NCBI GenBank assembly: GCA_965228855.1
Contig: CBDDIJ010000003.1
Span: 2,816,001 to 2,880,000, forward strand
DNA from: Candidatus Obscuribacterales bacterium
GTDB taxonomy: Bacteria > Cyanobacteriota > Vampirovibrionia > Obscuribacterales > Obscuribacteraceae
Reading direction: 5' to 3'
Length of the DNA stretch: 64,000 nucleotides
This document shows, one piece after another, positions 1 to 64,000 of this stretch. Below the pieces are notes generated by a model that did not search any database, was not told the origin of the DNA, and saw only the letters and a list, made by a program, of their open reading frames with translations. The first letter of the stretch is position 1. The number at the start of each line of letters is the position of its first letter. A program made the position numbers and the translations under genes.

Positions 1-879
1 GGTGGCAGCGTCACCGCTCTCATCATCGGCGAAAACGTCAAAGGTTTGACAGCCGAAGTAGGCAAGTACAATCCAACAAAAATTCTGGTTGCGGACGGCG
101 CCGAATTCGGCTCCTACTCAGCAGAAGCTTACACCGAAGCATTGGCCGAGGCTGTTAAGAAAACCGACCCGCGTTTCGTCTTCGCGGCGCAAACCGCAAT
201 GGCAAGAGATTTCCTCCCGCGCGCAGCAGCACGTTGCGACGCACCGGTGATCTCTGACGTCATGAGCTTTATCGTTGATGGCGACAAACTCGGACCGGTC
301 CGTCCAATGTACTCGGGCAAGTGCTTCGGGCAATACGAAATCAATAGCCCGCTCGCTTTCATCACAGTTCGCCCTAACGTATTCCCAGTCTCCGCGCCTG
401 ACGCCTCAGCCGCACCAGCCGTCGAAGACCTGGCAATCAAGCCGGAAAACATCAGAGCGAAAGTTGTCGAAACCCACAAATCCGAAGGTTCCAAAATCGA
501 ACTCAGCGAAGCTTCGATTGTCGTCGCAGGCGGTCGTGGCATCAAAGGTCCGGAAAACTGGGGCGTGCTCGAAGAGCTCTGCGACGCTCTCGGCGCAGCG
601 CTAGCAGCATCGCGTGCGGTAGTTGACGCAGGATGGATCGACCACCAACATCAGGTCGGACAAACAGGTAAGGTCGTAAGCCCGCAACTCTACATCGCTT
701 GCGGAATCTCCGGCGCGATTCAACACCTCGCCGGTATGTCTTCATCCAAAGTAATTGTCGCAATCAACAAAGATGCTGAAGCTCCGATCTTCAAACACGC
801 CACCTACGGTGTGGTTGGTGATATCTTCGAGGTTGTGCCGAAACTCACAGCCGAGATCAAGAACCTCCAGAACAACTAA
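1..879 (+). CDS. etfA: Electron transfer flavoprotein alpha subunit (5' end outside window)
   Basis: Frame is open from base 1. C-terminal FAD domain motifs LSEASIVVAGGRG, ASRAVVDAGW, QVGQTGKVV, YIACGISGAIQHLAGM, AINKD..APIF. Confidence 0.96.
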   Translation, partial: GGSVTALIIGENVKGLTAEVGKYNPTKILVADGAEFGSYSAEAYTEALAEAVKKTDPRFVFAAQTAMARDFLPRAAARCDAPVISDVMSFIVDGDKLGPVRPMYSGKCFGQYEINSPLAFITVRPNVFPVSAPDASAAPAVEDLAIKPENIRAKVVETHKSEGSKIELSEASIVVAGGRGIKGPENWGVLEELCDALGAALAASRAVVDAGWIDHQHQVGQTGKVVSPQLYIACGISGAIQHLAGMSSSKVIVAINKDAEAPIFKHATYGVVGDIFEVVPKLTAEIKNLQNN

Positions 880-952
880 CTCGCAACTGTTTAAAACGTG
901 AGGCTGTCTCGACAGCAACGTTGGAACAAAAACGCGAAAGTCAAAATGCAAG

Positions 953-979
953 AAGGGTCGAGAATGTCTCGACCCTTTT
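953..979. terminator. Probable bidirectional intrinsic terminator
   Basis: Perfect 11-bp stem AAGGGTCGAGA-ATG-TCTCGACCCTT followed by TT, between convergent genes. Confidence 0.75.
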
Positions 980-1058
980 CGCTCACTCACGAAAAATTAT
1001 TAGTGGAAACCGTTTCGAAGACTGGAAATAGCTATCTGAAAACAGTTTCGCCGAATAC

Positions 1059-1739
1059 CTAGAACGCGCTGCGGCGAGGCATTTGACGCTCCTGCCGATG
1101 GTCAGTGCGATCTCTCGGCATGCGTTGAATATCATCAACACGGCTTCCACCAGCCTGCCCGGTTCTGCTCACGGAATCGGTTTTGTCTTTCGTGTCGCCG
1201 CTTACTTTCGGTTCGATCTTGGCTTTCTCGTCAGCTTTCTTCTCTGCCGCTTTGTCCTTAGCCTTCTCGTTCTCTAAATCTTTGTCTTTGCTTTTGTCCT
1301 TGTCTTTGTCTTTGACACTCTCGTTCTTATCCTTGCCTTCGTTCTTATCCTTCTCTTCGTTTTTATCCTTACCTTCGCTCTTATCCTTCTCTTCGTTCTT
1401 ATCCTTACCTTCGCACTTATCCTTACTCAGTTCTTTCTCAACGATGCTGTTCTTGTCCTTGCCGTCAGCCTTTTCTGCGGACTTCAGGTCGATGAACTTA
1501 CCGTCGGCGCTCTTACCGTCCTTGTTACTAACATCACGACTGTCCAAACTGACCTTCAAATCCGTCTTGAAGATGTTGTCAAATTCTAGGCTATCAGTGT
1601 TGCGCCCGTTGTCGCGTGAATCACGATTGGAGGATGCAGAACTATTTTTCGCCATTTCCTCGAACACTTCATTGTGAAGACCGGAGTTGGAGCTCGATGA
1701 CACAGCTTCTTTTTTGTTCTCGAGTTGTTCGATGTTCAT
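1059..1739 (-). CDS. Lys/Asp/Glu-rich low-complexity hypothetical protein
   Basis: Start chosen at MNIEQ because GAGGA lies just upstream. Contains KDK(N/S/C)E(G/E) hexapeptide repeats. Confidence 0.7.
   Translation of the reverse strand: MNIEQLENKKEAVSSSSNSGLHNEVFEEMAKNSSASSNRDSRDNGRNTDSLEFDNIFKTDLKVSLDSRDVSNKDGKSADGKFIDLKSAEKADGKDKNSIVEKELSKDKCEGKDKNEEKDKSEGKDKNEEKDKNEGKDKNESVKDKDKDKSKDKDLENEKAKDKAAEKKADEKAKIEPKVSGDTKDKTDSVSRTGQAGGSRVDDIQRMPRDRTDHRQERQMPRRSAF
1321..1428 (-). repeat. 18-bp coding tandem repeat (KDKxEx, about 6 units)
   Basis: KDKCEG KDKNEE KDKSEG KDKNEE KDKNEG KDKNES; ttatcctt recurs every 18 nt. Confidence 0.8.
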
Positions 1740-1962
1740 TTGGGAAATCCTCATAGAAACGCAATAGGAAAGTGAGCACACCACCTGCGATACCAGTCAC
1801 TTGCTCGGTACTTTGCGGCGCTCGGTGGCGGTTGGTGACTCTATTAACCGCGATCCAATGTGAAAACAATGTGAGCACTCAAATCAGCGCACCTGTTTGC
1901 GTTTCGAGAGAGCGCTACCGGACATTGTTCAAAACGGGATTAGTAAAACCTTGCATTCATCA

Positions 1963-2640
1963 TTACGATTTCGATTGCACCACGTAACCGAAACCGCGAT
2001 TAGTTTTCACAAAATCATCCATGCCAATCTTGGCCAGTTTGAACCGAAGCGTCTTCATACAGGTACGAACCGAATCCTCGGACCCTTCACTCTCGGAAGA
2101 CCAAATGGCAGTCAGCAACTGCTTCGCAGAGTAGTGAGTATCCGGATGCTTCATCATATATTCCAACAGTGAACATTCTGTAGGCATCAATTGAATCTGT
2201 TTTGCACCGGAGTAAACGGTTCGCGTACTAACCTCCAGTTGAACACCATTTACCTGGAGTTTCTCCGACAAAACCGCAGCCGGACGGCGCAGCAAGCTGC
2301 GAACGCGAGCCGCTAGTTCGCGAATCTCGAATGGTTTTATCAGAAAATCATCCGCACCGGAGTCTAAACCAGACTCCTTATAATTGATATCACTCTGAGC
2401 GGTAAGAAACAAAATAGGAGTCTGTCCGCCATTTTTTCTAAACTGCCGACAGACGTCCAGCCCACTCATACCCGGCAAATTCCAGTCGAGCACAATCAGG
2501 TCATAGCTAAAACTGGACAATAGCTGCATGCCGTCTTCGCCTGAGCTTGCCGCTTCGCAAACATAACCTTGCTCGCGAAACCAGGACGTTAATTGATCGG
2601 CAATTGCCGCATCATCCTCAACTATCAATAGTTTTGCCAT
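1963..2640 (-). CDS. OmpR/PhoB-family response regulator
   Basis: Receiver domain (LIVEDD, LDWNLPGMSG, GADDFLIKPF) plus winged helix ending in RGFGY. No adjacent kinase. Confidence 0.95.
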   Translation of the reverse strand: MAKLLIVEDDAAIADQLTSWFREQGYVCEAASSGEDGMQLLSSFSYDLIVLDWNLPGMSGLDVCRQFRKNGGQTPILFLTAQSDINYKESGLDSGADDFLIKPFEIRELAARVRSLLRRPAAVLSEKLQVNGVQLEVSTRTVYSGAKQIQLMPTECSLLEYMMKHPDTHYSAKQLLTAIWSSESEGSEDSVRTCMKTLRFKLAKIGMDDFVKTNRGFGYVVQSKS

Positions 2641-2717
2641 TCGCCAGGGTCCGTGCTAGTTCCGAATAGGCGCTAATTCGACGAGCGCTAGTTTCGAACG
2701 CGTGCCAATTTCGAGTG

Positions 2718-3656
2718 CTATTTACGCTCGCGAACTCGTTTGAGAAACACACCATACTCGCGAATGTAATCGTTTGCATCATAGTATTCAGACGCAAAAA
2801 CTAGCAGCACCGCATCTTCCGAATACTTGTATTGAATTCCCCAGGTCATCGCCGGCAGGAATAATCCGAGGTTTGGTTTATCCAAAAGAAACTGCTCGCG
2901 ACGCTCGCCATCATCAGCAACTACTTGAACCGAGCCCTTCACTGCGATCAAAAACTGGTGGCACGTGATGTGCGCATGTTCGCCGCGCGTTTTCTCAGTC
3001 GGAACATCGTAAACCAAAAAATATCTCTTAGGCGAAAACGGAATGTCGCGCTCGAACTCGCCCACGGACAGGGCGCCGCGCATATCGTTTACCGCTTTGA
3101 AATAATGCAGTTGCACACCCGCGACAGCCGACTTACGAATTCCAAAGTCCGGCGTCGTTGATGTTTCCTTCTCGTCCATCGTGGACGTGTCGGTATCTGC
3201 GTAACCAATAATCTTTGCAGGATTGCCGACGACAATAGCATTCGGCGGGACGGAACGCGTTACAACCGCGCCGGCGCCAATCATGGCGTTGCGCCCGATT
3301 CGAATTCCGGGAAGAATCGTCGCGTTCGCACCGATCGAGGCGCCCTCCTCGACCACGATTCGCAAGAATTCATCAGGATAAACCTTACTGCGCGGTCGCT
3401 TGTCATTGGTGAAAGTGGCGTTCGGTCCAACAAAAACATTGTCCTCGAGCGTTATGCCGTCCCAAATCTGGACGCCACACTTGATAGTGACATTGTTGCC
3501 AAGCTTGACGTCGTTCTCGATAAAAACACCGTCGCAGATGTTGCAGTTGGAGCCGATAACCGCGCCGGGTAAAACGTGAGCAAACGCCCAGACCTTGGTG
3601 TCAGCACCAACGTTTGCGGACTCACAGATCCCCTTTTCATGTACGAAGAAATTCAT
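2718..3656 (-). CDS. wxcM: WxcM-like bifunctional hexapeptide N-acetyltransferase / sugar 3,4-ketoisomerase (FdtA-type cupin)
   Basis: N-terminal LbH repeats ([26 protein letters not shown]). C-terminal cupin [30 protein letters not shown]. Confidence 0.85.
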
Positions 3657-3763
3657 TTGGTTTCACTGCCGATAGGTACCTCCAATAATATACGTCCTTG
3701 AAGACCATTTGTGCGTGCGGTTCAATAAGCGTAAATGATTGAAAAAACGATTCAGTCCTGATT

Positions 3764-3818
3764 AATTCTCCCAAAATGGGAGAAAACCATTGCGAAAATT
3801 CTCCCAAAATGGGAGAAT
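3764..3818 (+). promoter_or_regulatory. Two identical palindromic operators (TTCTCCCA-AAA-TGGGAGAA) over the putative higBA promoter
   Basis: 21-bp direct repeat at 3764-3784 and 3797-3817, each with an 8-bp inverted repeat. TTGCGA(3790)-N17-GAGAAT(3813) overlaps copy 2. Confidence 0.8.
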
Positions 3819-3844
3819 AGATGTTAGTTGGGGCCACAATCCGT

Positions 3845-4153
3845 ATGAAGATCAACCACTGGGGCAGGGCGCGCCAATTCATCAAAGACCACCCTGAAGC
3901 AGCTAACCCTTTGCGAAACTGGAAGAAGTCCGTCGTCGAAGCCACTTGGACCAGCTTTCCAGAAATCAAAGAGACGTTCAACAGTGTCGATTGGTACGGG
4001 GGAGCGATCATCTTTAACATTGCTGGCAACAACCTCCGACTGATTGCTATCTGCCGCTTTGAATTAGGCCGACTGTACATCGACAAAGTATTGACGCATG
4101 AAGAATACGATAAAGGCGCCTGGAGAAAGCGTTACGATAAGAAAAAGAAATAG
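3845..4153 (+). CDS. higB: HigB-family mRNA interferase toxin
   Basis: W.SFPEIKETFNSVD, IFNIAGNNLRLI, VLTHEEYDK pattern; toxin gene precedes antitoxin. Confidence 0.88.
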   Translation: MKINHWGRARQFIKDHPEAANPLRNWKKSVVEATWTSFPEIKETFNSVDWYGGAIIFNIAGNNLRLIAICRFELGRLYIDKVLTHEEYDKGAWRKRYDKKKK

Positions 4154-4165
4154 CGGAGGTGACTA

Positions 4166-4588
4166 ATGAAACTAGTCTACAAGCCCGACAAGAAATACCT
4201 AGACTGCATCAAGCGATTTCCTCTGAAGCCACTGCGTTCAGATGAAGAAAACGAGATGGCCGCCAAAATTTGCGATGAACTCTTGGACAACTTCGATTCT
4301 CTATCGGAGCAAGAGCATGATTATTTTGAGGTTCTATCAAAGCTGGTCGAAGAATACGAATCACAATGGCAAGAAGAGAAGAATGTCGAACCCCGTGAGC
4401 TGATTGTTTTTCTCATGGAGCAAAATAAGCTCACTCAAACCGATTTAATACCGGAGTTTGGTAGTTCTTCTCGCGCTTCCGAATACTTGGCTGGTATGCG
4501 CGATTTATCGCTAAAGCAAATACTCAAACTTGCCAAACGGTTTCAATTATCTCCAACAGCATTCATCAGCAGAGAGCAAATGAAGTGA
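4166..4588 (+). CDS. higA: HigA-family HTH antitoxin
   Basis: PLRSDEE..LSKLVEEYE..LMEQNKLTQTDLIPEFGSSSRASEYLAG.R.LS..QI.KLA.RF; GGAGG RBS. Confidence 0.88.
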   Translation: MKLVYKPDKKYLDCIKRFPLKPLRSDEENEMAAKICDELLDNFDSLSEQEHDYFEVLSKLVEEYESQWQEEKNVEPRELIVFLMEQNKLTQTDLIPEFGSSSRASEYLAGMRDLSLKQILKLAKRFQLSPTAFISREQMK

Positions 4589-4647
4589 ACTCAGAATCGC
4601 GCAAAGCCACTCGTTTTAACACAGGTAATTAAAGAAAGATATCGAGC

Positions 4648-5445
4648 TTAGACATTTGGCTGTACCAGCTTGAACAACTGGTCCTCCGGAAGTTCACTGG
4701 CGTAAACCACATCGATGCCCTGCCTGGAAAACATAACGAGATTGACATTTCCAACGCGTGAAATTGATGGCTGTTTGTCACCGAATCTATGGTTTGGTTC
4801 AAATTTTATAACCCCAGACGGCGCTTCGTAGCAGTCGATACAAATGTCACTGCCATCTTTTTTGAAACACATGCGGACAATTTCTTTGCCGTTCGCTTGA
4901 AGGATTTCAGCACCACCCAGGTTGTATGCAACCAGTTTCGCATCGATCAATGGAAAACCAACCTCGGCTTTTTGAGCCAGTTCTATAGAACGTGAAGAGA
5001 AACTGTCATCGTAGTTCTGCGAGTCCATGCCATGCGAAGTCTTGCTAATTAACTCATCAAGTGTCAAATCTTTGGATGCCTGAAGAGAAACAGTCTCGCC
5101 AGCGACAGTGTTGCGCCCTTGTAATTTCGGATTGGTCAAGAACGCGACGACAAGCACCAGAGGCAGAATGCATGCAACTGCAAGAAGCCACATATTTTTC
5201 CCGACAACGCTCTTTTCTTTTTCGACAAGATCAAGATTGAGTTTAATTTTCGATTCCAGATCCGTAGTTGGAGGAAACGTTTTGACAATATCTTTCACCC
5301 CTGAGCGAACAAGCAAGGCGCTATTCCAAATGCTTGAACAGCTTGTGCACTCACCGATGTGGCTGTTAAATAGAGCCGTTTGTTCAACAGTAAGTTCGTT
5401 GTCGAGCGCAGGCGAACAAAGCGCACGAGCCTCATCACAATTCAT
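4648..5445 (-). CDS. Membrane-anchored zinc-binding anti-sigma factor (ZAS, zf-HC2)
   Basis: MNC...LDNEL...HIGECTSC (HxxxCxxC), then one TM helix and an extracytoplasmic domain. Overlaps the sigma gene. Confidence 0.88.
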   Translation of the reverse strand: MNCDEARALCSPALDNELTVEQTALFNSHIGECTSCSSIWNSALLVRSGVKDIVKTFPPTTDLESKIKLNLDLVEKEKSVVGKNMWLLAVACILPLVLVVAFLTNPKLQGRNTVAGETVSLQASKDLTLDELISKTSHGMDSQNYDDSFSSRSIELAQKAEVGFPLIDAKLVAYNLGGAEILQANGKEIVRMCFKKDGSDICIDCYEAPSGVIKFEPNHRFGDKQPSISRVGNVNLVMFSRQGIDVVYASELPEDQLFKLVQPNV

Positions 5446-6031
5446 TCGTTTGCTCCCCTCTGGGTAGGTTTTTACTCCGCGCGGACTCGGGAATTTCCTG
5501 TGCCGTCAAAAACTCGGCTAACGCTCTTCGGGCTCGATACAGCCGAGACATTACTGTTCCGATTGGTACACCTAATAGATCGGCGATATCTTGATATTTC
5601 ATATCACTGACTTCACGCATCACAAATGGTGTCGCAAACTGATCGGGTAATGATGCGATGGCGGCAGCAAGCAGATCGAGAGTGAAGTTCTGCGAAACCA
5701 ACTCGTCAGGACCTATTTGCTCATCGATCAAGCTTTCGACGAGACCGTCGTCTCCATCGAGAGTTAACAACGTTGGTCTTCCCTGCATGCTACTGACCCG
5801 ATCCTTGATTGTATTCAGAAGTATTGTGTAGAGCCACGAGCGCTCATTGGTTTCTTCCTTATACGAATCGATCGATCTGAATGCCTTCATGAACGTCTGT
5901 TGAACAACGTCTTCCGAGTCTTCATGACTGTTTAAACGAACTCGTGCGTATTTGTAAAACTCGCTCGAATATTTGCTGACCCAGAGACCAACCTTATCCT
6001 TTTTCGACTTCGTTCTTCGCCAGATATTCAT
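5435..6031 (-). CDS. ECF RNA polymerase sigma-70 factor
   Basis: Region 2 DSEDVVQQTFMKAF..WLYTIL.N; region 4 YQDIADLLGVPIGTVMSRLYRAR. Confidence 0.95.
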   Translation of the reverse strand: MNIWRRTKSKKDKVGLWVSKYSSEFYKYARVRLNSHEDSEDVVQQTFMKAFRSIDSYKEETNERSWLYTILLNTIKDRVSSMQGRPTLLTLDGDDGLVESLIDEQIGPDELVSQNFTLDLLAAAIASLPDQFATPFVMREVSDMKYQDIADLLGVPIGTVMSRLYRARRALAEFLTAQEIPESARSKNLPRGEQTNEL

Positions 6032-6046
6032 AGGATGACGCCGGTA

Positions 6047-7138
6047 CTATTTGAACGTCACGTGACAGCCTGTATTCCCGTGCTTGGCGAAATAGTCCTG
6101 GTGATATTCTTCCGCGGTATAAAACTTGTTGAATGGTTCCAGTGATGTGACGATTTTTCCGTTCACCTTTCCGGAGACTTGGTACTCAGCAATCTCTTTT
6201 TCTGCTTCTGCTTTTTCCTCTGGAGTTGAGTAGAAAATTGCCGACCTGTATTGATCGCCAATGTCGGGTCCCTGACGATTGACCGTTGTAGGGTCGTGCA
6301 GTTTCAAGAAATCAGTAACCAGCTGGTTGTAGGTGATCAATTTCGGGTCGAACACTACACGCACTGTTTCTGCGTGTCCTGTCCCGTGTTCGCATACTTG
6401 TGGATATGTTGGATTCTCTGTCTTTCCACCGGTGTAACCAACAGTGGTGCTCGCCACTCCGGCGGTTCCTTTCAAGATGTCCTCGACTCCCCAGAAGCAT
6501 CCTGCCGCGAAGTATGCTACGTCCTTGCCATTTTTTCTAACCTTATCATCGTCTGCGACTGTGTAAAACGGTTTATCAGCTTCTGCTGCGGTGTTAGGCT
6601 TCGCGGATGAACTCGCGACTGTTCCTTGCTTCTGATCAAAAGATAGAGAAGCTGAATTGATGCAAAAGCGCTTCCCAGTTGTTTTGGGTCCGTCGTCGAA
6701 AACATGTCCAAGGTGCGCTTCACACTTCGAGCAAACCACCTCATCGCGTTGCATGCCGTAACTGTTATCGGAGGCGACTTTGACGCTGCCTTTGTCTACT
6801 GGTCGGTCAAAACTTGGCCATCCCGTTCCAGAATCGAATTTATTGTCTGAAACAAACAACGGCTGACCGCAGTTAACACATTTGTACTCTCCAGCAGCGT
6901 GGTTGTCCCAATACTCTCCCGTGAAGGCGCGCTCGGTGCCTTTCTCTCGAGTGACGTGATACTGCAATGGTGTCAGCTTCTTTCTCAATTCCTCAGCAGG
7001 TATCTCGCTTATCTTTTTCGTCATGTTGTCCTTCTTCTCTGAAACAGGTTGGGGCTGCTGCGCGTTGGTGCTGGAGCATGAACTCAAAAAGATCAAGCAA
7101 ATGAGACTTGCAGCAAATGTATATTGACTTTTAGGCAT
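6047..7138 (-). CDS. msrAB: Exported bifunctional methionine sulfoxide reductase, MsrB-MsrA fusion (probable lipoprotein)
   Basis: MsrB motifs [32 protein letters not shown]; MsrA motifs [26 protein letters not shown]. Lipobox-like LSSC after MPKSQ (start 7138 chosen). Confidence 0.93.
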
Positions 7139-7174
7139 CGGAGAATTCTTCCCTCGGCAGTGTTCGAGAGCTAA

Positions 7175-7200
7175 TACCGGTGGGGTTCTGGTTTTATTCC
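7175..7200 (-). promoter_or_regulatory. Putative ECF promoter GGAAT-N18-GTA
   Basis: Minus strand reads GGAAT aaaaccagaaccccaccg GTA TT, resembling the SigR/SigH-type GGAAT-N18-GTT consensus, just upstream of msrAB. Confidence 0.55.
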
Positions 7201-7334
7201 CGGTCAAATATTAATTCTTAAAACCGCAGACAAGTCAGTTCGCCAAAACGCTTTCCCGACCCGACCTGTATTTTAAACCGGAAGTCACCACCCATGGAGC
7301 TACAGTTCACTCAATTCGACACCGTTTTACTTTT

Positions 7335-7949
7335 TCACCATGAGTAAATTTCCACATCCTCTCGTACTTGCAAATCGGGGCCTTCGTCAAACTCGATGTC
7401 CGCGTAAATCTCATTCATCGTTATCGTGACCGTGTCATCTTGTAAGTCCAGCTCAAGAGATTCGCCGCTACCAATCACTTGAACGGTCCATTCATCATCG
7501 ACCTTTCGAAATATTTCCAGTAGTTTTCTCGTTTGGTGAACGATCACGTAATGCGTTACCGAAACCACATGCCTATATGCGACGAGCTTTTCACGTCGTT
7601 CTGTTGATGCTGTGGAACGAGAAAGTACTTCGAATATTACCGTTGGTGTTTTCGTATAAACGCTCTTCTTATCAAATGCGCCACAGTCGATCATCAAATC
7701 CGGATAGTAGAAACAGTTCAAATCTTCGATGCGAACCTTCATATCTGAAATGTAGACGGTGCATCCCTTTCCCTGAAGTTTAGCGCGGAGAGACGTGGCA
7801 ATATTTAAAGCGATTACGTTGTGGGCTGCAGAGCCTCCGGTCATCGCGAAAACTTGCCCATCGACATATTCGTGTCTCTGCTTTTCCGCCGCTTCAAAGA
7901 TCAGGTATTGCTCAGGCGTGAGGTTCGATAGCTTTTGCTGCTTTCCCAC
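7335..7949 (-). CDS. Uma2 family (DUF820) PD-(D/E)xK putative endonuclease
   Basis: HEYVDGQVFAMTGGSAAHN, YYPDLM, EVLSRST..R.EK..Y. GTG start with GAGGA RBS. Confidence 0.9.
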   Translation of the reverse strand: MGKQQKLSNLTPEQYLIFEAAEKQRHEYVDGQVFAMTGGSAAHNVIALNIATSLRAKLQGKGCTVYISDMKVRIEDLNCFYYPDLMIDCGAFDKKSVYTKTPTVIFEVLSRSTASTERREKLVAYRHVVSVTHYVIVHQTRKLLEIFRKVDDEWTVQVIGSGESLELDLQDDTVTITMNEIYADIEFDEGPDLQVREDVEIYSW

Positions 7950-8025
7950 GGCACATTCCTCTTCGATCACCGATGAGTAAATTATACGGTGAACCGATCC
8001 AAATTTTGAGCTTAGCTATTTCGAT

Positions 8026-9054
8026 TTGAGTAATTGTTCTAGCCCAATTTTGAGGAACAAGGAGTTTATCGAAACAGAGATTCACCAGCCTGAACCTGGG
8101 CAGCGATTCTATCGTCATGAAGATATTGCGGGATTTGCAATCAGAGCGACGCGCAAGTCGAAAGCCTATATCCTTGAAAAACGTGTAGGCGGCTCGACCA
8201 GAAGAATGACAATTGGAAAGTGCAGCGAAATGTCGCTAGAGTCGGCACGAAAGCAGGCTTGCATAATGCTGGGAGAGATCGAAAATGGCAACGATCCACG
8301 AACCGGCAAACGCATCAACACGCTGAGCGATATCACGCTGAGAGAAGTGCTCCAAAAGTTTTTGGAGATCAAACCAATTCGACAGGCTACAAAACAGAAC
8401 TATGTTTCGGCGATCAATTGTCATTTCCAAGACTGGCTCGACAAGCCAATAACATCGCTCACCAAAGACATGGTGGAACAACGTCATCAGGATCTCACCA
8501 TCGCACCTAACCGATTGGGACAATTGAATTGGAGTTTTGTAGATTTCGAGAATAAAATCCTGAACGTTCCTCGTGAACTTACAAAGTGTGATCGCGAGCA
8601 TCGACTGCCGCTCAGCGATTTTCTGCTCGGGCTGCTGAAGAGGCGTTATATGTTTGCGAACAATTCCCAATGGGTCTTTCCATCGGTACGAAACAGCTAC
8701 AACTGCATCAGCTCTGGCTCCGGGCTTGTGCGCAGAGTGCGAGCAAAGAGCGGCATTAAATTCTCGATGCACGATCTACGCCGAACGTTTCTGACGATGG
8801 GCGAGAAGTTAGAAGTGCCACCATATGTTTTGAAGAAACTGGTCAACCACAGCGTAAATGACATAACGGGGCGATACCTTGTTCTGGACATTGAACGTCT
8901 GCGACAACACATGTCATTGATCACCGACGGATTTCTCAAACTTCTTAATGTCCAGGACGGTGAAGTGATCGATTGCCACCTTCAAGGCGAATGCGACTTT
9001 GCGGAGGTTACCCAGCTTCGCATCACGTTCGAGGATGATCTTCTCCCAGTGTAG
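8026..9054 (+). pseudogene. Tyrosine integrase with arm-binding domain, internally deleted in frame
   Basis: Arm domain (GFAIRAT..KAYILEKR..RRMTIG) and C-terminal HDLRRT, VNH and Tyr are present. The sequence jumps from APNRLG to QLNW, so the rest of the core-binding domain and the TGxR box are missing. Confidence 0.72.
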
Positions 9055-9419
9055 GCAGAAAATGCGCATACAAAACTTCTACAGCCTCAACCTCGATGTG
9101 CACGCTCAGCTTCCGGCTTCACCAAATATGGTGGCAGTCGGATCTACAAATCGACTACACAGCGGTGCCGAATACGGTGGCGCCGTTATTGTCTTAGTTC
9201 TAATACTATTATCAACACTAAATCCGGACAGAAATGATTTTGTCCAGCATGTGCGGCCGGTCACGACAGCGCAACTTCGCTAGTTTTAAGCACTCGTTCA
9301 GATAAATTGCCATGGCCCACCGCTGCTTTGGAGTCACGTTGCAGTCACTTGGGGTCTATATTAAGAGCGTTCAGACAATATCTCACGGGAAGCAAAATTA
9401 CCGAACGCTTATCCACTTT

Positions 9420-9752
9420 TCAATGAAAGTGGCTCATGCTGACATAAGTCACCTTCTCATTACAAAGATAAACTCTTGCATCCTGGTAGAACCAAATCTG
9501 ATCAGTCTTGGGTGCACCTATGAGGCTACTGTCGATTGGAAGTGTTTCTTGCGGAGGCCCAAGAAGTGCCCTGACCTGTTGGGCAGGACTGCCGGTTGGA
9601 ACCAATATGTGAATCGCATGGCAAGCACTACAGCCGTAGTCGAAGTTGCAGGAAGGCACCAAACTTAGTACCACGCCAAGCCAAAATAGTCGATGAGCCC
9701 AGGCTATGCCGACCACAAAAGCGGACATCAATAGAATTAAATGAATCCGCAT
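9420..9752 (-). CDS. Small membrane/exported protein with SmpA/BamE-like motif
   Basis: Hydrophobic N-terminus, then GSPAQQVRALLGPP...IWFY...VYL.NEKV. Confidence 0.5.
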   Translation of the reverse strand: MRIHLILLMSAFVVGIAWAHRLFWLGVVLSLVPSCNFDYGCSACHAIHILVPTGSPAQQVRALLGPPQETLPIDSSLIGAPKTDQIWFYQDARVYLCNEKVTYVSMSHFH

Positions 9753-10179
9753 CCCTATCTCGCTTCGGCGCCGTCACGCATTACTTAGAATCTTATATCT
9801 TCGTAGACTTGGATACAATCGTAAAATCACCGGTGATTACGAGAGAACTGATGCGACGCCCTGGTCGCATATCTTGCCGCTGCGCGATAGTCCGCGAAAA
9901 GGCGTCCAAAGTGCACCGAATATGGTGTAAGCATTCCGACACCAGAGTGGTAATGCTGACGGGCACTTAAAGTCGAAAACGAAAAAGGCTCTTAATGATC
10001 TAACAGCAAAGTGGAATAATCAAATTGTCTCACAGACACAAAGAGGAGCATAAGGGTTGGAACACTGAGCCGCCAGTCGCCACGAAAGAGATCGGTTCTC
10101 TGACGTTGTTCGATCCAACCTCGCGAAATCTCAATGCTGCTCACCAATTCTATGTTCTGAACTTGTGCCAGCTGGAGTG

Positions 10180-10731
10180 TCACGATACCAATAATGGTCG
10201 TACAGGAATTACGGCGGAATTTTCTACTTTCAGTGGACCGGCCAGAAGATTGTACCGGTAACCTTGCTCGAGGTGTTCGAGGTTGAGACCGAAGAGTCCT
10301 GGCAGGGAAAGGCTCTCGAACTTACTTGCCAATTCGGTAAAACGCCCGTCCTCTCGATATAACGAACAATCGCTTCCAACGAGTAAAGCACCTCGCTCGT
10401 AGAGCCAATCTATGACGGCAGGGTCGAGCGAAAATGCTCCCGCCGCTGTTCTTGTTCTGACGAGAAAGCGAGGTGGCATCTCGACATCAGCTTGATAGCG
10501 AGTGCGCAGAATCGTCATCTCCGCCTCGAGCTCGCCAACGCAAGATTTGACTGCACTCAATTCGATTGAATCGGATTCGGATGCAGGAGTAAGTACGGCG
10601 CACAGACCGAAGTATGAAGTCAAATCAGAAGAGGGAACGAATGCAACGGTATCGGTGGCTCTCTCGAGAGTTTCCTCCCCTGAGCCCGGTTTAGACGTTG
10701 CCAGGTCCCATACGAAATCGAATCTGAACAC
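10180..10731 (-). CDS. Degenerate cyclase / kynurenine formamidase-like protein
   Basis: RFLVRT..LDPAVIDWLYERGALLVGSD..GLNLEHL..YNLLAGPLKV..PVRPLL matches the KynB-like fold; no HxGTHxD. Confidence 0.65.
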   Translation of the reverse strand: MFRFDFVWDLATSKPGSGEETLERATDTVAFVPSSDLTSYFGLCAVLTPASESDSIELSAVKSCVGELEAEMTILRTRYQADVEMPPRFLVRTRTAAGAFSLDPAVIDWLYERGALLVGSDCSLYREDGRFTELASKFESLSLPGLFGLNLEHLEQGYRYNLLAGPLKVENSAVIPVRPLLVS

Positions 10732-10737
10732 TCGTTT

Positions 10738-11367
10738 CTACTCCTCCACCAGTGCGAGCGTAGCTCGGCAAGGCAAAACTCCCTCGACATCTTTGAGCAC
10801 AGGGAGGGCCGTCAAGAAATATGGTCTATTCGGCACGACTCCCTGTAGGTCCAGATTGACCAACCATGCCACCTGATTCTCATCCAACAAAGCTTCCATG
10901 AGGCGGTTATCCGATGCAGCAACTTGCGAAGACTCCAACCCGATTAGCTCGAGCCCGAAGGTGCTCAGATAGAGAATTGCATCGGCGCTCAGCGAGACTT
11001 GGCGCCCTTTTTCTCCACTACTTCGCAGCAGCAGCGCCGGCGGCATCATCAATTGTGCCCCAGCTGCCTGAATCTCCTCAGCCCAGGTGCTGACTAGTTT
11101 TTGCAGCATAGGACCGGTTAGCTCATCGGCATCAGGTACCTCGAGCAAGACGGTCAATCCGAAGTATTCTCGCAAGTAGAGCGAAGCACAGTCAGGACTC
11201 TTCTCCGCGTCGACCACTTCATCGGGTTCCAAACCATGACCTTCTTTTCGAGAAAGTCGCTTGTAAGTGGTGACCGTACAGGGATACGGCGCAACTAGCT
11301 CAGATGGTTTCAACTGAAGCGAAACAGGAAGCGTCAGGTCGATAATCTGCGAAAAGTCAATCCGCAT
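10738..11367 (-). CDS. Degenerate cyclase / kynurenine formamidase-like protein
   Basis: IIDLTLPV at the N-terminus; LLLRS..LSADAILYL..GLELIGLES..LVNLDLQGV..YFLTALPV..PCRATL; no HxGTHxD. Start uncertain (11367 or 11412). Confidence 0.65.
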   Translation of the reverse strand: MRIDFSQIIDLTLPVSLQLKPSELVAPYPCTVTTYKRLSRKEGHGLEPDEVVDAEKSPDCASLYLREYFGLTVLLEVPDADELTGPMLQKLVSTWAEEIQAAGAQLMMPPALLLRSSGEKGRQVSLSADAILYLSTFGLELIGLESSQVAASDNRLMEALLDENQVAWLVNLDLQGVVPNRPYFLTALPVLKDVEGVLPCRATLALVEE

Positions 11368-11645
11368 CGGATGTCGTTGCACTCCGCATAACACAGACTC
11401 CAAGCCTATCACAGTCTGGGCTGGTTTCTAGAACTCGAAAAAGCTATCAGACGAGGTCCCGGAGATCGGAGAGCCGATATCCTGTCTGACAGGATTTAAT
11501 GTGTCCGGAACTTTTTATCTTTGCTTGTGATACTGAGAATACGACAAAGTATTAAACGCGCGAAACCTGACCCCTCGCGACTTTGAATTTTGAAGCTCAT
11601 CTCCAAAAGCTCTCAATGTGCTCTGCAGACCATATTTAAACTGAA

Positions 11646-14600
11646 GTGTATATGTTTACTATGGGAACAACGAACTCGGCTACGTTGTGTTGGTTGTCTA
11701 AAACTTTGTCAGAGAATCGCAAACAACCCATAGACCAGACCTCGGATAACGATAACGAGGATGACTCCAGCGTCGACGAGGCGCTGTCAGCTTCTGCAGA
11801 AAGAGATCATGAGCCTGCCAGCTCGACGACTAGCGACAAGAGCGACAGAGCAACCGACGCTTCCGAAGATACGCAAGAGTCCCAACAAGAGACCCAAGAA
11901 GACGCCCTCGACAGCACCAATGAGTCTAGCGAAGGTGGAGATGTTATCAGTGATGGACTGCGCGAGGAACAGAAAGCCAACCTGGCAGAAGCGAAGCAAC
12001 TTCTAGAGACCCATGGTCTTAAGTTGAGAAAGGAAGACGTCCCGGATATCGCGATAGAGAACGGTCATGGTTTTACTCGAAAGTCTCACCAACACGAACA
12101 GCTTGGCAAAGTTTCCAGAACGACTCTCGATGACGGAACACTCGAAACAGCCTTTGAGAGACATCCGGATTTTCGCGCCCTTTCGTTCAAACCTGGTGAG
12201 GCGCCGACAGCCAAGTTAAGACAAGATCTGGCAGATTTCCCTGAAACAAGAGCGGCTCTGGAAGTCGGAGAGCCGACAACCTTCAAACCCGGCGCCCCCA
12301 GCAACAGCAAAGAACTCGAGGGGTTCTTTCAGAAGCATCCCGAGTACAAATCACTGACACTGACAAGAGGGCACAACGCTAGCGCCGACCTTCCGCCCAC
12401 GGCAGAGTTGGATAGAGGATTCACAGGTCCTGCCATCATGGGCGGTACTGACGCCAACGGTCAGAAGTGGCTGCTACTAGCCAATGGGGCTGCGGAAAAG
12501 TTCATACAGGGCTCGGAAAAGGGCGAGCAAAGTATCGTGCTCTTTCATCCCGAAGATCCAGAAGGGCGCATGGCACAGGTCCGGTACCAGGATCATGCCG
12601 AGACCTTCTATTCGAACGGTCGAAAAGTAAAGTCCTCCGATTACAAATCGACCGGCGAAGAGGCGGCTCCAGTGGTATCGGACACCCGGGCTCCAGCAGG
12701 TCAGGTAGCTCCAGGAGGAGGAGGCGAGGGAGTAGTGGCAACTCCGCTAGCCACGCCTGTTGTCACCGAAAGCGATACCACACAGAAAGAAACAATTCCA
12801 CCGGCAGACGGACAGACACAGCTACCTGAGCTTGAGAAAGTCTCCGCTGAGATCCCAGAAGAAGTTGCTGTCGAAGTTCAACCCGAGATCGGAAAACCAG
12901 TCATTAGCGACGGCGCCGATACACAGAGACCTGATTCCGACAGCAACGAGAACTATAGCTCCGGAGCCGAAGGTAGCGACAGCAACGGTACCTTCATCAC
13001 GGAACGGTTCCAGGGTCCCGAAGACACGGGTTCAGCATTCGACAACTCCGTCGCCGAGCGTAACAAATTCCAGCAAGAACAGCAGCGACTCATCGAGCAG
13101 GAGAAAGAAAAATTTCTGGATCTTCACGCGTCGGGCGAGGAGAGACAAGAAGCCATCGCCGCACTGGAAACGCTTCTGACGAGCCAGTCGGACGAGAGCC
13201 GCACTGCCATGCAGAAAACGATAGACTTCTACAAAACAGCCGATGCTGTTCTGAGTCTCGGAAAAGCTACTGCGGGACACAGGTTCGAAACAGTAAGAAC
13301 TCAACTGCTGAGTCCATCCACATCCGACAGCGCCATCGTCGCGATTTCCAATATAGCCAACGGCAGCAACGGAGATCAGCAAGAGACCGCCAGAGCAAGA
13401 GAAATGCTCATGGACTTCGCCAAAAGAAATCCGGCGACCGCCGACAAAGTCATCGATGCACTTCTGGCATCGAGAACGGAAGGCGACAAATTCGGATCGC
13501 TTACTTTGGCTACGGAGATTGCAGCCGAGACCGGGAGGTCGACTACAACTCTCAAAACTGCGCTCTACGATGGCTTGAAGAGCGAGTCCGCTTCCGAGAA
13601 AAATAGCGCCTTCTTAAACATGGTCAGACTTTCCGGTAGCTGGTCGAAAGAAGATGCTCAAGCAGTCGCCTCCTCACTGACCCCGGGAGAGGCTAGAGAA
13701 ATTCTTGCTGTAGCACCGGATACGATTAGTGCCCATCGTGATGCCATGGCGCCGATCCTTGCCGAGAAGTTGGGCCGTGAATGGTCCGAATCAGACGCGG
13801 GACGCGTTGCTGCTCTGCTTTCGGAAGACGTAATTCAGGCCATAGATAGAGCTTCGCCCTCGGCAATCGACCGCGTCGCTGACCATATCCACAACAACCT
13901 GGTAGCCAACCGCACTCCGGCAGATCTGGAAGCGGGAGCTAAGCAGGCGCTGGAGAGACTGAGTGCGCTCAAGACACAGGACTCGCCGGATGAGCGTGAA
14001 GTGGAAGTTCTTGCAGCCGCGGTTCAAAGATATACGGACGCAGTGGCTGACCAGGCGAGGGGAAGGGTCAACGACCCCACGAAAGCGAAAGCGGCTAACG
14101 AAGCGCTGGAGCGCCTTGGACTGCAAAGCGATACCGGCCGCGAATTCGTCATAGACAGTATCGTCGCACACCAACCGCCTCGCAGCAAACAATTCGACAC
14201 GTTAGGAACGTTAGGCAAACTCATTGCCGCTTCCGACAATGTACCATCAAAATCCAGAGAACTCTATGCTAGCGTCCTGGCTGATGGGAACCCGATACAA
14301 CAGAGAGCTGCTATCGACAGCATGAAGTTGTTTGCAGACAAGTGGACATCCGAAGATGCAGAGATTCTGAGAGACAACCTTTCTTTCGAAGCGATCCACA
14401 GGCTCGTCTTGACGAAGCCGAACGTCATGGACAAGCAGATTGGCGATACGACTTTGAGAAAGTTCCTTGTAGAGGGACTCAAAGAGAAAGTGTCCAGCCC
14501 CGATGCGAAAACCAGAGAGACAGCGGTAACAGCGCTCGGAGTAGTGGGTGGAAAACACGCACTGAAAGATGCAGGTCTGGAAGTCTCTTCCTATAGCACT

Positions 14601-17600
14601 GACGGTGACAGCAATAGATACAGACTCTACGATCCCAAAGGAACCTACTATAGGTTCCAAGAATTCAAGGACCGCGATGGTGTTCTGCTCGAACAAATCT
14701 ACAGAGGAAATGAAGCGGAGCTGTTCGTGGATTGGAAACGAGGTCCAGGTGGTTCGGTAGAACTCAGCGCCGTTCGAGACACCGTAAGAAAACCTCCATT
14801 CGGAGCACAGTTCGGATACGACGGCAATTACGACTTCAGTTACGAGGGCGGATACAAGAACGGAATCCGCTCGCTGAACGAGAAGGAAGCCGAGGCATTC
14901 AAAGCTCAGTACGACGAGCTGAGGCACAATGGCGACTTCTACACCCTCGGTCAGAACGATGGTTTTCACGAGCTTCCCGCTCCGGTCGAAGACTTTTCTC
15001 CTCCTGCGGCAGACACCGCAGGCGATATCACAGCGCCGGAACGCGGAATCGATACGAAGGCGGAAGAAGCAGTCGAAATACTAGATAAGCTGAAGCAAAT
15101 GGCTATCGGGCCACCGCCGAATACCCAAGCGCAAGACCAGCTTATCAGCATTGGAGGGGTTACCGGTCCACAAAACCGCGACAGATTACTGGCTCGAAAC
15201 ATAGAGGCTGTCGATGGACTCATCGCGCAGCTCAAACGCCAGGATTCGCCTTCCAGATTCGCGGCGATGCGACGTTTGGAGAGTGCGCTGAAACCATCTG
15301 AGGGTCAAGAGTCCGTTGCAGAGCAGCTCCAAGATGCTCGTATCGAACAACTGATGAACGGAGTCGGTCCAGAATCATCGGCCGAAGAGTTGGTTAGACT
15401 ACAAACCCGACTAGTGGAGCAACTAGAACTCGCCCGCGAAAGTAACGATCAGAAAACCGCAGTCAAGCTGCACGACAAAATGTTATGGGTAGGAACAGCC
15501 CACGCTATCGCGCAGCTTAACGAGCTAGATCCAGCATCAACAGATACGCCGGCTCGATCACGAGAGCTTGTAAACAAGCTATTCGTGGAAGCCCAAAAGG
15601 GCAATAAACATGCTCAGACAGCGATGGCTCTCTTAGCACGCGATGGACAATCCGATACGCAAGAGAAGATTCAGGCGCTTGCTTCAGGAGACGGGCAAGT
15701 AGGACTTGCCACTCCTGACCTCAAGAATCTATCGCCGGATCAGCGTCTGGCGATATCCAAGATTGCGACGAATCTTATTCAGCGAAAAGTAAGAGCCACC
15801 GGTGGTGATATCACAGAGGCGGAGGTCCTTGCTGTCACCAGCGCATACAATGAAGCCAACGTCAGAGGAGATAGTGATACCGCCAGGTCCATGCTGGATA
15901 CCCTGGATCTAGCATTATCGCGAGATGTAAAAGAGTCGGGAGAAGGTAGGACCGATAGGCAAATTACAGTCGAAGCTATAAGCGAGTTACTGAAGACGAG
16001 CATCGGCAACGATCAACAGCTCCGCGATCGATACCTGACTTTCGCAGACAGCGCCCAACTCAACAATGACCTTCCCGCACTACGAGAACGATCCGCCACC
16101 GGAGATGAAGCAGCGATGTATCTCATGGCGGGCATCGCGTCGAGCGACAAGGGTGATGCTTCGAGCACCGCCAGCGGTGAGTTGCTCGACTTGGCCCAAA
16201 ATGAGAGCCTTCGTGAACTGGCAATGAAAGCTGCAATCGATGCGAAAAACGCTGAGACGGGAGACAGGGGCGACGCCACCGATCTATTCAGAGCCATGGC
16301 GGAACAAGGAACTGTTCCTGAGTCGGTAAAAACATTGCTTCACTGGAAGCTAGGCTCATCGGACCCGTCGGACAGAACACAGGGCGCGAGAGCACTGGTG
16401 TCTATCGCAGATCGATGGACCGAGCAGGACGTCGCCCAGATAAAAGACAATATGAGTCAGGAGCTGGCGCAAGCTGCTGCGGAACTACCTGACGGCGTAG
16501 ACGAAAAGCATGTCGCTTCTATTCGAGAAGGACTGGCAACAACGCTGAAGAACGAATCCAGTGAGGCATCGGCGAAGGAAGTAGCAGTCCAGGCACTCGC
16601 TAACCTCGAAGGTGAAGCACTTCTGCTCGACGCAACGAAACAAGAAGCACTGGGTCTCAAAGCGGAGAAAGATGGCGACAAAACGACTCTGATCGACTCG
16701 AACGGCACCAGATACAAATTCTCAAGGACCGGAGATGGTTCAGTTCGTCTTGATAGATTGGAGCGCTCGGACAAGAGCTACCGTGAAAACAAATACAACG
16801 AAAACGGTGATTTCATCGGAGCGGAAGAGGTCACGGAAAGTGGCGGCAAGCTGAAAATCGACGGTGACAATAGAGGTGTCGAAGTTCGCAAGCCGAACGG
16901 AGAGTTCATCAAGATACAATCCGGAACTGACGGGAAGCCATCAGGCGTAGTCGATAGCAACGGCAACGGATGGTTCTCGAAAGATGGTGGCACCTCGTGG
17001 ACTAGAAGAGGCACGGGAGAAAAAGCATTCGGAGAACCGCTTCTCTCTCCCGATGGATCACTCCGTTTCCACAGCGGAGAGCATCAACTCGATGTATTGC
17101 AAAAAACAGATGGCACCATAGAGAGTGTCGACCATAAACGTCATGAGACGACTGCAATCGGTCCAGATGGTTTCTCCATCACACGCAACGATGCAGGAAA
17201 AGTCGTCCGGACGAGAGACGCTGATGGAAATGAAAACCTCTACAGCTGGTCCCGAGATAACAAGACCCTGCTGGGCGTCATGGACAAGACCGGAATGTGG
17301 AAGAGCGATGATGGAATTCGCTGGAACCATCTCGGAGCTCCGGGTGAGACCACGACCGGAACTCGATCTGTGGATGAAAGCGGTCGATATCACGTCTTCG
17401 AAAACGGTCCTCAAGGCAGGAAAGAGACTATTACGGGGTTGGACGGTTCGAAGACCGTCAACCGTCCAGATGGTAGTAGCGAAATTTACAATCGGAGAGG
17501 AGAGAAGTTCACTGTCCGCCACGAAGGGTCTCCATCTCATCTCGCTGAAGTCGATGATCCAAGCGGGCTGAAGTGGAAATCTGCTGATGGCAAAACGTTC

Positions 17601-20600
17601 ACATTGATGGATGGCGATGAGCCGTCGGACGTCACAGCGACTATCGAGCTACAGCCCGACGGCACCTTGAAGAGAACCATTTCGAAAGAGAGTAGAGAAT
17701 CTGCTGCGGAAAGAGGACTGGCAGTCGACGTAGTCTCGAAACCCGATGGAATCAGTATCTCTAGAGACTCGCAGGGACGAATCACGGAGATGACCGGAGT
17801 CGGTGGCGAGAAATCGACGATCACCTACGATGAAAGCGACCCTCAAAAGATCAAGCGCCTCAAGACCGTGCACCCGGACGGTCGGGTCGAAGAGATACAG
17901 CAGACATCGGACGGCAAGTGGAGACAGCTGTTCAAAGATTCGGTCACTTCAGCCCCGCACGATGCGACCAGGGAGCACATTCAAGCCGACAGGATAACAT
18001 TCGATCAGAGCACCGGCGAGCTCACATTCCTCTCCAATGGTGCATCGAAAGTCGAAGTCTCGAGAGACGTCACAGGTCACCGGTACAACTTGCCCTGGAC
18101 TTCTCAGACGACGGAAGCTCAGAAGCACAACTACGACAAGCTGGTCAGAACCCTGGATAGAGGTATACGGGGTTATAGAGATGTGGGTGAAAGTCTTCGA
18201 CTAGAAGACACGTGGTCAGGCGACGGGAGTAGAGAATCGGTCCAGTGGAGTACGACTGGTGACGTATCGAGCGAGCGTACCGTCCACAACCTCGACGGAT
18301 CTGTGGCCAAGATAGACGCTCTAGGCAGAGTTACCGGTGTCTCCGGTCTTGCCAACGACGCATCGATCGATATCAAATACGGTGACAACGGTGAAGTAAC
18401 TCTAAGGGACTCATCAGGACAGCTCTGGGAATCGAAGGATGGTCGTGTATTCCACAATCCCGAGACCAACGTTACTCTCAGATGCGAGCTGTTCGTAGGG
18501 AAAGACGGCAAGTTCGGATTCGATCTCAACGGCGGAGCCAGGATGACACGAGATGTCTCTAGCCGAGAGACTATTTTCTCACCGCCCGAGATGTTCCGAC
18601 AGCCGAGACTGAGTCCACCGGAAGCTCAGGTTGCCGGCGTCGTTCTGAAAGACTCGGGAGAGCGCCTCGAACTGGACGGAAATGGTCTGGTTATAGCCAC
18701 CCAGACGAACAACGGCCGACGGATCATTGCCACTAGAGACGGTGCCGGTAATCTGACATCGGCAAAGGTTATGGTCGGAGATCAGGTAGCTAGAACCTAT
18801 ACGAACACGAATGGACAGTGGAGTCTCGACGGTACTCCGATGAGAAAAGGCGCGCAAGCCAGCCTTGATCGTAACGGTGACTTCTTCGTCTTCGAAGACG
18901 ACATCGATAGAAAACCAGATTTCGTGCAACGGCTGGATGGAACCCGAATCGAGAAGTCGGAATCGTTCGACATTCCGAACGGCTCGAAATACGTCGTAGA
19001 AAGTCCGAGTGGAGAGATATCAGAGTTCCACTTCAGAAGAGGAGGAGCCGAACCTGTCCTCATCATGGAAGGTGGAAGAGTTCAGCAAGATGGAACGATT
19101 CAGTTCCCCACAAAGATAATAAAGCTGCCCAATTCCAACAATACCTACTCCGTAATCAAGAGTGACCGCGATGGTGCTCAACCAGCAGGCAAGACCTGGA
19201 CAGGCGAGATTCGTTTCGACGCCTATACTGGATCGACCTATTCATCAGGTAAATATCCTGATTCCTCCGCGAAGACGGAGGTGCGAACTTCAGACGGATG
19301 GACGTTCGATCCTGCGTCCAGTGACAAGACCCAGAGAAAATTAGAGCCGAACGGCGCACTCTTGTTCCGCAAACCGACCGGAGAGCTCTATGAAGCCAGT
19401 CGACCAGACGGAGTCCATCTGTCGGCAGAGCGGAATTCGATCGGTATGGTCGACACAGTCACATTCAGGAATGACTTGGCTAAGACGAGCGAGCAATACA
19501 AAACATCCGACGGTAAACACTGGACAAGAACAGTAACCGATGGAACAGGCAAAGCTGTTACGGACGAGTTCGAAGGGAGCGTCTCGGTCTCCCGAGATGG
19601 TGACGTAACAATTCGGAAGGCAGATGGAAGCCTGGAGCGCAGATTAGCATCAGGCGCTGACATAAAATTCGACGCCACCACAGGCGAAGCCACCGTTGAC
19701 AGACCAAGTGAAGTCAAAGTCGGGGATCAATCTTACGGTAAGACTCTGCACATCGGCGGCTTCGGGGCGAACGGACAACCTAACAAGATCTTCAATGGAG
19801 ACGGAACGTACTCGGCTACGTCAGATGGCGTTAGCTGGAGAAAGTACGATGGTCAGGGAAGTCCGATAGGCGAACCATTCAAGCAGACCGTCGAGTTCAA
19901 CCTGGAGACGGGAAATCTCAAAGTCACGAAGATGGATGGCTCGAACCCTCCCAGACCGGTGAGAGTAGAGAGCATCAACGGAGACGGCACCCATAGGATT
20001 TTGGAAAACGTAGGTCTGGGTGATCAACTAGACTTGCGCGTGACGAGCGAGTCCAATGAATACGGAGAAGTAATCACTCACAAGTACGAGGGTGGTGCGA
20101 AAAAGGGCACGCATGTTGAGAACAAAGATGGAACGTACAAGGACTTTATTGTCTACAAATCTCAGGGACGGGAGCAGATGCTGCTGTCTGGCTTCAAGGA
20201 CTCCTACGGACGGCAGACCGAGATAAATTGGATAACTCAGAATGGTAGACCGACAGTCGCATCATATACAGATGAATATGGCGACAAATGGCAGCTTTAC
20301 AATGACAACAAATACCGAAGACAGACGGACAAAGGTCCCCCGGGTCCAAAAGTTCACGGTGGAAAAGTCTTCGTAAACCGCGAAGGTCAGCTCGAGATGA
20401 TGATGAAAACCAGCTCGAACCTGACGGCACTCGATGGCGATAACACAACGGTCAATGTCCGTATCGCACGTGGTATCGAAGGCCATATCATCACGCAATT
20501 CCAAGAGCATGGCGGTATCACTGTCAAGGGTCGCGAGAATGTTGTCGAACGAACCATCAGGGCTGACGGAGCTGTCCACCAGTTCAGCTACAGCAGAGAG

Positions 20601-23600
20601 AAAGGTCTTATCAAGCTGGACCGCTATGGTCAGCCGAACATCAATCAGATAACCGAAGGCGATTCAAACTCGAGCGAGAAATGGGATCTGATCTACCTCA
20701 AGTATGGTCATAACCAGGAAAAGCAAGAGTGGAAGCCAATGCGCTGGAAGAGCAGCGCCAATGGGAAGGAGATGGATGCATTCTGGCGCTTGGATCAGCT
20801 CACAGGCGACATGAGTTGGTTCAATTCCAATATGAGCCACCAGCACTATTCATTGGCTGGCGGCTGGGACAAACTTCATGGAGGAGAGCACCTTCGAAAA
20901 GAAGCAGATGAAATCGCCAATGTTTTCGAGAAGTGGTGGATTTCAAACTACGCTTTCTCTTCTGCAAGTCGATATTCCGATTTAAAATCGCACCTGGAGC
21001 CGCTCACCGGCGACCAGATGCAGATGATGCAGTACTACCTGCATAATCACGAAGGAAAACCGGACCTACGGCAGAAAGTCGATGAGCTGTGGAGCGGTTG
21101 GGAACACGACACCTTAGAAGGTCATCTCGATAGGACTGCTCACACCAGAGATACGGATGAGGCTGAAAGAGCCGACGTCAGAATAAGATCGGCACTGGCT
21201 GAGATGAGCACATACTCTCAGAGGATTCAGACCAGCCAGACCAGAGCCCTCGAAAAAGAGGTTCGAGACTCTCTGGGCGCGTTGAACCAGACGCAGTTGG
21301 AGCTGCTGCAAATCGCCCACAACGGCGGAAACAAAGACGCCCCGACACTCTTGCAAGAGATCCAGGAGCACCCCAGATGGAAGAATGCTCCGGAGATTCA
21401 CCAGAAAGCTCTGAAACTCTATCTGGAGAAAGGCAAAGACGAGCGGACGCCCAAAGAAGAAGCCGAACTCATGGCACTGGCGCTGCAGTACACGGCACCA
21501 GGCGTCGGTCGCAACAGACATATGCAGTATGCTCCTGCCTCCCTCACACAGCGATTAGAGTATTTCAGAGAGTTTTCTGCGGCTGACAGATCCAGTGATG
21601 AAGCCAGAACCTACTTCAGAGAAGAGATGGGTGGAGCGGCACTACTGGAGCAAGCCTTCGTACGCGAATATCAGCGTACAGGAAATCCGGAAGACCCCAA
21701 CTCATACAATTACCAGAACGGATTCTTCAAGGTAGCAGACTGGGATCCAAATCGACTGATGACGATCGGGCGAGACTACATGCTCGACGGCAAGATGCGA
21801 GCAACCACCATTATAGAAGAAGGAAACTACCTCTTCGGAGCCTCGAGAGCGAGCATCGAAGACACCTTCGCGCAGATGACTCCGGACGATCGAGCACGTT
21901 TGAGACGCGGTCTCGAAATGCACATGATTATAAATGACAAGATCGAAGTTCCAGCGGCAGAAAAAGCCGCAGTACAAGCGCTTCTCGATCCATCGAACAC
22001 TTCGGCTGAGGCGAAGAAAGCCCGAGACGACTACGAATACTTCACAGACCTCAACACCAAAGCCCATGATTGGTCAACATTCGGACGAGATCGACGTCAG
22101 ACGGAATACGTCAGCCTGGCATCGGGAGCAGGATTCAGTCATGACATGGGCGAGGCCACAGTATCGACCATGTGGTGGAATGCTGACAAAGAAACCCACA
22201 TGAGTCAAGTCGAGAACATGGACAGAGAGAGTTTCGATCTGTTTATGTCAGATAGAGCGTTGAGAGCGCTCAACACTGACTTCATGAAAGAAAATTTCTC
22301 TGGATACACGCGTGGTGATGCAGCCCTGAAGCTATTCAATGACAAGCTAGCATACGCTGACAGCCTGGAGAAGATGTCGGTTGACGACCTGGCGAGACTC
22401 TTACCGGGAACACTGGAGCTATCGAAGCCAGAGCTCGATATTTTTATGCGAACGCGAGCACTCGATAGAACAATCGCAGAAGGTGCGACAATTCAGCGCT
22501 CCATCAATAAGGGAAGAGAGCTGGAAAGAGGCATCACAGATGGTGCTGAGATCGCACGCAAGATAGAAGCAGGCTCGCTATCGGAAGCAGGTCTTGGAGA
22601 CGCAGACAAAATCGCGCTCGATCTGTTCAAGGCACATAGAGATGGCAAACTGACCGATGCACAAAAGCAAGCACTAGAAGCACTCCATGTAGACAACGGA
22701 AGAACTCTGTCGCAGCGACTGGCCAAAGGTAAGGAAGTAGCTGACAGAGTGGAAACCGATCCATCTGGAGAAAGCGGACTTTCAGACGCAGATAGAACGT
22801 TGCTGCAACTATTTCGAAGCTCTGAAAAAGGAGAACTCGATGCTCAGAACAAATCCGATCTGGAACTCTTCCAGGCGAAGAAGAGCGATGCGAAAGAATC
22901 GGCACTAAAAGAATTCCGAGATCATCAACAAACACTCAAGCTCGTGGATGAACTTCACGAAGGAAGAGATCTCGCTCGCGACATCAATGAAGGACGACTG
23001 CTTGCCGAAGCAATCCAGAGTGGCAAGGCGGTTAGCGGTCGACTCGGTGGTCTATCCGGTCAGACCAGGACCGATGCAATTGCCGCCCTATCTGCAGCAG
23101 ATCGCGTCAGCCTCAGGACATTCGAGCGTTTCGAAGCAGGCAAGATGACCGAGAGCGAGCGAATGCAGATCGAGTTGCACAAGGCTCAGCAAAACGGCAG
23201 TCTGGGAGCACATAGACAGGGACTTCTCACGCAATTCGAGAGATGGCAGAGAACGACTGGAGAAAAGCTCGCTGCCGAATTCGATCAAGGCAAAGCAGTC
23301 AATGAGAGACTGCTCAAGCGAAACCCAGCCGATAGACACAAAGCGAGGACAGAGCTCTCTCCTGAAGATCGCCATGCCCTCGATACTTTCAACAGCTTGG
23401 AATCAGCCAGGAAACTTCAAGCCGATATCAACAGCGGTAGAGAGCTCTCGCTGAGTCTCGAAAGCGGTGCTTCCAGTGCTCAATTGACAGACCAGCAAAA
23501 GTATCAACTGGCGCTATTCGACCAATACAAAGCCGGCAATCTCTCTCAATCTCAGACCGAAGCACTCGGCAAAATTCAGAGTATAGATGCATTCCGAGAC

Positions 23601-26600
23601 GGATCGGAATTAGAGAAACTCGATGAAGGCAAGATGCAGCGCCTGCATAAACTCGAGTCGCTGACGATATACAGGGAAGACATAACCGGATTGAAATCTT
23701 TCCTCGATGGAAGGGAAGCGGCACTGGAGTTGCGAGCAGCAGGTACGGCCGACAGACGAGAAGCATTGTTGAAACAATGGGAAAGTACCGCCGATGGTGC
23801 CGACAAACTTCAGGCGTTGGAACAATACAGAAGCGCCGTCTACGATCTAACGCAAAACAATGTCAGAAGAAGCATATTCGACGTTCTCGAAGACAACACC
23901 GGAAATCGTGATGCTGTCTTTAACGCGATCGAAAATATGTCAGCTTCAGAGCGACATGCCTATGCCACCAATGCTGAGGTAAAGATAACGGTCAACGGAG
24001 AGATCAAGACCGTCAAATTCAAAGACTATCTCGATTCTAAAATCCACGAGGAGTTCACCAGAACGACTGGACGCAATCAATCCAAGAGTACGAACCAGGA
24101 TGCGGTCAAGGCTGCAAAACATCTGCTCGATCAGATTGAACACAATCCTGACCACAAGCCAGAGAAAGATATCGTATTCGAGCTATTCGAGCTGGAAGCC
24201 CGACCTGGAACCACAAGAAAGGACACGATCGAAGCACTGCACAAAGCTTTCAACGGTCCTCATGCCGCAGAACTTCGAGCCCGCCTGGATAACTCGCCAG
24301 GCAACAGCAGCTACGATCCGAAATTTGCGGCGGCCTTCGAAGCAGCCGTCAAGTCATCCTTCCCAATGCCACATACAACTACCGGCGGTCGAGGCAAGGA
24401 TAGCAAACCTAAGTGGAATGCTGAATCTTGGAATGCTCATGTTCAAGAGAAGTACATAGATCCGGTCATCAAGAATGGTCACGTCTCCCTTGAGACGCTA
24501 AGAGAGCTTCACTCCTCTAACGGAGCTGCAGAGGCAATTCTGCAGCTCAACAAAGAATCGCTCGCTCATTTGAAAGCCACTGAAGGAGACAAACTAGAGC
24601 AGTTCTTGAGTGGAGTCTTCAGCGACGACCAACTCACTCTAGTACAAAAAGTACTCGAGCAAGGCGAGGTCCGGGTCGAAGACAAGCTATTCGCGCTGCA
24701 GGCAGGTGTCCTACCCAGAGAGCAACTGAGAGATGTTCTTTCCGAGATCAAATCGCAGACCCAGAGAATGGAAGTCGCCGACGGCTACGCGGAAAAATAT
24801 GGTGGCACAGCCATGCAGGCCATGCTCGACTTCGCACCTCCGAAAGACCAGGGAGCAGTTAGAGCGGCACTCCACTACAGAACGTGGACGAACTTAGATC
24901 ATCAGACCAATATAAGAGACCACATCAACACGGTAAACAACTGGGACAACTGGACCTATGACGGTTCAGACGAGCTCCTCGTCAATTCTGGTATCCAGGC
25001 AGGGGAGAGAATCCAGCAGGCTAACACGGCATATGAAACGTTATCGGAGGCAGAGTTTGCCAGATTAGAAAGCAATGTGTGGAAGGCGGGCGACGCGCAC
25101 ATTCGTTCGCAAGAAGAATTCGCAGAGATGGCTACGGATGGTGCCATCATGGCAGCGGCAGCAGCATTGACTGTATTTTCGGGAGGAACTCTCGGACCTG
25201 TAATGATCGCTTCGTTCACGCTCATGGCTGCAGCGGCCAAGATGGGCGGCAAGGCCATGCTGATGGGAGACAATTACGACGCCACCATGCAGCAGATCCG
25301 TCGAGATCTTGCGATGGGCGCAATCAATGGTTTCACCGCAGTCGTAGGGCCGGGAGAGCTTCTAGCCATGACCCGAATTGGGGGCGCGGCGGCTCAAACG
25401 GCAGCCACCAAAGTTATGACTCATGCGATGTTCGAAGGCATGGAAGCGACGACCAAAGCAGCTATCCAGAAAGAGTTGGCACTGGCTGTGCGAAAAGGTG
25501 TTCAACAGGGAATTCTCTCCGGGGTAGCAGGTCAAGCAGACAACAAGATCATCGAACAGGCATTGAAGAACCTGGTCACCAAAAAGCTTCTCACACCAGA
25601 AATGGCTCTCAAAGCAAGAGGTCTGATACAGACGGAACTAACCAATGCCATCATCAGCAATGGCAAGAGCTTCCTCATGAGAGAAGCCCTGGCTGGAGGA
25701 GCAGCACTGGTCAGTGGAGAAGTCGGCACTGTAGCGATGACCACAACGGACCTGTACTTCCAGGGAAAGCTGACTTTCGAAGGCTTCATGGACGGCTCCA
25801 ACTTCACCGAAGAGAACATGAAGATGTTCCGAGATGCGAGCATTCGCGGCATCGGTGGCGCCCTGACCGGTCACATGGCCGGTCGTGCAAGTGCGCTGGG
25901 AATGGGCGCCGGCAGAATTCAGAAACTGATGGGAGACCAAGCAGCAGGGCTCTACTCTCTCACCAAGGCTGGTGGCATCATGATGACCACCATGACAGCA
26001 ACCAACATATTGACCGAAAATGCCATTGCATCGCTCGACGGAAAAGTCTATGACGGTCAGGGCATGATGACCCAGACACTGATGGCAGGATGGGCCCCAT
26101 TCTTCCAGCAGATGCACGGGATGAAAGAGATGTTCTTGCCGGGACGAGGTCCGTCCTTCGCGCTCGGGTTTGCCCCCCGACAGGCATTCGGTGCTGGCGA
26201 ATCCGTCACCGGAAAACCCACGCACAACCACGCTGCAATCGAATACACGCAACCGAGGCTGCAGGATGCTGACTTCACGGGTCGCGCCGCGGTCATCGAG
26301 GATGGCAACGGGACAATAAAAGGTGGTGGTCTGGTAGAGCTGAAAGGCAAGAACACCAACATTGAAATCAATGCACCAAAAGACGGTGACCCGCTGGTCG
26401 TTGTAGTTGCCGATCCCGAAGCCGCGCGCAATCTCAAGATCCATCCGGACAGTGGTCCGGTGAAGATTGTGGTCCCCGAGGGGTTTGCACTTCCTCCCCA
26501 ATTCGCAGCGGAAGTTTCCAGACGCATGGGAGACAACAGCGCTGAGTACTTCAAACTAGGCGGCGACGGCTCTTTGAACCGTGTAGAAGATCTCGCCCAA

Positions 26601-29600
26601 CCTCTTATAGAAGCGATGGCAGCAAGGAATCCGGAGCTACCGCAGCAATGGAGCGCCAATCGAGATCTGAGTGCAAGTGAAGCACGACAGCTGCGAGAAC
26701 AATATGCTGAGTCTCTAGGTCCGCTCCTGGAACCGAAAATTGCAGAGCAATTCGTGGACACGATGGCGAAGGCTTTGGAAAGCAACGACCCTGCCCTTCG
26801 AAAAGTCGTAGCAGACTTCCAGAAAGCCGACATGGATTATCTGTCGGCGCGAGACGGTTTACTCATCAAAGTAGTCGGAAATGAAGTCAGCACCGATACA
26901 GACTTCTCCGAAGCGGGGTTGATGCGCTTAGCAGCAGGCGATCCTGAGAAGGTTGCTGCAGTTCAGGAATTTGTCAAAGCGAGAGAAGCGAGGGCTGAGG
27001 CTTCTCGTCCGCTAAAAGAGACGATGGATGCGCGCATGGAAGTTGTTCAACAAGCCATCAACGACTTCGCTGCCGAGCACGGAATTCCACCTATCAAGCT
27101 GCAGCGTTATGGAGAGGTTCAGGTAGGCAGCGCAGCTTACAGAGACGGGGAAATAAAGATAAGGAACGAGCATTTACTCGATCCCGCCAAGCTCGTGGAG
27201 GCGACCTTCCACGAACTCACTCACGCGAAGCAAGACAGCGATATACTGCGCTTGATTGCCGATGATCTGGGACTAACCGGCAAGCAGCTCGATGCCGCAG
27301 CCATAGACACGGTGATGGGCGAGTATGCCAAGCGCACCGGGCACGATGGTCCGAGCCCACGACCACCAGCGGCTGACGGTTCGACCAGTCCATCGGATCC
27401 GAGGCAGGTATGGCGGAGCTTCGTCGAGAATGCACTCTCTGAACACAGATCTCCGCTCGATGCCACCACGCGCACAAGAGCGCAAAAAATGGTGGAAGGC
27501 TTCGCAGCCGTAGCCAGAGATCAATCTCGCACGGACGCTCAGATCAACGGTGACTTCAGTGTAGTCAACTCGAAGATGAATCAACTTGATCTTCCTAACG
27601 GAGGTCAAAGACTGCTTGCCGCCCTGAAGAATGCTGACCAGACGTTACTACGACACCTGTTTAACGACGGACAATTGCCTGCCGAAGTTCGGCAGCTTGC
27701 CCAACAGCTCCCTGATGCTACGCGCCTCAACGATCCCTCGCTCGAGCAGAAAGCACAGGAGCTATTGCGCCCGCTGCTGAAGAAGAGAGCTATCGAGCTG
27801 AACGCGGAGAAAGAGCGCAGCTACAACAATTACGTCAGTGCCGCCCACGAGACGGAAGCTCTTCTTGCCGACCAGCTGACAAGATCGCTATCCAGGGCTC
27901 GCTTTAAAGACCAGGGACCAATGCGACTGGGCATGGGTATCGATGCACCGGATGTGGTTGCACGAGATGGCGCTCCTGCGGGCAGGGACTTGGCGCAGGC
28001 AACTGACACTGTCGATTCAGCTCGTAAGAGCTCCGACACAAGGAAAACCGAGATTCTCGGAATACTCAAGGTCGACGACCAGAAACAAGCGATTGAACGC
28101 CTGTTCAAGACACTAGACGATAGGTTAGCGTCAGGAGAAGTGGATCCTTCTACCGCCATCGAGCTACATGACTTGATGTCCAGGGGAGCCAAAGCCGGAC
28201 GGATTATGACGCCCGAAACTCTGGATATGCTCTCGAGGCTCACCAAAGATCAGGCTGGAGAAATTCTCAATTATAGACCTGCCGATCTGATAGAAGTCCT
28301 GAACACTGGTGAGGTGAAACCCGACACCCTAGCTGCACAACTTGCTGATGTCGACACATTCACAAGTACGATGGCGGACGTGAAACGAAACCTGGACATG
28401 GTAACAGCGTCGAAAGCAGAGCGGAACTATAGCCAGGCCGAGCGCGTTAACCGAATCGCTGACGAGCGGCAGAGACAAACACTCTCAGAGCTGTTCCGTT
28501 CTACCGAAATTTCCGAAGCCTGTTTCGAGAAAGTCCTCGACAGACTCTCAGGCAAATCATCTGGTGACCCCAAGTTCGATGCTGCCCTATCACCGGAAAC
28601 AGTGGCACGACTCGCAAGTAGCAATAGCCAAACCGATCACCTCATGCTCAGACATGCGGCATCTCTCACAGATGCCATCTCTAGAGGAGAGCTGCATCGT
28701 CCCCTGGAGACAGTTTCGAGCTTCCTGGAGACGAGCCCCCAGGCGGCAACCTACACCGCGCTACTGGTCAATTCGCCGAATCTCTCCGATGCTCAGGTGA
28801 CTGGACTTTTAAGAGATTTGGCTCATGCAGGTTCGAAAGAGGCGGCGAATACTCTTGTCGTCAGCCACTATGAGCTGAACAACAAGAATCCGAAACTGCA
28901 CCAGAAACTCCTTCAGATAACGGATGCAGATCTGCGGAACAAGCTTACCAATGCAACTGCGTTCGGTCACTTGAGCGAAACCCTTCTGGCAAGAATTACA
29001 GAAGCCCAAGCCAAGAACCCAGAAGTGGGGGGTCTCATAGTAGATCTACTTGCTGATCAGTCGAGAGATACCAACCGAGTCGGCGTGATCGAAAAGATGC
29101 TGGATAGAGGCATCGACGCCACCACCATTCGAAAAGTGAGAGCCGGACTCGCAGAGGGCACGGTCAACCTGAAGAGTGTCGAGGCTATCATATCTGCCGA
29201 CGGAGCTGGCCAAGAACTAGCTATGAGCCTGCTGAGCTCAGGCAAGATAACCGATGGGGCGCTTATCTCAAGAATAGCGAGCGACCGAGACGCTGTTTCG
29301 ATAGCGAGGATTATCGAAGCCGGAAACATTACCGAAGAGCAGTTCAAGAGCCTTCTCAATCTCAAGGGCGATCATGATTTGAGCTTAAGAGCGCTGCTTC
29401 GGGCCGAGGCCGCGTCCCCCGGCACGATGAAGGCTGGCGAGCTGGATACGCTGCTTTCTGATCCTCAGAAAGCTTTCGAACGCTCTCTTCAAGTAGCTCC
29501 GCAGCATCAGAAGAAACCTGCAACCGTTGTCGAACTACAACGCAAGTATCAAGCTCTGAGCAATGAGCTGGCAACGCATCTGGATGCAGATACAAGAGAC

Positions 29601-32600
29601 GCTCTCAACACGCTGGTAAAAGAGGGACTTGGAGAATCAGCACTCAAAGATAGAGATATGCAAGCCAGGTTGCGCCAGATCGAGAAACTTGCAGAAGCGA
29701 CCAAGACAAATCCGGACGCACCACCGAAGATTGTCGCAGAACTCATGGAGCGAGTTCTCGAAAAACGTATGCCATCACTGACGGTGCTGGCGGCGCAGAT
29801 AGATGCATTTATTGCGCGACCAGGCGGAGACCGAGCCCAACAAGGTCTTTCAGAGATACGTCAACACAATCTCGCAACAGCCTCAAACGGACAACCAGGT
29901 GAGATTCATCTGCTGGGAGTTCCCGGTTGGAAGGTTGCTCAACAAGATGGACAGCCGGTTATCGAGAACGGTAAGGTGGTGTTCGAGCATTCGGGAAGGA
30001 TAACAGTAGATCAATCCAAACTCGCTAAATTCGACACGGAAAACCTCTTCAGGCAAGTCTCGAGCGCAGACGGGAAAGTCACTCTAGAGCTTAGAAATCC
30101 AGTACGCGTCGCAATGCATCCGGAAGACGCGATTGTTTCTACTTTGGGCAACTACAACACAGGCCGGGCAAACTGCGTCAACTGCAACAGAGCACTCATG
30201 AAAGCCCTCGGCTCGAAAAACGGTGGGCTAGACCTTCTCATATCGGGCAAAGTACCACCGCCGGAACCACAACCTCCACATAATGTCACTTCGTTCAATT
30301 ACGAGGGAACTGGCGTAGATTCTCAAGGAAGCTACAGCACGCTGACCGTGGAAGACTTCGATAAGCTTCCGACAGGCATGTATAGGGCTCAGACAGTCGA
30401 TGCCTTCCAGGAAGGTGAAAGTCGACTCGAATTCCATACCTTCATGGTCGTGAAGCCCGAGGATGGACCTCCATACGTACTGGACGCGTCGAGCGGCGGT
30501 CGCTATCCCGTCGACCACTATGGCAGCAAGTTGAATCTCGAGCAGCTAAAGCAGAATGAAGTCAACATGCAGTCGAGAACACCGCATGGAGACCTGACGC
30601 CGGAAGCTACTCTACCTCGTAAGTCCGGCGATTTAGCTATGCGGGACGAACAAGGATATGTCCCAAGAGATGGAGATTCGCAAGAGCAAAAGACGAAGTC
30701 GAGACCACCTGGTTTTAATATCCCAGGTGACGATGAGCCAATTCTGAGACGAGAGAATCTAGAATATCTGGTCGATGACGGAGACGCTTACGAAGTCGCA
30801 GATTCTACTGTCAGAGTCGCTGATGGACGCCTACAAGCAACCGGCAAGTCGGAGATTCTTCTCGAAGGGGAGTCACGCGCTGTAGTCAGGGATGAATCGA
30901 GCGCGGTCGCAAAAGATAAGAGTGATGTGACTGCCTCTGGCAATTCCAAGGTGGTTCTCAATGACGAAGCGCAAGGAATTATCACAGGCGAATCTGTTGC
31001 CTATGCTCACGACAAGTCAGAAGCTACGGTATCAGGAAATGGAACAGTCATCGCTGATGGTGACTCAAAAGTTTCGGTATCGCGATTCGGTTTACCAGAG
31101 GACTATCCAACGGTGGAAGTCAGAGACAGAGCCTCCGTTGAGCTTCACCACAGAGCCAAAGTACATGGTGTTGGACAGGAAAGCTCGATAAATGTCGCAA
31201 GTGGAATTGAAAGCGTCGAATTGTTTCTCACCGATGGTCGAGCGGAAATCGGCAATGCTTCGGCAAGTATCGAAGGCAGCGGACAGGTCAAACTGACAGG
31301 TGATGCGGCAGTCGTGCTGAATGTACCGGAGAGACAAACTCTCAAAATAGTGGTAGATAGCGACCATCCGCACATATCTGTCCATCCCGACAGCAAAGGC
31401 ACAGTGGAGATAGTTCTCGCGCCGGGACGAAAACCGCCTGAGGGAATCACTCGAGCATCGGGAGTTCGTGTACTGGATTCGACCGGCAACGAAGTCAGTT
31501 TAAGAAAACATTCAGTCGACTCGACCCGCCCGGTCTTTGACGCGAATGCGCTGGATTCACTTCCGCCTATCGACCGAGCCAACAGACCGGTAATCGGTTT
31601 AGAAACAGATGAAGCAGTCTTACGGACTCTCGAAGGACTTCCCGAAGGCATAACGGAAAAACTTCTTGATGAACCGATCATGATAGTAAGAGCACTCGCA
31701 AACGCGGGAGAAAATAGTAATAGAATTCTCGCAGCGGAGTCGATAGAGCAGTCAGTATCAGCTCCTACACTGAGAGATCTCATAGAGCACCCGGAAAGGT
31801 ATCCCAAAGTCAACCTTGCAAATGCAGTACATGAGCTTGTTGGTCATAGAGCTTTCGATGACTTCCTGTCTAAATCGAATTTGACTGATCAAGAAAAAGC
31901 TGCTCTTGCGAAGATGCACGATGAATATGGTGATGCGAGAGAAAAGGCTCTCGGTCACCAAAATGATGCCCCTTATTTGAAAACACCTGAAGAGGTAGGA
32001 GCAGATCTCATTGCTGCCGAGTCAAGTCTGAGAGTAATCGACAGAAGGATAGAAGAACTCGCGAGACAGGGTGAGGCACCACCTCTGGAGCTACTGCGCC
32101 AGAGACAGCAGATGGAATCCTATAGAGAGCGCATGCTCCAACAGGTCGAAAGGAACCGACTAGACCGTCCGGACCATGCCTTCTTCTACGATAAACTTCA
32201 ACAGTTTATAGAACAGACCTATGAGAGCCGCGATCAAGCTTCTCCGGCTCGCCGTGGAGATAGCGAGACTCTGCGAGAAGATGGTAAGCATAGGTTCCGA
32301 GAAAGAGGAGCTGAAGAGCAAGTTCGTCCGATAGAGGGCGATCTTGAAGCAAGAGAAAGAGAAAAGCAGATTGTCGAAGATGACGATGATGGTGGCATTT
32401 CTTCGAACTACTCGAGATTCGCGGCCGTAGATGTCGAGGGAAATCCTGCGACGATTATCGATAGAACCGATGATGGCAAATTCATCGTAAACCGTCCGAA
32501 GCACGATGGAGACCCTTCACCTACCGGCTTCGAACCGCCTCGAGATCTATACTCAAATCTGCGCTACCGTGAGCTGAAAGTTGCGGAATTAGATGGAACC

Positions 32601-35600
32601 CTGTCTAAAGCTCGCTACTTCCGTGACACTGCCAGTGGTGAGTTCTTCAAGGTGGAGCAAGTTTATGGAGAGCAATACCTCCGGTTTCCGGCAGATGAGA
32701 TCGCAATAGTAGAAGCTAACAGTCTGCGACCGAGACTGGTTTCTGAATCAGTACGAATAAACACCAATCGCCTCAGAATGATTGAGGACATAGCAGACCA
32801 GGTTCCATTTCTACCAGAATTACCAAGACCTCGAATCGAAGAGCTGAGCGCAAGATTGCAACAGCAGGAGTCAGAGGTCGTTCAGACAAGAGGTCTGAAG
32901 CCTGAATTTTCGGGCTTCAGCTACGATGAAATGATCTCGGCATTCGAGAAATCTGGAATTACGAGCTATAGCGACTTCCTGAAAATGGGACTTTCCGATG
33001 AGGTCCCAGAAGCGATGAGCGTCTACACACTCAAGGGTCGCGAAGACTTGAAGATTTACGTATCTGAGTCTTTGAGTGCAGTACATGACAAAATTCGAGA
33101 GCTACGCGCAATCCAAGAGTCAGGCTCACCTGATGATAGCCTGAAAGCAAAATTCCTGCTCAAGCAACCGGAGTACAGGCGTCACGTTCTACCTGAAGAT
33201 CTCATCGCCGACTTCGCTACGTTGCCGGACGGAGGAGCCTCAATCAAGAAGCTTGTCATCTCCGGACAGCCCGACCCCGATAATGCCTGGTTGACCTACC
33301 AGCACAGAGACAAACAGGATCACTTCTTCGTGGCGCGAGCATCAGCCAACATCGACAGTGGAACGATCACGTTCTACGAAGGTTCCGGCGGCAGTCGCAA
33401 ACCGGTTGCCGATACATTGAGACATGAATGGGCCCACGTTCTCGAAGGCCAATCGCCCGAACAACGCAGAGCTCTGGACGCCGCTCTCCGGATAGAAGAG
33501 GAAAACGGCACTCCCTACAAGATGCGGGCGTATGCCAAGTACACCGAGAGTGAAGATTGGGCCGTGCATGTAGGCGAAGTAATGCTGGCCCAGGATTCCG
33601 ACCCATTCTTCGACATGGTCGCAAGCGCACATGGCACGGATTCGCGATACAAACTGCTGCTTATGGCGAATGCCATCGAAGAGTCTATGACTCAAGCCAA
33701 TCTCAAGGGCTTCGAGATGCACGGCGCAGAAGAGATGAAATCCAGACTCAAGTATCTGCGCGATCAGCTTGAACCGGGGGCGAAAGAGCGGCTCTTGGAG
33801 ATTCTTAAGGAGTCAAAGACTACACACATGTCGGCGAGCGATGCCGGCAATCTTCTGCGCGCACTCGCGAAAGAGGGTGATCTGGAAACATTGAAAGCGG
33901 CAGTCTTCGATGTAAAGACTGAAAATGGTCTGACCTCCATTTTCGACGCGATAACAGACATTACCGGGGAGAAAATACCGGAAGAAATACTCGGTCGGAT
34001 GATCGAGAATCGCAGTCCAGCGATGACGGGTGCTCTCCGAAGGATTCTTCTATCAGACGATTACCCACAACTCAAACCATCTGTGCTCGAAGAATTCTAT
34101 AACGGTGCAATACCGCGGGCGGTGGCAGAAGCGAATTCTCCTGGAGCGGACTACATTTTCCACAACTTCATCCTCGACCAGGAAAAACAAGGAAAGGGGA
34201 TAGAAGCGTTGAGAGCCGTGGCAAACGGTCTGGAAGGTCACCCTGAAATGCGTGGAGAGTTCCTTGCAGCCATCGTCTTCGATGAAACCGATGCCCTGGC
34301 AAAAGCAGCGCTGAATATACTCGAGGAATTGCCACCGCTTATTTCGTCCGAGCCACATGTAAGGATCACTCTGGAATCCGAATACCACGAATTCGCGAAA
34401 GACCCTGAAGCTCAAGCTCAGATGCGCAGAATTCTAGATAGAATCGAAGCACTACCCGAATTCAAATCGCGTCAGACCGAGGGAGACTCACCGACGAAAT
34501 CTTCGGATCTCGCAATGCGAGGAGACGATGACTCCGCGGAGCGGCTGCGCCCCGTCGAAGGCGACAAGGTAAAGTGGACACCGACCGAACGAGCACAAGA
34601 TACTGCTCGCTGGGCTAAACAATTCGTCGATAGATTCAATAGCGGAGACTATCAAGAGGCGTATCGGTATCTGCTCGACCATGATGCATATCCATCTACC
34701 ATTGAGGTCAGACTCAAAGACTTCCAGATAAAAGCATCCGAACTGCTTGCGGTATCTACGGACGGTCAATTCAGCGAATCGCTCAGGGATTTCATGCGTG
34801 AAAGTGGACAAGCCGCGAGCTTCAGACCTCAGGGATTCATCAGAGACCACAAAGCCTGGGACTGGGATACCTACTTCATCGATAACCCCAGGACGGTGGT
34901 TGAGCTGAGCAGTGGCACGAAGATTGACTTGATGCATCCTGACACTACTCTCGATGCCAAGCCGCTTACCAGTGAGGCGGACCGAATAGAAATCAGAACA
35001 ATTCTCGAAAGCCCTGCAGCGAAAGAGTTGATGGCGCGACACGCGGTCATTCTCGCCGAAGAAATGGCCCACGTCCGTCAGACTGACAACAATTTGTTCG
35101 TAGTGTCCGAGACCTATTCCCGGATGATGGAAGCCGCGTCAGACCCAGAAAACGCTCTGCGGCTCGAGGTCTTCGACATGCCGGTAAACCGAGATAACTG
35201 GGGCTACAGAGACTTTTTCTCCTTCGAAGAGGAGATTCCCGCCATCTTCGCTGATGCTGGCATGTCGATAGAGCACCTCCGCAAGTACTACAGCAATTAC
35301 GATCACAGAGGACCGCTGCTCGACTTTATCGAACAAACACAAAAATCACAAAGGGATGGTTCTGGTTCTAACGATCTCGCTATGAGGGGTGATCGACCGG
35401 AAGCAAATGATCCGACGAATCGCCGATCCAAACTGACCGAAGAAGATGCTTCCAGAATCAATGACGAAGTCGTATCTGCCCTGATATATGAGCGACAGGC
35501 TGTTGAACAAGACATGTGGGATGAGCTCTACAAAGCTCGCGGCAACAAGCTATCGCCCAAAATGGAGCGAGGAAGACAACAGGCTATAGAGCTATTAGGA

Positions 35601-37271
35601 CCTGTTGTGGAAGAGACCGCGAGGAAGTTGGGTCTGCCACCGGATTTGGTGACACCAGACATGCTGACTATATCGCTAAGGGATGATCATACCGGCACCT
35701 TCGGAACCGACGGAAAAATAGAAGTAAGCATCTTCGCCAATGATCCAGTTTTCGTGATCGAGCATGAACTCAGACATTTCAAAGAAGCTCTCGCGCGAAC
35801 TGCTCTGAAGGAATCGAACCCTGAGCTGTTCACGCAAATAATCCAGGAGCAAGTCATCGACGCAGTCGGCAACGGCGGTCGGCGAGCCATAGGAGAAGAC
35901 GCAAGACCCAGACCCCAGATCGCAGATCCAGAAGCGCGGCAGACGATGAAGGACCTGGTGCGCGCAGTCCTCTCTGACAACTCTCTAAAAGGAGCTCGAG
36001 ACATACAGCGGTGGCTTAAAGGCCGCGATATTCCCGACGCCCTGATCAAGGAATTAGGCTCGATGAGGACGATCGCGACAGAGTTGGAACTCGAGAAAAC
36101 TCACTTTAGCAGAGCTATGGAAGAAGCCACTCTTGAGATGGAATCAGACTCGCTCAGCGACAAAACCAGGGCATATATCGATAGACTGGCAGCAGAGACA
36201 CAACCACACTCTAAGGAGTACGCCAGACACCTTCTCAAAGGCGTAGCAGCAGACGCAGCGGGAATACTAAACGATACCGGACACTACAGAATGTCCAGAG
36301 AGGAGATTAGAGCCCGACGCTTCGAGATCTCACGAGACTTATCTCGGAAGCTGGATGAAACGATTGGAAACGATGATGCAGGGCTTTTAGCCGCACTCAA
36401 GTTAGAAGGTTTGCAAGAAAGATTGCTCGACCAGTTGGAAAGGGCGGATGCAGGAGGCGACAATGCACCTGAAGCGCAAGAGAGAGCGCGGGAGTTAGCT
36501 GTCGAACTGCTTGGTAGTCTTCCCGTAGATGTCGATGGTAAGCGTCTCAGCAAGGACGCGATCATAGAGATGCTTGACAAAGGGCGTCTCTCCGAAGCGG
36601 ATTTCGTTGGAGAGGTCCCACTGTCAGGAGTAGTCAGCGTTCCAACTACGAGCGTAGATACGCTCAAGTTCATTCTAGATAGAGGTCTCATAGACTTCAG
36701 CGAACTCGATGGTACTTTATTCGAAAGTATAACCCCGATGCTCAAGAAGGAGCGTCGAGAAATTATGCAGACCGAGCTGGAGCAGCGAAACTGGCGCACA
36801 AAAGTAGACGCATCTGCCGAGACGGAAGCGGCAATTCTCGACGGAAAAATAGACCCTGCCCTCACCGGCGGTGGCGTTCCGCAACCTGATGGCTCGACGA
36901 AATATGCACTAGCGCAGAGCGCAGAAATACTGATCGCTACAGATCAGGTGGCGACAGTCAAATCTGTTTCACTCAAGGATGGAGAGTGGCGGTTCGACAC
37001 TGAGACACCAGACGGTCGCAAATTGAGTGAGCCAGTAGCAGATGTTGCCTACCCATTCCAGCATATTCTCGAGCGGATCGGTCCCAGCGATCCCAAGGCA
37101 GTTGCAGACATCCTGGCATTTCATGCCGCTACCCTTGAAAAACTGAGCGAAAAGAACATTCCGGCACTCGGAATAGAATCCGATGGAACAGGCAAACTAC
37201 GATTCAGGGACCGCGCTTCGAGAGACTCAGCCGCAGAGACAGCGCCAGAACCAACACCTGCAAGAAGCTGA
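11646..37271 (+). CDS. Giant (about 8500 aa) multidomain protein, putative multi-effector polymorphic/MARTX-like toxin
   Basis: Uninterrupted 25.6-kb ORF. HEAT-like repeats, YD/Asp-box beta repeats, hydrophobic Gly/Ala-rich segment, HELTH, NCVNC..H..D, HELVGH, HEWAH, EEMAH, HELRH, repeated DLAMR linkers. True start uncertain (possibly TTG at 11706). Confidence is for the CDS; the toxin role is inferred. Confidence 0.9.
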   Translation: MYMFTMGTTNSATLCWLSKTLSENRKQPIDQTSDNDNEDDSSVDEALSASAERDHEPASSTTSDKSDRATDASEDTQESQQETQEDALDSTNESSEGGDVISDGLREEQKANLAEAKQLLETHGLKLRKEDVPDIAIENGHGFTRKSHQHEQLGKVSRTTLDDGTLETAFERHPDFRALSFKPGEAPTAKLRQDLADFPETRAALEVGEPTTFKPGAPSNSKELEGFFQKHPEYKSLTLTRGHNASADLPPTAELDRGFTGPAIMGGTDANGQKWLLLANGAAEKFIQGSEKGEQSIVLFHPEDPEGRMAQVRYQDHAETFYSNGRKVKSSDYKSTGEEAAPVVSDTRAPAGQVAPGGGGEGVVATPLATPVVTESDTTQKETIPPADGQTQLPELEKVSAEIPEEVAVEVQPEIGKPVISDGADTQRPDSDSNENYSSGAEGSDSNGTFITERFQGPEDTGSAFDNSVAERNKFQQEQQRLIEQEKEKFLDLHASGEERQEAIAALETLLTSQSDESRTAMQKTIDFYKTADAVLSLGKATAGHRFETVRTQLLSPSTSDSAIVAISNIANGSNGDQQETARAREMLMDFAKRNPATADKVIDALLASRTEGDKFGSLTLATEIAAETGRSTTTLKTALYDGLKSESASEKNSAFLNMVRLSGSWSKEDAQAVASSLTPGEAREILAVAPDTISAHRDAMAPILAEKLGREWSESDAGRVAALLSEDVIQAIDRASPSAIDRVADHIHNNLVANRTPADLEAGAKQALERLSALKTQDSPDEREVEVLAAAVQRYTDAVADQARGRVNDPTKAKAANEALERLGLQSDTGREFVIDSIVAHQPPRSKQFDTLGTLGKLIAASDNVPSKSRELYASVLADGNPIQQRAAIDSMKLFADKWTSEDAEILRDNLSFEAIHRLVLTKPNVMDKQIGDTTLRKFLVEGLKEKVSSPDAKTRETAVTALGVVGGKHALKDAGLEVSSYSTDGDSNRYRLYDPKGTYYRFQEFKDRDGVLLEQIYRGNEAELFVDWKRGPGGSVELSAVRDTVRKPPFGAQFGYDGNYDFSYEGGYKNGIRSLNEKEAEAFKAQYDELRHNGDFYTLGQNDGFHELPAPVEDFSPPAADTAGDITAPERGIDTKAEEAVEILDKLKQMAIGPPPNTQAQDQLISIGGVTGPQNRDRLLARNIEAVDGLIAQLKRQDSPSRFAAMRRLESALKPSEGQESVAEQLQDARIEQLMNGVGPESSAEELVRLQTRLVEQLELARESNDQKTAVKLHDKMLWVGTAHAIAQLNELDPASTDTPARSRELVNKLFVEAQKGNKHAQTAMALLARDGQSDTQEKIQALASGDGQVGLATPDLKNLSPDQRLAISKIATNLIQRKVRATGGDITEAEVLAVTSAYNEANVRGDSDTARSMLDTLDLALSRDVKESGEGRTDRQITVEAISELLKTSIGNDQQLRDRYLTFADSAQLNNDLPALRERSATGDEAAMYLMAGIASSDKGDASSTASGELLDLAQNESLRELAMKAAIDAKNAETGDRGDATDLFRAMAEQGTVPESVKTLLHWKLGSSDPSDRTQGARALVSIADRWTEQDVAQIKDNMSQELAQAAAELPDGVDEKHVASIREGLATTLKNESSEASAKEVAVQALANLEGEALLLDATKQEALGLKAEKDGDKTTLIDSNGTRYKFSRTGDGSVRLDRLERSDKSYRENKYNENGDFIGAEEVTESGGKLKIDGDNRGVEVRKPNGEFIKIQSGTDGKPSGVVDSNGNGWFSKDGGTSWTRRGTGEKAFGEPLLSPDGSLRFHSGEHQLDVLQKTDGTIESVDHKRHETTAIGPDGFSITRNDAGKVVRTRDADGNENLYSWSRDNKTLLGVMDKTGMWKSDDGIRWNHLGAPGETTTGTRSVDESGRYHVFENGPQGRKETITGLDGSKTVNRPDGSSEIYNRRGEKFTVRHEGSPSHLAEVDDPSGLKWKSADGKTFTLMDGDEPSDVTATIELQPDGTLKRTISKESRESAAERGLAVDVVSKPDGISISRDSQGRITEMTGVGGEKSTITYDESDPQKIKRLKTVHPDGRVEEIQQTSDGKWRQLFKDSVTSAPHDATREHIQADRITFDQSTGELTFLSNGASKVEVSRDVTGHRYNLPWTSQTTEAQKHNYDKLVRTLDRGIRGYRDVGESLRLEDTWSGDGSRESVQWSTTGDVSSERTVHNLDGSVAKIDALGRVTGVSGLANDASIDIKYGDNGEVTLRDSSGQLWESKDGRVFHNPETNVTLRCELFVGKDGKFGFDLNGGARMTRDVSSRETIFSPPEMFRQPRLSPPEAQVAGVVLKDSGERLELDGNGLVIATQTNNGRRIIATRDGAGNLTSAKVMVGDQVARTYTNTNGQWSLDGTPMRKGAQASLDRNGDFFVFEDDIDRKPDFVQRLDGTRIEKSESFDIPNGSKYVVESPSGEISEFHFRRGGAEPVLIMEGGRVQQDGTIQFPTKIIKLPNSNNTYSVIKSDRDGAQPAGKTWTGEIRFDAYTGSTYSSGKYPDSSAKTEVRTSDGWTFDPASSDKTQRKLEPNGALLFRKPTGELYEASRPDGVHLSAERNSIGMVDTVTFRNDLAKTSEQYKTSDGKHWTRTVTDGTGKAVTDEFEGSVSVSRDGDVTIRKADGSLERRLASGADIKFDATTGEATVDRPSEVKVGDQSYGKTLHIGGFGANGQPNKIFNGDGTYSATSDGVSWRKYDGQGSPIGEPFKQTVEFNLETGNLKVTKMDGSNPPRPVRVESINGDGTHRILENVGLGDQLDLRVTSESNEYGEVITHKYEGGAKKGTHVENKDGTYKDFIVYKSQGREQMLLSGFKDSYGRQTEINWITQNGRPTVASYTDEYGDKWQLYNDNKYRRQTDKGPPGPKVHGGKVFVNREGQLEMMMKTSSNLTALDGDNTTVNVRIARGIEGHIITQFQEHGGITVKGRENVVERTIRADGAVHQFSYSREKGLIKLDRYGQPNINQITEGDSNSSEKWDLIYLKYGHNQEKQEWKPMRWKSSANGKEMDAFWRLDQLTGDMSWFNSNMSHQHYSLAGGWDKLHGGEHLRKEADEIANVFEKWWISNYAFSSASRYSDLKSHLEPLTGDQMQMMQYYLHNHEGKPDLRQKVDELWSGWEHDTLEGHLDRTAHTRDTDEAERADVRIRSALAEMSTYSQRIQTSQTRALEKEVRDSLGALNQTQLELLQIAHNGGNKDAPTLLQEIQEHPRWKNAPEIHQKALKLYLEKGKDERTPKEEAELMALALQYTAPGVGRNRHMQYAPASLTQRLEYFREFSAADRSSDEARTYFREEMGGAALLEQAFVREYQRTGNPEDPNSYNYQNGFFKVADWDPNRLMTIGRDYMLDGKMRATTIIEEGNYLFGASRASIEDTFAQMTPDDRARLRRGLEMHMIINDKIEVPAAEKAAVQALLDPSNTSAEAKKARDDYEYFTDLNTKAHDWSTFGRDRRQTEYVSLASGAGFSHDMGEATVSTMWWNADKETHMSQVENMDRESFDLFMSDRALRALNTDFMKENFSGYTRGDAALKLFNDKLAYADSLEKMSVDDLARLLPGTLELSKPELDIFMRTRALDRTIAEGATIQRSINKGRELERGITDGAEIARKIEAGSLSEAGLGDADKIALDLFKAHRDGKLTDAQKQALEALHVDNGRTLSQRLAKGKEVADRVETDPSGESGLSDADRTLLQLFRSSEKGELDAQNKSDLELFQAKKSDAKESALKEFRDHQQTLKLVDELHEGRDLARDINEGRLLAEAIQSGKAVSGRLGGLSGQTRTDAIAALSAADRVSLRTFERFEAGKMTESERMQIELHKAQQNGSLGAHRQGLLTQFERWQRTTGEKLAAEFDQGKAVNERLLKRNPADRHKARTELSPEDRHALDTFNSLESARKLQADINSGRELSLSLESGASSAQLTDQQKYQLALFDQYKAGNLSQSQTEALGKIQSIDAFRDGSELEKLDEGKMQRLHKLESLTIYREDITGLKSFLDGREAALELRAAGTADRREALLKQWESTADGADKLQALEQYRSAVYDLTQNNVRRSIFDVLEDNTGNRDAVFNAIENMSASERHAYATNAEVKITVNGEIKTVKFKDYLDSKIHEEFTRTTGRNQSKSTNQDAVKAAKHLLDQIEHNPDHKPEKDIVFELFELEARPGTTRKDTIEALHKAFNGPHAAELRARLDNSPGNSSYDPKFAAAFEAAVKSSFPMPHTTTGGRGKDSKPKWNAESWNAHVQEKYIDPVIKNGHVSLETLRELHSSNGAAEAILQLNKESLAHLKATEGDKLEQFLSGVFSDDQLTLVQKVLEQGEVRVEDKLFALQAGVLPREQLRDVLSEIKSQTQRMEVADGYAEKYGGTAMQAMLDFAPPKDQGAVRAALHYRTWTNLDHQTNIRDHINTVNNWDNWTYDGSDELLVNSGIQAGERIQQANTAYETLSEAEFARLESNVWKAGDAHIRSQEEFAEMATDGAIMAAAAALTVFSGGTLGPVMIASFTLMAAAAKMGGKAMLMGDNYDATMQQIRRDLAMGAINGFTAVVGPGELLAMTRIGGAAAQTAATKVMTHAMFEGMEATTKAAIQKELALAVRKGVQQGILSGVAGQADNKIIEQALKNLVTKKLLTPEMALKARGLIQTELTNAIISNGKSFLMREALAGGAALVSGEVGTVAMTTTDLYFQGKLTFEGFMDGSNFTEENMKMFRDASIRGIGGALTGHMAGRASALGMGAGRIQKLMGDQAAGLYSLTKAGGIMMTTMTATNILTENAIASLDGKVYDGQGMMTQTLMAGWAPFFQQMHGMKEMFLPGRGPSFALGFAPRQAFGAGESVTGKPTHNHAAIEYTQPRLQDADFTGRAAVIEDGNGTIKGGGLVELKGKNTNIEINAPKDGDPLVVVVADPEAARNLKIHPDSGPVKIVVPEGFALPPQFAAEVSRRMGDNSAEYFKLGGDGSLNRVEDLAQPLIEAMAARNPELPQQWSANRDLSASEARQLREQYAESLGPLLEPKIAEQFVDTMAKALESNDPALRKVVADFQKADMDYLSARDGLLIKVVGNEVSTDTDFSEAGLMRLAAGDPEKVAAVQEFVKAREARAEASRPLKETMDARMEVVQQAINDFAAEHGIPPIKLQRYGEVQVGSAAYRDGEIKIRNEHLLDPAKLVEATFHELTHAKQDSDILRLIADDLGLTGKQLDAAAIDTVMGEYAKRTGHDGPSPRPPAADGSTSPSDPRQVWRSFVENALSEHRSPLDATTRTRAQKMVEGFAAVARDQSRTDAQINGDFSVVNSKMNQLDLPNGGQRLLAALKNADQTLLRHLFNDGQLPAEVRQLAQQLPDATRLNDPSLEQKAQELLRPLLKKRAIELNAEKERSYNNYVSAAHETEALLADQLTRSLSRARFKDQGPMRLGMGIDAPDVVARDGAPAGRDLAQATDTVDSARKSSDTRKTEILGILKVDDQKQAIERLFKTLDDRLASGEVDPSTAIELHDLMSRGAKAGRIMTPETLDMLSRLTKDQAGEILNYRPADLIEVLNTGEVKPDTLAAQLADVDTFTSTMADVKRNLDMVTASKAERNYSQAERVNRIADERQRQTLSELFRSTEISEACFEKVLDRLSGKSSGDPKFDAALSPETVARLASSNSQTDHLMLRHAASLTDAISRGELHRPLETVSSFLETSPQAATYTALLVNSPNLSDAQVTGLLRDLAHAGSKEAANTLVVSHYELNNKNPKLHQKLLQITDADLRNKLTNATAFGHLSETLLARITEAQAKNPEVGGLIVDLLADQSRDTNRVGVIEKMLDRGIDATTIRKVRAGLAEGTVNLKSVEAIISADGAGQELAMSLLSSGKITDGALISRIASDRDAVSIARIIEAGNITEEQFKSLLNLKGDHDLSLRALLRAEAASPGTMKAGELDTLLSDPQKAFERSLQVAPQHQKKPATVVELQRKYQALSNELATHLDADTRDALNTLVKEGLGESALKDRDMQARLRQIEKLAEATKTNPDAPPKIVAELMERVLEKRMPSLTVLAAQIDAFIARPGGDRAQQGLSEIRQHNLATASNGQPGEIHLLGVPGWKVAQQDGQPVIENGKVVFEHSGRITVDQSKLAKFDTENLFRQVSSADGKVTLELRNPVRVAMHPEDAIVSTLGNYNTGRANCVNCNRALMKALGSKNGGLDLLISGKVPPPEPQPPHNVTSFNYEGTGVDSQGSYSTLTVEDFDKLPTGMYRAQTVDAFQEGESRLEFHTFMVVKPEDGPPYVLDASSGGRYPVDHYGSKLNLEQLKQNEVNMQSRTPHGDLTPEATLPRKSGDLAMRDEQGYVPRDGDSQEQKTKSRPPGFNIPGDDEPILRRENLEYLVDDGDAYEVADSTVRVADGRLQATGKSEILLEGESRAVVRDESSAVAKDKSDVTASGNSKVVLNDEAQGIITGESVAYAHDKSEATVSGNGTVIADGDSKVSVSRFGLPEDYPTVEVRDRASVELHHRAKVHGVGQESSINVASGIESVELFLTDGRAEIGNASASIEGSGQVKLTGDAAVVLNVPERQTLKIVVDSDHPHISVHPDSKGTVEIVLAPGRKPPEGITRASGVRVLDSTGNEVSLRKHSVDSTRPVFDANALDSLPPIDRANRPVIGLETDEAVLRTLEGLPEGITEKLLDEPIMIVRALANAGENSNRILAAESIEQSVSAPTLRDLIEHPERYPKVNLANAVHELVGHRAFDDFLSKSNLTDQEKAALAKMHDEYGDAREKALGHQNDAPYLKTPEEVGADLIAAESSLRVIDRRIEELARQGEAPPLELLRQRQQMESYRERMLQQVERNRLDRPDHAFFYDKLQQFIEQTYESRDQASPARRGDSETLREDGKHRFRERGAEEQVRPIEGDLEAREREKQIVEDDDDGGISSNYSRFAAVDVEGNPATIIDRTDDGKFIVNRPKHDGDPSPTGFEPPRDLYSNLRYRELKVAELDGTLSKARYFRDTASGEFFKVEQVYGEQYLRFPADEIAIVEANSLRPRLVSESVRINTNRLRMIEDIADQVPFLPELPRPRIEELSARLQQQESEVVQTRGLKPEFSGFSYDEMISAFEKSGITSYSDFLKMGLSDEVPEAMSVYTLKGREDLKIYVSESLSAVHDKIRELRAIQESGSPDDSLKAKFLLKQPEYRRHVLPEDLIADFATLPDGGASIKKLVISGQPDPDNAWLTYQHRDKQDHFFVARASANIDSGTITFYEGSGGSRKPVADTLRHEWAHVLEGQSPEQRRALDAALRIEEENGTPYKMRAYAKYTESEDWAVHVGEVMLAQDSDPFFDMVASAHGTDSRYKLLLMANAIEESMTQANLKGFEMHGAEEMKSRLKYLRDQLEPGAKERLLEILKESKTTHMSASDAGNLLRALAKEGDLETLKAAVFDVKTENGLTSIFDAITDITGEKIPEEILGRMIENRSPAMTGALRRILLSDDYPQLKPSVLEEFYNGAIPRAVAEANSPGADYIFHNFILDQEKQGKGIEALRAVANGLEGHPEMRGEFLAAIVFDETDALAKAALNILEELPPLISSEPHVRITLESEYHEFAKDPEAQAQMRRILDRIEALPEFKSRQTEGDSPTKSSDLAMRGDDDSAERLRPVEGDKVKWTPTERAQDTARWAKQFVDRFNSGDYQEAYRYLLDHDAYPSTIEVRLKDFQIKASELLAVSTDGQFSESLRDFMRESGQAASFRPQGFIRDHKAWDWDTYFIDNPRTVVELSSGTKIDLMHPDTTLDAKPLTSEADRIEIRTILESPAAKELMARHAVILAEEMAHVRQTDNNLFVVSETYSRMMEAASDPENALRLEVFDMPVNRDNWGYRDFFSFEEEIPAIFADAGMSIEHLRKYYSNYDHRGPLLDFIEQTQKSQRDGSGSNDLAMRGDRPEANDPTNRRSKLTEEDASRINDEVVSALIYERQAVEQDMWDELYKARGNKLSPKMERGRQQAIELLGPVVEETARKLGLPPDLVTPDMLTISLRDDHTGTFGTDGKIEVSIFANDPVFVIEHELRHFKEALARTALKESNPELFTQIIQEQVIDAVGNGGRRAIGEDARPRPQIADPEARQTMKDLVRAVLSDNSLKGARDIQRWLKGRDIPDALIKELGSMRTIATELELEKTHFSRAMEEATLEMESDSLSDKTRAYIDRLAAETQPHSKEYARHLLKGVAADAAGILNDTGHYRMSREEIRARRFEISRDLSRKLDETIGNDDAGLLAALKLEGLQERLLDQLERADAGGDNAPEAQERARELAVELLGSLPVDVDGKRLSKDAIIEMLDKGRLSEADFVGEVPLSGVVSVPTTSVDTLKFILDRGLIDFSELDGTLFESITPMLKKERREIMQTELEQRNWRTKVDASAETEAAILDGKIDPALTGGGVPQPDGSTKYALAQSAEILIATDQVATVKSVSLKDGEWRFDTETPDGRKLSEPVADVAYPFQHILERIGPSDPKAVADILAFHAATLEKLSEKNIPALGIESDGTGKLRFRDRASRDSAAETAPEPTPARS

Positions 37272-37305
37272 GACGTGGCATAGAAAGGGAATGCACAGTG
37301 GTATG

Positions 37306-37485
37306 GGTTGACACGCCTTTCAGATACAACCAGGGAAGCAGATCTTCAATGCTTTTTGTTCGTCTCAAATATGGCGGACGTTTAGTCGAAGTGAACCGCA
37401 CCTTTGCTCCACTCGTCCGTCTATCTGCCACTCTTGGTGCTTTAACCGTGATGTCGCCAATTCCAGTTTGTATAGTTCGCTCATG
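37306..37485 (-). mobile_element. IS256-family transposase remnant
   Basis: Minus strand reads HERTIQTGIGDITVKAPRVADRR...RFTS..PPYLRRTKSIEDLLPWLYLKGVST, the typical IS256 N-terminal block. No start, no DDE domain. Confidence 0.85.
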
Positions 37486-37560
37486 CGATTGCCTTGTACG
37501 CGGACGGTTAGCGCCGAGCTGCGCATCGAGGGCGCCTACGCGACGAACACATCGAAATAA

Positions 37561-38733
37561 TTATTTCAGGTCGTCGCTCAGAGCCAATCGCACGCCGCGC
37601 TTCTCAAGCGCCATTTTGAGTGCCGGCAAACAGTTGCGCGCCGCCTGTTTTCCAGCTTCCAGTGCTTTGATGGAATCGGAAGGTTTTGTCGATAACAAAC
37701 CAATTCCTTCCACTTTTGGATGAATAACCATGTCGGCGTCACGCATCGCGGCATGGTCCTTATTAGCCAGCTCCAGCGTTATGATGCGGCTAGCGACACT
37801 TCCGACTTTCAAAAACTCTTCGATCGGTTGTTCGGTAAATCGTTCGTCGATATTAACTGCGATAATAAAATTGGCACCAAGGATGGTGCGCGCTTCTTTC
37901 ACCGGCAGATTGCAAATGACACCACCGTCGACGAACAAAGCATCGTCCATTCGTACAGGACGTTTCAAAACTGGTACAGCGGAACTGGCTTGCATAGCCA
38001 AAGCCAAGTCGCCCTTTGTGAACGCGTAAGGACTTCCGTTCACCAGGTTTAGTGCCACCGCGCAATACGGAATTTGCAAGTCTTCAATGTTTCTACGATC
38101 TTCGGGTAGCTGTTTGGTGATAAAGCGCTTGAATCTGGTGCTTTTCTCGAGTCCATCAAACCGTTTTATTCCGAGTGCTCTTGGGACAAATTTTACTGGG
38201 GCGATTGCCACCTTGATGGGGATCGGAAGACCGACGAAAGCTTTCAGTACTTTATTTTTTCGCATTATGTCTTCGAGTGTATCGAGTGGCACGCCTGATG
38301 CATATAGCCCGCCCACAATCGAGCCGATACTGGTTCCCGCAATGCAGTCAATCGGGATGCCCGCTTCAGTCAGGACTCGGATGACGCCCACATGAGCTGC
38401 GCCTCTGGTTCCGCCTCCTCCCAAAACTAACCCAACACGCGGCGTGCTCGGTCTGCTGCGCCTTTCGAGGGAAGCCTGATCGAGGAAATCCCCTAAACTG
38501 TCCTTATAGATTTGTCCGGGCAAGCTGATTCCCCCAGGCATCACGAGAGAAACGTCTGTCTCCGCAGCGCATGCATCAGCACTAGCGGCGAAAGCGTACG
38601 CCAACAGTAAAGTCAAAGCTGAGTGTCGCTTCGAGAACAGTTTGTGATTAATTTGCAATTTAAGCGCCTGGAAGGGTTGCCGTGTTCGTCGAAGCAGTTG
38701 AGACTCCGACTCCTTCAGGGTAGCAGATGTCAA
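37561..38733 (-). CDS. Patatin-like phospholipase
   Basis: LVLGGGGTRGAAH, GTSIG (GxSxG), FVDGG; hydrophobic signal-like segment near the N-terminus; start uncertain. Confidence 0.93.
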   Translation of the reverse strand: MTSATLKESESQLLRRTRQPFQALKLQINHKLFSKRHSALTLLLAYAFAASADACAAETDVSLVMPGGISLPGQIYKDSLGDFLDQASLERRSRPSTPRVGLVLGGGGTRGAAHVGVIRVLTEAGIPIDCIAGTSIGSIVGGLYASGVPLDTLEDIMRKNKVLKAFVGLPIPIKVAIAPVKFVPRALGIKRFDGLEKSTRFKRFITKQLPEDRRNIEDLQIPYCAVALNLVNGSPYAFTKGDLALAMQASSAVPVLKRPVRMDDALFVDGGVICNLPVKEARTILGANFIIAVNIDERFTEQPIEEFLKVGSVASRIITLELANKDHAAMRDADMVIHPKVEGIGLLSTKPSDSIKALEAGKQAARNCLPALKMALEKRGVRLALSDDLK

Positions 38734-38780
38734 CGACTATTGAAGTTAACTAAGTCCACAAGTCTTAGTGATCGTGTCTC

Positions 38781-39090
38781 TTAGTCCAATTCCAGCTCTT
38801 TTGATTCAGTGAGATTTTTTATTGAGCACATCCCGATTGCGTGCACCAGGTCGACTTGTGAAATGTTGTATTGCATAGTGGCATTAGCAAGACTATTTGT
38901 GATTGGGTGAGGTCTCTTTGAGCGATTAGAACATCCAGATGAGTGCCTAGCCCAAAATCAAAACGTTTTCTGGCCGACCGCAGTTCTTCCACGGCTGAGT
39001 CCACTTGTGACAAAGCTTTCTGCAAGCGGCGCAAGTCTTTCTTGAGTAGTCTTGAGCTAAATGAAGATAGGAGTTTTACGTAGTCAAGCA
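38781..39090 (-). pseudogene. TolC-family outer membrane protein C-terminal remnant, frameshifted
   Basis: ALSQVDSAVEELRSARKRFDFGLGTHLDVLIAQRDLTQSQI, then in a shifted frame ANATMQYNISQVDLVHAIG...*. Confidence 0.7.
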
Positions 39091-39224
39091 GAGCGCCAAA
39101 GGCCTTGCCCTGACTGGCTTTACGGACCAAAGAATGGTGCTCAAAATGGTATAATTAGAGTGTAAGTTTCACTTGGCGAACAGGATTTGTTTCTCGCACC
39201 AACGTGCAGAGGAGAGTTTTTCGC

Positions 39225-39875
39225 ATGGCAAAAACCACGCTGGAATCGGGTTCTTTTAATATAGACTCAATTAGTTTTGACCTGACGAATTACGTTCAGA
39301 AGATCAAACAAAATGACAAATACGGTTGGCTAGATGAAGAGAGAGGGGTAGCAAATCTTCTCAGATTCAATTCAGAACCGGCGTCATGGACGTTCAAAGT
39401 AGATGAGCTTGACAAGGCGTCGCAGTTTTACGGCGAGCAATGCAGTACCGCCGGTGGTGCCATGCTGGTACTGAAGAACATAGAGGTCGACGGGCGGGAA
39501 GGGCTTTATGGGATTTTCAAATATCGCGCCACGCCTGGGCAAATGCCCCTGATGTACGTTGGAATAATCTGGATTCCGTTTGACAACTGCATTTATCAAA
39601 TCAATGTTGAATCGCTGGAACAGGGGACCACAGGAACGCGCGAAGCCGCCATCATGCTGAAATTGGGCGACGATTGGCCGATGAGCGACGAACCAGCCGT
39701 CGTGGTCCAAACTGCTGAGGAATTGTTCTCACGGATGAGAAACGCCAAATTAAGAGTGCTGCCGTCGGATCGTGAGGAATACGATGAGCTGTTTCCTGAA
39801 CATCCGCTGACTAAGGTGAGAGCGCGTCTGCAAAAGATTCTTGACACAGTTAAGTTTGAAGCACCCAATAACTAG
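39225..39875 (+). CDS. Conserved hypothetical protein (possible immunity-type protein)
   Basis: GAGGAG RBS; E.GTTG.REA and SD.EEYDELFPEHPLTKVR motifs recalled from widespread hypothetical proteins. Confidence 0.7.
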   Translation: MAKTTLESGSFNIDSISFDLTNYVQKIKQNDKYGWLDEERGVANLLRFNSEPASWTFKVDELDKASQFYGEQCSTAGGAMLVLKNIEVDGREGLYGIFKYRATPGQMPLMYVGIIWIPFDNCIYQINVESLEQGTTGTREAAIMLKLGDDWPMSDEPAVVVQTAEELFSRMRNAKLRVLPSDREEYDELFPEHPLTKVRARLQKILDTVKFEAPNN

Positions 39876-39905
39876 CCGGTATCATTGGCGGTGCCAAGAA
39901 CATGA

Positions 39906-40030
39906 GCGCTTTTAATTAGTTGGAATCAATGGTCTGTTAGCCATCCGCGCGCAACCCGGGCTGAAATCCTGGCTGAAGTAGCAAGAATCGATAGTGAAAC
40001 GGACACTGGTTCGATCCATACTTGTATTAA
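39906..40030 (+). pseudogene. C-terminal remnant of a polymorphic nuclease-type toxin (1-nt frameshift)
   Basis: ISWNQWSVSHPRATRAEILAEVARIDSE, then (T)AC GGA CAC TGG TTC GAT CCA = (Y)GHWFDP..* ending 21 nt before the immunity-like gene. Confidence 0.55.
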
Positions 40031-40051
40031 CCCTTAGCTTTTGGTGATTCT

Positions 40052-40486
40052 ATGTTCTACGCTCTTCAACCGGTAGTTCCAGGAATGTTAGGAGAATGCA
40101 CTGGCGATCTCCAGGCACGCCCACCAAGAGTCGAAAAACTGCATTACATCTTTCTCTACGGCTATCTCGACGACATCATCCAGGACGTTGGTATTTTCCT
40201 AGCTACTGATGCCTTCCAAAACGCTGTCAATTCGCTGAATCCAAGCGGCGCAACATTCACCCTCGAGAATTTGATCGTCGAAACTGACCACTATCAATTC
40301 GACGAACTCTGGCCAGAACTTGTGCCACGAATCAAAGAATATTCTTGGCTTAAACCATCGGGTGTGCCAGGCGTAGACGATTTCGGCATTACTGAAGACT
40401 GTGTGCTCGTGATATCGGCACGTGTAAAAAAAGCAATTGAGGAACTGGATCTGAGCAGATGCCAGATTGAGTTATACAGTTCCTGA
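40052..40486 (+). CDS. Orphan immunity-like protein of the family found after RHS/CDI toxins
   Basis: FYALQPVVPGMLGE..PPRVEKLHY.F..YLDDII..WLKPSGVPGVDDFGITEDCVLVISAR resembles EPEVAGGLG..PP.V.KLHY.F..DDFG proteins (recalled, not searched). Confidence 0.65.
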   Translation: MFYALQPVVPGMLGECTGDLQARPPRVEKLHYIFLYGYLDDIIQDVGIFLATDAFQNAVNSLNPSGATFTLENLIVETDHYQFDELWPELVPRIKEYSWLKPSGVPGVDDFGITEDCVLVISARVKKAIEELDLSRCQIELYSS

Positions 40487-40806
40487 ATTCCGAGTAGCAA
40501 TTGGCTGTAAATCTGTTTCCAAAATATCAGACAAACTCCAAGCCTCTCTGGTCACGATAGGTTCAAAAGACTCTCTTGATGAAGGCTTTGAGCGACATCA
40601 AATACAGAAGTCTTGATGAAATTCGATAACGAGGCGTCGAGCAAACGGTAAGTAGTCCGTTCACACGACGCCAAATATAGATCCGATGCAAAGCAGATAT
40701 CTGCACATAAACCGACTATAATTCCTACATTGTTCAAACAAAACGGTTGCGGGCATTGCATCGCAGACGCGGAGCAGCATTACCGCCTTCCAGGGAGAAT
40801 TAAAAA

Positions 40807-41712
40807 GTGCCTCAAAATCAAAAGTCGCCAACCAAAGTTTTTTATCGCACAGTCAAGATTGAAAAACTGGATATCTTCTACCGCGAAGCTGGCGATAAAA
40901 ATTCGCCGACGATAGTTTTGCTGCACGGTTTTCCAACAGACTCGCATATGTTCAGAAATTTGATTCCGATGCTCGCGCAGAAGTTTCACGTAGTCGCGCC
41001 TGATTATCCCGGTTTCGGACAGAGTTCAATGCCGTCCGTCAAGGAGTTCGAATACAGTTTCGACAATCTCGCGAACATCATGGACAAGTTCACAGAGGCA
41101 TTGAAACTCTCGAAGTTCTCGATGTATGTAATGGATTACGGCGCGCCAATTGGTTATCGCATTGCGGCTAAACACCCCGAGCGCATTCAGGCGATTGTTG
41201 TTCAAAACGGTAACGCATACGACGAAGGCATCGACAACGATTTCTGGAAGCCTATAAAAGAATACTGGAAAGACAAATCCGCAGCTAACGCAAATCCACT
41301 AGTTCCCCTAGTCGCACTCGAAGCCACAAAGTGGCAATATCAAACCGGCGCACAAAACCTGGAAGCCATCAGCCCGGACGGGTGGATTCACGATCAGGCA
41401 GGCCTGGATAGACCCGGCAACGCTGAAATTCAACTCGAACTTTTGTACAGCTACGGGTCCAATCCGGTGCACTACCCGCGGTGGCAGGAATATTTCCGAA
41501 CCCATCAACCACCAATGCTAATCGTTTGGGGCAAGAACGACCAAATTTTTCCTGCCGCTGGAGCTGAGCCTTACAAGCGCGATTTGAAGAATCTGGAGTT
41601 CCATTTATTTGAAACCGGTCACTTTGCCCTCGAAGAGTTTGGTCAAGAGATTGGCGAACTAATCAGCGAGTTCTTGAGCAAGGTTGTACCAGCACCCGTG
41701 AAAGTCTCTTAG
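40807..41712 (+). CDS. Alpha/beta hydrolase (epoxide hydrolase/dehalogenase-like)
   Basis: [16 protein letters not shown], nucleophile MDYGA, VWGKND, TGHFALE. Confidence 0.93.
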
Positions 41713-41743
41713 GCGTCGACACAAGGTCCAGAAGCCAAACGTA

Positions 41744-41774
41744 TGTCCCTAGCCGTTTGAAACGGTTAGGGACA
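41744..41774. terminator. Stem-loop between convergent genes
   Basis: GTCCCTAGCCGTT-TGA-AACGGTTAGGGAC, 13-bp stem with one G-U pair; no clear U tract. Confidence 0.55.
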
Positions 41775-41808
41775 GTGTGTAGACAAATCGAGGACAATGC
41801 CCCGACAC

Positions 41809-42567
41809 CTAGTGCCAGGAACCGAACTCGACTAATGATGTTCCAAACGCATTTTCCAGATCGAGTAGGAAGTCTCGGCTCTGCATTCGACCGCTCCACA
41901 CGACGGTTTTCGGATGACACTTACCGAAGTCGATGAACAATGCGGCTTTCCAAACCGAGATGTCTGGTGCCTGATTGTCCCGACTTGGTTTAACTCTTTT
42001 AGTGGCCGGCTTAATTGTGCCACCACAGTCGCAGACCGAGGGGCAGATGTTACCATGCTCGATCATGGCAGGCATCCATGGATCATCTATTTCCTCTGCA
42101 GTTTCGCCACAGTCAGCGCACTGAAACTGTTCTGTCTCATCAATTTCGAACATTTCATATGGATCGTCGAAGATTTTGAAATTCGGTCCGAGCTGCAGGT
42201 GAACCCACTGAATCTCCGGGGTCTTCTCCACGCCGTTGTATTCGAAATCGCGACCGCCAATTTGCTGTACAGATTTCGAGTCCTCGGCGGGCTTCCAATC
42301 GATGCGACGCTCCTGTTCAAAAAGTGGTGGCACGCCTTTGCGAAGCAATTGATTTTTTTCTTTCCACTTTCCAACGTCTCCGTTTTTATCCAGATTACAC
42401 AATCGCTTCGTGCCGGTTCTCTTTTCGACGCAATCTTGCACGATGCCCCATTTAGCTAATACCTCGGAAACTCTCTTTTCGATAGTTTCAAACTCTTTCT
42501 CTGTTTTGGGAAGCCAATTCAAATCAGCTACTGCAAAGCCATGTCTATATTCAACGCCCATGTTCAT
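41809..42567 (-). CDS. Hypothetical protein with Cys pairs (CADC...CPSVCDCG)
   Basis: 252-aa ORF with AGGAG RBS; possible zinc ribbon insert. Confidence 0.7.
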   Translation of the reverse strand: MNMGVEYRHGFAVADLNWLPKTEKEFETIEKRVSEVLAKWGIVQDCVEKRTGTKRLCNLDKNGDVGKWKEKNQLLRKGVPPLFEQERRIDWKPAEDSKSVQQIGGRDFEYNGVEKTPEIQWVHLQLGPNFKIFDDPYEMFEIDETEQFQCADCGETAEEIDDPWMPAMIEHGNICPSVCDCGGTIKPATKRVKPSRDNQAPDISVWKAALFIDFGKCHPKTVVWSGRMQSRDFLLDLENAFGTSLVEFGSWH

Positions 42568-42732
42568 GCTCTCCTGACCTCTACACCGGTACGATGATAC
42601 ATCGGCAGATGTTACGAAGTTGTTTATTGGTTGCGCACGGAGTGGGGTTCCTACGATCGCCAGAACAAGTCCGTAAAAGGTGTAAAGATGCTAGGTAATT
42701 GAAATCTGCTTAGCCGGTGTTATGATCGGCAC

Positions 42733-43296
42733 ATGAAGACGACGTCCCTTAAAGTACTCCATCTCGGATGCCTCGCGGCGGCGCTCGCCACTGCGAGCGG
42801 TATCATGTATGGTACATCTCGTCCAATAGCACCGCGCCAGATATCCTGGGTTGAACTACAGAGCCTGATGGACAAGCGGAATGCTCGCAACATAAAGAAA
42901 ATAGTTTGTCGGTGCAAGTTTTTTCCAACTCCGGATACAAACAGTCTTGCAATCCAATTAAAAAACAGCGAGTGCGAACTCATAGTCTCCTCAAGCGAAA
43001 TGCCGGTGGCTCTGATAGGAACATCAGGTTGCGGCGCCCTCGGTCATGAGCGAAGTCAGGTCAACAAGAGGCTAATCTGGGTTTTCCAGCAAGCACTTGC
43101 GAACGGTATCGACCTTGAACTAAAAGCGCACGCACCAGTAAATGGAAATAAATATCTGACTTCGAGCTTGATTTACAGTGGAAAGCCTACGCCCGAGTAC
43201 CCGTATGGATTACTCGTAGCTGGTCCTCGAAAAGGTGAAGCACCGTGGCTTGTGGATAAGCCAAGCGCATCACGAAAACCCTCTTCAACCATGTGA
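42733..43296 (+). CDS. Hypothetical exported/membrane protein
   Basis: 187 aa; N-terminal hydrophobic helix. Confidence 0.55.
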   Translation: MKTTSLKVLHLGCLAAALATASGIMYGTSRPIAPRQISWVELQSLMDKRNARNIKKIVCRCKFFPTPDTNSLAIQLKNSECELIVSSSEMPVALIGTSGCGALGHERSQVNKRLIWVFQQALANGIDLELKAHAPVNGNKYLTSSLIYSGKPTPEYPYGLLVAGPRKGEAPWLVDKPSASRKPSSTM

Positions 43297-43428
43297 CCGG
43301 GCATACACAATTACTATCACGCCGGCGAAATGTTCGTGCCTTTTAAGAGTGGACTTTCGGAAGAAACAGAGCCGGAGTCACTTTGAAGTGCAGCCCGAGT
43401 TTGACGCAATGCTCTTTGACTACGACTG

Positions 43429-43998
43429 TCAATCGGCCGCTTGCTCAAGAACTCGATCAAGCAAATCAGAAATTCCAAGCTCTTTTGCCCTGTCTTGCAT
43501 ATACTCCAGGTTCAAGTTAGCTCCCTGTAATTTGATCACGCCACTAATATCGTTCCACTGACGATCTGATACTTCTTCTCCTGCTCTGTACCATTCGAGT
43601 TTGGCAATAATTGTATCTTCCGGACTGGCAAAGAATGCCATGTCATCGTTTGAGACTGCGATCTGTACTCTATTCGAAAGTTGCATTTGATCGAAATTTC
43701 GATTCCTTGGAATGAAAATGTCTACCTTAAAACCAGTCGAGTAATCGATGAGATTGAAACTAGAACATCGACTGATTGCCTGGAGAGCGGATTCCTTCGA
43801 CACGTAGAAATCCGCCTCCAGAGCTGCTACGAATTCGTCTACGTGATCGGTTTTCAGGTCTGCAGGAATATCAGCATTGGCCGTAGCCCTGGCCAGACCA
43901 TGAGTTGAGCTAGCAAGCGATCCTCCGATCAAATATGGAACTTCCAGACGCTCTAAAACCCGAACAACCTTAAGTGCGACTGAGATATCGTCATTCAT
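43429..43998 (-). CDS. Pol-beta-type nucleotidyltransferase-like protein, first acidic metal ligand substituted
   Basis: YLIGGSLASSTHGLARATANADI (usually GGS..RxTxDxD), KVDIF, SPEDTIIAKLEW, RQWNDI. Confidence 0.82.
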   Translation of the reverse strand: MNDDISVALKVVRVLERLEVPYLIGGSLASSTHGLARATANADIPADLKTDHVDEFVAALEADFYVSKESALQAISRCSSFNLIDYSTGFKVDIFIPRNRNFDQMQLSNRVQIAVSNDDMAFFASPEDTIIAKLEWYRAGEEVSDRQWNDISGVIKLQGANLNLEYMQDRAKELGISDLLDRVLEQAAD

Positions 43999-44356
43999 CG
44001 AGCAATCGTTTTTCTAGTGGGAGTTCCTCACTGATTGAATAATTTGGAGGACCGTATACTGTCTCCGCGAGAGCCTCACCTAAAACTTGATCCATTAGTT
44101 TGCGGCGACACTGCTCTTCATTAAGCTCCGGATGTCTAAGCGCAATTCCGCTCATCATGAGCGTCCGCATCGTATCATTCATATTGCTGACCATCTTCAG
44201 TTTCTCGGCAGGCGATTTTTTGCGCAATATTGCTAATTGCACCTGTTCTGCTTCGCGACTGGTATCACTAAGTGGCTTGACTTCGTGTGGTTTCTTTTTC
44301 GACAGTGCCAATTGTCTCAGGCTCATCACATCAAATTCAGGTAGTATCGCGTTCAA
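43991..44356 (-). CDS. Small helical partner of the nucleotidyltransferase (putative TA pair)
   Basis: LSDTSREAEQVQLAILRKKSPAEKL..GIALRHPEL; overlaps the downstream gene by 8 nt. Confidence 0.75.
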   Translation of the reverse strand: MNAILPEFDVMSLRQLALSKKKPHEVKPLSDTSREAEQVQLAILRKKSPAEKLKMVSNMNDTMRTLMMSGIALRHPELNEEQCRRKLMDQVLGEALAETVYGPPNYSISEELPLEKRLLDE

Positions 44357-44627
44357 AGCTCCATCTTACCAGACAGAGCCCGTCTAAAACCAAAACGTTC
44401 CCAGACAGCCGTCAACGGGCTTCTCCGGAACGGAAAGTTGTTTTCCTCGGCAAGAAAGCAGGCTTGTTCAGTAACCGCTTAGAATCTCTTCTCTCTATGT
44501 GCGGTCTTTAAACAACTACCGAAATTAGCTGTCGTCTCGGTCTTGGCTGGAATAGGCATTTTGAAAGCATGGGTACAACTATTAAAGACTCCCGCGATCG
44601 AGAACCTAATGTTAGAGGTAGATACTC

Positions 44628-45710
44628 ATGCAAACACTTTCGAAGAAACTGCCGAAGCACTGGAATTTGACCGGCACCAATAGCGCTCGCTTCGAGGTTT
44701 GCCTCGATCAAACCACCATGCATGACGGCAAACCGAGTCTGCTCATCCAGTCAAAAACCGCCGGCGAAGAAGACTATGCATATTTCTATCAGCTGACCCA
44801 TTGTACTGAGTGGATTGGGAAGAGACTGCGTGTTAGTGCATATTTCAAGACAGAAGCGGTAGAGGGTCATGCAGTCATATCTATAAACTTGCAGACACAA
44901 TCTGGAGAAGTTGTCGTATACGACGCCATGATCGATCGATCTCTGAAAGGTGATAATGACTGGTGCCGGGTTGAAACTGTTTTTGATGTCCCGGTAGACT
45001 GCCGTTTTCTCTACTTTGGTCCGGCGCTCTGGGGGCGTGGCAAAATGTGGGTTGCCGATTTTACTGTCGAGCCGGTCGCTCGAAGTGTGAGGCGCACGGA
45101 CAACCATGGTACTAATGCGCTGCTGGCTCTCCATCCAATAAATCTGGATTTTGGCGACGGCCTACCGCCTTCAGCGAAAAGCACTACTTTTGAAACCGCT
45201 CATGGTTGGAGGTACGATGATGCAGACTCTGCATTATACGAATACAAACTGATACCGGATGCTTTTAAAGGAAAACCGGCGATAACCATTCGCTCAAAAA
45301 CACATCTTGAGCCGCTCATCGACGACTCCAGCCCCAATTGCGGTTATGTCACTCAAACATTTTGCGCATTGCCATACAGGGGCAAGAAAATCAAGCTTTC
45401 TGCCCAAATCAAGACTGAAGACTGCAACGACATGAGTGGGTTAGTTTTGATGGTACTGGGGCCATTTTGTAAATGGACGTCGATAGCGACTATGTTCAAC
45501 GACTGTCTTTCCGGCACAAGCGACTGGCAGAAAATTAAAAGAGTACTGAACGTGCCCGAAACCGCCTATGGCATTAGCATTTGGCTGCAATTAAATGGCG
45601 GCGGTAAGAGCTATTACAGCGACGTCAAAGTAGAAGAAGCGGCGGCGAGTGAGCCAGTTACGGATAAAGGTCCCGGACTGAACAATCTCGATTTCCTTGA
45701 GACTGAGTGA
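44628..45710 (+). CDS. Protein with two CBM-like beta-sandwich domains
   Basis: Repeated Q....Y/W.GK+L+.SA..KTE...M....L.G..DW.+...V.DVP...G.GK.(W/Y)..D...E units, each followed by NLDF; AGAGGT RBS. Confidence 0.8.
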   Translation: MQTLSKKLPKHWNLTGTNSARFEVCLDQTTMHDGKPSLLIQSKTAGEEDYAYFYQLTHCTEWIGKRLRVSAYFKTEAVEGHAVISINLQTQSGEVVVYDAMIDRSLKGDNDWCRVETVFDVPVDCRFLYFGPALWGRGKMWVADFTVEPVARSVRRTDNHGTNALLALHPINLDFGDGLPPSAKSTTFETAHGWRYDDADSALYEYKLIPDAFKGKPAITIRSKTHLEPLIDDSSPNCGYVTQTFCALPYRGKKIKLSAQIKTEDCNDMSGLVLMVLGPFCKWTSIATMFNDCLSGTSDWQKIKRVLNVPETAYGISIWLQLNGGGKSYYSDVKVEEAAASEPVTDKGPGLNNLDFLETE

Positions 45711-45980
45711 AGGACGCAACATAGGCATATTAATCCACGATGCCGTTTGGATGGGTGTGACATAACGGCGCATAACACCTCGTAGATAAACTGACGTGGA
45801 CGTGCCGCGGGAGCGCCACCTGGCAGCCGGGTCCCAACTGCCTACACAGTGGCACCGAATCTGGTGGCACCCGTGATGTCTTAGACATAGTACAACTATT
45901 CACAATTCCGAAGTAATACGTGAACTTCGCATAAACTTCTCAGGTAGCTTTTATTGCAACCATGGGTGACGTAAGTTGGG

Positions 45981-46004
45981 TTTCGCATGGCGTATAATGC
46001 GAAA
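45981..46004 (+). promoter_or_regulatory. Palindrome TTTCGCAT-N8-ATGCGAAA overlapping a TATAAT -10 box
   Basis: TATAAT at 45993-45998 inside the inverted repeat; identical in copy 2 (53122-53145). Confidence 0.65.
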
Positions 46005-46033
46005 CCGTTCGCACCGCTCCGGAGATATAAAGT

Positions 46034-46744
46034 ATGCGCGAGGTTCAAGTCGCTAAACTCGAGTCCGTTCATGGCACGCAGCAGTCGCCCATTAACATCA
46101 CGGCGCGCGAGGCGTTCTCTGTTGCAGACCAAATTTCAGGAACCGGCTACGACCAGAACTCATTCAAAGGACACGTAGTTGAGAACGCAGAGCACCACTA
46201 CTTCGAACTTTCCGAACGCAATAACAAGAAGTTGCCATCAGTTGAATTTCGCTCGACGCGCGCTGTCTTGAAGAGCATCCACTTCCACGCGCCCAGTGAG
46301 CACCAACTCGAAGGCAACGAATACGACGCGGAATTTCACTTCGTGCACGACATCGTTTCGAAAGAGGTCACGGGAAACGCACACGTCCAGGAGCCGTCAA
46401 CAAAACTGGTGATCGGCGTCTTCGCCAACGCCGTCAAGAGCGCGGAAGAAATCGCATCATTTTGCAACTCGCTCAAAGTGCTCAAAGAAACCGGCAAACC
46501 ATGCCCGAAGGAATGCGAGTTTCCCGCAAAAATTCTCAACGACATTCCATCAAAATTTGGAAGCTTCTTCCATTATCGTGGCTCACTCACCAGCGGCGAG
46601 CATCTCGAAATTGTTTCCTGGATCGTTTTGAAAGAGGCGATCGGAGTTTCGTCAGATCTCTTGGAAGAAATTGAGTCGCTCGACCAACCAACGCGCGAAC
46701 TGCAATTATTGAACCGCAGAATCCTTTTGGTAAGCGGGACGTAG
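46034..46744 (+). CDS. Alpha-class carbonic anhydrase-like protein, copy 1
   Basis: QQSPINI, HFHAPSEH, EFHFVH, YRGSLT, VSWIV, RELQLLNRR. Confidence 0.88.
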   Translation: MREVQVAKLESVHGTQQSPINITAREAFSVADQISGTGYDQNSFKGHVVENAEHHYFELSERNNKKLPSVEFRSTRAVLKSIHFHAPSEHQLEGNEYDAEFHFVHDIVSKEVTGNAHVQEPSTKLVIGVFANAVKSAEEIASFCNSLKVLKETGKPCPKECEFPAKILNDIPSKFGSFFHYRGSLTSGEHLEIVSWIVLKEAIGVSSDLLEEIESLDQPTRELQLLNRRILLVSGT

Positions 46745-47006
46745 CCCTAAGTGCGAGCCCCGCGTTCTCTTGTTCTGCTAGTGCGCAGCTGGATTTATCA
46801 ATTTCGGTCAAGCAATCCAAGAAACTCATGGTACTAGCCTCCCGCCATTCTCATAGCTTTGCCACTGCTGGGAGAACATTGTCATTTCCCAATCTTTGCG
46901 GTGGCAATTCATGTTATGCATTTTGCCGTTTCACTTGCGCTATTGGACATTATTGGCTATAATTGGCTGTTATTGGTCAAACAATTGGCTAGGGAGATTT
47001 TGACCG

Positions 47007-48062
47007 TTGAGACTGGAACGTTTTCGACCCACTCTCGAAATTTTGCGCCTGGTTGCAGAACTGGACGAGTTTAAAGGAGCCTGGCGATCTTTATCCAACA
47101 TATCACCTGAACGACTGGCCGCCCTGAAACACATTGCCACCATTGAAAGCATTGGTTCGTCAACGCGAATCGAAGGGGCAGCGCTTTCCGATGAGCAAGT
47201 TGAAGCGCTTCTGTCCGGCATCCAGAGGACATCTTTCCGGTCAAGAGACGAACAGGAAGTGGCTGGTTATTCAGATGTAATGGATACCGTCTTTGAGAGC
47301 TGGCCACAAATTCCTCTAACTGAGAATCACATTAAGCAATTGCATCGAGATCTATTGAAGTACAGTCGCAAGGACGATCGACATAGAGGCAACTACAAGA
47401 CATTACCAAACAACGTTGAAGCCTTCGGACCAAACGGTGAGAGCCTGGGCGTGGTGTTCAAAACGGCAACGCCCTTCGATACGCCGTACAAAATGACGGA
47501 AATTATCTCGTGGACTAACGAGATGCTTGATGCCGGCGCAGTGCATCCGCTTTTGGTTACAGCGGCATTCGTAGCAGTTTTTCTTGCAGTTCATCCGTTC
47601 CAAGATGGAAATGGCCGCCTTTCGCGTGTTCTCACTACGCTAATGCTGCTCAAGAAAGGCTATGCCTATGCGCCATACAGTTCGTTGGAAAGTGTTATTG
47701 AGTCGAATAAGGAGTCGTATTACCTCGCACTTAGAAGAACTCAAGCGACGCTGGAATCAGACAAGCCTGATTGGGATCCGTGGTTTCACTTCTTTCTGCA
47801 GGCGATGCAAAAACAAAAGGCAAACCTGCAACTAAAACTTTCGAGAGAACGTATTTTCGAAGGCGAGATGCCAGCGCTTTCTGTGCGAATTTTAGAGCTT
47901 GTACGCGAGCACGGGCGTGTGAAGACTTCCGATATTGAAAATCTAACCGGTGAAAGCCGAAGCACCATCAAGGTTCGCCTTAACGAACTGGTTCAGCGAA
48001 GACTATTGGCACGCTTTGGCAAGGGACCTGGAACGTGGTATGCGCTTGCGAAAGAGACGTGA
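47007..48062 (+). CDS. Fic-domain protein (class II, N-terminal inhibitory motif) with C-terminal HTH
   Basis: HPFQDGNGR catalytic loop; SSTRIEG inhibitory motif; winged helix ending G.GPGTWY. Confidence 0.93.
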   Translation: MRLERFRPTLEILRLVAELDEFKGAWRSLSNISPERLAALKHIATIESIGSSTRIEGAALSDEQVEALLSGIQRTSFRSRDEQEVAGYSDVMDTVFESWPQIPLTENHIKQLHRDLLKYSRKDDRHRGNYKTLPNNVEAFGPNGESLGVVFKTATPFDTPYKMTEIISWTNEMLDAGAVHPLLVTAAFVAVFLAVHPFQDGNGRLSRVLTTLMLLKKGYAYAPYSSLESVIESNKESYYLALRRTQATLESDKPDWDPWFHFFLQAMQKQKANLQLKLSRERIFEGEMPALSVRILELVREHGRVKTSDIENLTGESRSTIKVRLNELVQRRLLARFGKGPGTWYALAKET

Positions 48063-48108
48063 CTTTTAGTTGCAAGTGCGCTCACCGGACAAATGAGAGC
48101 AGCGCTCG

Positions 48109-48270
48109 CTGGACCATTCATGAGGGAGACGAGGTGACTGCCGAAGGACAAGTCGTTTGGGACGACAAGCAAAAAGGTTTTGTACTGAATGCGCCATCAT
48201 TGATGGTGGCACCACTCAGCGCCGGGCTGATTAAACTTCGCGTTAAAAACGGCCCGGAAACTTTTTAACT
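48109..48270 (+). repeat. Direct repeat B, copy 1: orphan 3' end of the 53893-54681 gene (copy 2 at 54522-54683)
   Basis: 162-bp near-identical segment encoding WTIHEGDEV...KNGPETF*. Confidence 0.93.
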
Positions 48271-48391
48271 TGCGCAAAAAAACTTTTCGTATACGGTTTG
48301 GCGGACAGACCAGACATCCGGCAACGCTCAACACTCGGTAGCAATGCGCATTCCATGCTAAGCTGGTTCCTAGTCCTGTGTGGTAATTGCA

Positions 48392-49078
48392 ATGCTCAAA
48401 ACGGTCGCAATTCGACAGTTTCTTCACGTAAGCCTACGCAGCGCTCTTGTCCTCGCCTGCTGTTTTTTCCTCAGCGAATCGCACGCGTCAAGCAACGAAT
48501 CGGTCCCGAGCAAAAACGCAGACACGCCGAAGAATGAAGTAAACGACCCAAAGTTTCACAAACAACTTCTACAAATTGCGGCCGAGTATCAGGGTTACAG
48601 CAAGGTCGACGATATGACGCGCTGGGCTCCGACGTTGTGCATTATGCCACCACCGCCGAAGGCACGTCTAAGCAAAAGTAAAGACTCGGGAACTCACGGA
48701 AAAAAGCTTTATTACTTGTTCGCGAAGCATCGCAACGAGTATATGGAAAACAAAACTGATGTCGCTGGCCAAGTGGTTGTTAAGGAATCGTGGGGTGCTC
48801 CTTCAACGGAAGCACTAAAAGCAAACATAGATAAAAGCGCAGCAAAAGCCACTGCCAAAGAAACAACCTCTGCATTCACAACAGATGTTTTGGGAGCGAA
48901 AAGCGGTTTATACATCATGTACCGCGCCGATGCCAAGTCACCAGACACTGATGATGGCTGGATTTACGGAACCGTCACTGCCGACGGCAAAACTGTCACT
49001 TCCGCCGGACGCGTGCAATCGTGCATGAGCTGCCACATTAGCGCACCACATGGGCGATTATTCGGTCTACAGCACTGA
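48392..49078 (+). CDS. Exported c-type cytochrome, cytochrome P460-like fold
   Basis: Signal peptide; GQVVVKES, LYIMYR, DGWIYG; single C-terminal CxxCH (CMSCH). Confidence 0.75.
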   Translation: MLKTVAIRQFLHVSLRSALVLACCFFLSESHASSNESVPSKNADTPKNEVNDPKFHKQLLQIAAEYQGYSKVDDMTRWAPTLCIMPPPPKARLSKSKDSGTHGKKLYYLFAKHRNEYMENKTDVAGQVVVKESWGAPSTEALKANIDKSAAKATAKETTSAFTTDVLGAKSGLYIMYRADAKSPDTDDGWIYGTVTADGKTVTSAGRVQSCMSCHISAPHGRLFGLQH

Positions 49079-49091
49079 ACGGAATACGCGC

Positions 49092-49340
49092 ATGAATCTA
49101 TACGCTTGCATCTTTTCTATCATCGCTTTTTCTGGGCTATCATTTAGCCCGGACACTTGCCCGGGAGACCCGGTTGGTCTGTCAGATCTTAAGGGACGCG
49201 AATTAACTCCGGCAAAATATTCAAGCATTCGGCACTTTGGGCATGGTTTATACTTTGCGCGCTCCATCAACGCAGAGAATAAATATTTCCTAGGCGATGA
49301 GCGGTTTCTTCTCAATGGCAGGGGGCGCGAATTCAAAATA
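49092..49340 (+). pseudogene. Truncated N-terminus of an exported WG-repeat-like protein
   Basis: Signal-like start, then GLSDLKGRELTPAKYSSIRHFGHGLYFA..FLLNGRGRE, running into the 3' end of the convergent gene. Confidence 0.45.
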
Positions 49341-49354
49341 CGGTGCCAGCCGAT

Positions 49355-50389
49355 TCAACATTTCACGAGCCTCCTCGGCTTCGGATGGAATTCGAACTGT
49401 CCATTCGCCCCGGTTAGATGAGAAAGGATAGCCGCTGTCTTGAGGATACGGTTGGCGACGGAACGCGCTCTCGTATCGGACGAGTGCATTACGGCTCTAA
49501 GTGGTTTGATCGCTTGCACCGCATACGGTACCGAGAACTCGGACGTAAATACCCAGTTGCCGTGTTCAAGATCGCTCTTGACGATATTTCGGTGCATTAA
49601 GCATTCAACCGGATTCACATCGGAGTATCCGTTCACATCACCCTGACCAACCAATAAGTGGCGTCCGGGTGCCAGAGTGAAGCTTCTGTCGCCGGTTTCC
49701 ACCGTGATGCTGCGCTTATGCGTATCGTGAAGGTCATATACAGCAAGCTGTTGCTCTGTGAGGACGAGGAACGCAACTGAGCCGGCACCAATCCTAACTG
49801 TGCCTTTCGGTGTCTCAACTGTAGTGTCACTAGATGGAACAAAAATCCCACGGCCCTGTTCGAAGGTCATTTTGGGACGGCAGGCACGCGATACATATCC
49901 TCCTTCGAATCCACATAGCGAGCCACTCTCACTACAGACGTCCGCATCAGTTTCGACTTGAAGCGGTGTCGCAGGTTTGATAAGCGAATCGTCCCCAGCT
50001 GAGCGATTAGCCATTTGACAATTTAGTTCAGCAGTCGCCAGATTTGTGAACTGATTCGACAGCATTTGATTGCTGTCACTGATGGAATTTGGCAGAGACA
50101 GAAGGTTTAAAGCCTTAACTTCATCAGCCACGCTGGCACGAGGAAGTGATATTGCCTCCTGGAAATTGCCTTTGCTGGACGAAGCAACTTCAGGTGCAGC
50201 AGTTATGACCTCGCTGCTTTCCATAACTGGAGGGTCGGCTGTGATTGTCACGTTGGAGCCGATAACTGCATTTTTCTTGGAAAACGCATTCGAGAATGTC
50301 ACGTCGGCACCCTTAGCTGTAATTGTGATGGGACCGGTCTTTGCCTCCCACTTCTTTTTGCCCCAATACACCACTCGTGGCATCGGCAT
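49355..50389 (-). CDS. Hypothetical protein with FecR-like C-terminal beta domain, possibly 5' truncated
   Basis: G.GIFVP..DTTVETPKGTVRIGAGSVAF..VYDLHD..LAPGRH..FTSEFS..ILKTAAIL; weak start. Confidence 0.6.
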   Translation of the reverse strand: MPMPRVVYWGKKKWEAKTGPITITAKGADVTFSNAFSKKNAVIGSNVTITADPPVMESSEVITAAPEVASSSKGNFQEAISLPRASVADEVKALNLLSLPNSISDSNQMLSNQFTNLATAELNCQMANRSAGDDSLIKPATPLQVETDADVCSESGSLCGFEGGYVSRACRPKMTFEQGRGIFVPSSDTTVETPKGTVRIGAGSVAFLVLTEQQLAVYDLHDTHKRSITVETGDRSFTLAPGRHLLVGQGDVNGYSDVNPVECLMHRNIVKSDLEHGNWVFTSEFSVPYAVQAIKPLRAVMHSSDTRARSVANRILKTAAILSHLTGANGQFEFHPKPRRLVKC

Positions 50390-50940
50390 TTAGGATGGTT
50401 TTTCAATCACCGGCAACTGCTGGAAGCACGTTGAACAGCAAGCGTTTAAAGCAAAACAGACAACCGGGATCCACCACTGGAGAACTCAATCCTGAGGATG
50501 ATTTTTACAAGAATGCAGAAAAAAGTTTGACCATCATGAGTTATTTGGTTTCAGCTCTTCTCCGACCCTCATTCGATTAGCGCTGACCACCACAACAGCA
50601 GTCATCGCCCGCAGCACAAGCGAGCGCCCGATCAACGGCAGTCGGTCAAATGCTGACATGATAGACGTCACGGCTCTAGGAGCGATGCATGGTGCCGCTC
50701 TCAGGGTTTTACCGCGATCAGATGACCCGTGTTCTCTCGCGTTTTACCGCACCGGAGAAGTTTCGAGCGGCGAATTGCGTTACGAATACTCGATGCCGCG
50801 GGAAGTGATGTCGGCGACCAATGAGAAAAGAGCGAATGGGCGATCAACGGATATTTAAACTCGCCAGGGTTCGTGATTTTGGTGAAACGTTTAACGTCTT
50901 CTTCCTACGGGGCAGATAGTCACTGTTTAAATTTTTATGG

Positions 50941-51879
50941 ATGGCAGAACGCTTGAAAAATATTCGAAATACGATCAGCTTCATGCTGGCTGTTGGGGCG
51001 TTGAATGTTTCCGCACTAACGGCTCTGGCGGCTGAGGAGGATGCGGCGACATCTCAAAAAAACTCTGAGGTCTCTTCAGAAAACAAGAATCCGTTGAAGG
51101 CTGAATTCACCGAACAAGCCAGAAACTACGAAAAGTTATTCGCTGACGGCAATGCCGAAGCCCTCGCAGATCTCTGGACCAGCGACGGACAGCTTGAAAC
51201 TAGTTATGGTCAAGTTTGTCGCGGCAAACAGCAATTAAAGGACTATTTCGCTCGGAATTTTGCAAAATTCGGCAAGCAACCCTTGAGGGTCACTATAACT
51301 AGCCTGGAGAGTCCGGCTGCAGGAGTCGTGATGGAGAAGGGCACTACTTCGATTGGCAGTACCTCACCATCCGGCAGGTACACCGCTCTCCACGTCAAAA
51401 AGGACAACGGTTGGAAAATGTCCTGGGTAATGGAATCAGCATTTCAAGACCGCGACATTACCAGTGTAAAAGCACTTGGCTGGCTTTCCGGTAAATGGAA
51501 ATCGGCGCCGTTAAAAGGTGACACCGTCGAAATCACAGCGAAGTGGATCGAGAATGGCAGCTTTTTAGAGTGCACCACTTACGATACCGAGCTGAAGTCT
51601 GAGGTCAAGCAGATAATCGGTTACAGCCCTCTTCTGGGGACGCTTGTCTCCTGGCACTTCGCACCTGGCGGTTTTGGTCAGGGCGAGTGGTCGCGACTAC
51701 CCGACGGATGGAGACAGCAATCTAACGGAGTCTCGCAAAACGGTACAAGAACGAGTGCAACCTACACACTCAAGCAGAGATCAAAAGACAGCTTTACCTG
51801 GCAGTCTACTCATCGATCGATCAACGGTGTCAGTATCCCAGACTCGGCAATTCTGGTACTCAACAGAGTGAGCGAATAA
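50941..51879 (+). CDS. Exported NTF2-like (SgcJ/EcaC, DUF4440) two-domain protein
   Basis: Signal peptide; F.DGNAEALADLWTSDG..GKQQL, GRYTALHVKKDNGWK; second domain LGWLSGKW..QIIGY.P..SWHF..GGFGQGEW. Confidence 0.82.
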   Translation: MAERLKNIRNTISFMLAVGALNVSALTALAAEEDAATSQKNSEVSSENKNPLKAEFTEQARNYEKLFADGNAEALADLWTSDGQLETSYGQVCRGKQQLKDYFARNFAKFGKQPLRVTITSLESPAAGVVMEKGTTSIGSTSPSGRYTALHVKKDNGWKMSWVMESAFQDRDITSVKALGWLSGKWKSAPLKGDTVEITAKWIENGSFLECTTYDTELKSEVKQIIGYSPLLGTLVSWHFAPGGFGQGEWSRLPDGWRQQSNGVSQNGTRTSATYTLKQRSKDSFTWQSTHRSINGVSIPDSAILVLNRVSE

Positions 51880-51891
51880 AAGAGGCTTTTC

Positions 51892-53028
51892 ATGAAACAT
51901 TTTACTGGTGTTAAGGTGGTAGCATCGATATTGGCGTTCTCATTGACGCTAATCCAGGTCTCCATCGCTCCTTTTCCAGCTGATGCGCGTGGCGGTGGCC
52001 GCGGTTTTGGCGGTGCAGGATTTGGCGGACGTGGTGATTTCGGCGAACGAGGATTTGATGGCGGTAATCGCGGGGAGTGGTCAGGCGACGGCGGTTTTCG
52101 AGATGGAGGCTCTCGTGACGGCATGGCAGGCCGCGACGCGGGCTTCGATGACAGGCCCAGAGCCTCGGACGACGAGCTAAGAGCTGGCGCCAATCAAGAC
52201 TATCATTGGTCCAACCTCCCCACGGACGGCGGAATGGCACGAGCTGCTGGCTTTGATGCTCCTCGTGTTACGAGCAATGTTTCTACCGCCAGTCTGGCAG
52301 CGCGAGGCGCAGCGGTGCGAAATAATTTTCACCGAGATGATCTTTTTACTCGTGATTTCTGGAACCGATACGACCGAGCCTGGTGGTATCCCGGATGGGG
52401 CGAATATTGGCCCTGGGGATATACCGGCTGGGGAGACCTGTGCTCGTTCTGGGGCTATCCTGAGTCGGCCGAGCCCGTGGAGTACGACTATGGAAACAAC
52501 ATTACATACCAGGACAATCAAGTTTATTACGGAAATCAGCCTTACATGTCCGAAAATGAATATTACACGCAGGCGCAGACTCTAGCGCTTTCAGCACCGC
52601 CATCAGTACCGCCCGCGACATCAAGCACCAAAAGCAGTACTAAAAGCAACACGAAACCCGGTACCAAAGCCGGTGCGTCTTCGAAAACAACCGAGAAAGA
52701 ATCTGATTGGAAGCCACTCGGAGTGTTTGCATTAACACAGGGAGATCAAACGGATTCAAACTCAATTTTCCAGCTCGCCGTCAACAAGAAGGGTATCATT
52801 CGCGGCAACTACTTCAATCCGCTGACGCAGGAAGAACAGCCCGTGCAGGGGAAAATCGATCAAAAGAGTAAACGAGTAGCTTGGACGGTCGGAAGCAACA
52901 AGACCGTTGTATACGATACCGGCTTAGCTAATCTTCTCGCGAAGCAAAGCTCATTACTCATTCACCTGAGCGGTTCTAAAACACAACAGTGGAATATCAT
53001 CAGATTGCAGCATGGTGCTAGCACCTGA
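51892..53028 (+). CDS. Exported Gly/Arg-rich protein of the Planctomycete protocadherin-annotated family
   Basis: ADARGGGRG N-terminus, Trp-rich segment, YDYGNNITY, EYY.QAQ.LA, W.PLGVFAL, FQLAVNK.G.IRGNY, RVAWTVG. Confidence 0.8.
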   Translation: MKHFTGVKVVASILAFSLTLIQVSIAPFPADARGGGRGFGGAGFGGRGDFGERGFDGGNRGEWSGDGGFRDGGSRDGMAGRDAGFDDRPRASDDELRAGANQDYHWSNLPTDGGMARAAGFDAPRVTSNVSTASLAARGAAVRNNFHRDDLFTRDFWNRYDRAWWYPGWGEYWPWGYTGWGDLCSFWGYPESAEPVEYDYGNNITYQDNQVYYGNQPYMSENEYYTQAQTLALSAPPSVPPATSSTKSSTKSNTKPGTKAGASSKTTEKESDWKPLGVFALTQGDQTDSNSIFQLAVNKKGIIRGNYFNPLTQEEQPVQGKIDQKSKRVAWTVGSNKTVVYDTGLANLLAKQSSLLIHLSGSKTQQWNIIRLQHGAST

Positions 53029-53099
53029 TGCCATGACCGGAGAAACGAATAGAGTATCGTATAATAGAAAATCACGCATGACCGCAAAAGGTTTTATCA

Positions 53100-53891
53100 G
53101 GGTGACGTGAGTTTCGTTTCGTTTCGCATGGCGTATAATGCGAAATCGTTTCCACCTCTCTGGAGATATGAAGTATGCGCGAGGTTCAAGTCGCTAAACT
53201 CGAGTCCGTTCATGGCACGCAACAGTCGCCCATTAACATCACGGCGCGCGAGGCGTTCTCTGTTGCAGACCAAATTTCAGGAACCGGCTACGACCAGAAC
53301 TCATTCAAAGGACACGTAGTTGAGAACGCCGAGCACCACTACTTCGAGCTGTCCGAACGCGATAACAAGAAATTGCCATCAGTTGAATTTCGCTCGACGC
53401 GCGCTGTCTTGAAGAGCATCCACTTCCACGCGCCCAGTGAGCACCAACTCGAAGGCAACGAATACGACGCGGAATTTCACTTCGTGCACGACATCGTTTC
53501 GAAAGAGGTCACGGGAAACGCACACGTCCAGGAGCCGTCAACGAAACTGGTAATCGGCGTCTTCGCCAACGCGGTCAAGAGCGCGGAAGAAATCGCATCA
53601 TTCTGCAACTCGCTCAAAGTGCTCAAAGAAACCGGCAAACCATGCCCGAAGGAATGCGAGTTTCCCGCAAAAATTCTCAACGACATTCCATCAAAATTTG
53701 GAAGCTTCTTCCATTATCGTGGCTCACTCACGAGCGGCGAGCATCTCGAAATTGTTTCCTGGATCGTTTTGAAAGAGGCGATCGGAGTTTCGTCAGATCT
53801 CTTGGAAGAAATTGAGTCGCTCGACCAACCAACGCGCGAACTGCAATTATTGAATCGCAGAATCCTTTTAGTCAGCGGGACGTAGACCTAA
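53100..53891 (+). repeat. Direct repeat A, copy 2
   Basis: Matches 45964-46750. Confidence 0.95.
53175..53885 (+). CDS. Alpha-class carbonic anhydrase-like protein, copy 2
   Basis: Same protein as copy 1 except ERNNK versus ERDNK. Confidence 0.88.
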   Translation: MREVQVAKLESVHGTQQSPINITAREAFSVADQISGTGYDQNSFKGHVVENAEHHYFELSERDNKKLPSVEFRSTRAVLKSIHFHAPSEHQLEGNEYDAEFHFVHDIVSKEVTGNAHVQEPSTKLVIGVFANAVKSAEEIASFCNSLKVLKETGKPCPKECEFPAKILNDIPSKFGSFFHYRGSLTSGEHLEIVSWIVLKEAIGVSSDLLEEIESLDQPTRELQLLNRRILLVSGT

Positions 53892-53892
53892 T

Positions 53893-54681
53893 ATGGACGA
53901 CTTTAAGAAAAAAAACGAAACCAAATTGACGCCACAAGTCGGTGAAGTGCAGGACCTGAGCAATGGGACATCATCGCAGATAAGCTCTATCGAGTCAACG
54001 GACTCGCAGAGTTCAATTAACGATGAGTTTGAGCAACGCATCCCGCACTCTCGCCCGAATAGTGCCACGACCGCCGGCACCACAGTAATGGCGGTGCTTT
54101 GGCTTGTATTGTTTGCGGCTTTGATAGGCTGGGTCTCCAATTATTTGATGACAAAAAGAAGCGCAGAATTTAATTCACCTGGCGCTCTTAATCAGATGTC
54201 GGCTCTAAGAAATTCAGCTGACAAGGCTGTGCTGGTCAAAATAAAGGGACAGGCTTCAAAATCCATATCAACTCCGAGTGATGAAAAAATTGTTTTTCAA
54301 TTTTTGAGAGCGACCGGACTAACAAAGTATTCGGGTATGGCTGAAGAACGCTTTCCACAGTATTTTTCCGTTGATACCGATCAAGGTTCAATTTTGATCA
54401 ATAGCTCACAACTTGCTGAATTCGTCGAGCCGAAAAATCCATCCGATCCGGCAGAAATTATCGATCAATTGCGTACTCCCAAAGTTTTGAAAATGTTATC
54501 CGAAGGTCATAGACTCAAACTCTGGACCATTCATGAGGGAGACGAAGTGACTGCCGAAGGACAAGTCGTTTGGGACGACAAGCAAAAAAGTTTTGTACTG
54601 AATGCGCCATCATTAATGGTGGCACCACTCAGCGCCGGACTGATTAAACTTCGCGTTAAAAACGGCCCGGAAACGTTTTAA
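53893..54681 (+). CDS. Single-pass membrane hypothetical protein, probably co-transcribed with the carbonic anhydrase
   Basis: Starts 7 nt after the CA stop; TM segment VMAVLWLVLFAALIGWV. Confidence 0.75.
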   Translation: MDDFKKKNETKLTPQVGEVQDLSNGTSSQISSIESTDSQSSINDEFEQRIPHSRPNSATTAGTTVMAVLWLVLFAALIGWVSNYLMTKRSAEFNSPGALNQMSALRNSADKAVLVKIKGQASKSISTPSDEKIVFQFLRATGLTKYSGMAEERFPQYFSVDTDQGSILINSSQLAEFVEPKNPSDPAEIIDQLRTPKVLKMLSEGHRLKLWTIHEGDEVTAEGQVVWDDKQKSFVLNAPSLMVAPLSAGLIKLRVKNGPETF

Positions 54682-54883
54682 CTGGACTAACCGTCCTGCT
54701 GAGCGTTTGCTTCTGATGAAGACAGTCGATCGCATTGCTAAATGCAACACAGATGGTAGTTGGATTCACAAATGAGGAACCATATCTATAATTATCAATT
54801 TCAATAAATTGAATGGAAATGGGCAATCAGGATGAGTCAACGCCTGCGAAGAGGTCTTAGGAACTTGAACTTACGCTTTCATT

Positions 54884-55153
54884 TCATAACAAGACTTTGA
54901 ACAGCGGATAGATTGTGATTCGAAACAATCCGGTCGCCGCCAAACAGAGCACTGCTGGGATCCAAATTACGGCGCCATCAATCTCGTTCCAAACCAGACC
55001 GCCAATAATGGAAACTGCTATTAGGATTATCGCCGGTAGCAACGGACGATTTCGGCATACCCGCTGAAAAAGTCGACACCAAACGAGAAAGCCCAGGACG
55101 GTTGACGCGACGAGAAAGGGCCCAACTAACAGCATTAAGGTAATCGGATGCAT
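54884..55153 (-). CDS. Small membrane protein (about 3 TM)
   Basis: AGGGGG RBS; hydrophobic 89 aa. Confidence 0.6.
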   Translation of the reverse strand: MHPITLMLLVGPFLVASTVLGFLVWCRLFQRVCRNRPLLPAIILIAVSIIGGLVWNEIDGAVIWIPAVLCLAATGLFRITIYPLFKVLL

Positions 55154-55243
55154 TTAGTCCCCCCTAAATTCATCTTACCGCGGATCGAATAGTATGAGGC
55201 AAGGTCTTAAGGTGTAAGCTCATAGAAGAACAGCGAGGATTTT

Positions 55244-55345
55244 ATGAGCAGAAACGACGAAACTTCAATTCCGCGTTTAAGGCAAAAGTAGAGCTGGATG
55301 AGCTTCGGGACGAGCAGACAAAGGCGGAACTAGGGAAGCTAAGTT
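55244..55345 (+). mobile_element. IS3-family OrfA remnant
   Basis: GAGGA RBS, ATG AGC AGA, then after a 1-nt shift RRNFNSAFKAKVELDELRDEQTKAEL, like IS3 OrfA R..FS..FKAKVALEA..GE.T.AELA. Confidence 0.7.
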
Positions 55346-55434
55346 CTATCTGCAAATCGCGCAACTGAATTTTAGAGTCTGGTCGCGGAACGCGAGAGCC
55401 AACGAGCTCTGCGCTGACTTGGAATCCCGGTCAT

Positions 55435-55735
55435 TTACGAGTCGAACAGCGGTATATTTTCAATATCCATCTTTGAGTGGAGCACCCGCACTATGAAGAC
55501 ACCACTGGCGGTACTAATATAAAGGATTACATAGTTCCCTTGCGTAATGCTTCTTAGCCCTGGTGTAAGCTCGTCGCGCTTGCGACCTACATGTGGCATA
55601 TCAACCAGTGGCAGGTTGGGAGAATCTCAATGAGTCAATCACACGCTCGGCAGCGACTTCATTGTCTTCGGAAATGAAATCATGGATTTGCTGCAAGTCC
55701 TTACGAGCCGTGTTGGCAAACTTTAGCCGGCTCAC
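55435..55735 (-). pseudogene. parE: ParE/RelE-family toxin, frameshifted
   Basis: GTG overlaps the parD stop. MSRLKFANTARKDLQQIHDFISEDNEVAAERVID, then shifted frame LVDMPHVGRKRDELTPGLRS..NYVILY..IVRVLHSKMDI; 301 nt, not a multiple of 3. Confidence 0.85.
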
Positions 55736-56007
55736 TTCTTCTTCGCTTTCGCCTTTTGTGCTTTCAGATTGCGCTCACGCAATTCTTGAAAAACCTCATC
55801 ACCATCAACGATTTCGCCACGCTCGATTTCATCCATTCCTATCTGCACCTCACGCTTTAACTCGCGCATTCTTATCTGCCTTATCTCATCCTGTTCCTTC
55901 AAGAGTCGGAGACCTGCACGAATTACTTCGCTGGCGGAGTTGTACATACCGCTTTTGACTTTTTCCTCAATGAGTTGTTCTAATTCTGGTGATAAGGAGA
56001 CATTCAT
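55732..56007 (-). CDS. parD: ParD-family RHH antitoxin
   Basis: MNVSLSPELEQLIEEKVKSGMYNSASEVIRAGLRLL..LKREVQIG. Confidence 0.92.
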   Translation of the reverse strand: MNVSLSPELEQLIEEKVKSGMYNSASEVIRAGLRLLKEQDEIRQIRMRELKREVQIGMDEIERGEIVDGDEVFQELRERNLKAQKAKAKKK

Positions 56008-56039
56008 CGATTTACCGCCCCTCGACTGTAAGTAAGCAC

Positions 56040-56070
56040 ATTATAACAAAAATAGCACATTTTTTGTTAT
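56040..56070 (-). promoter_or_regulatory. parDE promoter: extended -10 overlapped by a 10-bp inverted repeat
   Basis: ATAACAAAAA-N8-TTTTTGTTAT (56043-56070); minus-strand TGTTATAAT. Confidence 0.7.
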
Positions 56071-56260
56071 TGCCGTAACAAGGGTCAACCACAGCGTACA
56101 TGACAGAAGGAGGCACACCTCCCTCTGGACATCGAACGCCTGCGAGCACAAAATTCCGCGAGCTTATCACTATGGGTTAAAAACTTGATTACGGAGCGAT
56201 TCCAATACTTGATCGGCGAGTCGTATTGAAGTCCAGTCACTTCAGAGCACACCTGCGGTG

Positions 56261-57784
56261 TCAATGGGTGGTGGCACCACCAATGGTTCCACCGTCAGGT
56301 TGAAACCGAGTCAAAGGTCGCAACCTACTCTCCGGACCACGCGGGATCGCATTCAAGCGATCGGCAAGATACGGGTCGTCAGGCGAGATTCCGTATCCAT
56401 CGACGTAAATGCGTCTGGTCATATAAGCGATCTCATCGCCTGTAACCGTTCGATTTCCAAATGGTTCAAACAGCATCGCTCCCGGGATCGCACCTTCGCC
56501 AGGTATCTCCCGTTGCGGAATATAATTGGGCGCGTTATCCGGCTGGAATAGCGGAATGTCGTACGGATCAATAGCTTCCTGAGCGCCATTTCTTGAGTAA
56601 AAATCGCGCCGCCGTGCCGGTTGACTGCCGGGCAACTCTCCCAAGGTAGATTCGATTTCAGTGACGATGCCCGACGATTGAGGGTTATTCGCGCGAACTT
56701 CTTGGAACGCTTTTCGCATATGCAAACCACCGATGCCGATGCTCTGCGCCGATCGTGTCGTTGCGAGATAAGCGTTTAAAAAGAAATCGGGCTTATCGTG
56801 ACCTGCCCCGGCATAACGCTCGACGATATTCCAGCTCAGCATGCGACCATTTGGCGCCACGGTGCCGTATAGCTGCAGGGTTCCCTTGTGCAACAAATCC
56901 TGCAACTCAGCGATGGATTGCTGCTCTTCAATCGGAAACTCCGACTTGTAAGAGGGTATCCACTTCTCATTGCTCGGTGATTGCAATTCAGTTTTCAATT
57001 GAGACGCTTGTTCCGGAGTTATCTTTGCTGGTTTGACAAAACGTTGATGCAGCGGCGTCGCGATGTTGAACATGCCGTTGAACAGTCCCAGACTGAGCGC
57101 TTGTTCACCCATCTCCTGTACATTGGCGAGGCGACCATCTTGACCGATCGTATCGATATTTGCATTCACCGCCCCTGCCACCACTCCGCTCACAGCACCC
57201 GTAGCAAAATTGGCAGGCAATTCCTTAGAGATAAAAGCAGTCAAACTCTCGGATGCACCAAGACCGCTTCGCATAAGAGCTTCGCGCCCTAATATGTTGC
57301 CGCCGTTGAGAATCGTGCCTGTCGCAAAACCCTTCGCGACGTGTCGCATTTTCGCATTCCAAAAGTCACCCTCCCCCTCGTGGATCGGAACAAATGCACC
57401 TTCAAAAAGCGCCCCTGTACCGCCACCTTGAACGACAGCCACCTTAAACAACTCAGCGCCAGTGCGGGTTCCGAGCATCTCAGCTGTCTTTTCCACAGCT
57501 ACAGGATTACTCATCGTCATTCCAACGGCTCTATACAATGCATAGGCAGTCAAGGCGCTTCCGCCCAAGCTTCCGACACTGAATGCGATGCTCGTGTTGG
57601 AGTCGTCGACGAGGTGCATCTCCGGCAGTGAGACGGAACCTCCCGATGCGTGATTCGCCAACTGAGTCAATCCGTTTAACGGACTTTGAATGGCACCATA
57701 TACGAAACCACTCCCGACATCTATCGCGTGGTCAACAAGTGTTTTATTAGAGGCTGATTCGTCCTGGACGATAAAGTCTGACAT
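56261..57784 (-). CDS. Gly-rich hydrophobic N-terminal domain fused to a C-terminal GNAT-like acetyltransferase
   Basis: Several Gly/Ala-rich hydrophobic helices; Y..EFP.EEQQ, YLATT..AQSIGIGG (motif A), EIE..ARRRDFYSRNG. Confidence 0.72.
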   Translation of the reverse strand: MSDFIVQDESASNKTLVDHAIDVGSGFVYGAIQSPLNGLTQLANHASGGSVSLPEMHLVDDSNTSIAFSVGSLGGSALTAYALYRAVGMTMSNPVAVEKTAEMLGTRTGAELFKVAVVQGGGTGALFEGAFVPIHEGEGDFWNAKMRHVAKGFATGTILNGGNILGREALMRSGLGASESLTAFISKELPANFATGAVSGVVAGAVNANIDTIGQDGRLANVQEMGEQALSLGLFNGMFNIATPLHQRFVKPAKITPEQASQLKTELQSPSNEKWIPSYKSEFPIEEQQSIAELQDLLHKGTLQLYGTVAPNGRMLSWNIVERYAGAGHDKPDFFLNAYLATTRSAQSIGIGGLHMRKAFQEVRANNPQSSGIVTEIESTLGELPGSQPARRRDFYSRNGAQEAIDPYDIPLFQPDNAPNYIPQREIPGEGAIPGAMLFEPFGNRTVTGDEIAYMTRRIYVDGYGISPDDPYLADRLNAIPRGPESRLRPLTRFQPDGGTIGGATTH

Positions 57785-57976
57785 ATTGAATGATTTCTCA
57801 GAGGCGTAGTGGTACTGCAGTTTTTGGTGCAGCAGGTATGGTTGCAAACTGAGCAAATGCTAACCAGCAAATATGACAATTTTGAACCAATGCGATTTTT
57901 TCGAGAGGTTCGATTCGTGTTTGCTCCGCAAAATCTAAAACGGTTTCGAGCAGTACTCAGGGTAACAATCTCTGCC

Positions 57977-58879
57977 TCATTCTAGGTTAAGCGCACCCAC
58001 ACATGGCTGAGCCTCAGTCACGAAAATCGCCAATCCTCGATCATCACTATCCGTCAAAAGCCACGGATGACTCTCGTAAGTCTCCTGCTCAAATATTCCA
58101 GACGGCTCGATCGTGCCCTTGAGTTGCCGCTCACCGTCGTAATCTATCCAATAGACCTTCACCATCATATTGGTCTCGTTCTTAATTTCGATAGGCACAG
58201 GCACGTTCCAGCGTATTGATTTGATTTTGCCTTCTTTACTTGCCGACAAGCTTTTCAGATGTTTCCACTTACTAGTGTCTGCACTGCGGTGATGGTTTTC
58301 CTGCTCGTCCTCTTCACCATCTTCGAAGTTAAGATTAACTCCATTCTTCGCGTTACTCACATTGCGACAGCACGGACAGTCCGTCGTCGGCACACTACGG
58401 TCCACGACCTCAAAAGAAACATCATCTAGCCAAAGATGTCCCTCGCCACCGAGCATGATACCAAACGCGAGATTCGTACTCGCTTTCGGAACATCTAAAA
58501 CCGTTTCGTACCGGGTCCAGTCGGTGGTGCCGACAATTTGTCGCCTGCAAAAATTATCGAACGACAATGTCTCGTCCTTCTTCGCACCATCGACGCGCAT
58601 CCACGGAGCGACCCAACCGGAAACGTTCTCGGTTTTCACCCAAAGCGACATTCGCAAGCGTTGCTCAAGGTAGTCGACTGGACTCATTTGTTGCATGAGC
58701 GTTCCCCACTCATTTTTGTCCTTCAGACTTTCGTTGTGAAACATGTGCGCGCATCGCGTTCCGCTGTGGGCGGTCGACGTGTCAATTTCCGCGTCGAACG
58801 AAGCGGGGTTTGCGCCGGACATAATCCAACCTTTCGGCAATTTTGGTTTACTCGATTTGGATGTTTTGCGTTGAGCCAT
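57977..58879 (-). CDS. CBM-like domain fused to a VHL beta domain
   Basis: N-terminal domain paralogous to 44628-45710; C-terminal IEIKNET..VKVYWIDYDG....GTIEP....QETYESHPWL; GGAGGAG RBS. Confidence 0.8.
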   Translation of the reverse strand: MAQRKTSKSSKPKLPKGWIMSGANPASFDAEIDTSTAHSGTRCAHMFHNESLKDKNEWGTLMQQMSPVDYLEQRLRMSLWVKTENVSGWVAPWMRVDGAKKDETLSFDNFCRRQIVGTTDWTRYETVLDVPKASTNLAFGIMLGGEGHLWLDDVSFEVVDRSVPTTDCPCCRNVSNAKNGVNLNFEDGEEDEQENHHRSADTSKWKHLKSLSASKEGKIKSIRWNVPVPIEIKNETNMMVKVYWIDYDGERQLKGTIEPSGIFEQETYESHPWLLTDSDDRGLAIFVTEAQPCVGALNLE

Positions 58880-58981
58880 CACTCCTCCAAGAAAGTGCAG
58901 TTTGACCGAAACGAATATTCTAAGCCTGGCGATTGGGTCAAGGACTCAAGAAAGTCAGCCAGCATTTGGGTTCTCAATTGC

Positions 58982-60025
58982 CTAACCCATTCCGCAGGCG
59001 CCGCGTAAAGTCAGTTTTTTGACCTGCCACCAAACCAAATGGCCACAACCTGCGGATTGCGGATACAAGAGGCTGTCGTCTTCTGCGCCGACTAGCTCGA
59101 AGAAAACCAACTTTGCTTTATCCGCCAAAGAAGGCTTGTCGAGTCTCGTATACCAGAGCACAAGGTTACGATGCGCCATTCTGCGGTCTTGGTTATCAGA
59201 GGGAAAACGATCCAGCAATGCCACGGCTCTCAGCTTTAAATTTTGCGCCTTCTCAAACTCTTCCGCAGAGAATGGCTTGACGTGCGGCTGTGCCTGTGCC
59301 CATTCGTCCATGTCAGCGGGATTGTAAAACGGTATAACTACCTGAATGATATCGTTTGCCATCGCATTGAGAACAAGCGCGATAGCCTCTACTTCTTCCT
59401 CGCTGGGCGCTTGATTCTCCTCGCACGCCTTCGTCACTTTCTCTACATACTGCAAGCACTGTTGAGCGGAACCAACCTCGCCAACGCGCTGAAACATCCG
59501 TGCCGCAATATACATCAGCGCAATTTTTTTCGGATTCTCTGGCGCTTCATTCAACAAAGCAACGGCATCTTCGGTCGCTTTCAAACCGAGAGCCTTTCGC
59601 TCTTCAAATGAAAGTCTGCCTGGTTCAGCTTTTATTTTCTCTGAAAATTGGTAATTCTCTGAGTTGAATTGATCGGAGATATCTTTTACCCAAGTAGATA
59701 GACCGGTCGCATTTGCCCCACGCTGAGCCTTGGAGAGCACGAGCTTTGGTTCGACAGACGCTCTAGGGTACAGATTCTGGAGTTCAGTTAGACTCCAGCT
59801 ACCAAATGTTACGCGGTAAGCTAATTCAAGAAGATAGTAAGCTCGTCCTTGTGGCGAAATATCTTGTTGCTGTGAGATTCGCTGAATGACTGCATCTGGT
59901 TTATCCGTCGAACTCGCGGCTAAGGCTGGCGAAGGCGCACTGACTAGCGACGCTGCAAACAACACCGCCAGTGTCGCCATACTTCGATTGGATTTGCTAT
60001 CTGCCTTTTTCGTCGTCACTAGCAT
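58982..60025 (-). CDS. Exported helical hypothetical protein
   Basis: Signal peptide; helical body; C-terminal GCGHLVWW...ACGMG. Confidence 0.75.
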   Translation of the reverse strand: MLVTTKKADSKSNRSMATLAVLFAASLVSAPSPALAASSTDKPDAVIQRISQQQDISPQGRAYYLLELAYRVTFGSWSLTELQNLYPRASVEPKLVLSKAQRGANATGLSTWVKDISDQFNSENYQFSEKIKAEPGRLSFEERKALGLKATEDAVALLNEAPENPKKIALMYIAARMFQRVGEVGSAQQCLQYVEKVTKACEENQAPSEEEVEAIALVLNAMANDIIQVVIPFYNPADMDEWAQAQPHVKPFSAEEFEKAQNLKLRAVALLDRFPSDNQDRRMAHRNLVLWYTRLDKPSLADKAKLVFFELVGAEDDSLLYPQSAGCGHLVWWQVKKLTLRGACGMG

Positions 60026-60231
60026 GGCGGCTCATCTCTATTTGACTCGCTTCGCTCATCTTACTTCAAAGTCTCAAAAACTTCATCGACCAGAAACCTA
60101 CCGTTGCCATTTGACCCGCACGCCCGGTGCGCATGACCGTATTTCCACCATGGCTGGTCATCAGCTGTAACGATGCAGTCACGCTAAACCTCTAAAACAG
60201 AATTAGCTGTTTCCAGTATAGGTTTGAACCC

Positions 60232-61527
60232 ATGGGTTATGACAAAGTCGGTGCAGGTTCTGAAGGATTCGACGAACGGACGGCGCCGCTCTACGCCGGC
60301 GAAGCTCGCGAGAATCTGTCTCTGGATGCCGGGTTAGGGAAACCCGCCTCTGATGACTTATCGACTATGGCCTCCAAGTTCGGATTGAAAGTAAGGGAAA
60401 CCGCCGGGCAAGACGAGTTTTACTTTCGCGCCGACGGGAAAGACAACGTCGTGCTGAAGCTTCCTGCGCAGGAAACTACAACCAATCTCGCAGAACGACA
60501 GATTACAGAAGCCCTGCAGAATCGAGTCCACGAAATCGAAAACGACTACAAGGTGCAAATTGCGATGCCTGGCGAGCCTGTTGAGAAGCAAACAGTCAAA
60601 AAGGCTGACTGCTCAACAGAGCCCGGGGAAATGGTCTACGCCACGCAGCCGACATTCTCGGGGTTGTATGCGGTGAAGGAAGCAATGTCACGCTCGCAGC
60701 CAAGTCAGCTAACCGCGGACGGGAAGGATGGGATCAAGATCTACTTTCTCGATAAACAGATTTTGCCACAGCCGGTTTATGGAAACAAATATGCGCTCGG
60801 TCTGTACATTCCGCAGGACAAGGACCGGCACATCTCCATGTACATCACCCCGGACGGGGCGAAAGCACCTCCAACAGCCAAAGATGTTACCTCCGGCCTA
60901 GATCGGAATTTGCAGTGGATACTTACCCATGAGGCTACGCATAACAGTCAGGCGAACTCCTGGTCCACCACTTTTCCTTACCTGCCGAAGGGTTTGCCCG
61001 AGCAGTTCGGCTGGGAGACGATCAACCACATTGAGAAGGACGGCAAGGTTGTATTCGAAGCATATTTGCTCAATGGCAAGAATGGCGAATCTTACGTCAA
61101 TGTCCCGGCGTCCTGCGCAGAGGAGACAAAGTGGATCTCCGTAAAGGATGGAAAAGTGGTCGGCGAGGACGGAAAGCCCACTGACGATAAAGATAAGGTT
61201 AGACACTTCACCAACGAAGAAGTAATGGAAAGAGCAGCAGTCAAACCTATCAGCTATTACTTTCCCAACCCCAAGGAGATGCTGTCCGAGGCGCTCTCGG
61301 CATATCGCGGCGGGCAGGACATGCGGCGGTATCTCTACAGGGAGAGCCCGACTTTATACACTGCAACTAAGAACTATGACGATCAGGAAATCTCGCGCGT
61401 CTACGGGCTCGATAGCACCGGTCAAAGCCGTTTTCTGAGGACGCCGGACGGATTGCTTGCAAAGCGAGATCTTTCATCGGTCATGAATTTGCGCTCCTTC
61501 GAAGAAAGCCTCAAGAGCGAACGATAA
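60232..61527 (+). CDS. Zincin-like metallopeptidase (lethal-factor-like motif order)
   Basis: ILTHEATHNSQ; downstream SYYFPNPKEMLSEAL and SPTLY. Confidence 0.72.
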   Translation: MGYDKVGAGSEGFDERTAPLYAGEARENLSLDAGLGKPASDDLSTMASKFGLKVRETAGQDEFYFRADGKDNVVLKLPAQETTTNLAERQITEALQNRVHEIENDYKVQIAMPGEPVEKQTVKKADCSTEPGEMVYATQPTFSGLYAVKEAMSRSQPSQLTADGKDGIKIYFLDKQILPQPVYGNKYALGLYIPQDKDRHISMYITPDGAKAPPTAKDVTSGLDRNLQWILTHEATHNSQANSWSTTFPYLPKGLPEQFGWETINHIEKDGKVVFEAYLLNGKNGESYVNVPASCAEETKWISVKDGKVVGEDGKPTDDKDKVRHFTNEEVMERAAVKPISYYFPNPKEMLSEALSAYRGGQDMRRYLYRESPTLYTATKNYDDQEISRVYGLDSTGQSRFLRTPDGLLAKRDLSSVMNLRSFEESLKSER

Positions 61528-61670
61528 AAAATTCGTGATGGATGAATAATATAGAATGGTGGTCCCCTATAGACATTTCCTTCGGTGTAATTCCGAAGCG
61601 AATTCAGCAATGTACAATTCAGATCCGATAATTGCTAAAGTTTCCAAATCACTCAAGAGACAGAGAGTAG

Positions 61671-61880
61671 ATGTACCACTATCAAACTTTTAAAGGCGCA
61701 GACGCCGTAGAATTCTGTGAGACCAAACTGGAATTACCGGAAAACTTTGACATGAGCGCAGTAGTCAAAGTAGAAATCTACAGCGCCAGCCTGCCTGAGG
61801 ACCAAGAAGATTTCTGCGAGGCTCGCGTTATCGATGCAGAAGACGTAGTGCTTTGTGTGCGCCGCATGTATTCGTTTTAA
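61671..61880 (+). CDS. Small acidic hypothetical protein
   Basis: 69 aa, purine-rich leader, protein-like composition. Confidence 0.6.
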   Translation: MYHYQTFKGADAVEFCETKLELPENFDMSAVVKVEIYSASLPEDQEDFCEARVIDAEDVVLCVRRMYSF

Positions 61881-62039
61881 CTTGAGAGATCCTCAAAGTG
61901 CGAATCGACAAACGAAACAGGCTCTATGCTGATCCATCCGGAGAAGGTGTATTTAGAGCGCGCCTCCATAGGTGACGCACATTCTGAAACGAACAGAGCT
62001 TCCCTGCTCACGACTTAAACTTGTCACCGTATTCGGTGC

Positions 62040-62582
62040 TTAATTGTTGCTCTTGCCATTGGCGCGTCGCCACATGTCGATGAATTTGTCTACTCGTTTT
62101 AGGACGGCGTCTTGGATCTGCTCGCTCTTGCTCGACTCCAAAACTCCTACCGAGACATCGTCCCACATCGACACATCGACTTTGCGCGAATCTCTATCGG
62201 GCAAGTAGATCATCTGAGTCAGGTCGAGGTTGAGTGAGAAGTAGGTCTTACCGCCGTTTTTGAACGGGATGAATCTCACGACAAGCGACTTCACGTCTGT
62301 ATTGTTGAGGTACTCTTTGTCGCCGATTGCCTTCATGCCCGATGCAGTGATCTTTTGTTCTACGGCACTTGTGATGGCGCCTCTATCAACAATCATGCCG
62401 GTAACGGCAGGTACGCTGACATGAACTCCCTGGAGTCCTTCTAAAACAAATTGTCTCTCAGGTTCACCCTCCAAGGCCAGTGCTGGGGCTGCAGAGAAGG
62501 AGCTTATGAGCGCGCAGGTGGCTATCTGCAGAATGCGAGCCACTTTGTCCCGCTGTAGGGATTTTGCTGTTTTTCGAAACAT
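62040..62582 (-). CDS. Exported hypothetical protein
   Basis: GAGGAGGAG RBS; signal peptide ending ALA; LEGLQGVHV...VDKFIDMW. Confidence 0.8.
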   Translation of the reverse strand: MFRKTAKSLQRDKVARILQIATCALISSFSAAPALALEGEPERQFVLEGLQGVHVSVPAVTGMIVDRGAITSAVEQKITASGMKAIGDKEYLNNTDVKSLVVRFIPFKNGGKTYFSLNLDLTQMIYLPDRDSRKVDVSMWDDVSVGVLESSKSEQIQDAVLKRVDKFIDMWRRANGKSNN

Positions 62583-62610
62583 CGCTCCTCCTCGGTTGTA
62601 CTCATTTTGC

Positions 62611-62683
62611 TGGGTTGGGTTGGGATTGGGATTGGGATTGGGCTCTGGCTCTGGCTCTGGCTCCAGTCTGGCTTGGCTCTGGC
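62611..62683 (+). repeat. Short tandem repeats (GGGTT)2(GGGATT)3 then (GGCTCT)n
   Basis: Read directly; six GGG tracts at 62612-62642. Confidence 0.85.
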
Positions 62684-63035
62684 CAGGCGTGCCTCTGGCT
62701 CTGATGTTTCGCTCAGCAATTGGCGCAAACAGAAAGGATTATAGCAGCGCACTGTCGGGTGCCCGTGTCATTGCGGACCAGAGGCAAATGATTTCTTTGT
62801 CTTATCTTCTGTTAAGGTGGCTTTGTGAATCCGACACGCATAAAAGGACGTTTGTGAACGCCAGCTCGAACGCGCCGCGGGACGCCGCATTTTGGGAGAG
62901 ATTGAAGGGGGCGTCGCCCTTCGTTTCCATCGCCGGGAGCTCGAAAATGTAGCCTAAATGAAACGAATTCTCTAAAACGATGGCGAATTTTGCAGTACTC
63001 TTTTCGCCTGGATGTTCACTGGGGCAAGGTTACCA

Positions 63036-64000
63036 ATGAAAAAGAAACTCGGCTTTATCGTTTCACTTTCGACGGCGATAAGTTTTTCAATCAGTCCGGT
63101 TTTCGCGCAAGCACCGCAGGATTCCGATGACTCGCCGGTCTCCGCTTCGGTGAGCACTTCTCCTGCGCAAGGCTCGAACGCCGAAAGAGAGACAATCAGC
63201 TCTCAAACGAATTCAGTCAATCGAGCATCCAATTCAAAGAGTCGACCGAGAATCGGGCTCGCCTTAGGTGGTGGTGGCTCTCGTGGCGCTGCCCACGTTG
63301 GCGTGTTGAAGGTTCTATTGGAAGAGAAGATTCCAATCGACATGATCGCCGGCACCAGTATCGGTTCTGTCGTCGGAGGTTTCTACGCTGCCGGAGTGGC
63401 GGTCGATGATATCGCTGAAGTTTTCGTAAAGAACAAATTTACTAAAGAATTCACTCCCCTGCCGATTTTGACGCTCGCTCTTGAACCAACGCTTGTGGCA
63501 GCCAGGCTGGTAGGCTACAAGCCTTATGATGGTTTGTTTGACGGCAAGAAGTTCAGAAATTATGCCAACAAGTTGGCTGGCACTAAGAAGATTGAAGAGC
63601 TCAGCATTCCCTATGCCGCTGTGGTCACCGACGTGGTTACAGGCAAGAGCTGCAGGCTCAGTAATGGTGACCTGGGCCTGGCTATGCAAGCGAGCACCGC
63701 AGTGCCGGAGCTGAAGAGACCAGTTCAGATCGGCGATAAGCTCTATTGCGATGGTGGCTTGATCAATAACGTTCCCGTCAACCATGTCCGTGAGATGGGT
63801 GCCGACTTTGTCATTGCTGTCGATATCGACGAGAAGTTGAAAGATGTGCCGTTGGACAAATTCCGTGGGCTCGGGTCCATGGCGCGACAAGCACTTAGAA
63901 TCCAGCTGTCCACGTTCGACTTGCCGAATCAAAGAAATTCAGACGTGTTTATCAACCCGGATACAACCGGTATCAACCTCGTCTCCTTCAAGAAGAAGGA
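63036..64000 (+). CDS. Exported patatin-like phospholipase (runs off the window; absent from the ORF track)
   Basis: MKKKLGFIV signal; RPRIGLALGGGGSRGAAHVG, AGTSIG, CDGG. Confidence 0.93.
   Translation, partial: MKKKLGFIVSLSTAISFSISPVFAQAPQDSDDSPVSASVSTSPAQGSNAERETISSQTNSVNRASNSKSRPRIGLALGGGGSRGAAHVGVLKVLLEEKIPIDMIAGTSIGSVVGGFYAAGVAVDDIAEVFVKNKFTKEFTPLPILTLALEPTLVAARLVGYKPYDGLFDGKKFRNYANKLAGTKKIEELSIPYAAVVTDVVTGKSCRLSNGDLGLAMQASTAVPELKRPVQIGDKLYCDGGLINNVPVNHVREMGADFVIAVDIDEKLKDVPLDKFRGLGSMARQALRIQLSTFDLPNQRNSDVFINPDTTGINLVSFKKK

Follow-up and report, generated by a model that had tools for sequence, protein, structure and literature searches.

The window, the whole stretch of 64,000 nucleotides that was analysed, carries a giant open reading frame (ORF), P0001, with an architecture common to its relatives. 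From the N-terminus the predicted protein consists of a helical region, RHS/YD-like repeats, a further helical region, a membrane-like block, the module M1 and the cargo modules M2 to M5. The gene is chromosomal. A phage-type integrase gene and a Uma2 gene lie upstream of it; a patatin-like lipase gene on the opposite strand and unannotated ORFs lie downstream. Beyond the integrase, no mobile-element genes were seen near the giant gene. Annotation of the ORF and its neighbouring genes revealed neither an immunity family or gene array nor a known trafficking domain. Near-identical DNA occurs in biofilter, biofilm and activated-sludge samples. The features of the ORF are listed below in window coordinates.

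11646-37271, + strand: giant ORF P0001, 8541 aa (ORF call; architecture common to relatives)
25113-26195 (bounds approximate), + strand: hydrophobic Gly/Ala/Met-rich membrane-like block, about aa 4490-4850 (from sequence, TM-like windows)
26283-29714, + strand: module M1, aa 4880-6023, conserved first module after the membrane block, colinear in the relatives G005, G006 and G045
29946-30620, + strand: papain-like (Tox-PL1-like) module, aa 6101-6325, with residues NC..H..D (atlas lead only)
30570-30740, + strand: linker L1, aa 6309-6365, with the first DLAMR (30630-30644) and VPRDGD (30660-30677)
30741-32207, + strand: cargo module M2, aa 6366-6854, beta-rich part homologous to modules of P0002 and G002, HELVGH at aa 6729
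32208-32390, + strand: linker L2, aa 6855-6915, with GKHRFR (32283-32300), RPIEGD (32325-32342) and also RRGDS
32391-34445, + strand: cargo module M3, aa 6916-7600, with HEWAH (33423-33437)
34446-34568, + strand: linker L3, aa 7601-7641, with the second DLAMR (34506-34520) and RPVEGD (34548-34565), pLDDT below 50
34569-35330, + strand: cargo module M4, aa 7642-7895, bounded by alignment with stand-alone homologues, with an invariant EExxH..Q
35331-35468, + strand: linker L4, aa 7896-7941, with the third DLAMR (35373-35387) and RPEAND (35394-35411)
35469-37175, + strand: cargo module M5, aa 7942-8510, with HELRH (35763-35777)
37176-37268, + strand: C-terminal polar tail L5, aa 8511-8541, with GKLRFR (37191-37208) and no module after it

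The Pfam family RHS_repeat matched P0001 below the cut-off (E 0.049; 14.5 bits against a cut-off of 22) and exceeded it in the relatives G002 and G001 (37.1, 36.8 and 33.5 bits). The membrane-like block is 35% identical to that of G006 and was matched also in two paralogues in the same genome (G000). M1 carries HELTHAKQD at nt 27210-27236, and its HExxHxxQ[DQ] signature is intact in 10 of 10 homologues. Protein-atlas comparison linked M1 with PF18838, LPD23 (score 0.92, 144 shared features), a weak lead, and the papain-like module with PF15644 Gln_amidase clusters (score 0.92, 178 shared features), likewise a lead only. PF13699 (eCIS_core/DUF4157), which was considered because of the HExxHxxQ of M1, had no match in the ORF. 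The papain-like module ends about 4 aa before the first DLAMR and, among 41 genomes, was found only in G000 and G007, plus weak matches in G021 and G020.

The ORF contains three HExxH motifs and one HExxxH motif, and the modules with HExxH are putative peptidases. These motifs are the sole basis for the description of the flanking modules as catalytic in the first-pass annotation, which was not upheld by Pfam, PDB sequence or fold searches, all without a significant match. Pfam scans of the whole ORF and of ten separate modules gave sub-threshold noise only, and PDB sequence profile searches with the modules gave nothing significant. The AlphaFold2 model of M4 is confident over aa 7642-7906 and had no PDB fold match (best Foldseek E 0.1, best VIA Z 4.1). 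The model of M5 (mean pLDDT 81) was closest to anthrax lethal factor in Foldseek (E 0.25) and to SPRTN in VIA (Z 5.3), neither being significant. The absence of a clear fold for these two modelled modules does not prove new folds. M3 is the most widespread cargo module among the relatives, and the M5 family was found again in many proteins of 2000-4000 aa. A homologous-protein search with aa 7560-7959 returned nothing and one with aa 6250-8541 returned only P0002; profile searches of metagenome contigs found no relative, and of genome contigs two loci. Contigs from sequencing reads represented a G007-like strain and added nothing independent.

All five motif copies given in the first-pass annotation were recovered at their positions, and all lie in the one 8541-aa ORF. 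DLAMR begins at aa 6329, 7621 and 7910 (nt 30630, 34506 and 35373) and GK.RFR at aa 6880 and 8516 (nt 32283 and 37191). They are accompanied by RP.EGD at aa 6894 and 7635 (nt 32325 and 34548) and by VPRDGD at nt 30660. DLAMR occurs three times where about 0.007 are expected; the six-frame translation of the 8.2-Mb genome (16,436,090 residues) has 16 matches in all, including the three copies in this ORF. GK.RFR was observed twice (0.0038 expected per 8541 aa) and RP[IV]EGD twice (0.0019 expected), with backgrounds of 2 and 1 matches, respectively, in 4,515,902 aa of the genome's other ORFs of at least 100 aa. The tripeptide RGD occurs six times in the ORF and 3.3 times in shuffled sequences (P=0.10), which is not significant.

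Conservation of DLAMR at the protein level, with differing codons, was likewise confirmed. The three copies are encoded by GAT TTA GCT ATG CGG, GAT CTC GCA ATG CGA and GAT CTC GCT ATG AGG; they differ at synonymous sites, and their flanks are not alignable as DNA. Eleven motif copies in the relative G042 likewise show synonymous differences and no DNA-level repeat. An internal translation start at the conserved ATG was rejected, because no purine-rich run of the ribosome-binding type precedes it in the three copies in G000 and because Leu and Ala are kept through different codons.

The polar character of the surroundings, also claimed at first pass, holds for all five motifs, which lie in segments of low hydrophobicity; the hydrophobic fraction is 0.05-0.20 in the 20 residues on each side of the three DLAMR copies. 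In the AlphaFold2 model of aa 7585-7960, pLDDT is below 50 at aa 7604-7641, with the second DLAMR and RPVEGD, and at aa 7907-7930, with the third DLAMR, so that these two copies are left unstructured rather than placed inside folded domains. The low-confidence linkers bracket the confident M4 domain, and the stand-alone M4 homologues P0035, P0037, P0030 and P0028 start after and end before the motifs.

Comparison with the relatives shows DLAMR to be the form that a broader motif, G-[DE]-[LFM]-A-M-[WFR], takes in this lineage. Copies were counted with the regular expression [DENQA][LMF][AGP]M[WFR], which was set after the data had been seen and has a background of 81 matches in 4,515,902 aa. 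A search of the relatives' giants, proposed at first pass as a check, revealed the same class of motif with up to 18 copies per protein, and the phenomenon is thus larger than first reported. G042 has 18 copies in 10,834 aa of an 18,420-aa ORF (0.19 expected) and G102 has 5 in 6,137 aa (0.11 expected); the other counts are 3 in G000, 2 in G005, 3 in G006, 1 in G066, 3 in G045 and 2 in P0003. A pattern-blind scan with reduced-alphabet 5-mers returned the motif as top match in both G042 and G102. Among 41 proteins of the M4/M5 families (P0003-P0043), only P0003 (two copies) and P0034 (one, chance-like) contain it. Glycine, which is outside the regular expression, precedes 27 of 37 copies. The Leu position in these 37 is occupied by Leu (20), Phe (12) or Met (5), and Pro follows Leu in two copies (ALPMR). 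Met is followed by Arg in this lineage, and by Trp or Phe in the others. Mimicry of a ubiquitin or NEDD8 tail (LAMRGG) was rejected, since GG is present in just two copies and the variants with Trp are incompatible with it. At the DNA level the pattern [DE]LAM[WF]R was about as frequent in 101 family genomes as a reversed control; inspection of the loci placed the matches outside G005 and G006 in short frames.

The motif was found only C-terminal to the membrane block and M1, about once per module. It is carried by 8 of 8 relatives' ORFs that match the scaffold of membrane block plus HExxHxxQD with at least 33% identity (G007, G045:C444, G006, G005, G042:C1, G102, G066:C221 and G066:C119), and by 0 of 7 with weaker or partial scaffold matches. 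In a prospective test one of six new ORF pieces was positive, and it was the only piece with a strong M1 match. The relatives compared are kin and not independent samples. Across several genera the motif is kept at the protein level while codons and flanks drift, at scaffold identities of 33-61%. Between P0001 and its 97%-identical orthologue in G007, substitutions affect 0 of 40 motif residues, 15 of the 196 remaining linker residues and 106 of the 3505 residues outside linkers.

Module content and order differ among relatives. M3 follows M2 here, and follows M1 and a different small module in G045; M4 is preceded by different modules in G000 and in P0003 and G045. The expectation that the motif recurs at the junctions of homologues held in part. 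It is present at the M4 junction of P0003 (GALAMRGSDDD..RPVEND) and of G045 (GALAMRGGDED..RPVEGA), and G045 has DLAMRGGDDD before its M3 homologue at the place where G000 has GKHRFR; it is missing at G002b and, before M5, on contig C54 of G045. The homologous M4 junctions, the ends of the M4 homologues and the recurrence in giants together bear out the motifs as marks of module boundaries.

What the boundary mark does can be read in several ways. It is nearly an even call whether DLAMR and GK.RFR are copies of one conserved linker motif that serves as a protease recognition or cleavage signal between cargo modules. In such a scheme the membrane block would insert after export and the cargo array would be passed across, after which a protease would cut at the motif and free the modules. 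M1, the conserved HExxHxxQD module of the scaffold itself, or another of the HExxH modules within the array would be the first candidate for this protease, and an independent enzyme from the bacterium or its target cell the alternative. GK.RFR would represent this signal in diverged form (G-x-[LH]-x-[MF]-R), and RPxEGD a second, more local linker element. A working signal is favoured over a decaying relic by the persistence in G007, the junction copies in P0003 and G045 and the recurrence in giants. The ALPMR copies, with Pro after Leu, argue against a Leu|Ala scissile bond. Counting against cleavage, M1 retains its HExxH in two genomes without an observed motif, G063 and G077. A single specificity pocket would be unusual in accepting Trp, Phe and Arg alike after Met. 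The papain-like module was rejected as the common protease, as it was not found in G005, G006 or other motif-bearing genomes. Self-cleaving cassettes with one HExxH module per motif were also rejected, as the counts do not pair one-to-one. A more far-reaching version, which we regard as doubtful, is that the giants are true polyproteins, in which the scaffold HExxH protease would read G-D-L/F/M-A-M-W/R and cut a chain of 8,000-18,000 residues into up to about 18 effectors after delivery, code and scaffold co-evolving.

The disorder, conservation and recurrence of the motif also fit a docking signal, a possible reading that we hold with some reserve. Here a binding partner, for which an export chaperone, a target-cell protein, an adjacent module or the translocating membrane block are candidates, would grasp the short hydrophobic patch (Leu/Phe-Ala-Met-Trp/Arg) within its acidic and flexible linker; the cargo array would thereby stay unfolded, ordered or tethered, and the protein would function without being cut. 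The mix of Trp, Phe and Arg at +4 and the Pro at +2 in two copies are more in keeping with a patch for binding than with one protease pocket, and no protease could be tied to the motif among those checked (C80, the papain-like module and M1). Against docking, no partner was identified, and one copy, 26 residues before the C-terminus, is followed by no further module. The motif-less homologous linkers in G002b and on contig C54 of G045 imply that the motif is dispensable for the coexistence of modules. The accessible parts of published accounts of multi-effector giants, moreover, point to processing (PMC2900308, PMC3482391, PMC5512222).

Improbable, in our judgement, is the other option raised at first pass, that modules were recombined at a common linker and that the peptide is a functionless remnant of cassette accretion. 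The variable module order among relatives (the contexts of M3 and M4), the stub linker with a motif at the end of the protein and the integrase gene upstream would agree with it. However, the copies have no DNA similarity, and their codons differ synonymously while the amino acids are fixed. The motif is also unchanged between G000 and G007 while its linker neighbours change, and is kept across genera on scaffolds of 33-61% identity. A neutral relic would be expected to decay first at the protein level, which counts against this option, and it is accordingly disfavoured. Still less probable is a structural cap at the N-terminus of each following module, belonging to the fold and not to the linker. 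Its attraction is that the motif of G005 and G006 closes the polar stretch and is immediately followed by more hydrophobic sequence; but the modules after the motif are mutually unrelated, stand-alone M4 homologues are without it, AlphaFold2 leaves it unstructured, and one copy has no following module.

Several known systems resemble the cleavage-signal reading in part. According to the accessible part of PMC2900308, processing of MARTX and of large clostridial toxins takes place at Leu residues in the unstructured stretches that separate the effectors. Like these secreted toxins, P0001 is giant and is predicted to combine a membrane-translocating part with a string of effector modules, and the G000 and P0003 copies (D-L-A and A-L-A) resemble the small-Leu-small consensus of these toxins. 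The autoprocessing of MARTX had been invoked as the model at first pass, but membership in that family did not stand. In a whole-genome search no Peptidase_C80 (PF11713) exceeded the cut-off, the best match (E 0.595) being on another contig and containing internal stops. No RTX/HemolysinCabind repeats were found when the entire ORF was scanned with Pfam (E up to 0.1). Unlike the MARTX consensus, moreover, the motif is a longer one (G-D-x-A-M-W/R), and its Leu gives way to Phe or Met in relatives and stands before Pro in two copies; the cargo lies at the C-terminus here and centrally there.

In polymorphic toxins, pre-toxin motifs such as VENN of CdiA and the end of the RHS core are proposed processing sites with in-built releasing peptidases; Tox-PL1 (signature NC, H, D) and peptidases with HExxH figure there as toxins or as releasing peptidases (PMC3482391, Zhang et al. 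2012, in the sections available). A short conserved element at the border between a constant delivery part and variable modules is shared with P0001, whose RHS-like repeats, matched below the cut-off, would be a further likeness. The variable C-terminal modules here are demarcated by a conserved short motif, the toxicity of the modules being putative. Unlike in polymorphic toxins, the marker stands before many successive modules (5 here, 18 in G042) and not once before a single toxin. To our knowledge, the motif sequence itself is not among known pre-toxin motifs.

Polyvalent proteins contain one to five interspersed zincin-like HExxH/HExxxH domains, for which autoproteolytic release of the other domains is predicted, and no cleavage motif is defined for them in the accessible part of the account (PMC5512222, Iyer et al. 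2017). They share with P0001 the joining of unrelated domains in one polypeptide with interspersed HExxH/HExxxH motifs, to which the weak LPD23 lead for M1 may be added. They differ in being packaged or transferred with DNA and in having no RHS-like region or membrane block; the gene described here is chromosomal and lies beside an integrase gene. For Omnitrophota proteins exceeding 10,000 aa, processing into fragments is suspected, and the authors note a lack of information on the cleavage points (10.1101/2023.11.21.568195, West-Roberts et al. 2023 preprint, available part). Those proteins are from a different phylum and have different domains (C39 and S8 peptidases); the terms Obscuribacter, Melainabacteria and Vampirovibrio do not occur in the available part of that preprint. 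Among the literature titles listed for giants or toxins of Obscuribacterales or Obscuribacter, no description of these proteins was found.

The finding is likely a variant of the known logic of pre-toxin motifs and processing sites, with a predicted role in cleavage. A whole clade of giants in uncultured non-photosynthetic relatives of cyanobacteria now offers a candidate cut site that is precise, recurrent and conserved, which makes it directly testable whether bacterial giants act as one chain or as pieces. The motif also offers a practical rule for splitting unannotated proteins of 8,000-18,000 residues into modules for structure prediction.

The motif region falls within the C-terminal quarter of a single open reading frame of 8541 aa (window 11646-37271, + strand) in a genome of 6 contigs and 8.2 Mb (G000). 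The Candidatus Obscuribacterales (Obscuribacteraceae) are cyanobacterial relatives without photosynthesis. Pfam gave one match to the giant ORF, a sub-threshold RHS_repeat, and none to ten C-terminal modules scanned one by one. The order of parts was worked out from the sequence itself and by comparing it with relatives; M1 to M5 are the modules C-terminal to the membrane-like block, which together with M1 is called the scaffold.

Parts of the giant ORF (+ strand), from N- to C-terminus
First part, polar N-terminus and helical repeats
After the N-terminal helical repeats, RHS/YD-like repeat region
Between the RHS/YD-like repeats and the membrane-like block, helical region
About aa 4490-4850, hydrophobic membrane-like block, rich in Gly, Ala and Met
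aa 4880-6023, conserved module M1, with HELTHAKQD
aa 6101-6325, small papain-like module
C-terminal to the papain-like module, M2 to M5, four modules with polar linkers between them

Genes near the giant gene encode an integrase (8026-9054, upstream), Uma2 and, in an island downstream of the integrase, Fic, a VHL-beta-domain protein (57977-58882), two patatin-like lipases and two carbonic anhydrases of eukaryotic type. The carbonic anhydrase ORFs (46034-46744 and 53175-53885; 236 aa each, about 7 kb apart) have near-identical Pfam scores and are probably a recent segmental duplication.

DLAMR stands between the papain-like module and M2, before M4 (with RPVEGD) and before M5; GKHRFR precedes M3 and GKLRFR lies in the C-terminal tail. 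The positions and DLAMR codons reported in the first-pass annotation were all correct. Across 16.4 million residues of six-frame translation the genome has 16 DLAMR copies, three of them in the giant ORF within 1,600 residues. GK.RFR and RP[IV]EGD are each found twice in the ORF. In the 4.5 million residues of the genome's other ORFs they occur twice and once, respectively, which predicts 0.004 and 0.002 copies for a length of 8541 aa. The DNA flanking the five motif sites did not align among sites, and codon choice for Leu, Ala and Arg varies among the three DLAMR copies, which bears out the proposal that conservation is at the protein level. Taken together, positions, background counts, unaligned DNA and differing codons indicate that the recurrence is real, non-random and kept in the protein. 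Three of the six RGD triplets of the ORF also lie in cargo linkers (RRGDS 32253-32261, MRGDD 34518-34526, MRGDR 35385-35393), and the orthologue in G007 has a fourth linker RGD (TRGDS); RGD enrichment in the giant ORF was not significant (6 vs 3.3, P=0.10).

The hydrophobic fraction is 0.05-0.20 in the 20 residues either side of each DLAMR copy, and both GK.RFR copies fall within low-hydrophobicity segments. An AF2 prediction of aa 7585-7960, made from an alignment of 13 homologues, gave a confident domain at aa 7642-7906 (M4), with pLDDT <50 exactly at aa 7604-7641 (second DLAMR and RPVEGD) and aa 7907-7930 (third DLAMR). Stand-alone M4 homologues of 229-263 aa (P0035, P0037, P0030, P0028) span the first to the last helix of the domain and thus lie between the two motifs, so that at M4 the motifs lie outside the folded domain, as the first-pass annotation had supposed. 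The M4 family (window 34569-35330; about 250 aa, with invariant S..A....EE..H..Q) occurs in giants and as small stand-alone proteins; its model matched no PDB fold, Foldseek reaching E 0.1 and VIA Z 4.1 at best.

Homologues of the C-terminal region are rare. Among proteins of 4697-14947 aa the sole match to aa 6250-8541 was P0002 (5828 aa), and aa 7560-8541 gave only 41 matches (E <=0.001) among 1.84 billion representatives. Matches were present in 19 of 41 related genomes, several being giants of 6,000-9,300 aa. The 97%-identical orthologue in G007 keeps all five motifs; it differs from G000 at 0/40 motif residues, 15/196 other linker residues and 106/3505 non-linker residues. Motif residues thus appear more constant than the rest of the linkers, as a trend only (Fisher P=0.08). 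In public metagenome contigs, a closely related strain lacks single bases 33823, 33825 and 33827, a net in-frame loss of one M3 codon.

The motif was also found at a homologous module junction: before M4, P0003 (46% identity to G000 across M4) and G045 (another genus, scaffold identity 61%) share GALAMRG[SG]D[DE]D..LRPVE[NG], with a second copy, GALPMRG[SN]DD, farther along. Contig C444 of G045 is colinear with G000 through M1, then carries a different small module, RRRRGDLAMRGGDDD and an M3 homologue (48% identity). GK.RFR (G-K-[HL]-R-F-R) may be a diverged copy of G-D-L-A-M-R, mainly because G000 has GKHRFR where G045 has RRRRGDLAMRGGDDD before M3. At locus L029 of another relative (G002:C93, about 5944-6041), a 9257-aa frame stops inside M3 and a 1078-aa frame, overlapping by ~98 bases, continues it; aa 9046-9233 align to G000 aa 6918-7105 and the next frame begins at 7107. 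This split is a frameshift or assembly error.

RPxEGD is, from these sequences, a more local element than the main motif. The copy before M4 is kept as RPVEND (P0003), RPVEGA (G045) and even NPVKGD in the motif-less G002b, and therefore belongs to the M4 approach. VPRDGD, RPIEGD and RPEAND follow the main motif by 2-9 residues in G000, and nothing equivalent precedes the M3 homologue of G045; G005, G006 and G012 have Pro-[GA]-D directly after the motif.

A wider class, G-[DE]-[LFM]-A-M-[WFR], was recognized in other relatives. In G005 and G006 (same genus), polar linkers rich in Pro end in [DE]LAM[WF]R[KR]. A pattern-blind scan for enriched 5-mers, with residues reduced to a ten-letter alphabet, ranked D-F-A-M-[WF] and [DE]-[LM]-A-M-[WF] as the top two in G042, and DFAMW first in G102. 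The regex [DENQA][LMF][AGP]M[WFR], widened post hoc after the data had been seen (background 81 in 4,515,902 aa), gave 18 copies vs 0.19 expected in 10,834 aa fetched of the G042 ORF, and 5 vs 0.11 in 6,137 aa of the G102 ORF. Further copies were found in G000 (3), G007 (3), G005 (2), G006 (3), G066 (1), G045 (3) and P0003 (2), some being orthologous and shared between G005 and G006 or P0003 and G045. P0002, G002, G001, three other giants of the G000 genome and its two scaffold paralogues had none. Among 41 M4/M5-family proteins (P0003-P0043), copies occurred only in P0003 and P0034 (1, chance-like). In G000, G007 and G006 the part of the chain that precedes the membrane block is free of copies.

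With G007 excluded, 37 copies gave, position by position, D24/E6/A4, L20/F12/M5, A34/P2/G1, M37 and W25/R8/F4, then often G/A, R/K and D, with Ala-Met the most invariant pair. Gly, absent from the regex, directly precedes 27 of the 37, and the Gly, Asp, Leu and Ala codons vary among the G042 copies. Long open frames in relatives include G042:C1 (18,420 aa; L086-L088, L112; cargo array by itself >10,800 aa), G055:C138 (17,447 aa; L119-L120) and G102:C209 (13,497 aa; L089-L090, L109), the first and last having the G000 membrane-block-plus-HExxH scaffold. The cargo array of G005 ends (L031, G005:C73, aa 8440-8900 of 8958) in PP2C phosphatase, FHA and HEAT modules (43.8, 30.4 and 29.1 bits), the sole above-cut-off Pfam cargo modules in this set.

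A scaffold query (aa 4440-5300, membrane block and start of M1) matched 66 of 101 family genomes (E <=1e-8). The motif lies downstream in all eight relatives' ORFs with an M1 match of at least 33% identity (G007, G045:C444, G006, G005, G042:C1, G102, G066:C221, G066:C119), in none of four at 27-31% (G063, G077, G042:C11, G066:C6; 2166, 2743, 1008 and 2211 aa examined) and in none of three matching the membrane block only (G103, G098, G055:C138; 1065, 1108 and 9519 aa). In a small prospective set of six ORF pieces fetched after the regex was fixed, the one positive was the sole piece with a strong M1 match. Because the genomes are kin, this co-occurrence is suggestive, not statistical proof.

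Peptidase_C80 was not found in the G000 genome, and the eleven Peptidase_C14 genes all lie elsewhere than in or beside the giant gene. The papain-like module (window 29946-30620) ends 4 residues before the first DLAMR. It was not detected by Pfam; its protein atlas score was 0.92 to clusters of PF15644, 'papain fold toxin 1' (glutamine deamidase), with SpvD clusters also near. Its residues GRANCVNCN ... EFHTFMVV ... VLDASSG include the same N-C, H and D that Zhang et al. (2012, PMC3482391) list for Tox-PL1. Of 41 genomes searched, G000 and G007 alone carry it, apart from weak matches in G021 and G020, and it was therefore rejected as the general partner of the motif. HExxHxxQ[DQ] of M1 is intact in 10/10 homologues, motif-less G063 and G077 included. 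HExxH modules are common in all these cargo arrays, with no one-to-one pairing with motifs; profile searches of PDB sequences gave them no match, and the likeness of the M5 model (pLDDT 81) to zinc proteases was non-significant. No protease families were found among the neighbours of the G042 giant.

Across several genera, then, a conserved short linear motif is found C-terminal to the conserved membrane block and HExxH module, in the disordered linkers where modules meet. The first-pass annotation read such motifs as MARTX-like release sites or as relics of cassette accretion. If a cleavage signal, the motif would be recognized in the linker and the chain cut there, releasing the cargo modules. 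This reading, by analogy, is a serious possibility that falls a little short of probable; M1 would be the first candidate enzyme, at about half that confidence. PMC2900308 describes MARTX and clostridial toxins as cut at small-Leu-small sites within unstructured inter-effector segments, PMC3482391 describes pre-toxin motifs and releasing peptidases in polymorphic toxins, and PMC5512222 describes interspersed zincin-like peptidases of polyvalent proteins, predicted to free other domains. A simple Leu|Ala cut is opposed by two copies with Pro after Leu and by Phe or Met replacing Leu.

A non-proteolytic docking patch is a rather unlikely alternative to the cleavage signal. A recombination relic is improbable, since the copies diverge at synonymous sites and the motif is conserved across genera. 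A domain cap is more improbable still.

Short markers or processing sites between delivered modules are a known principle; the papers searched, at the level of listings or passages, held no description of this motif, of many-module repetition in one chain or of the accompanying scaffold. The observation is solid and generalisable, and it makes whether giant proteins are cut, and where, a question for the bench.
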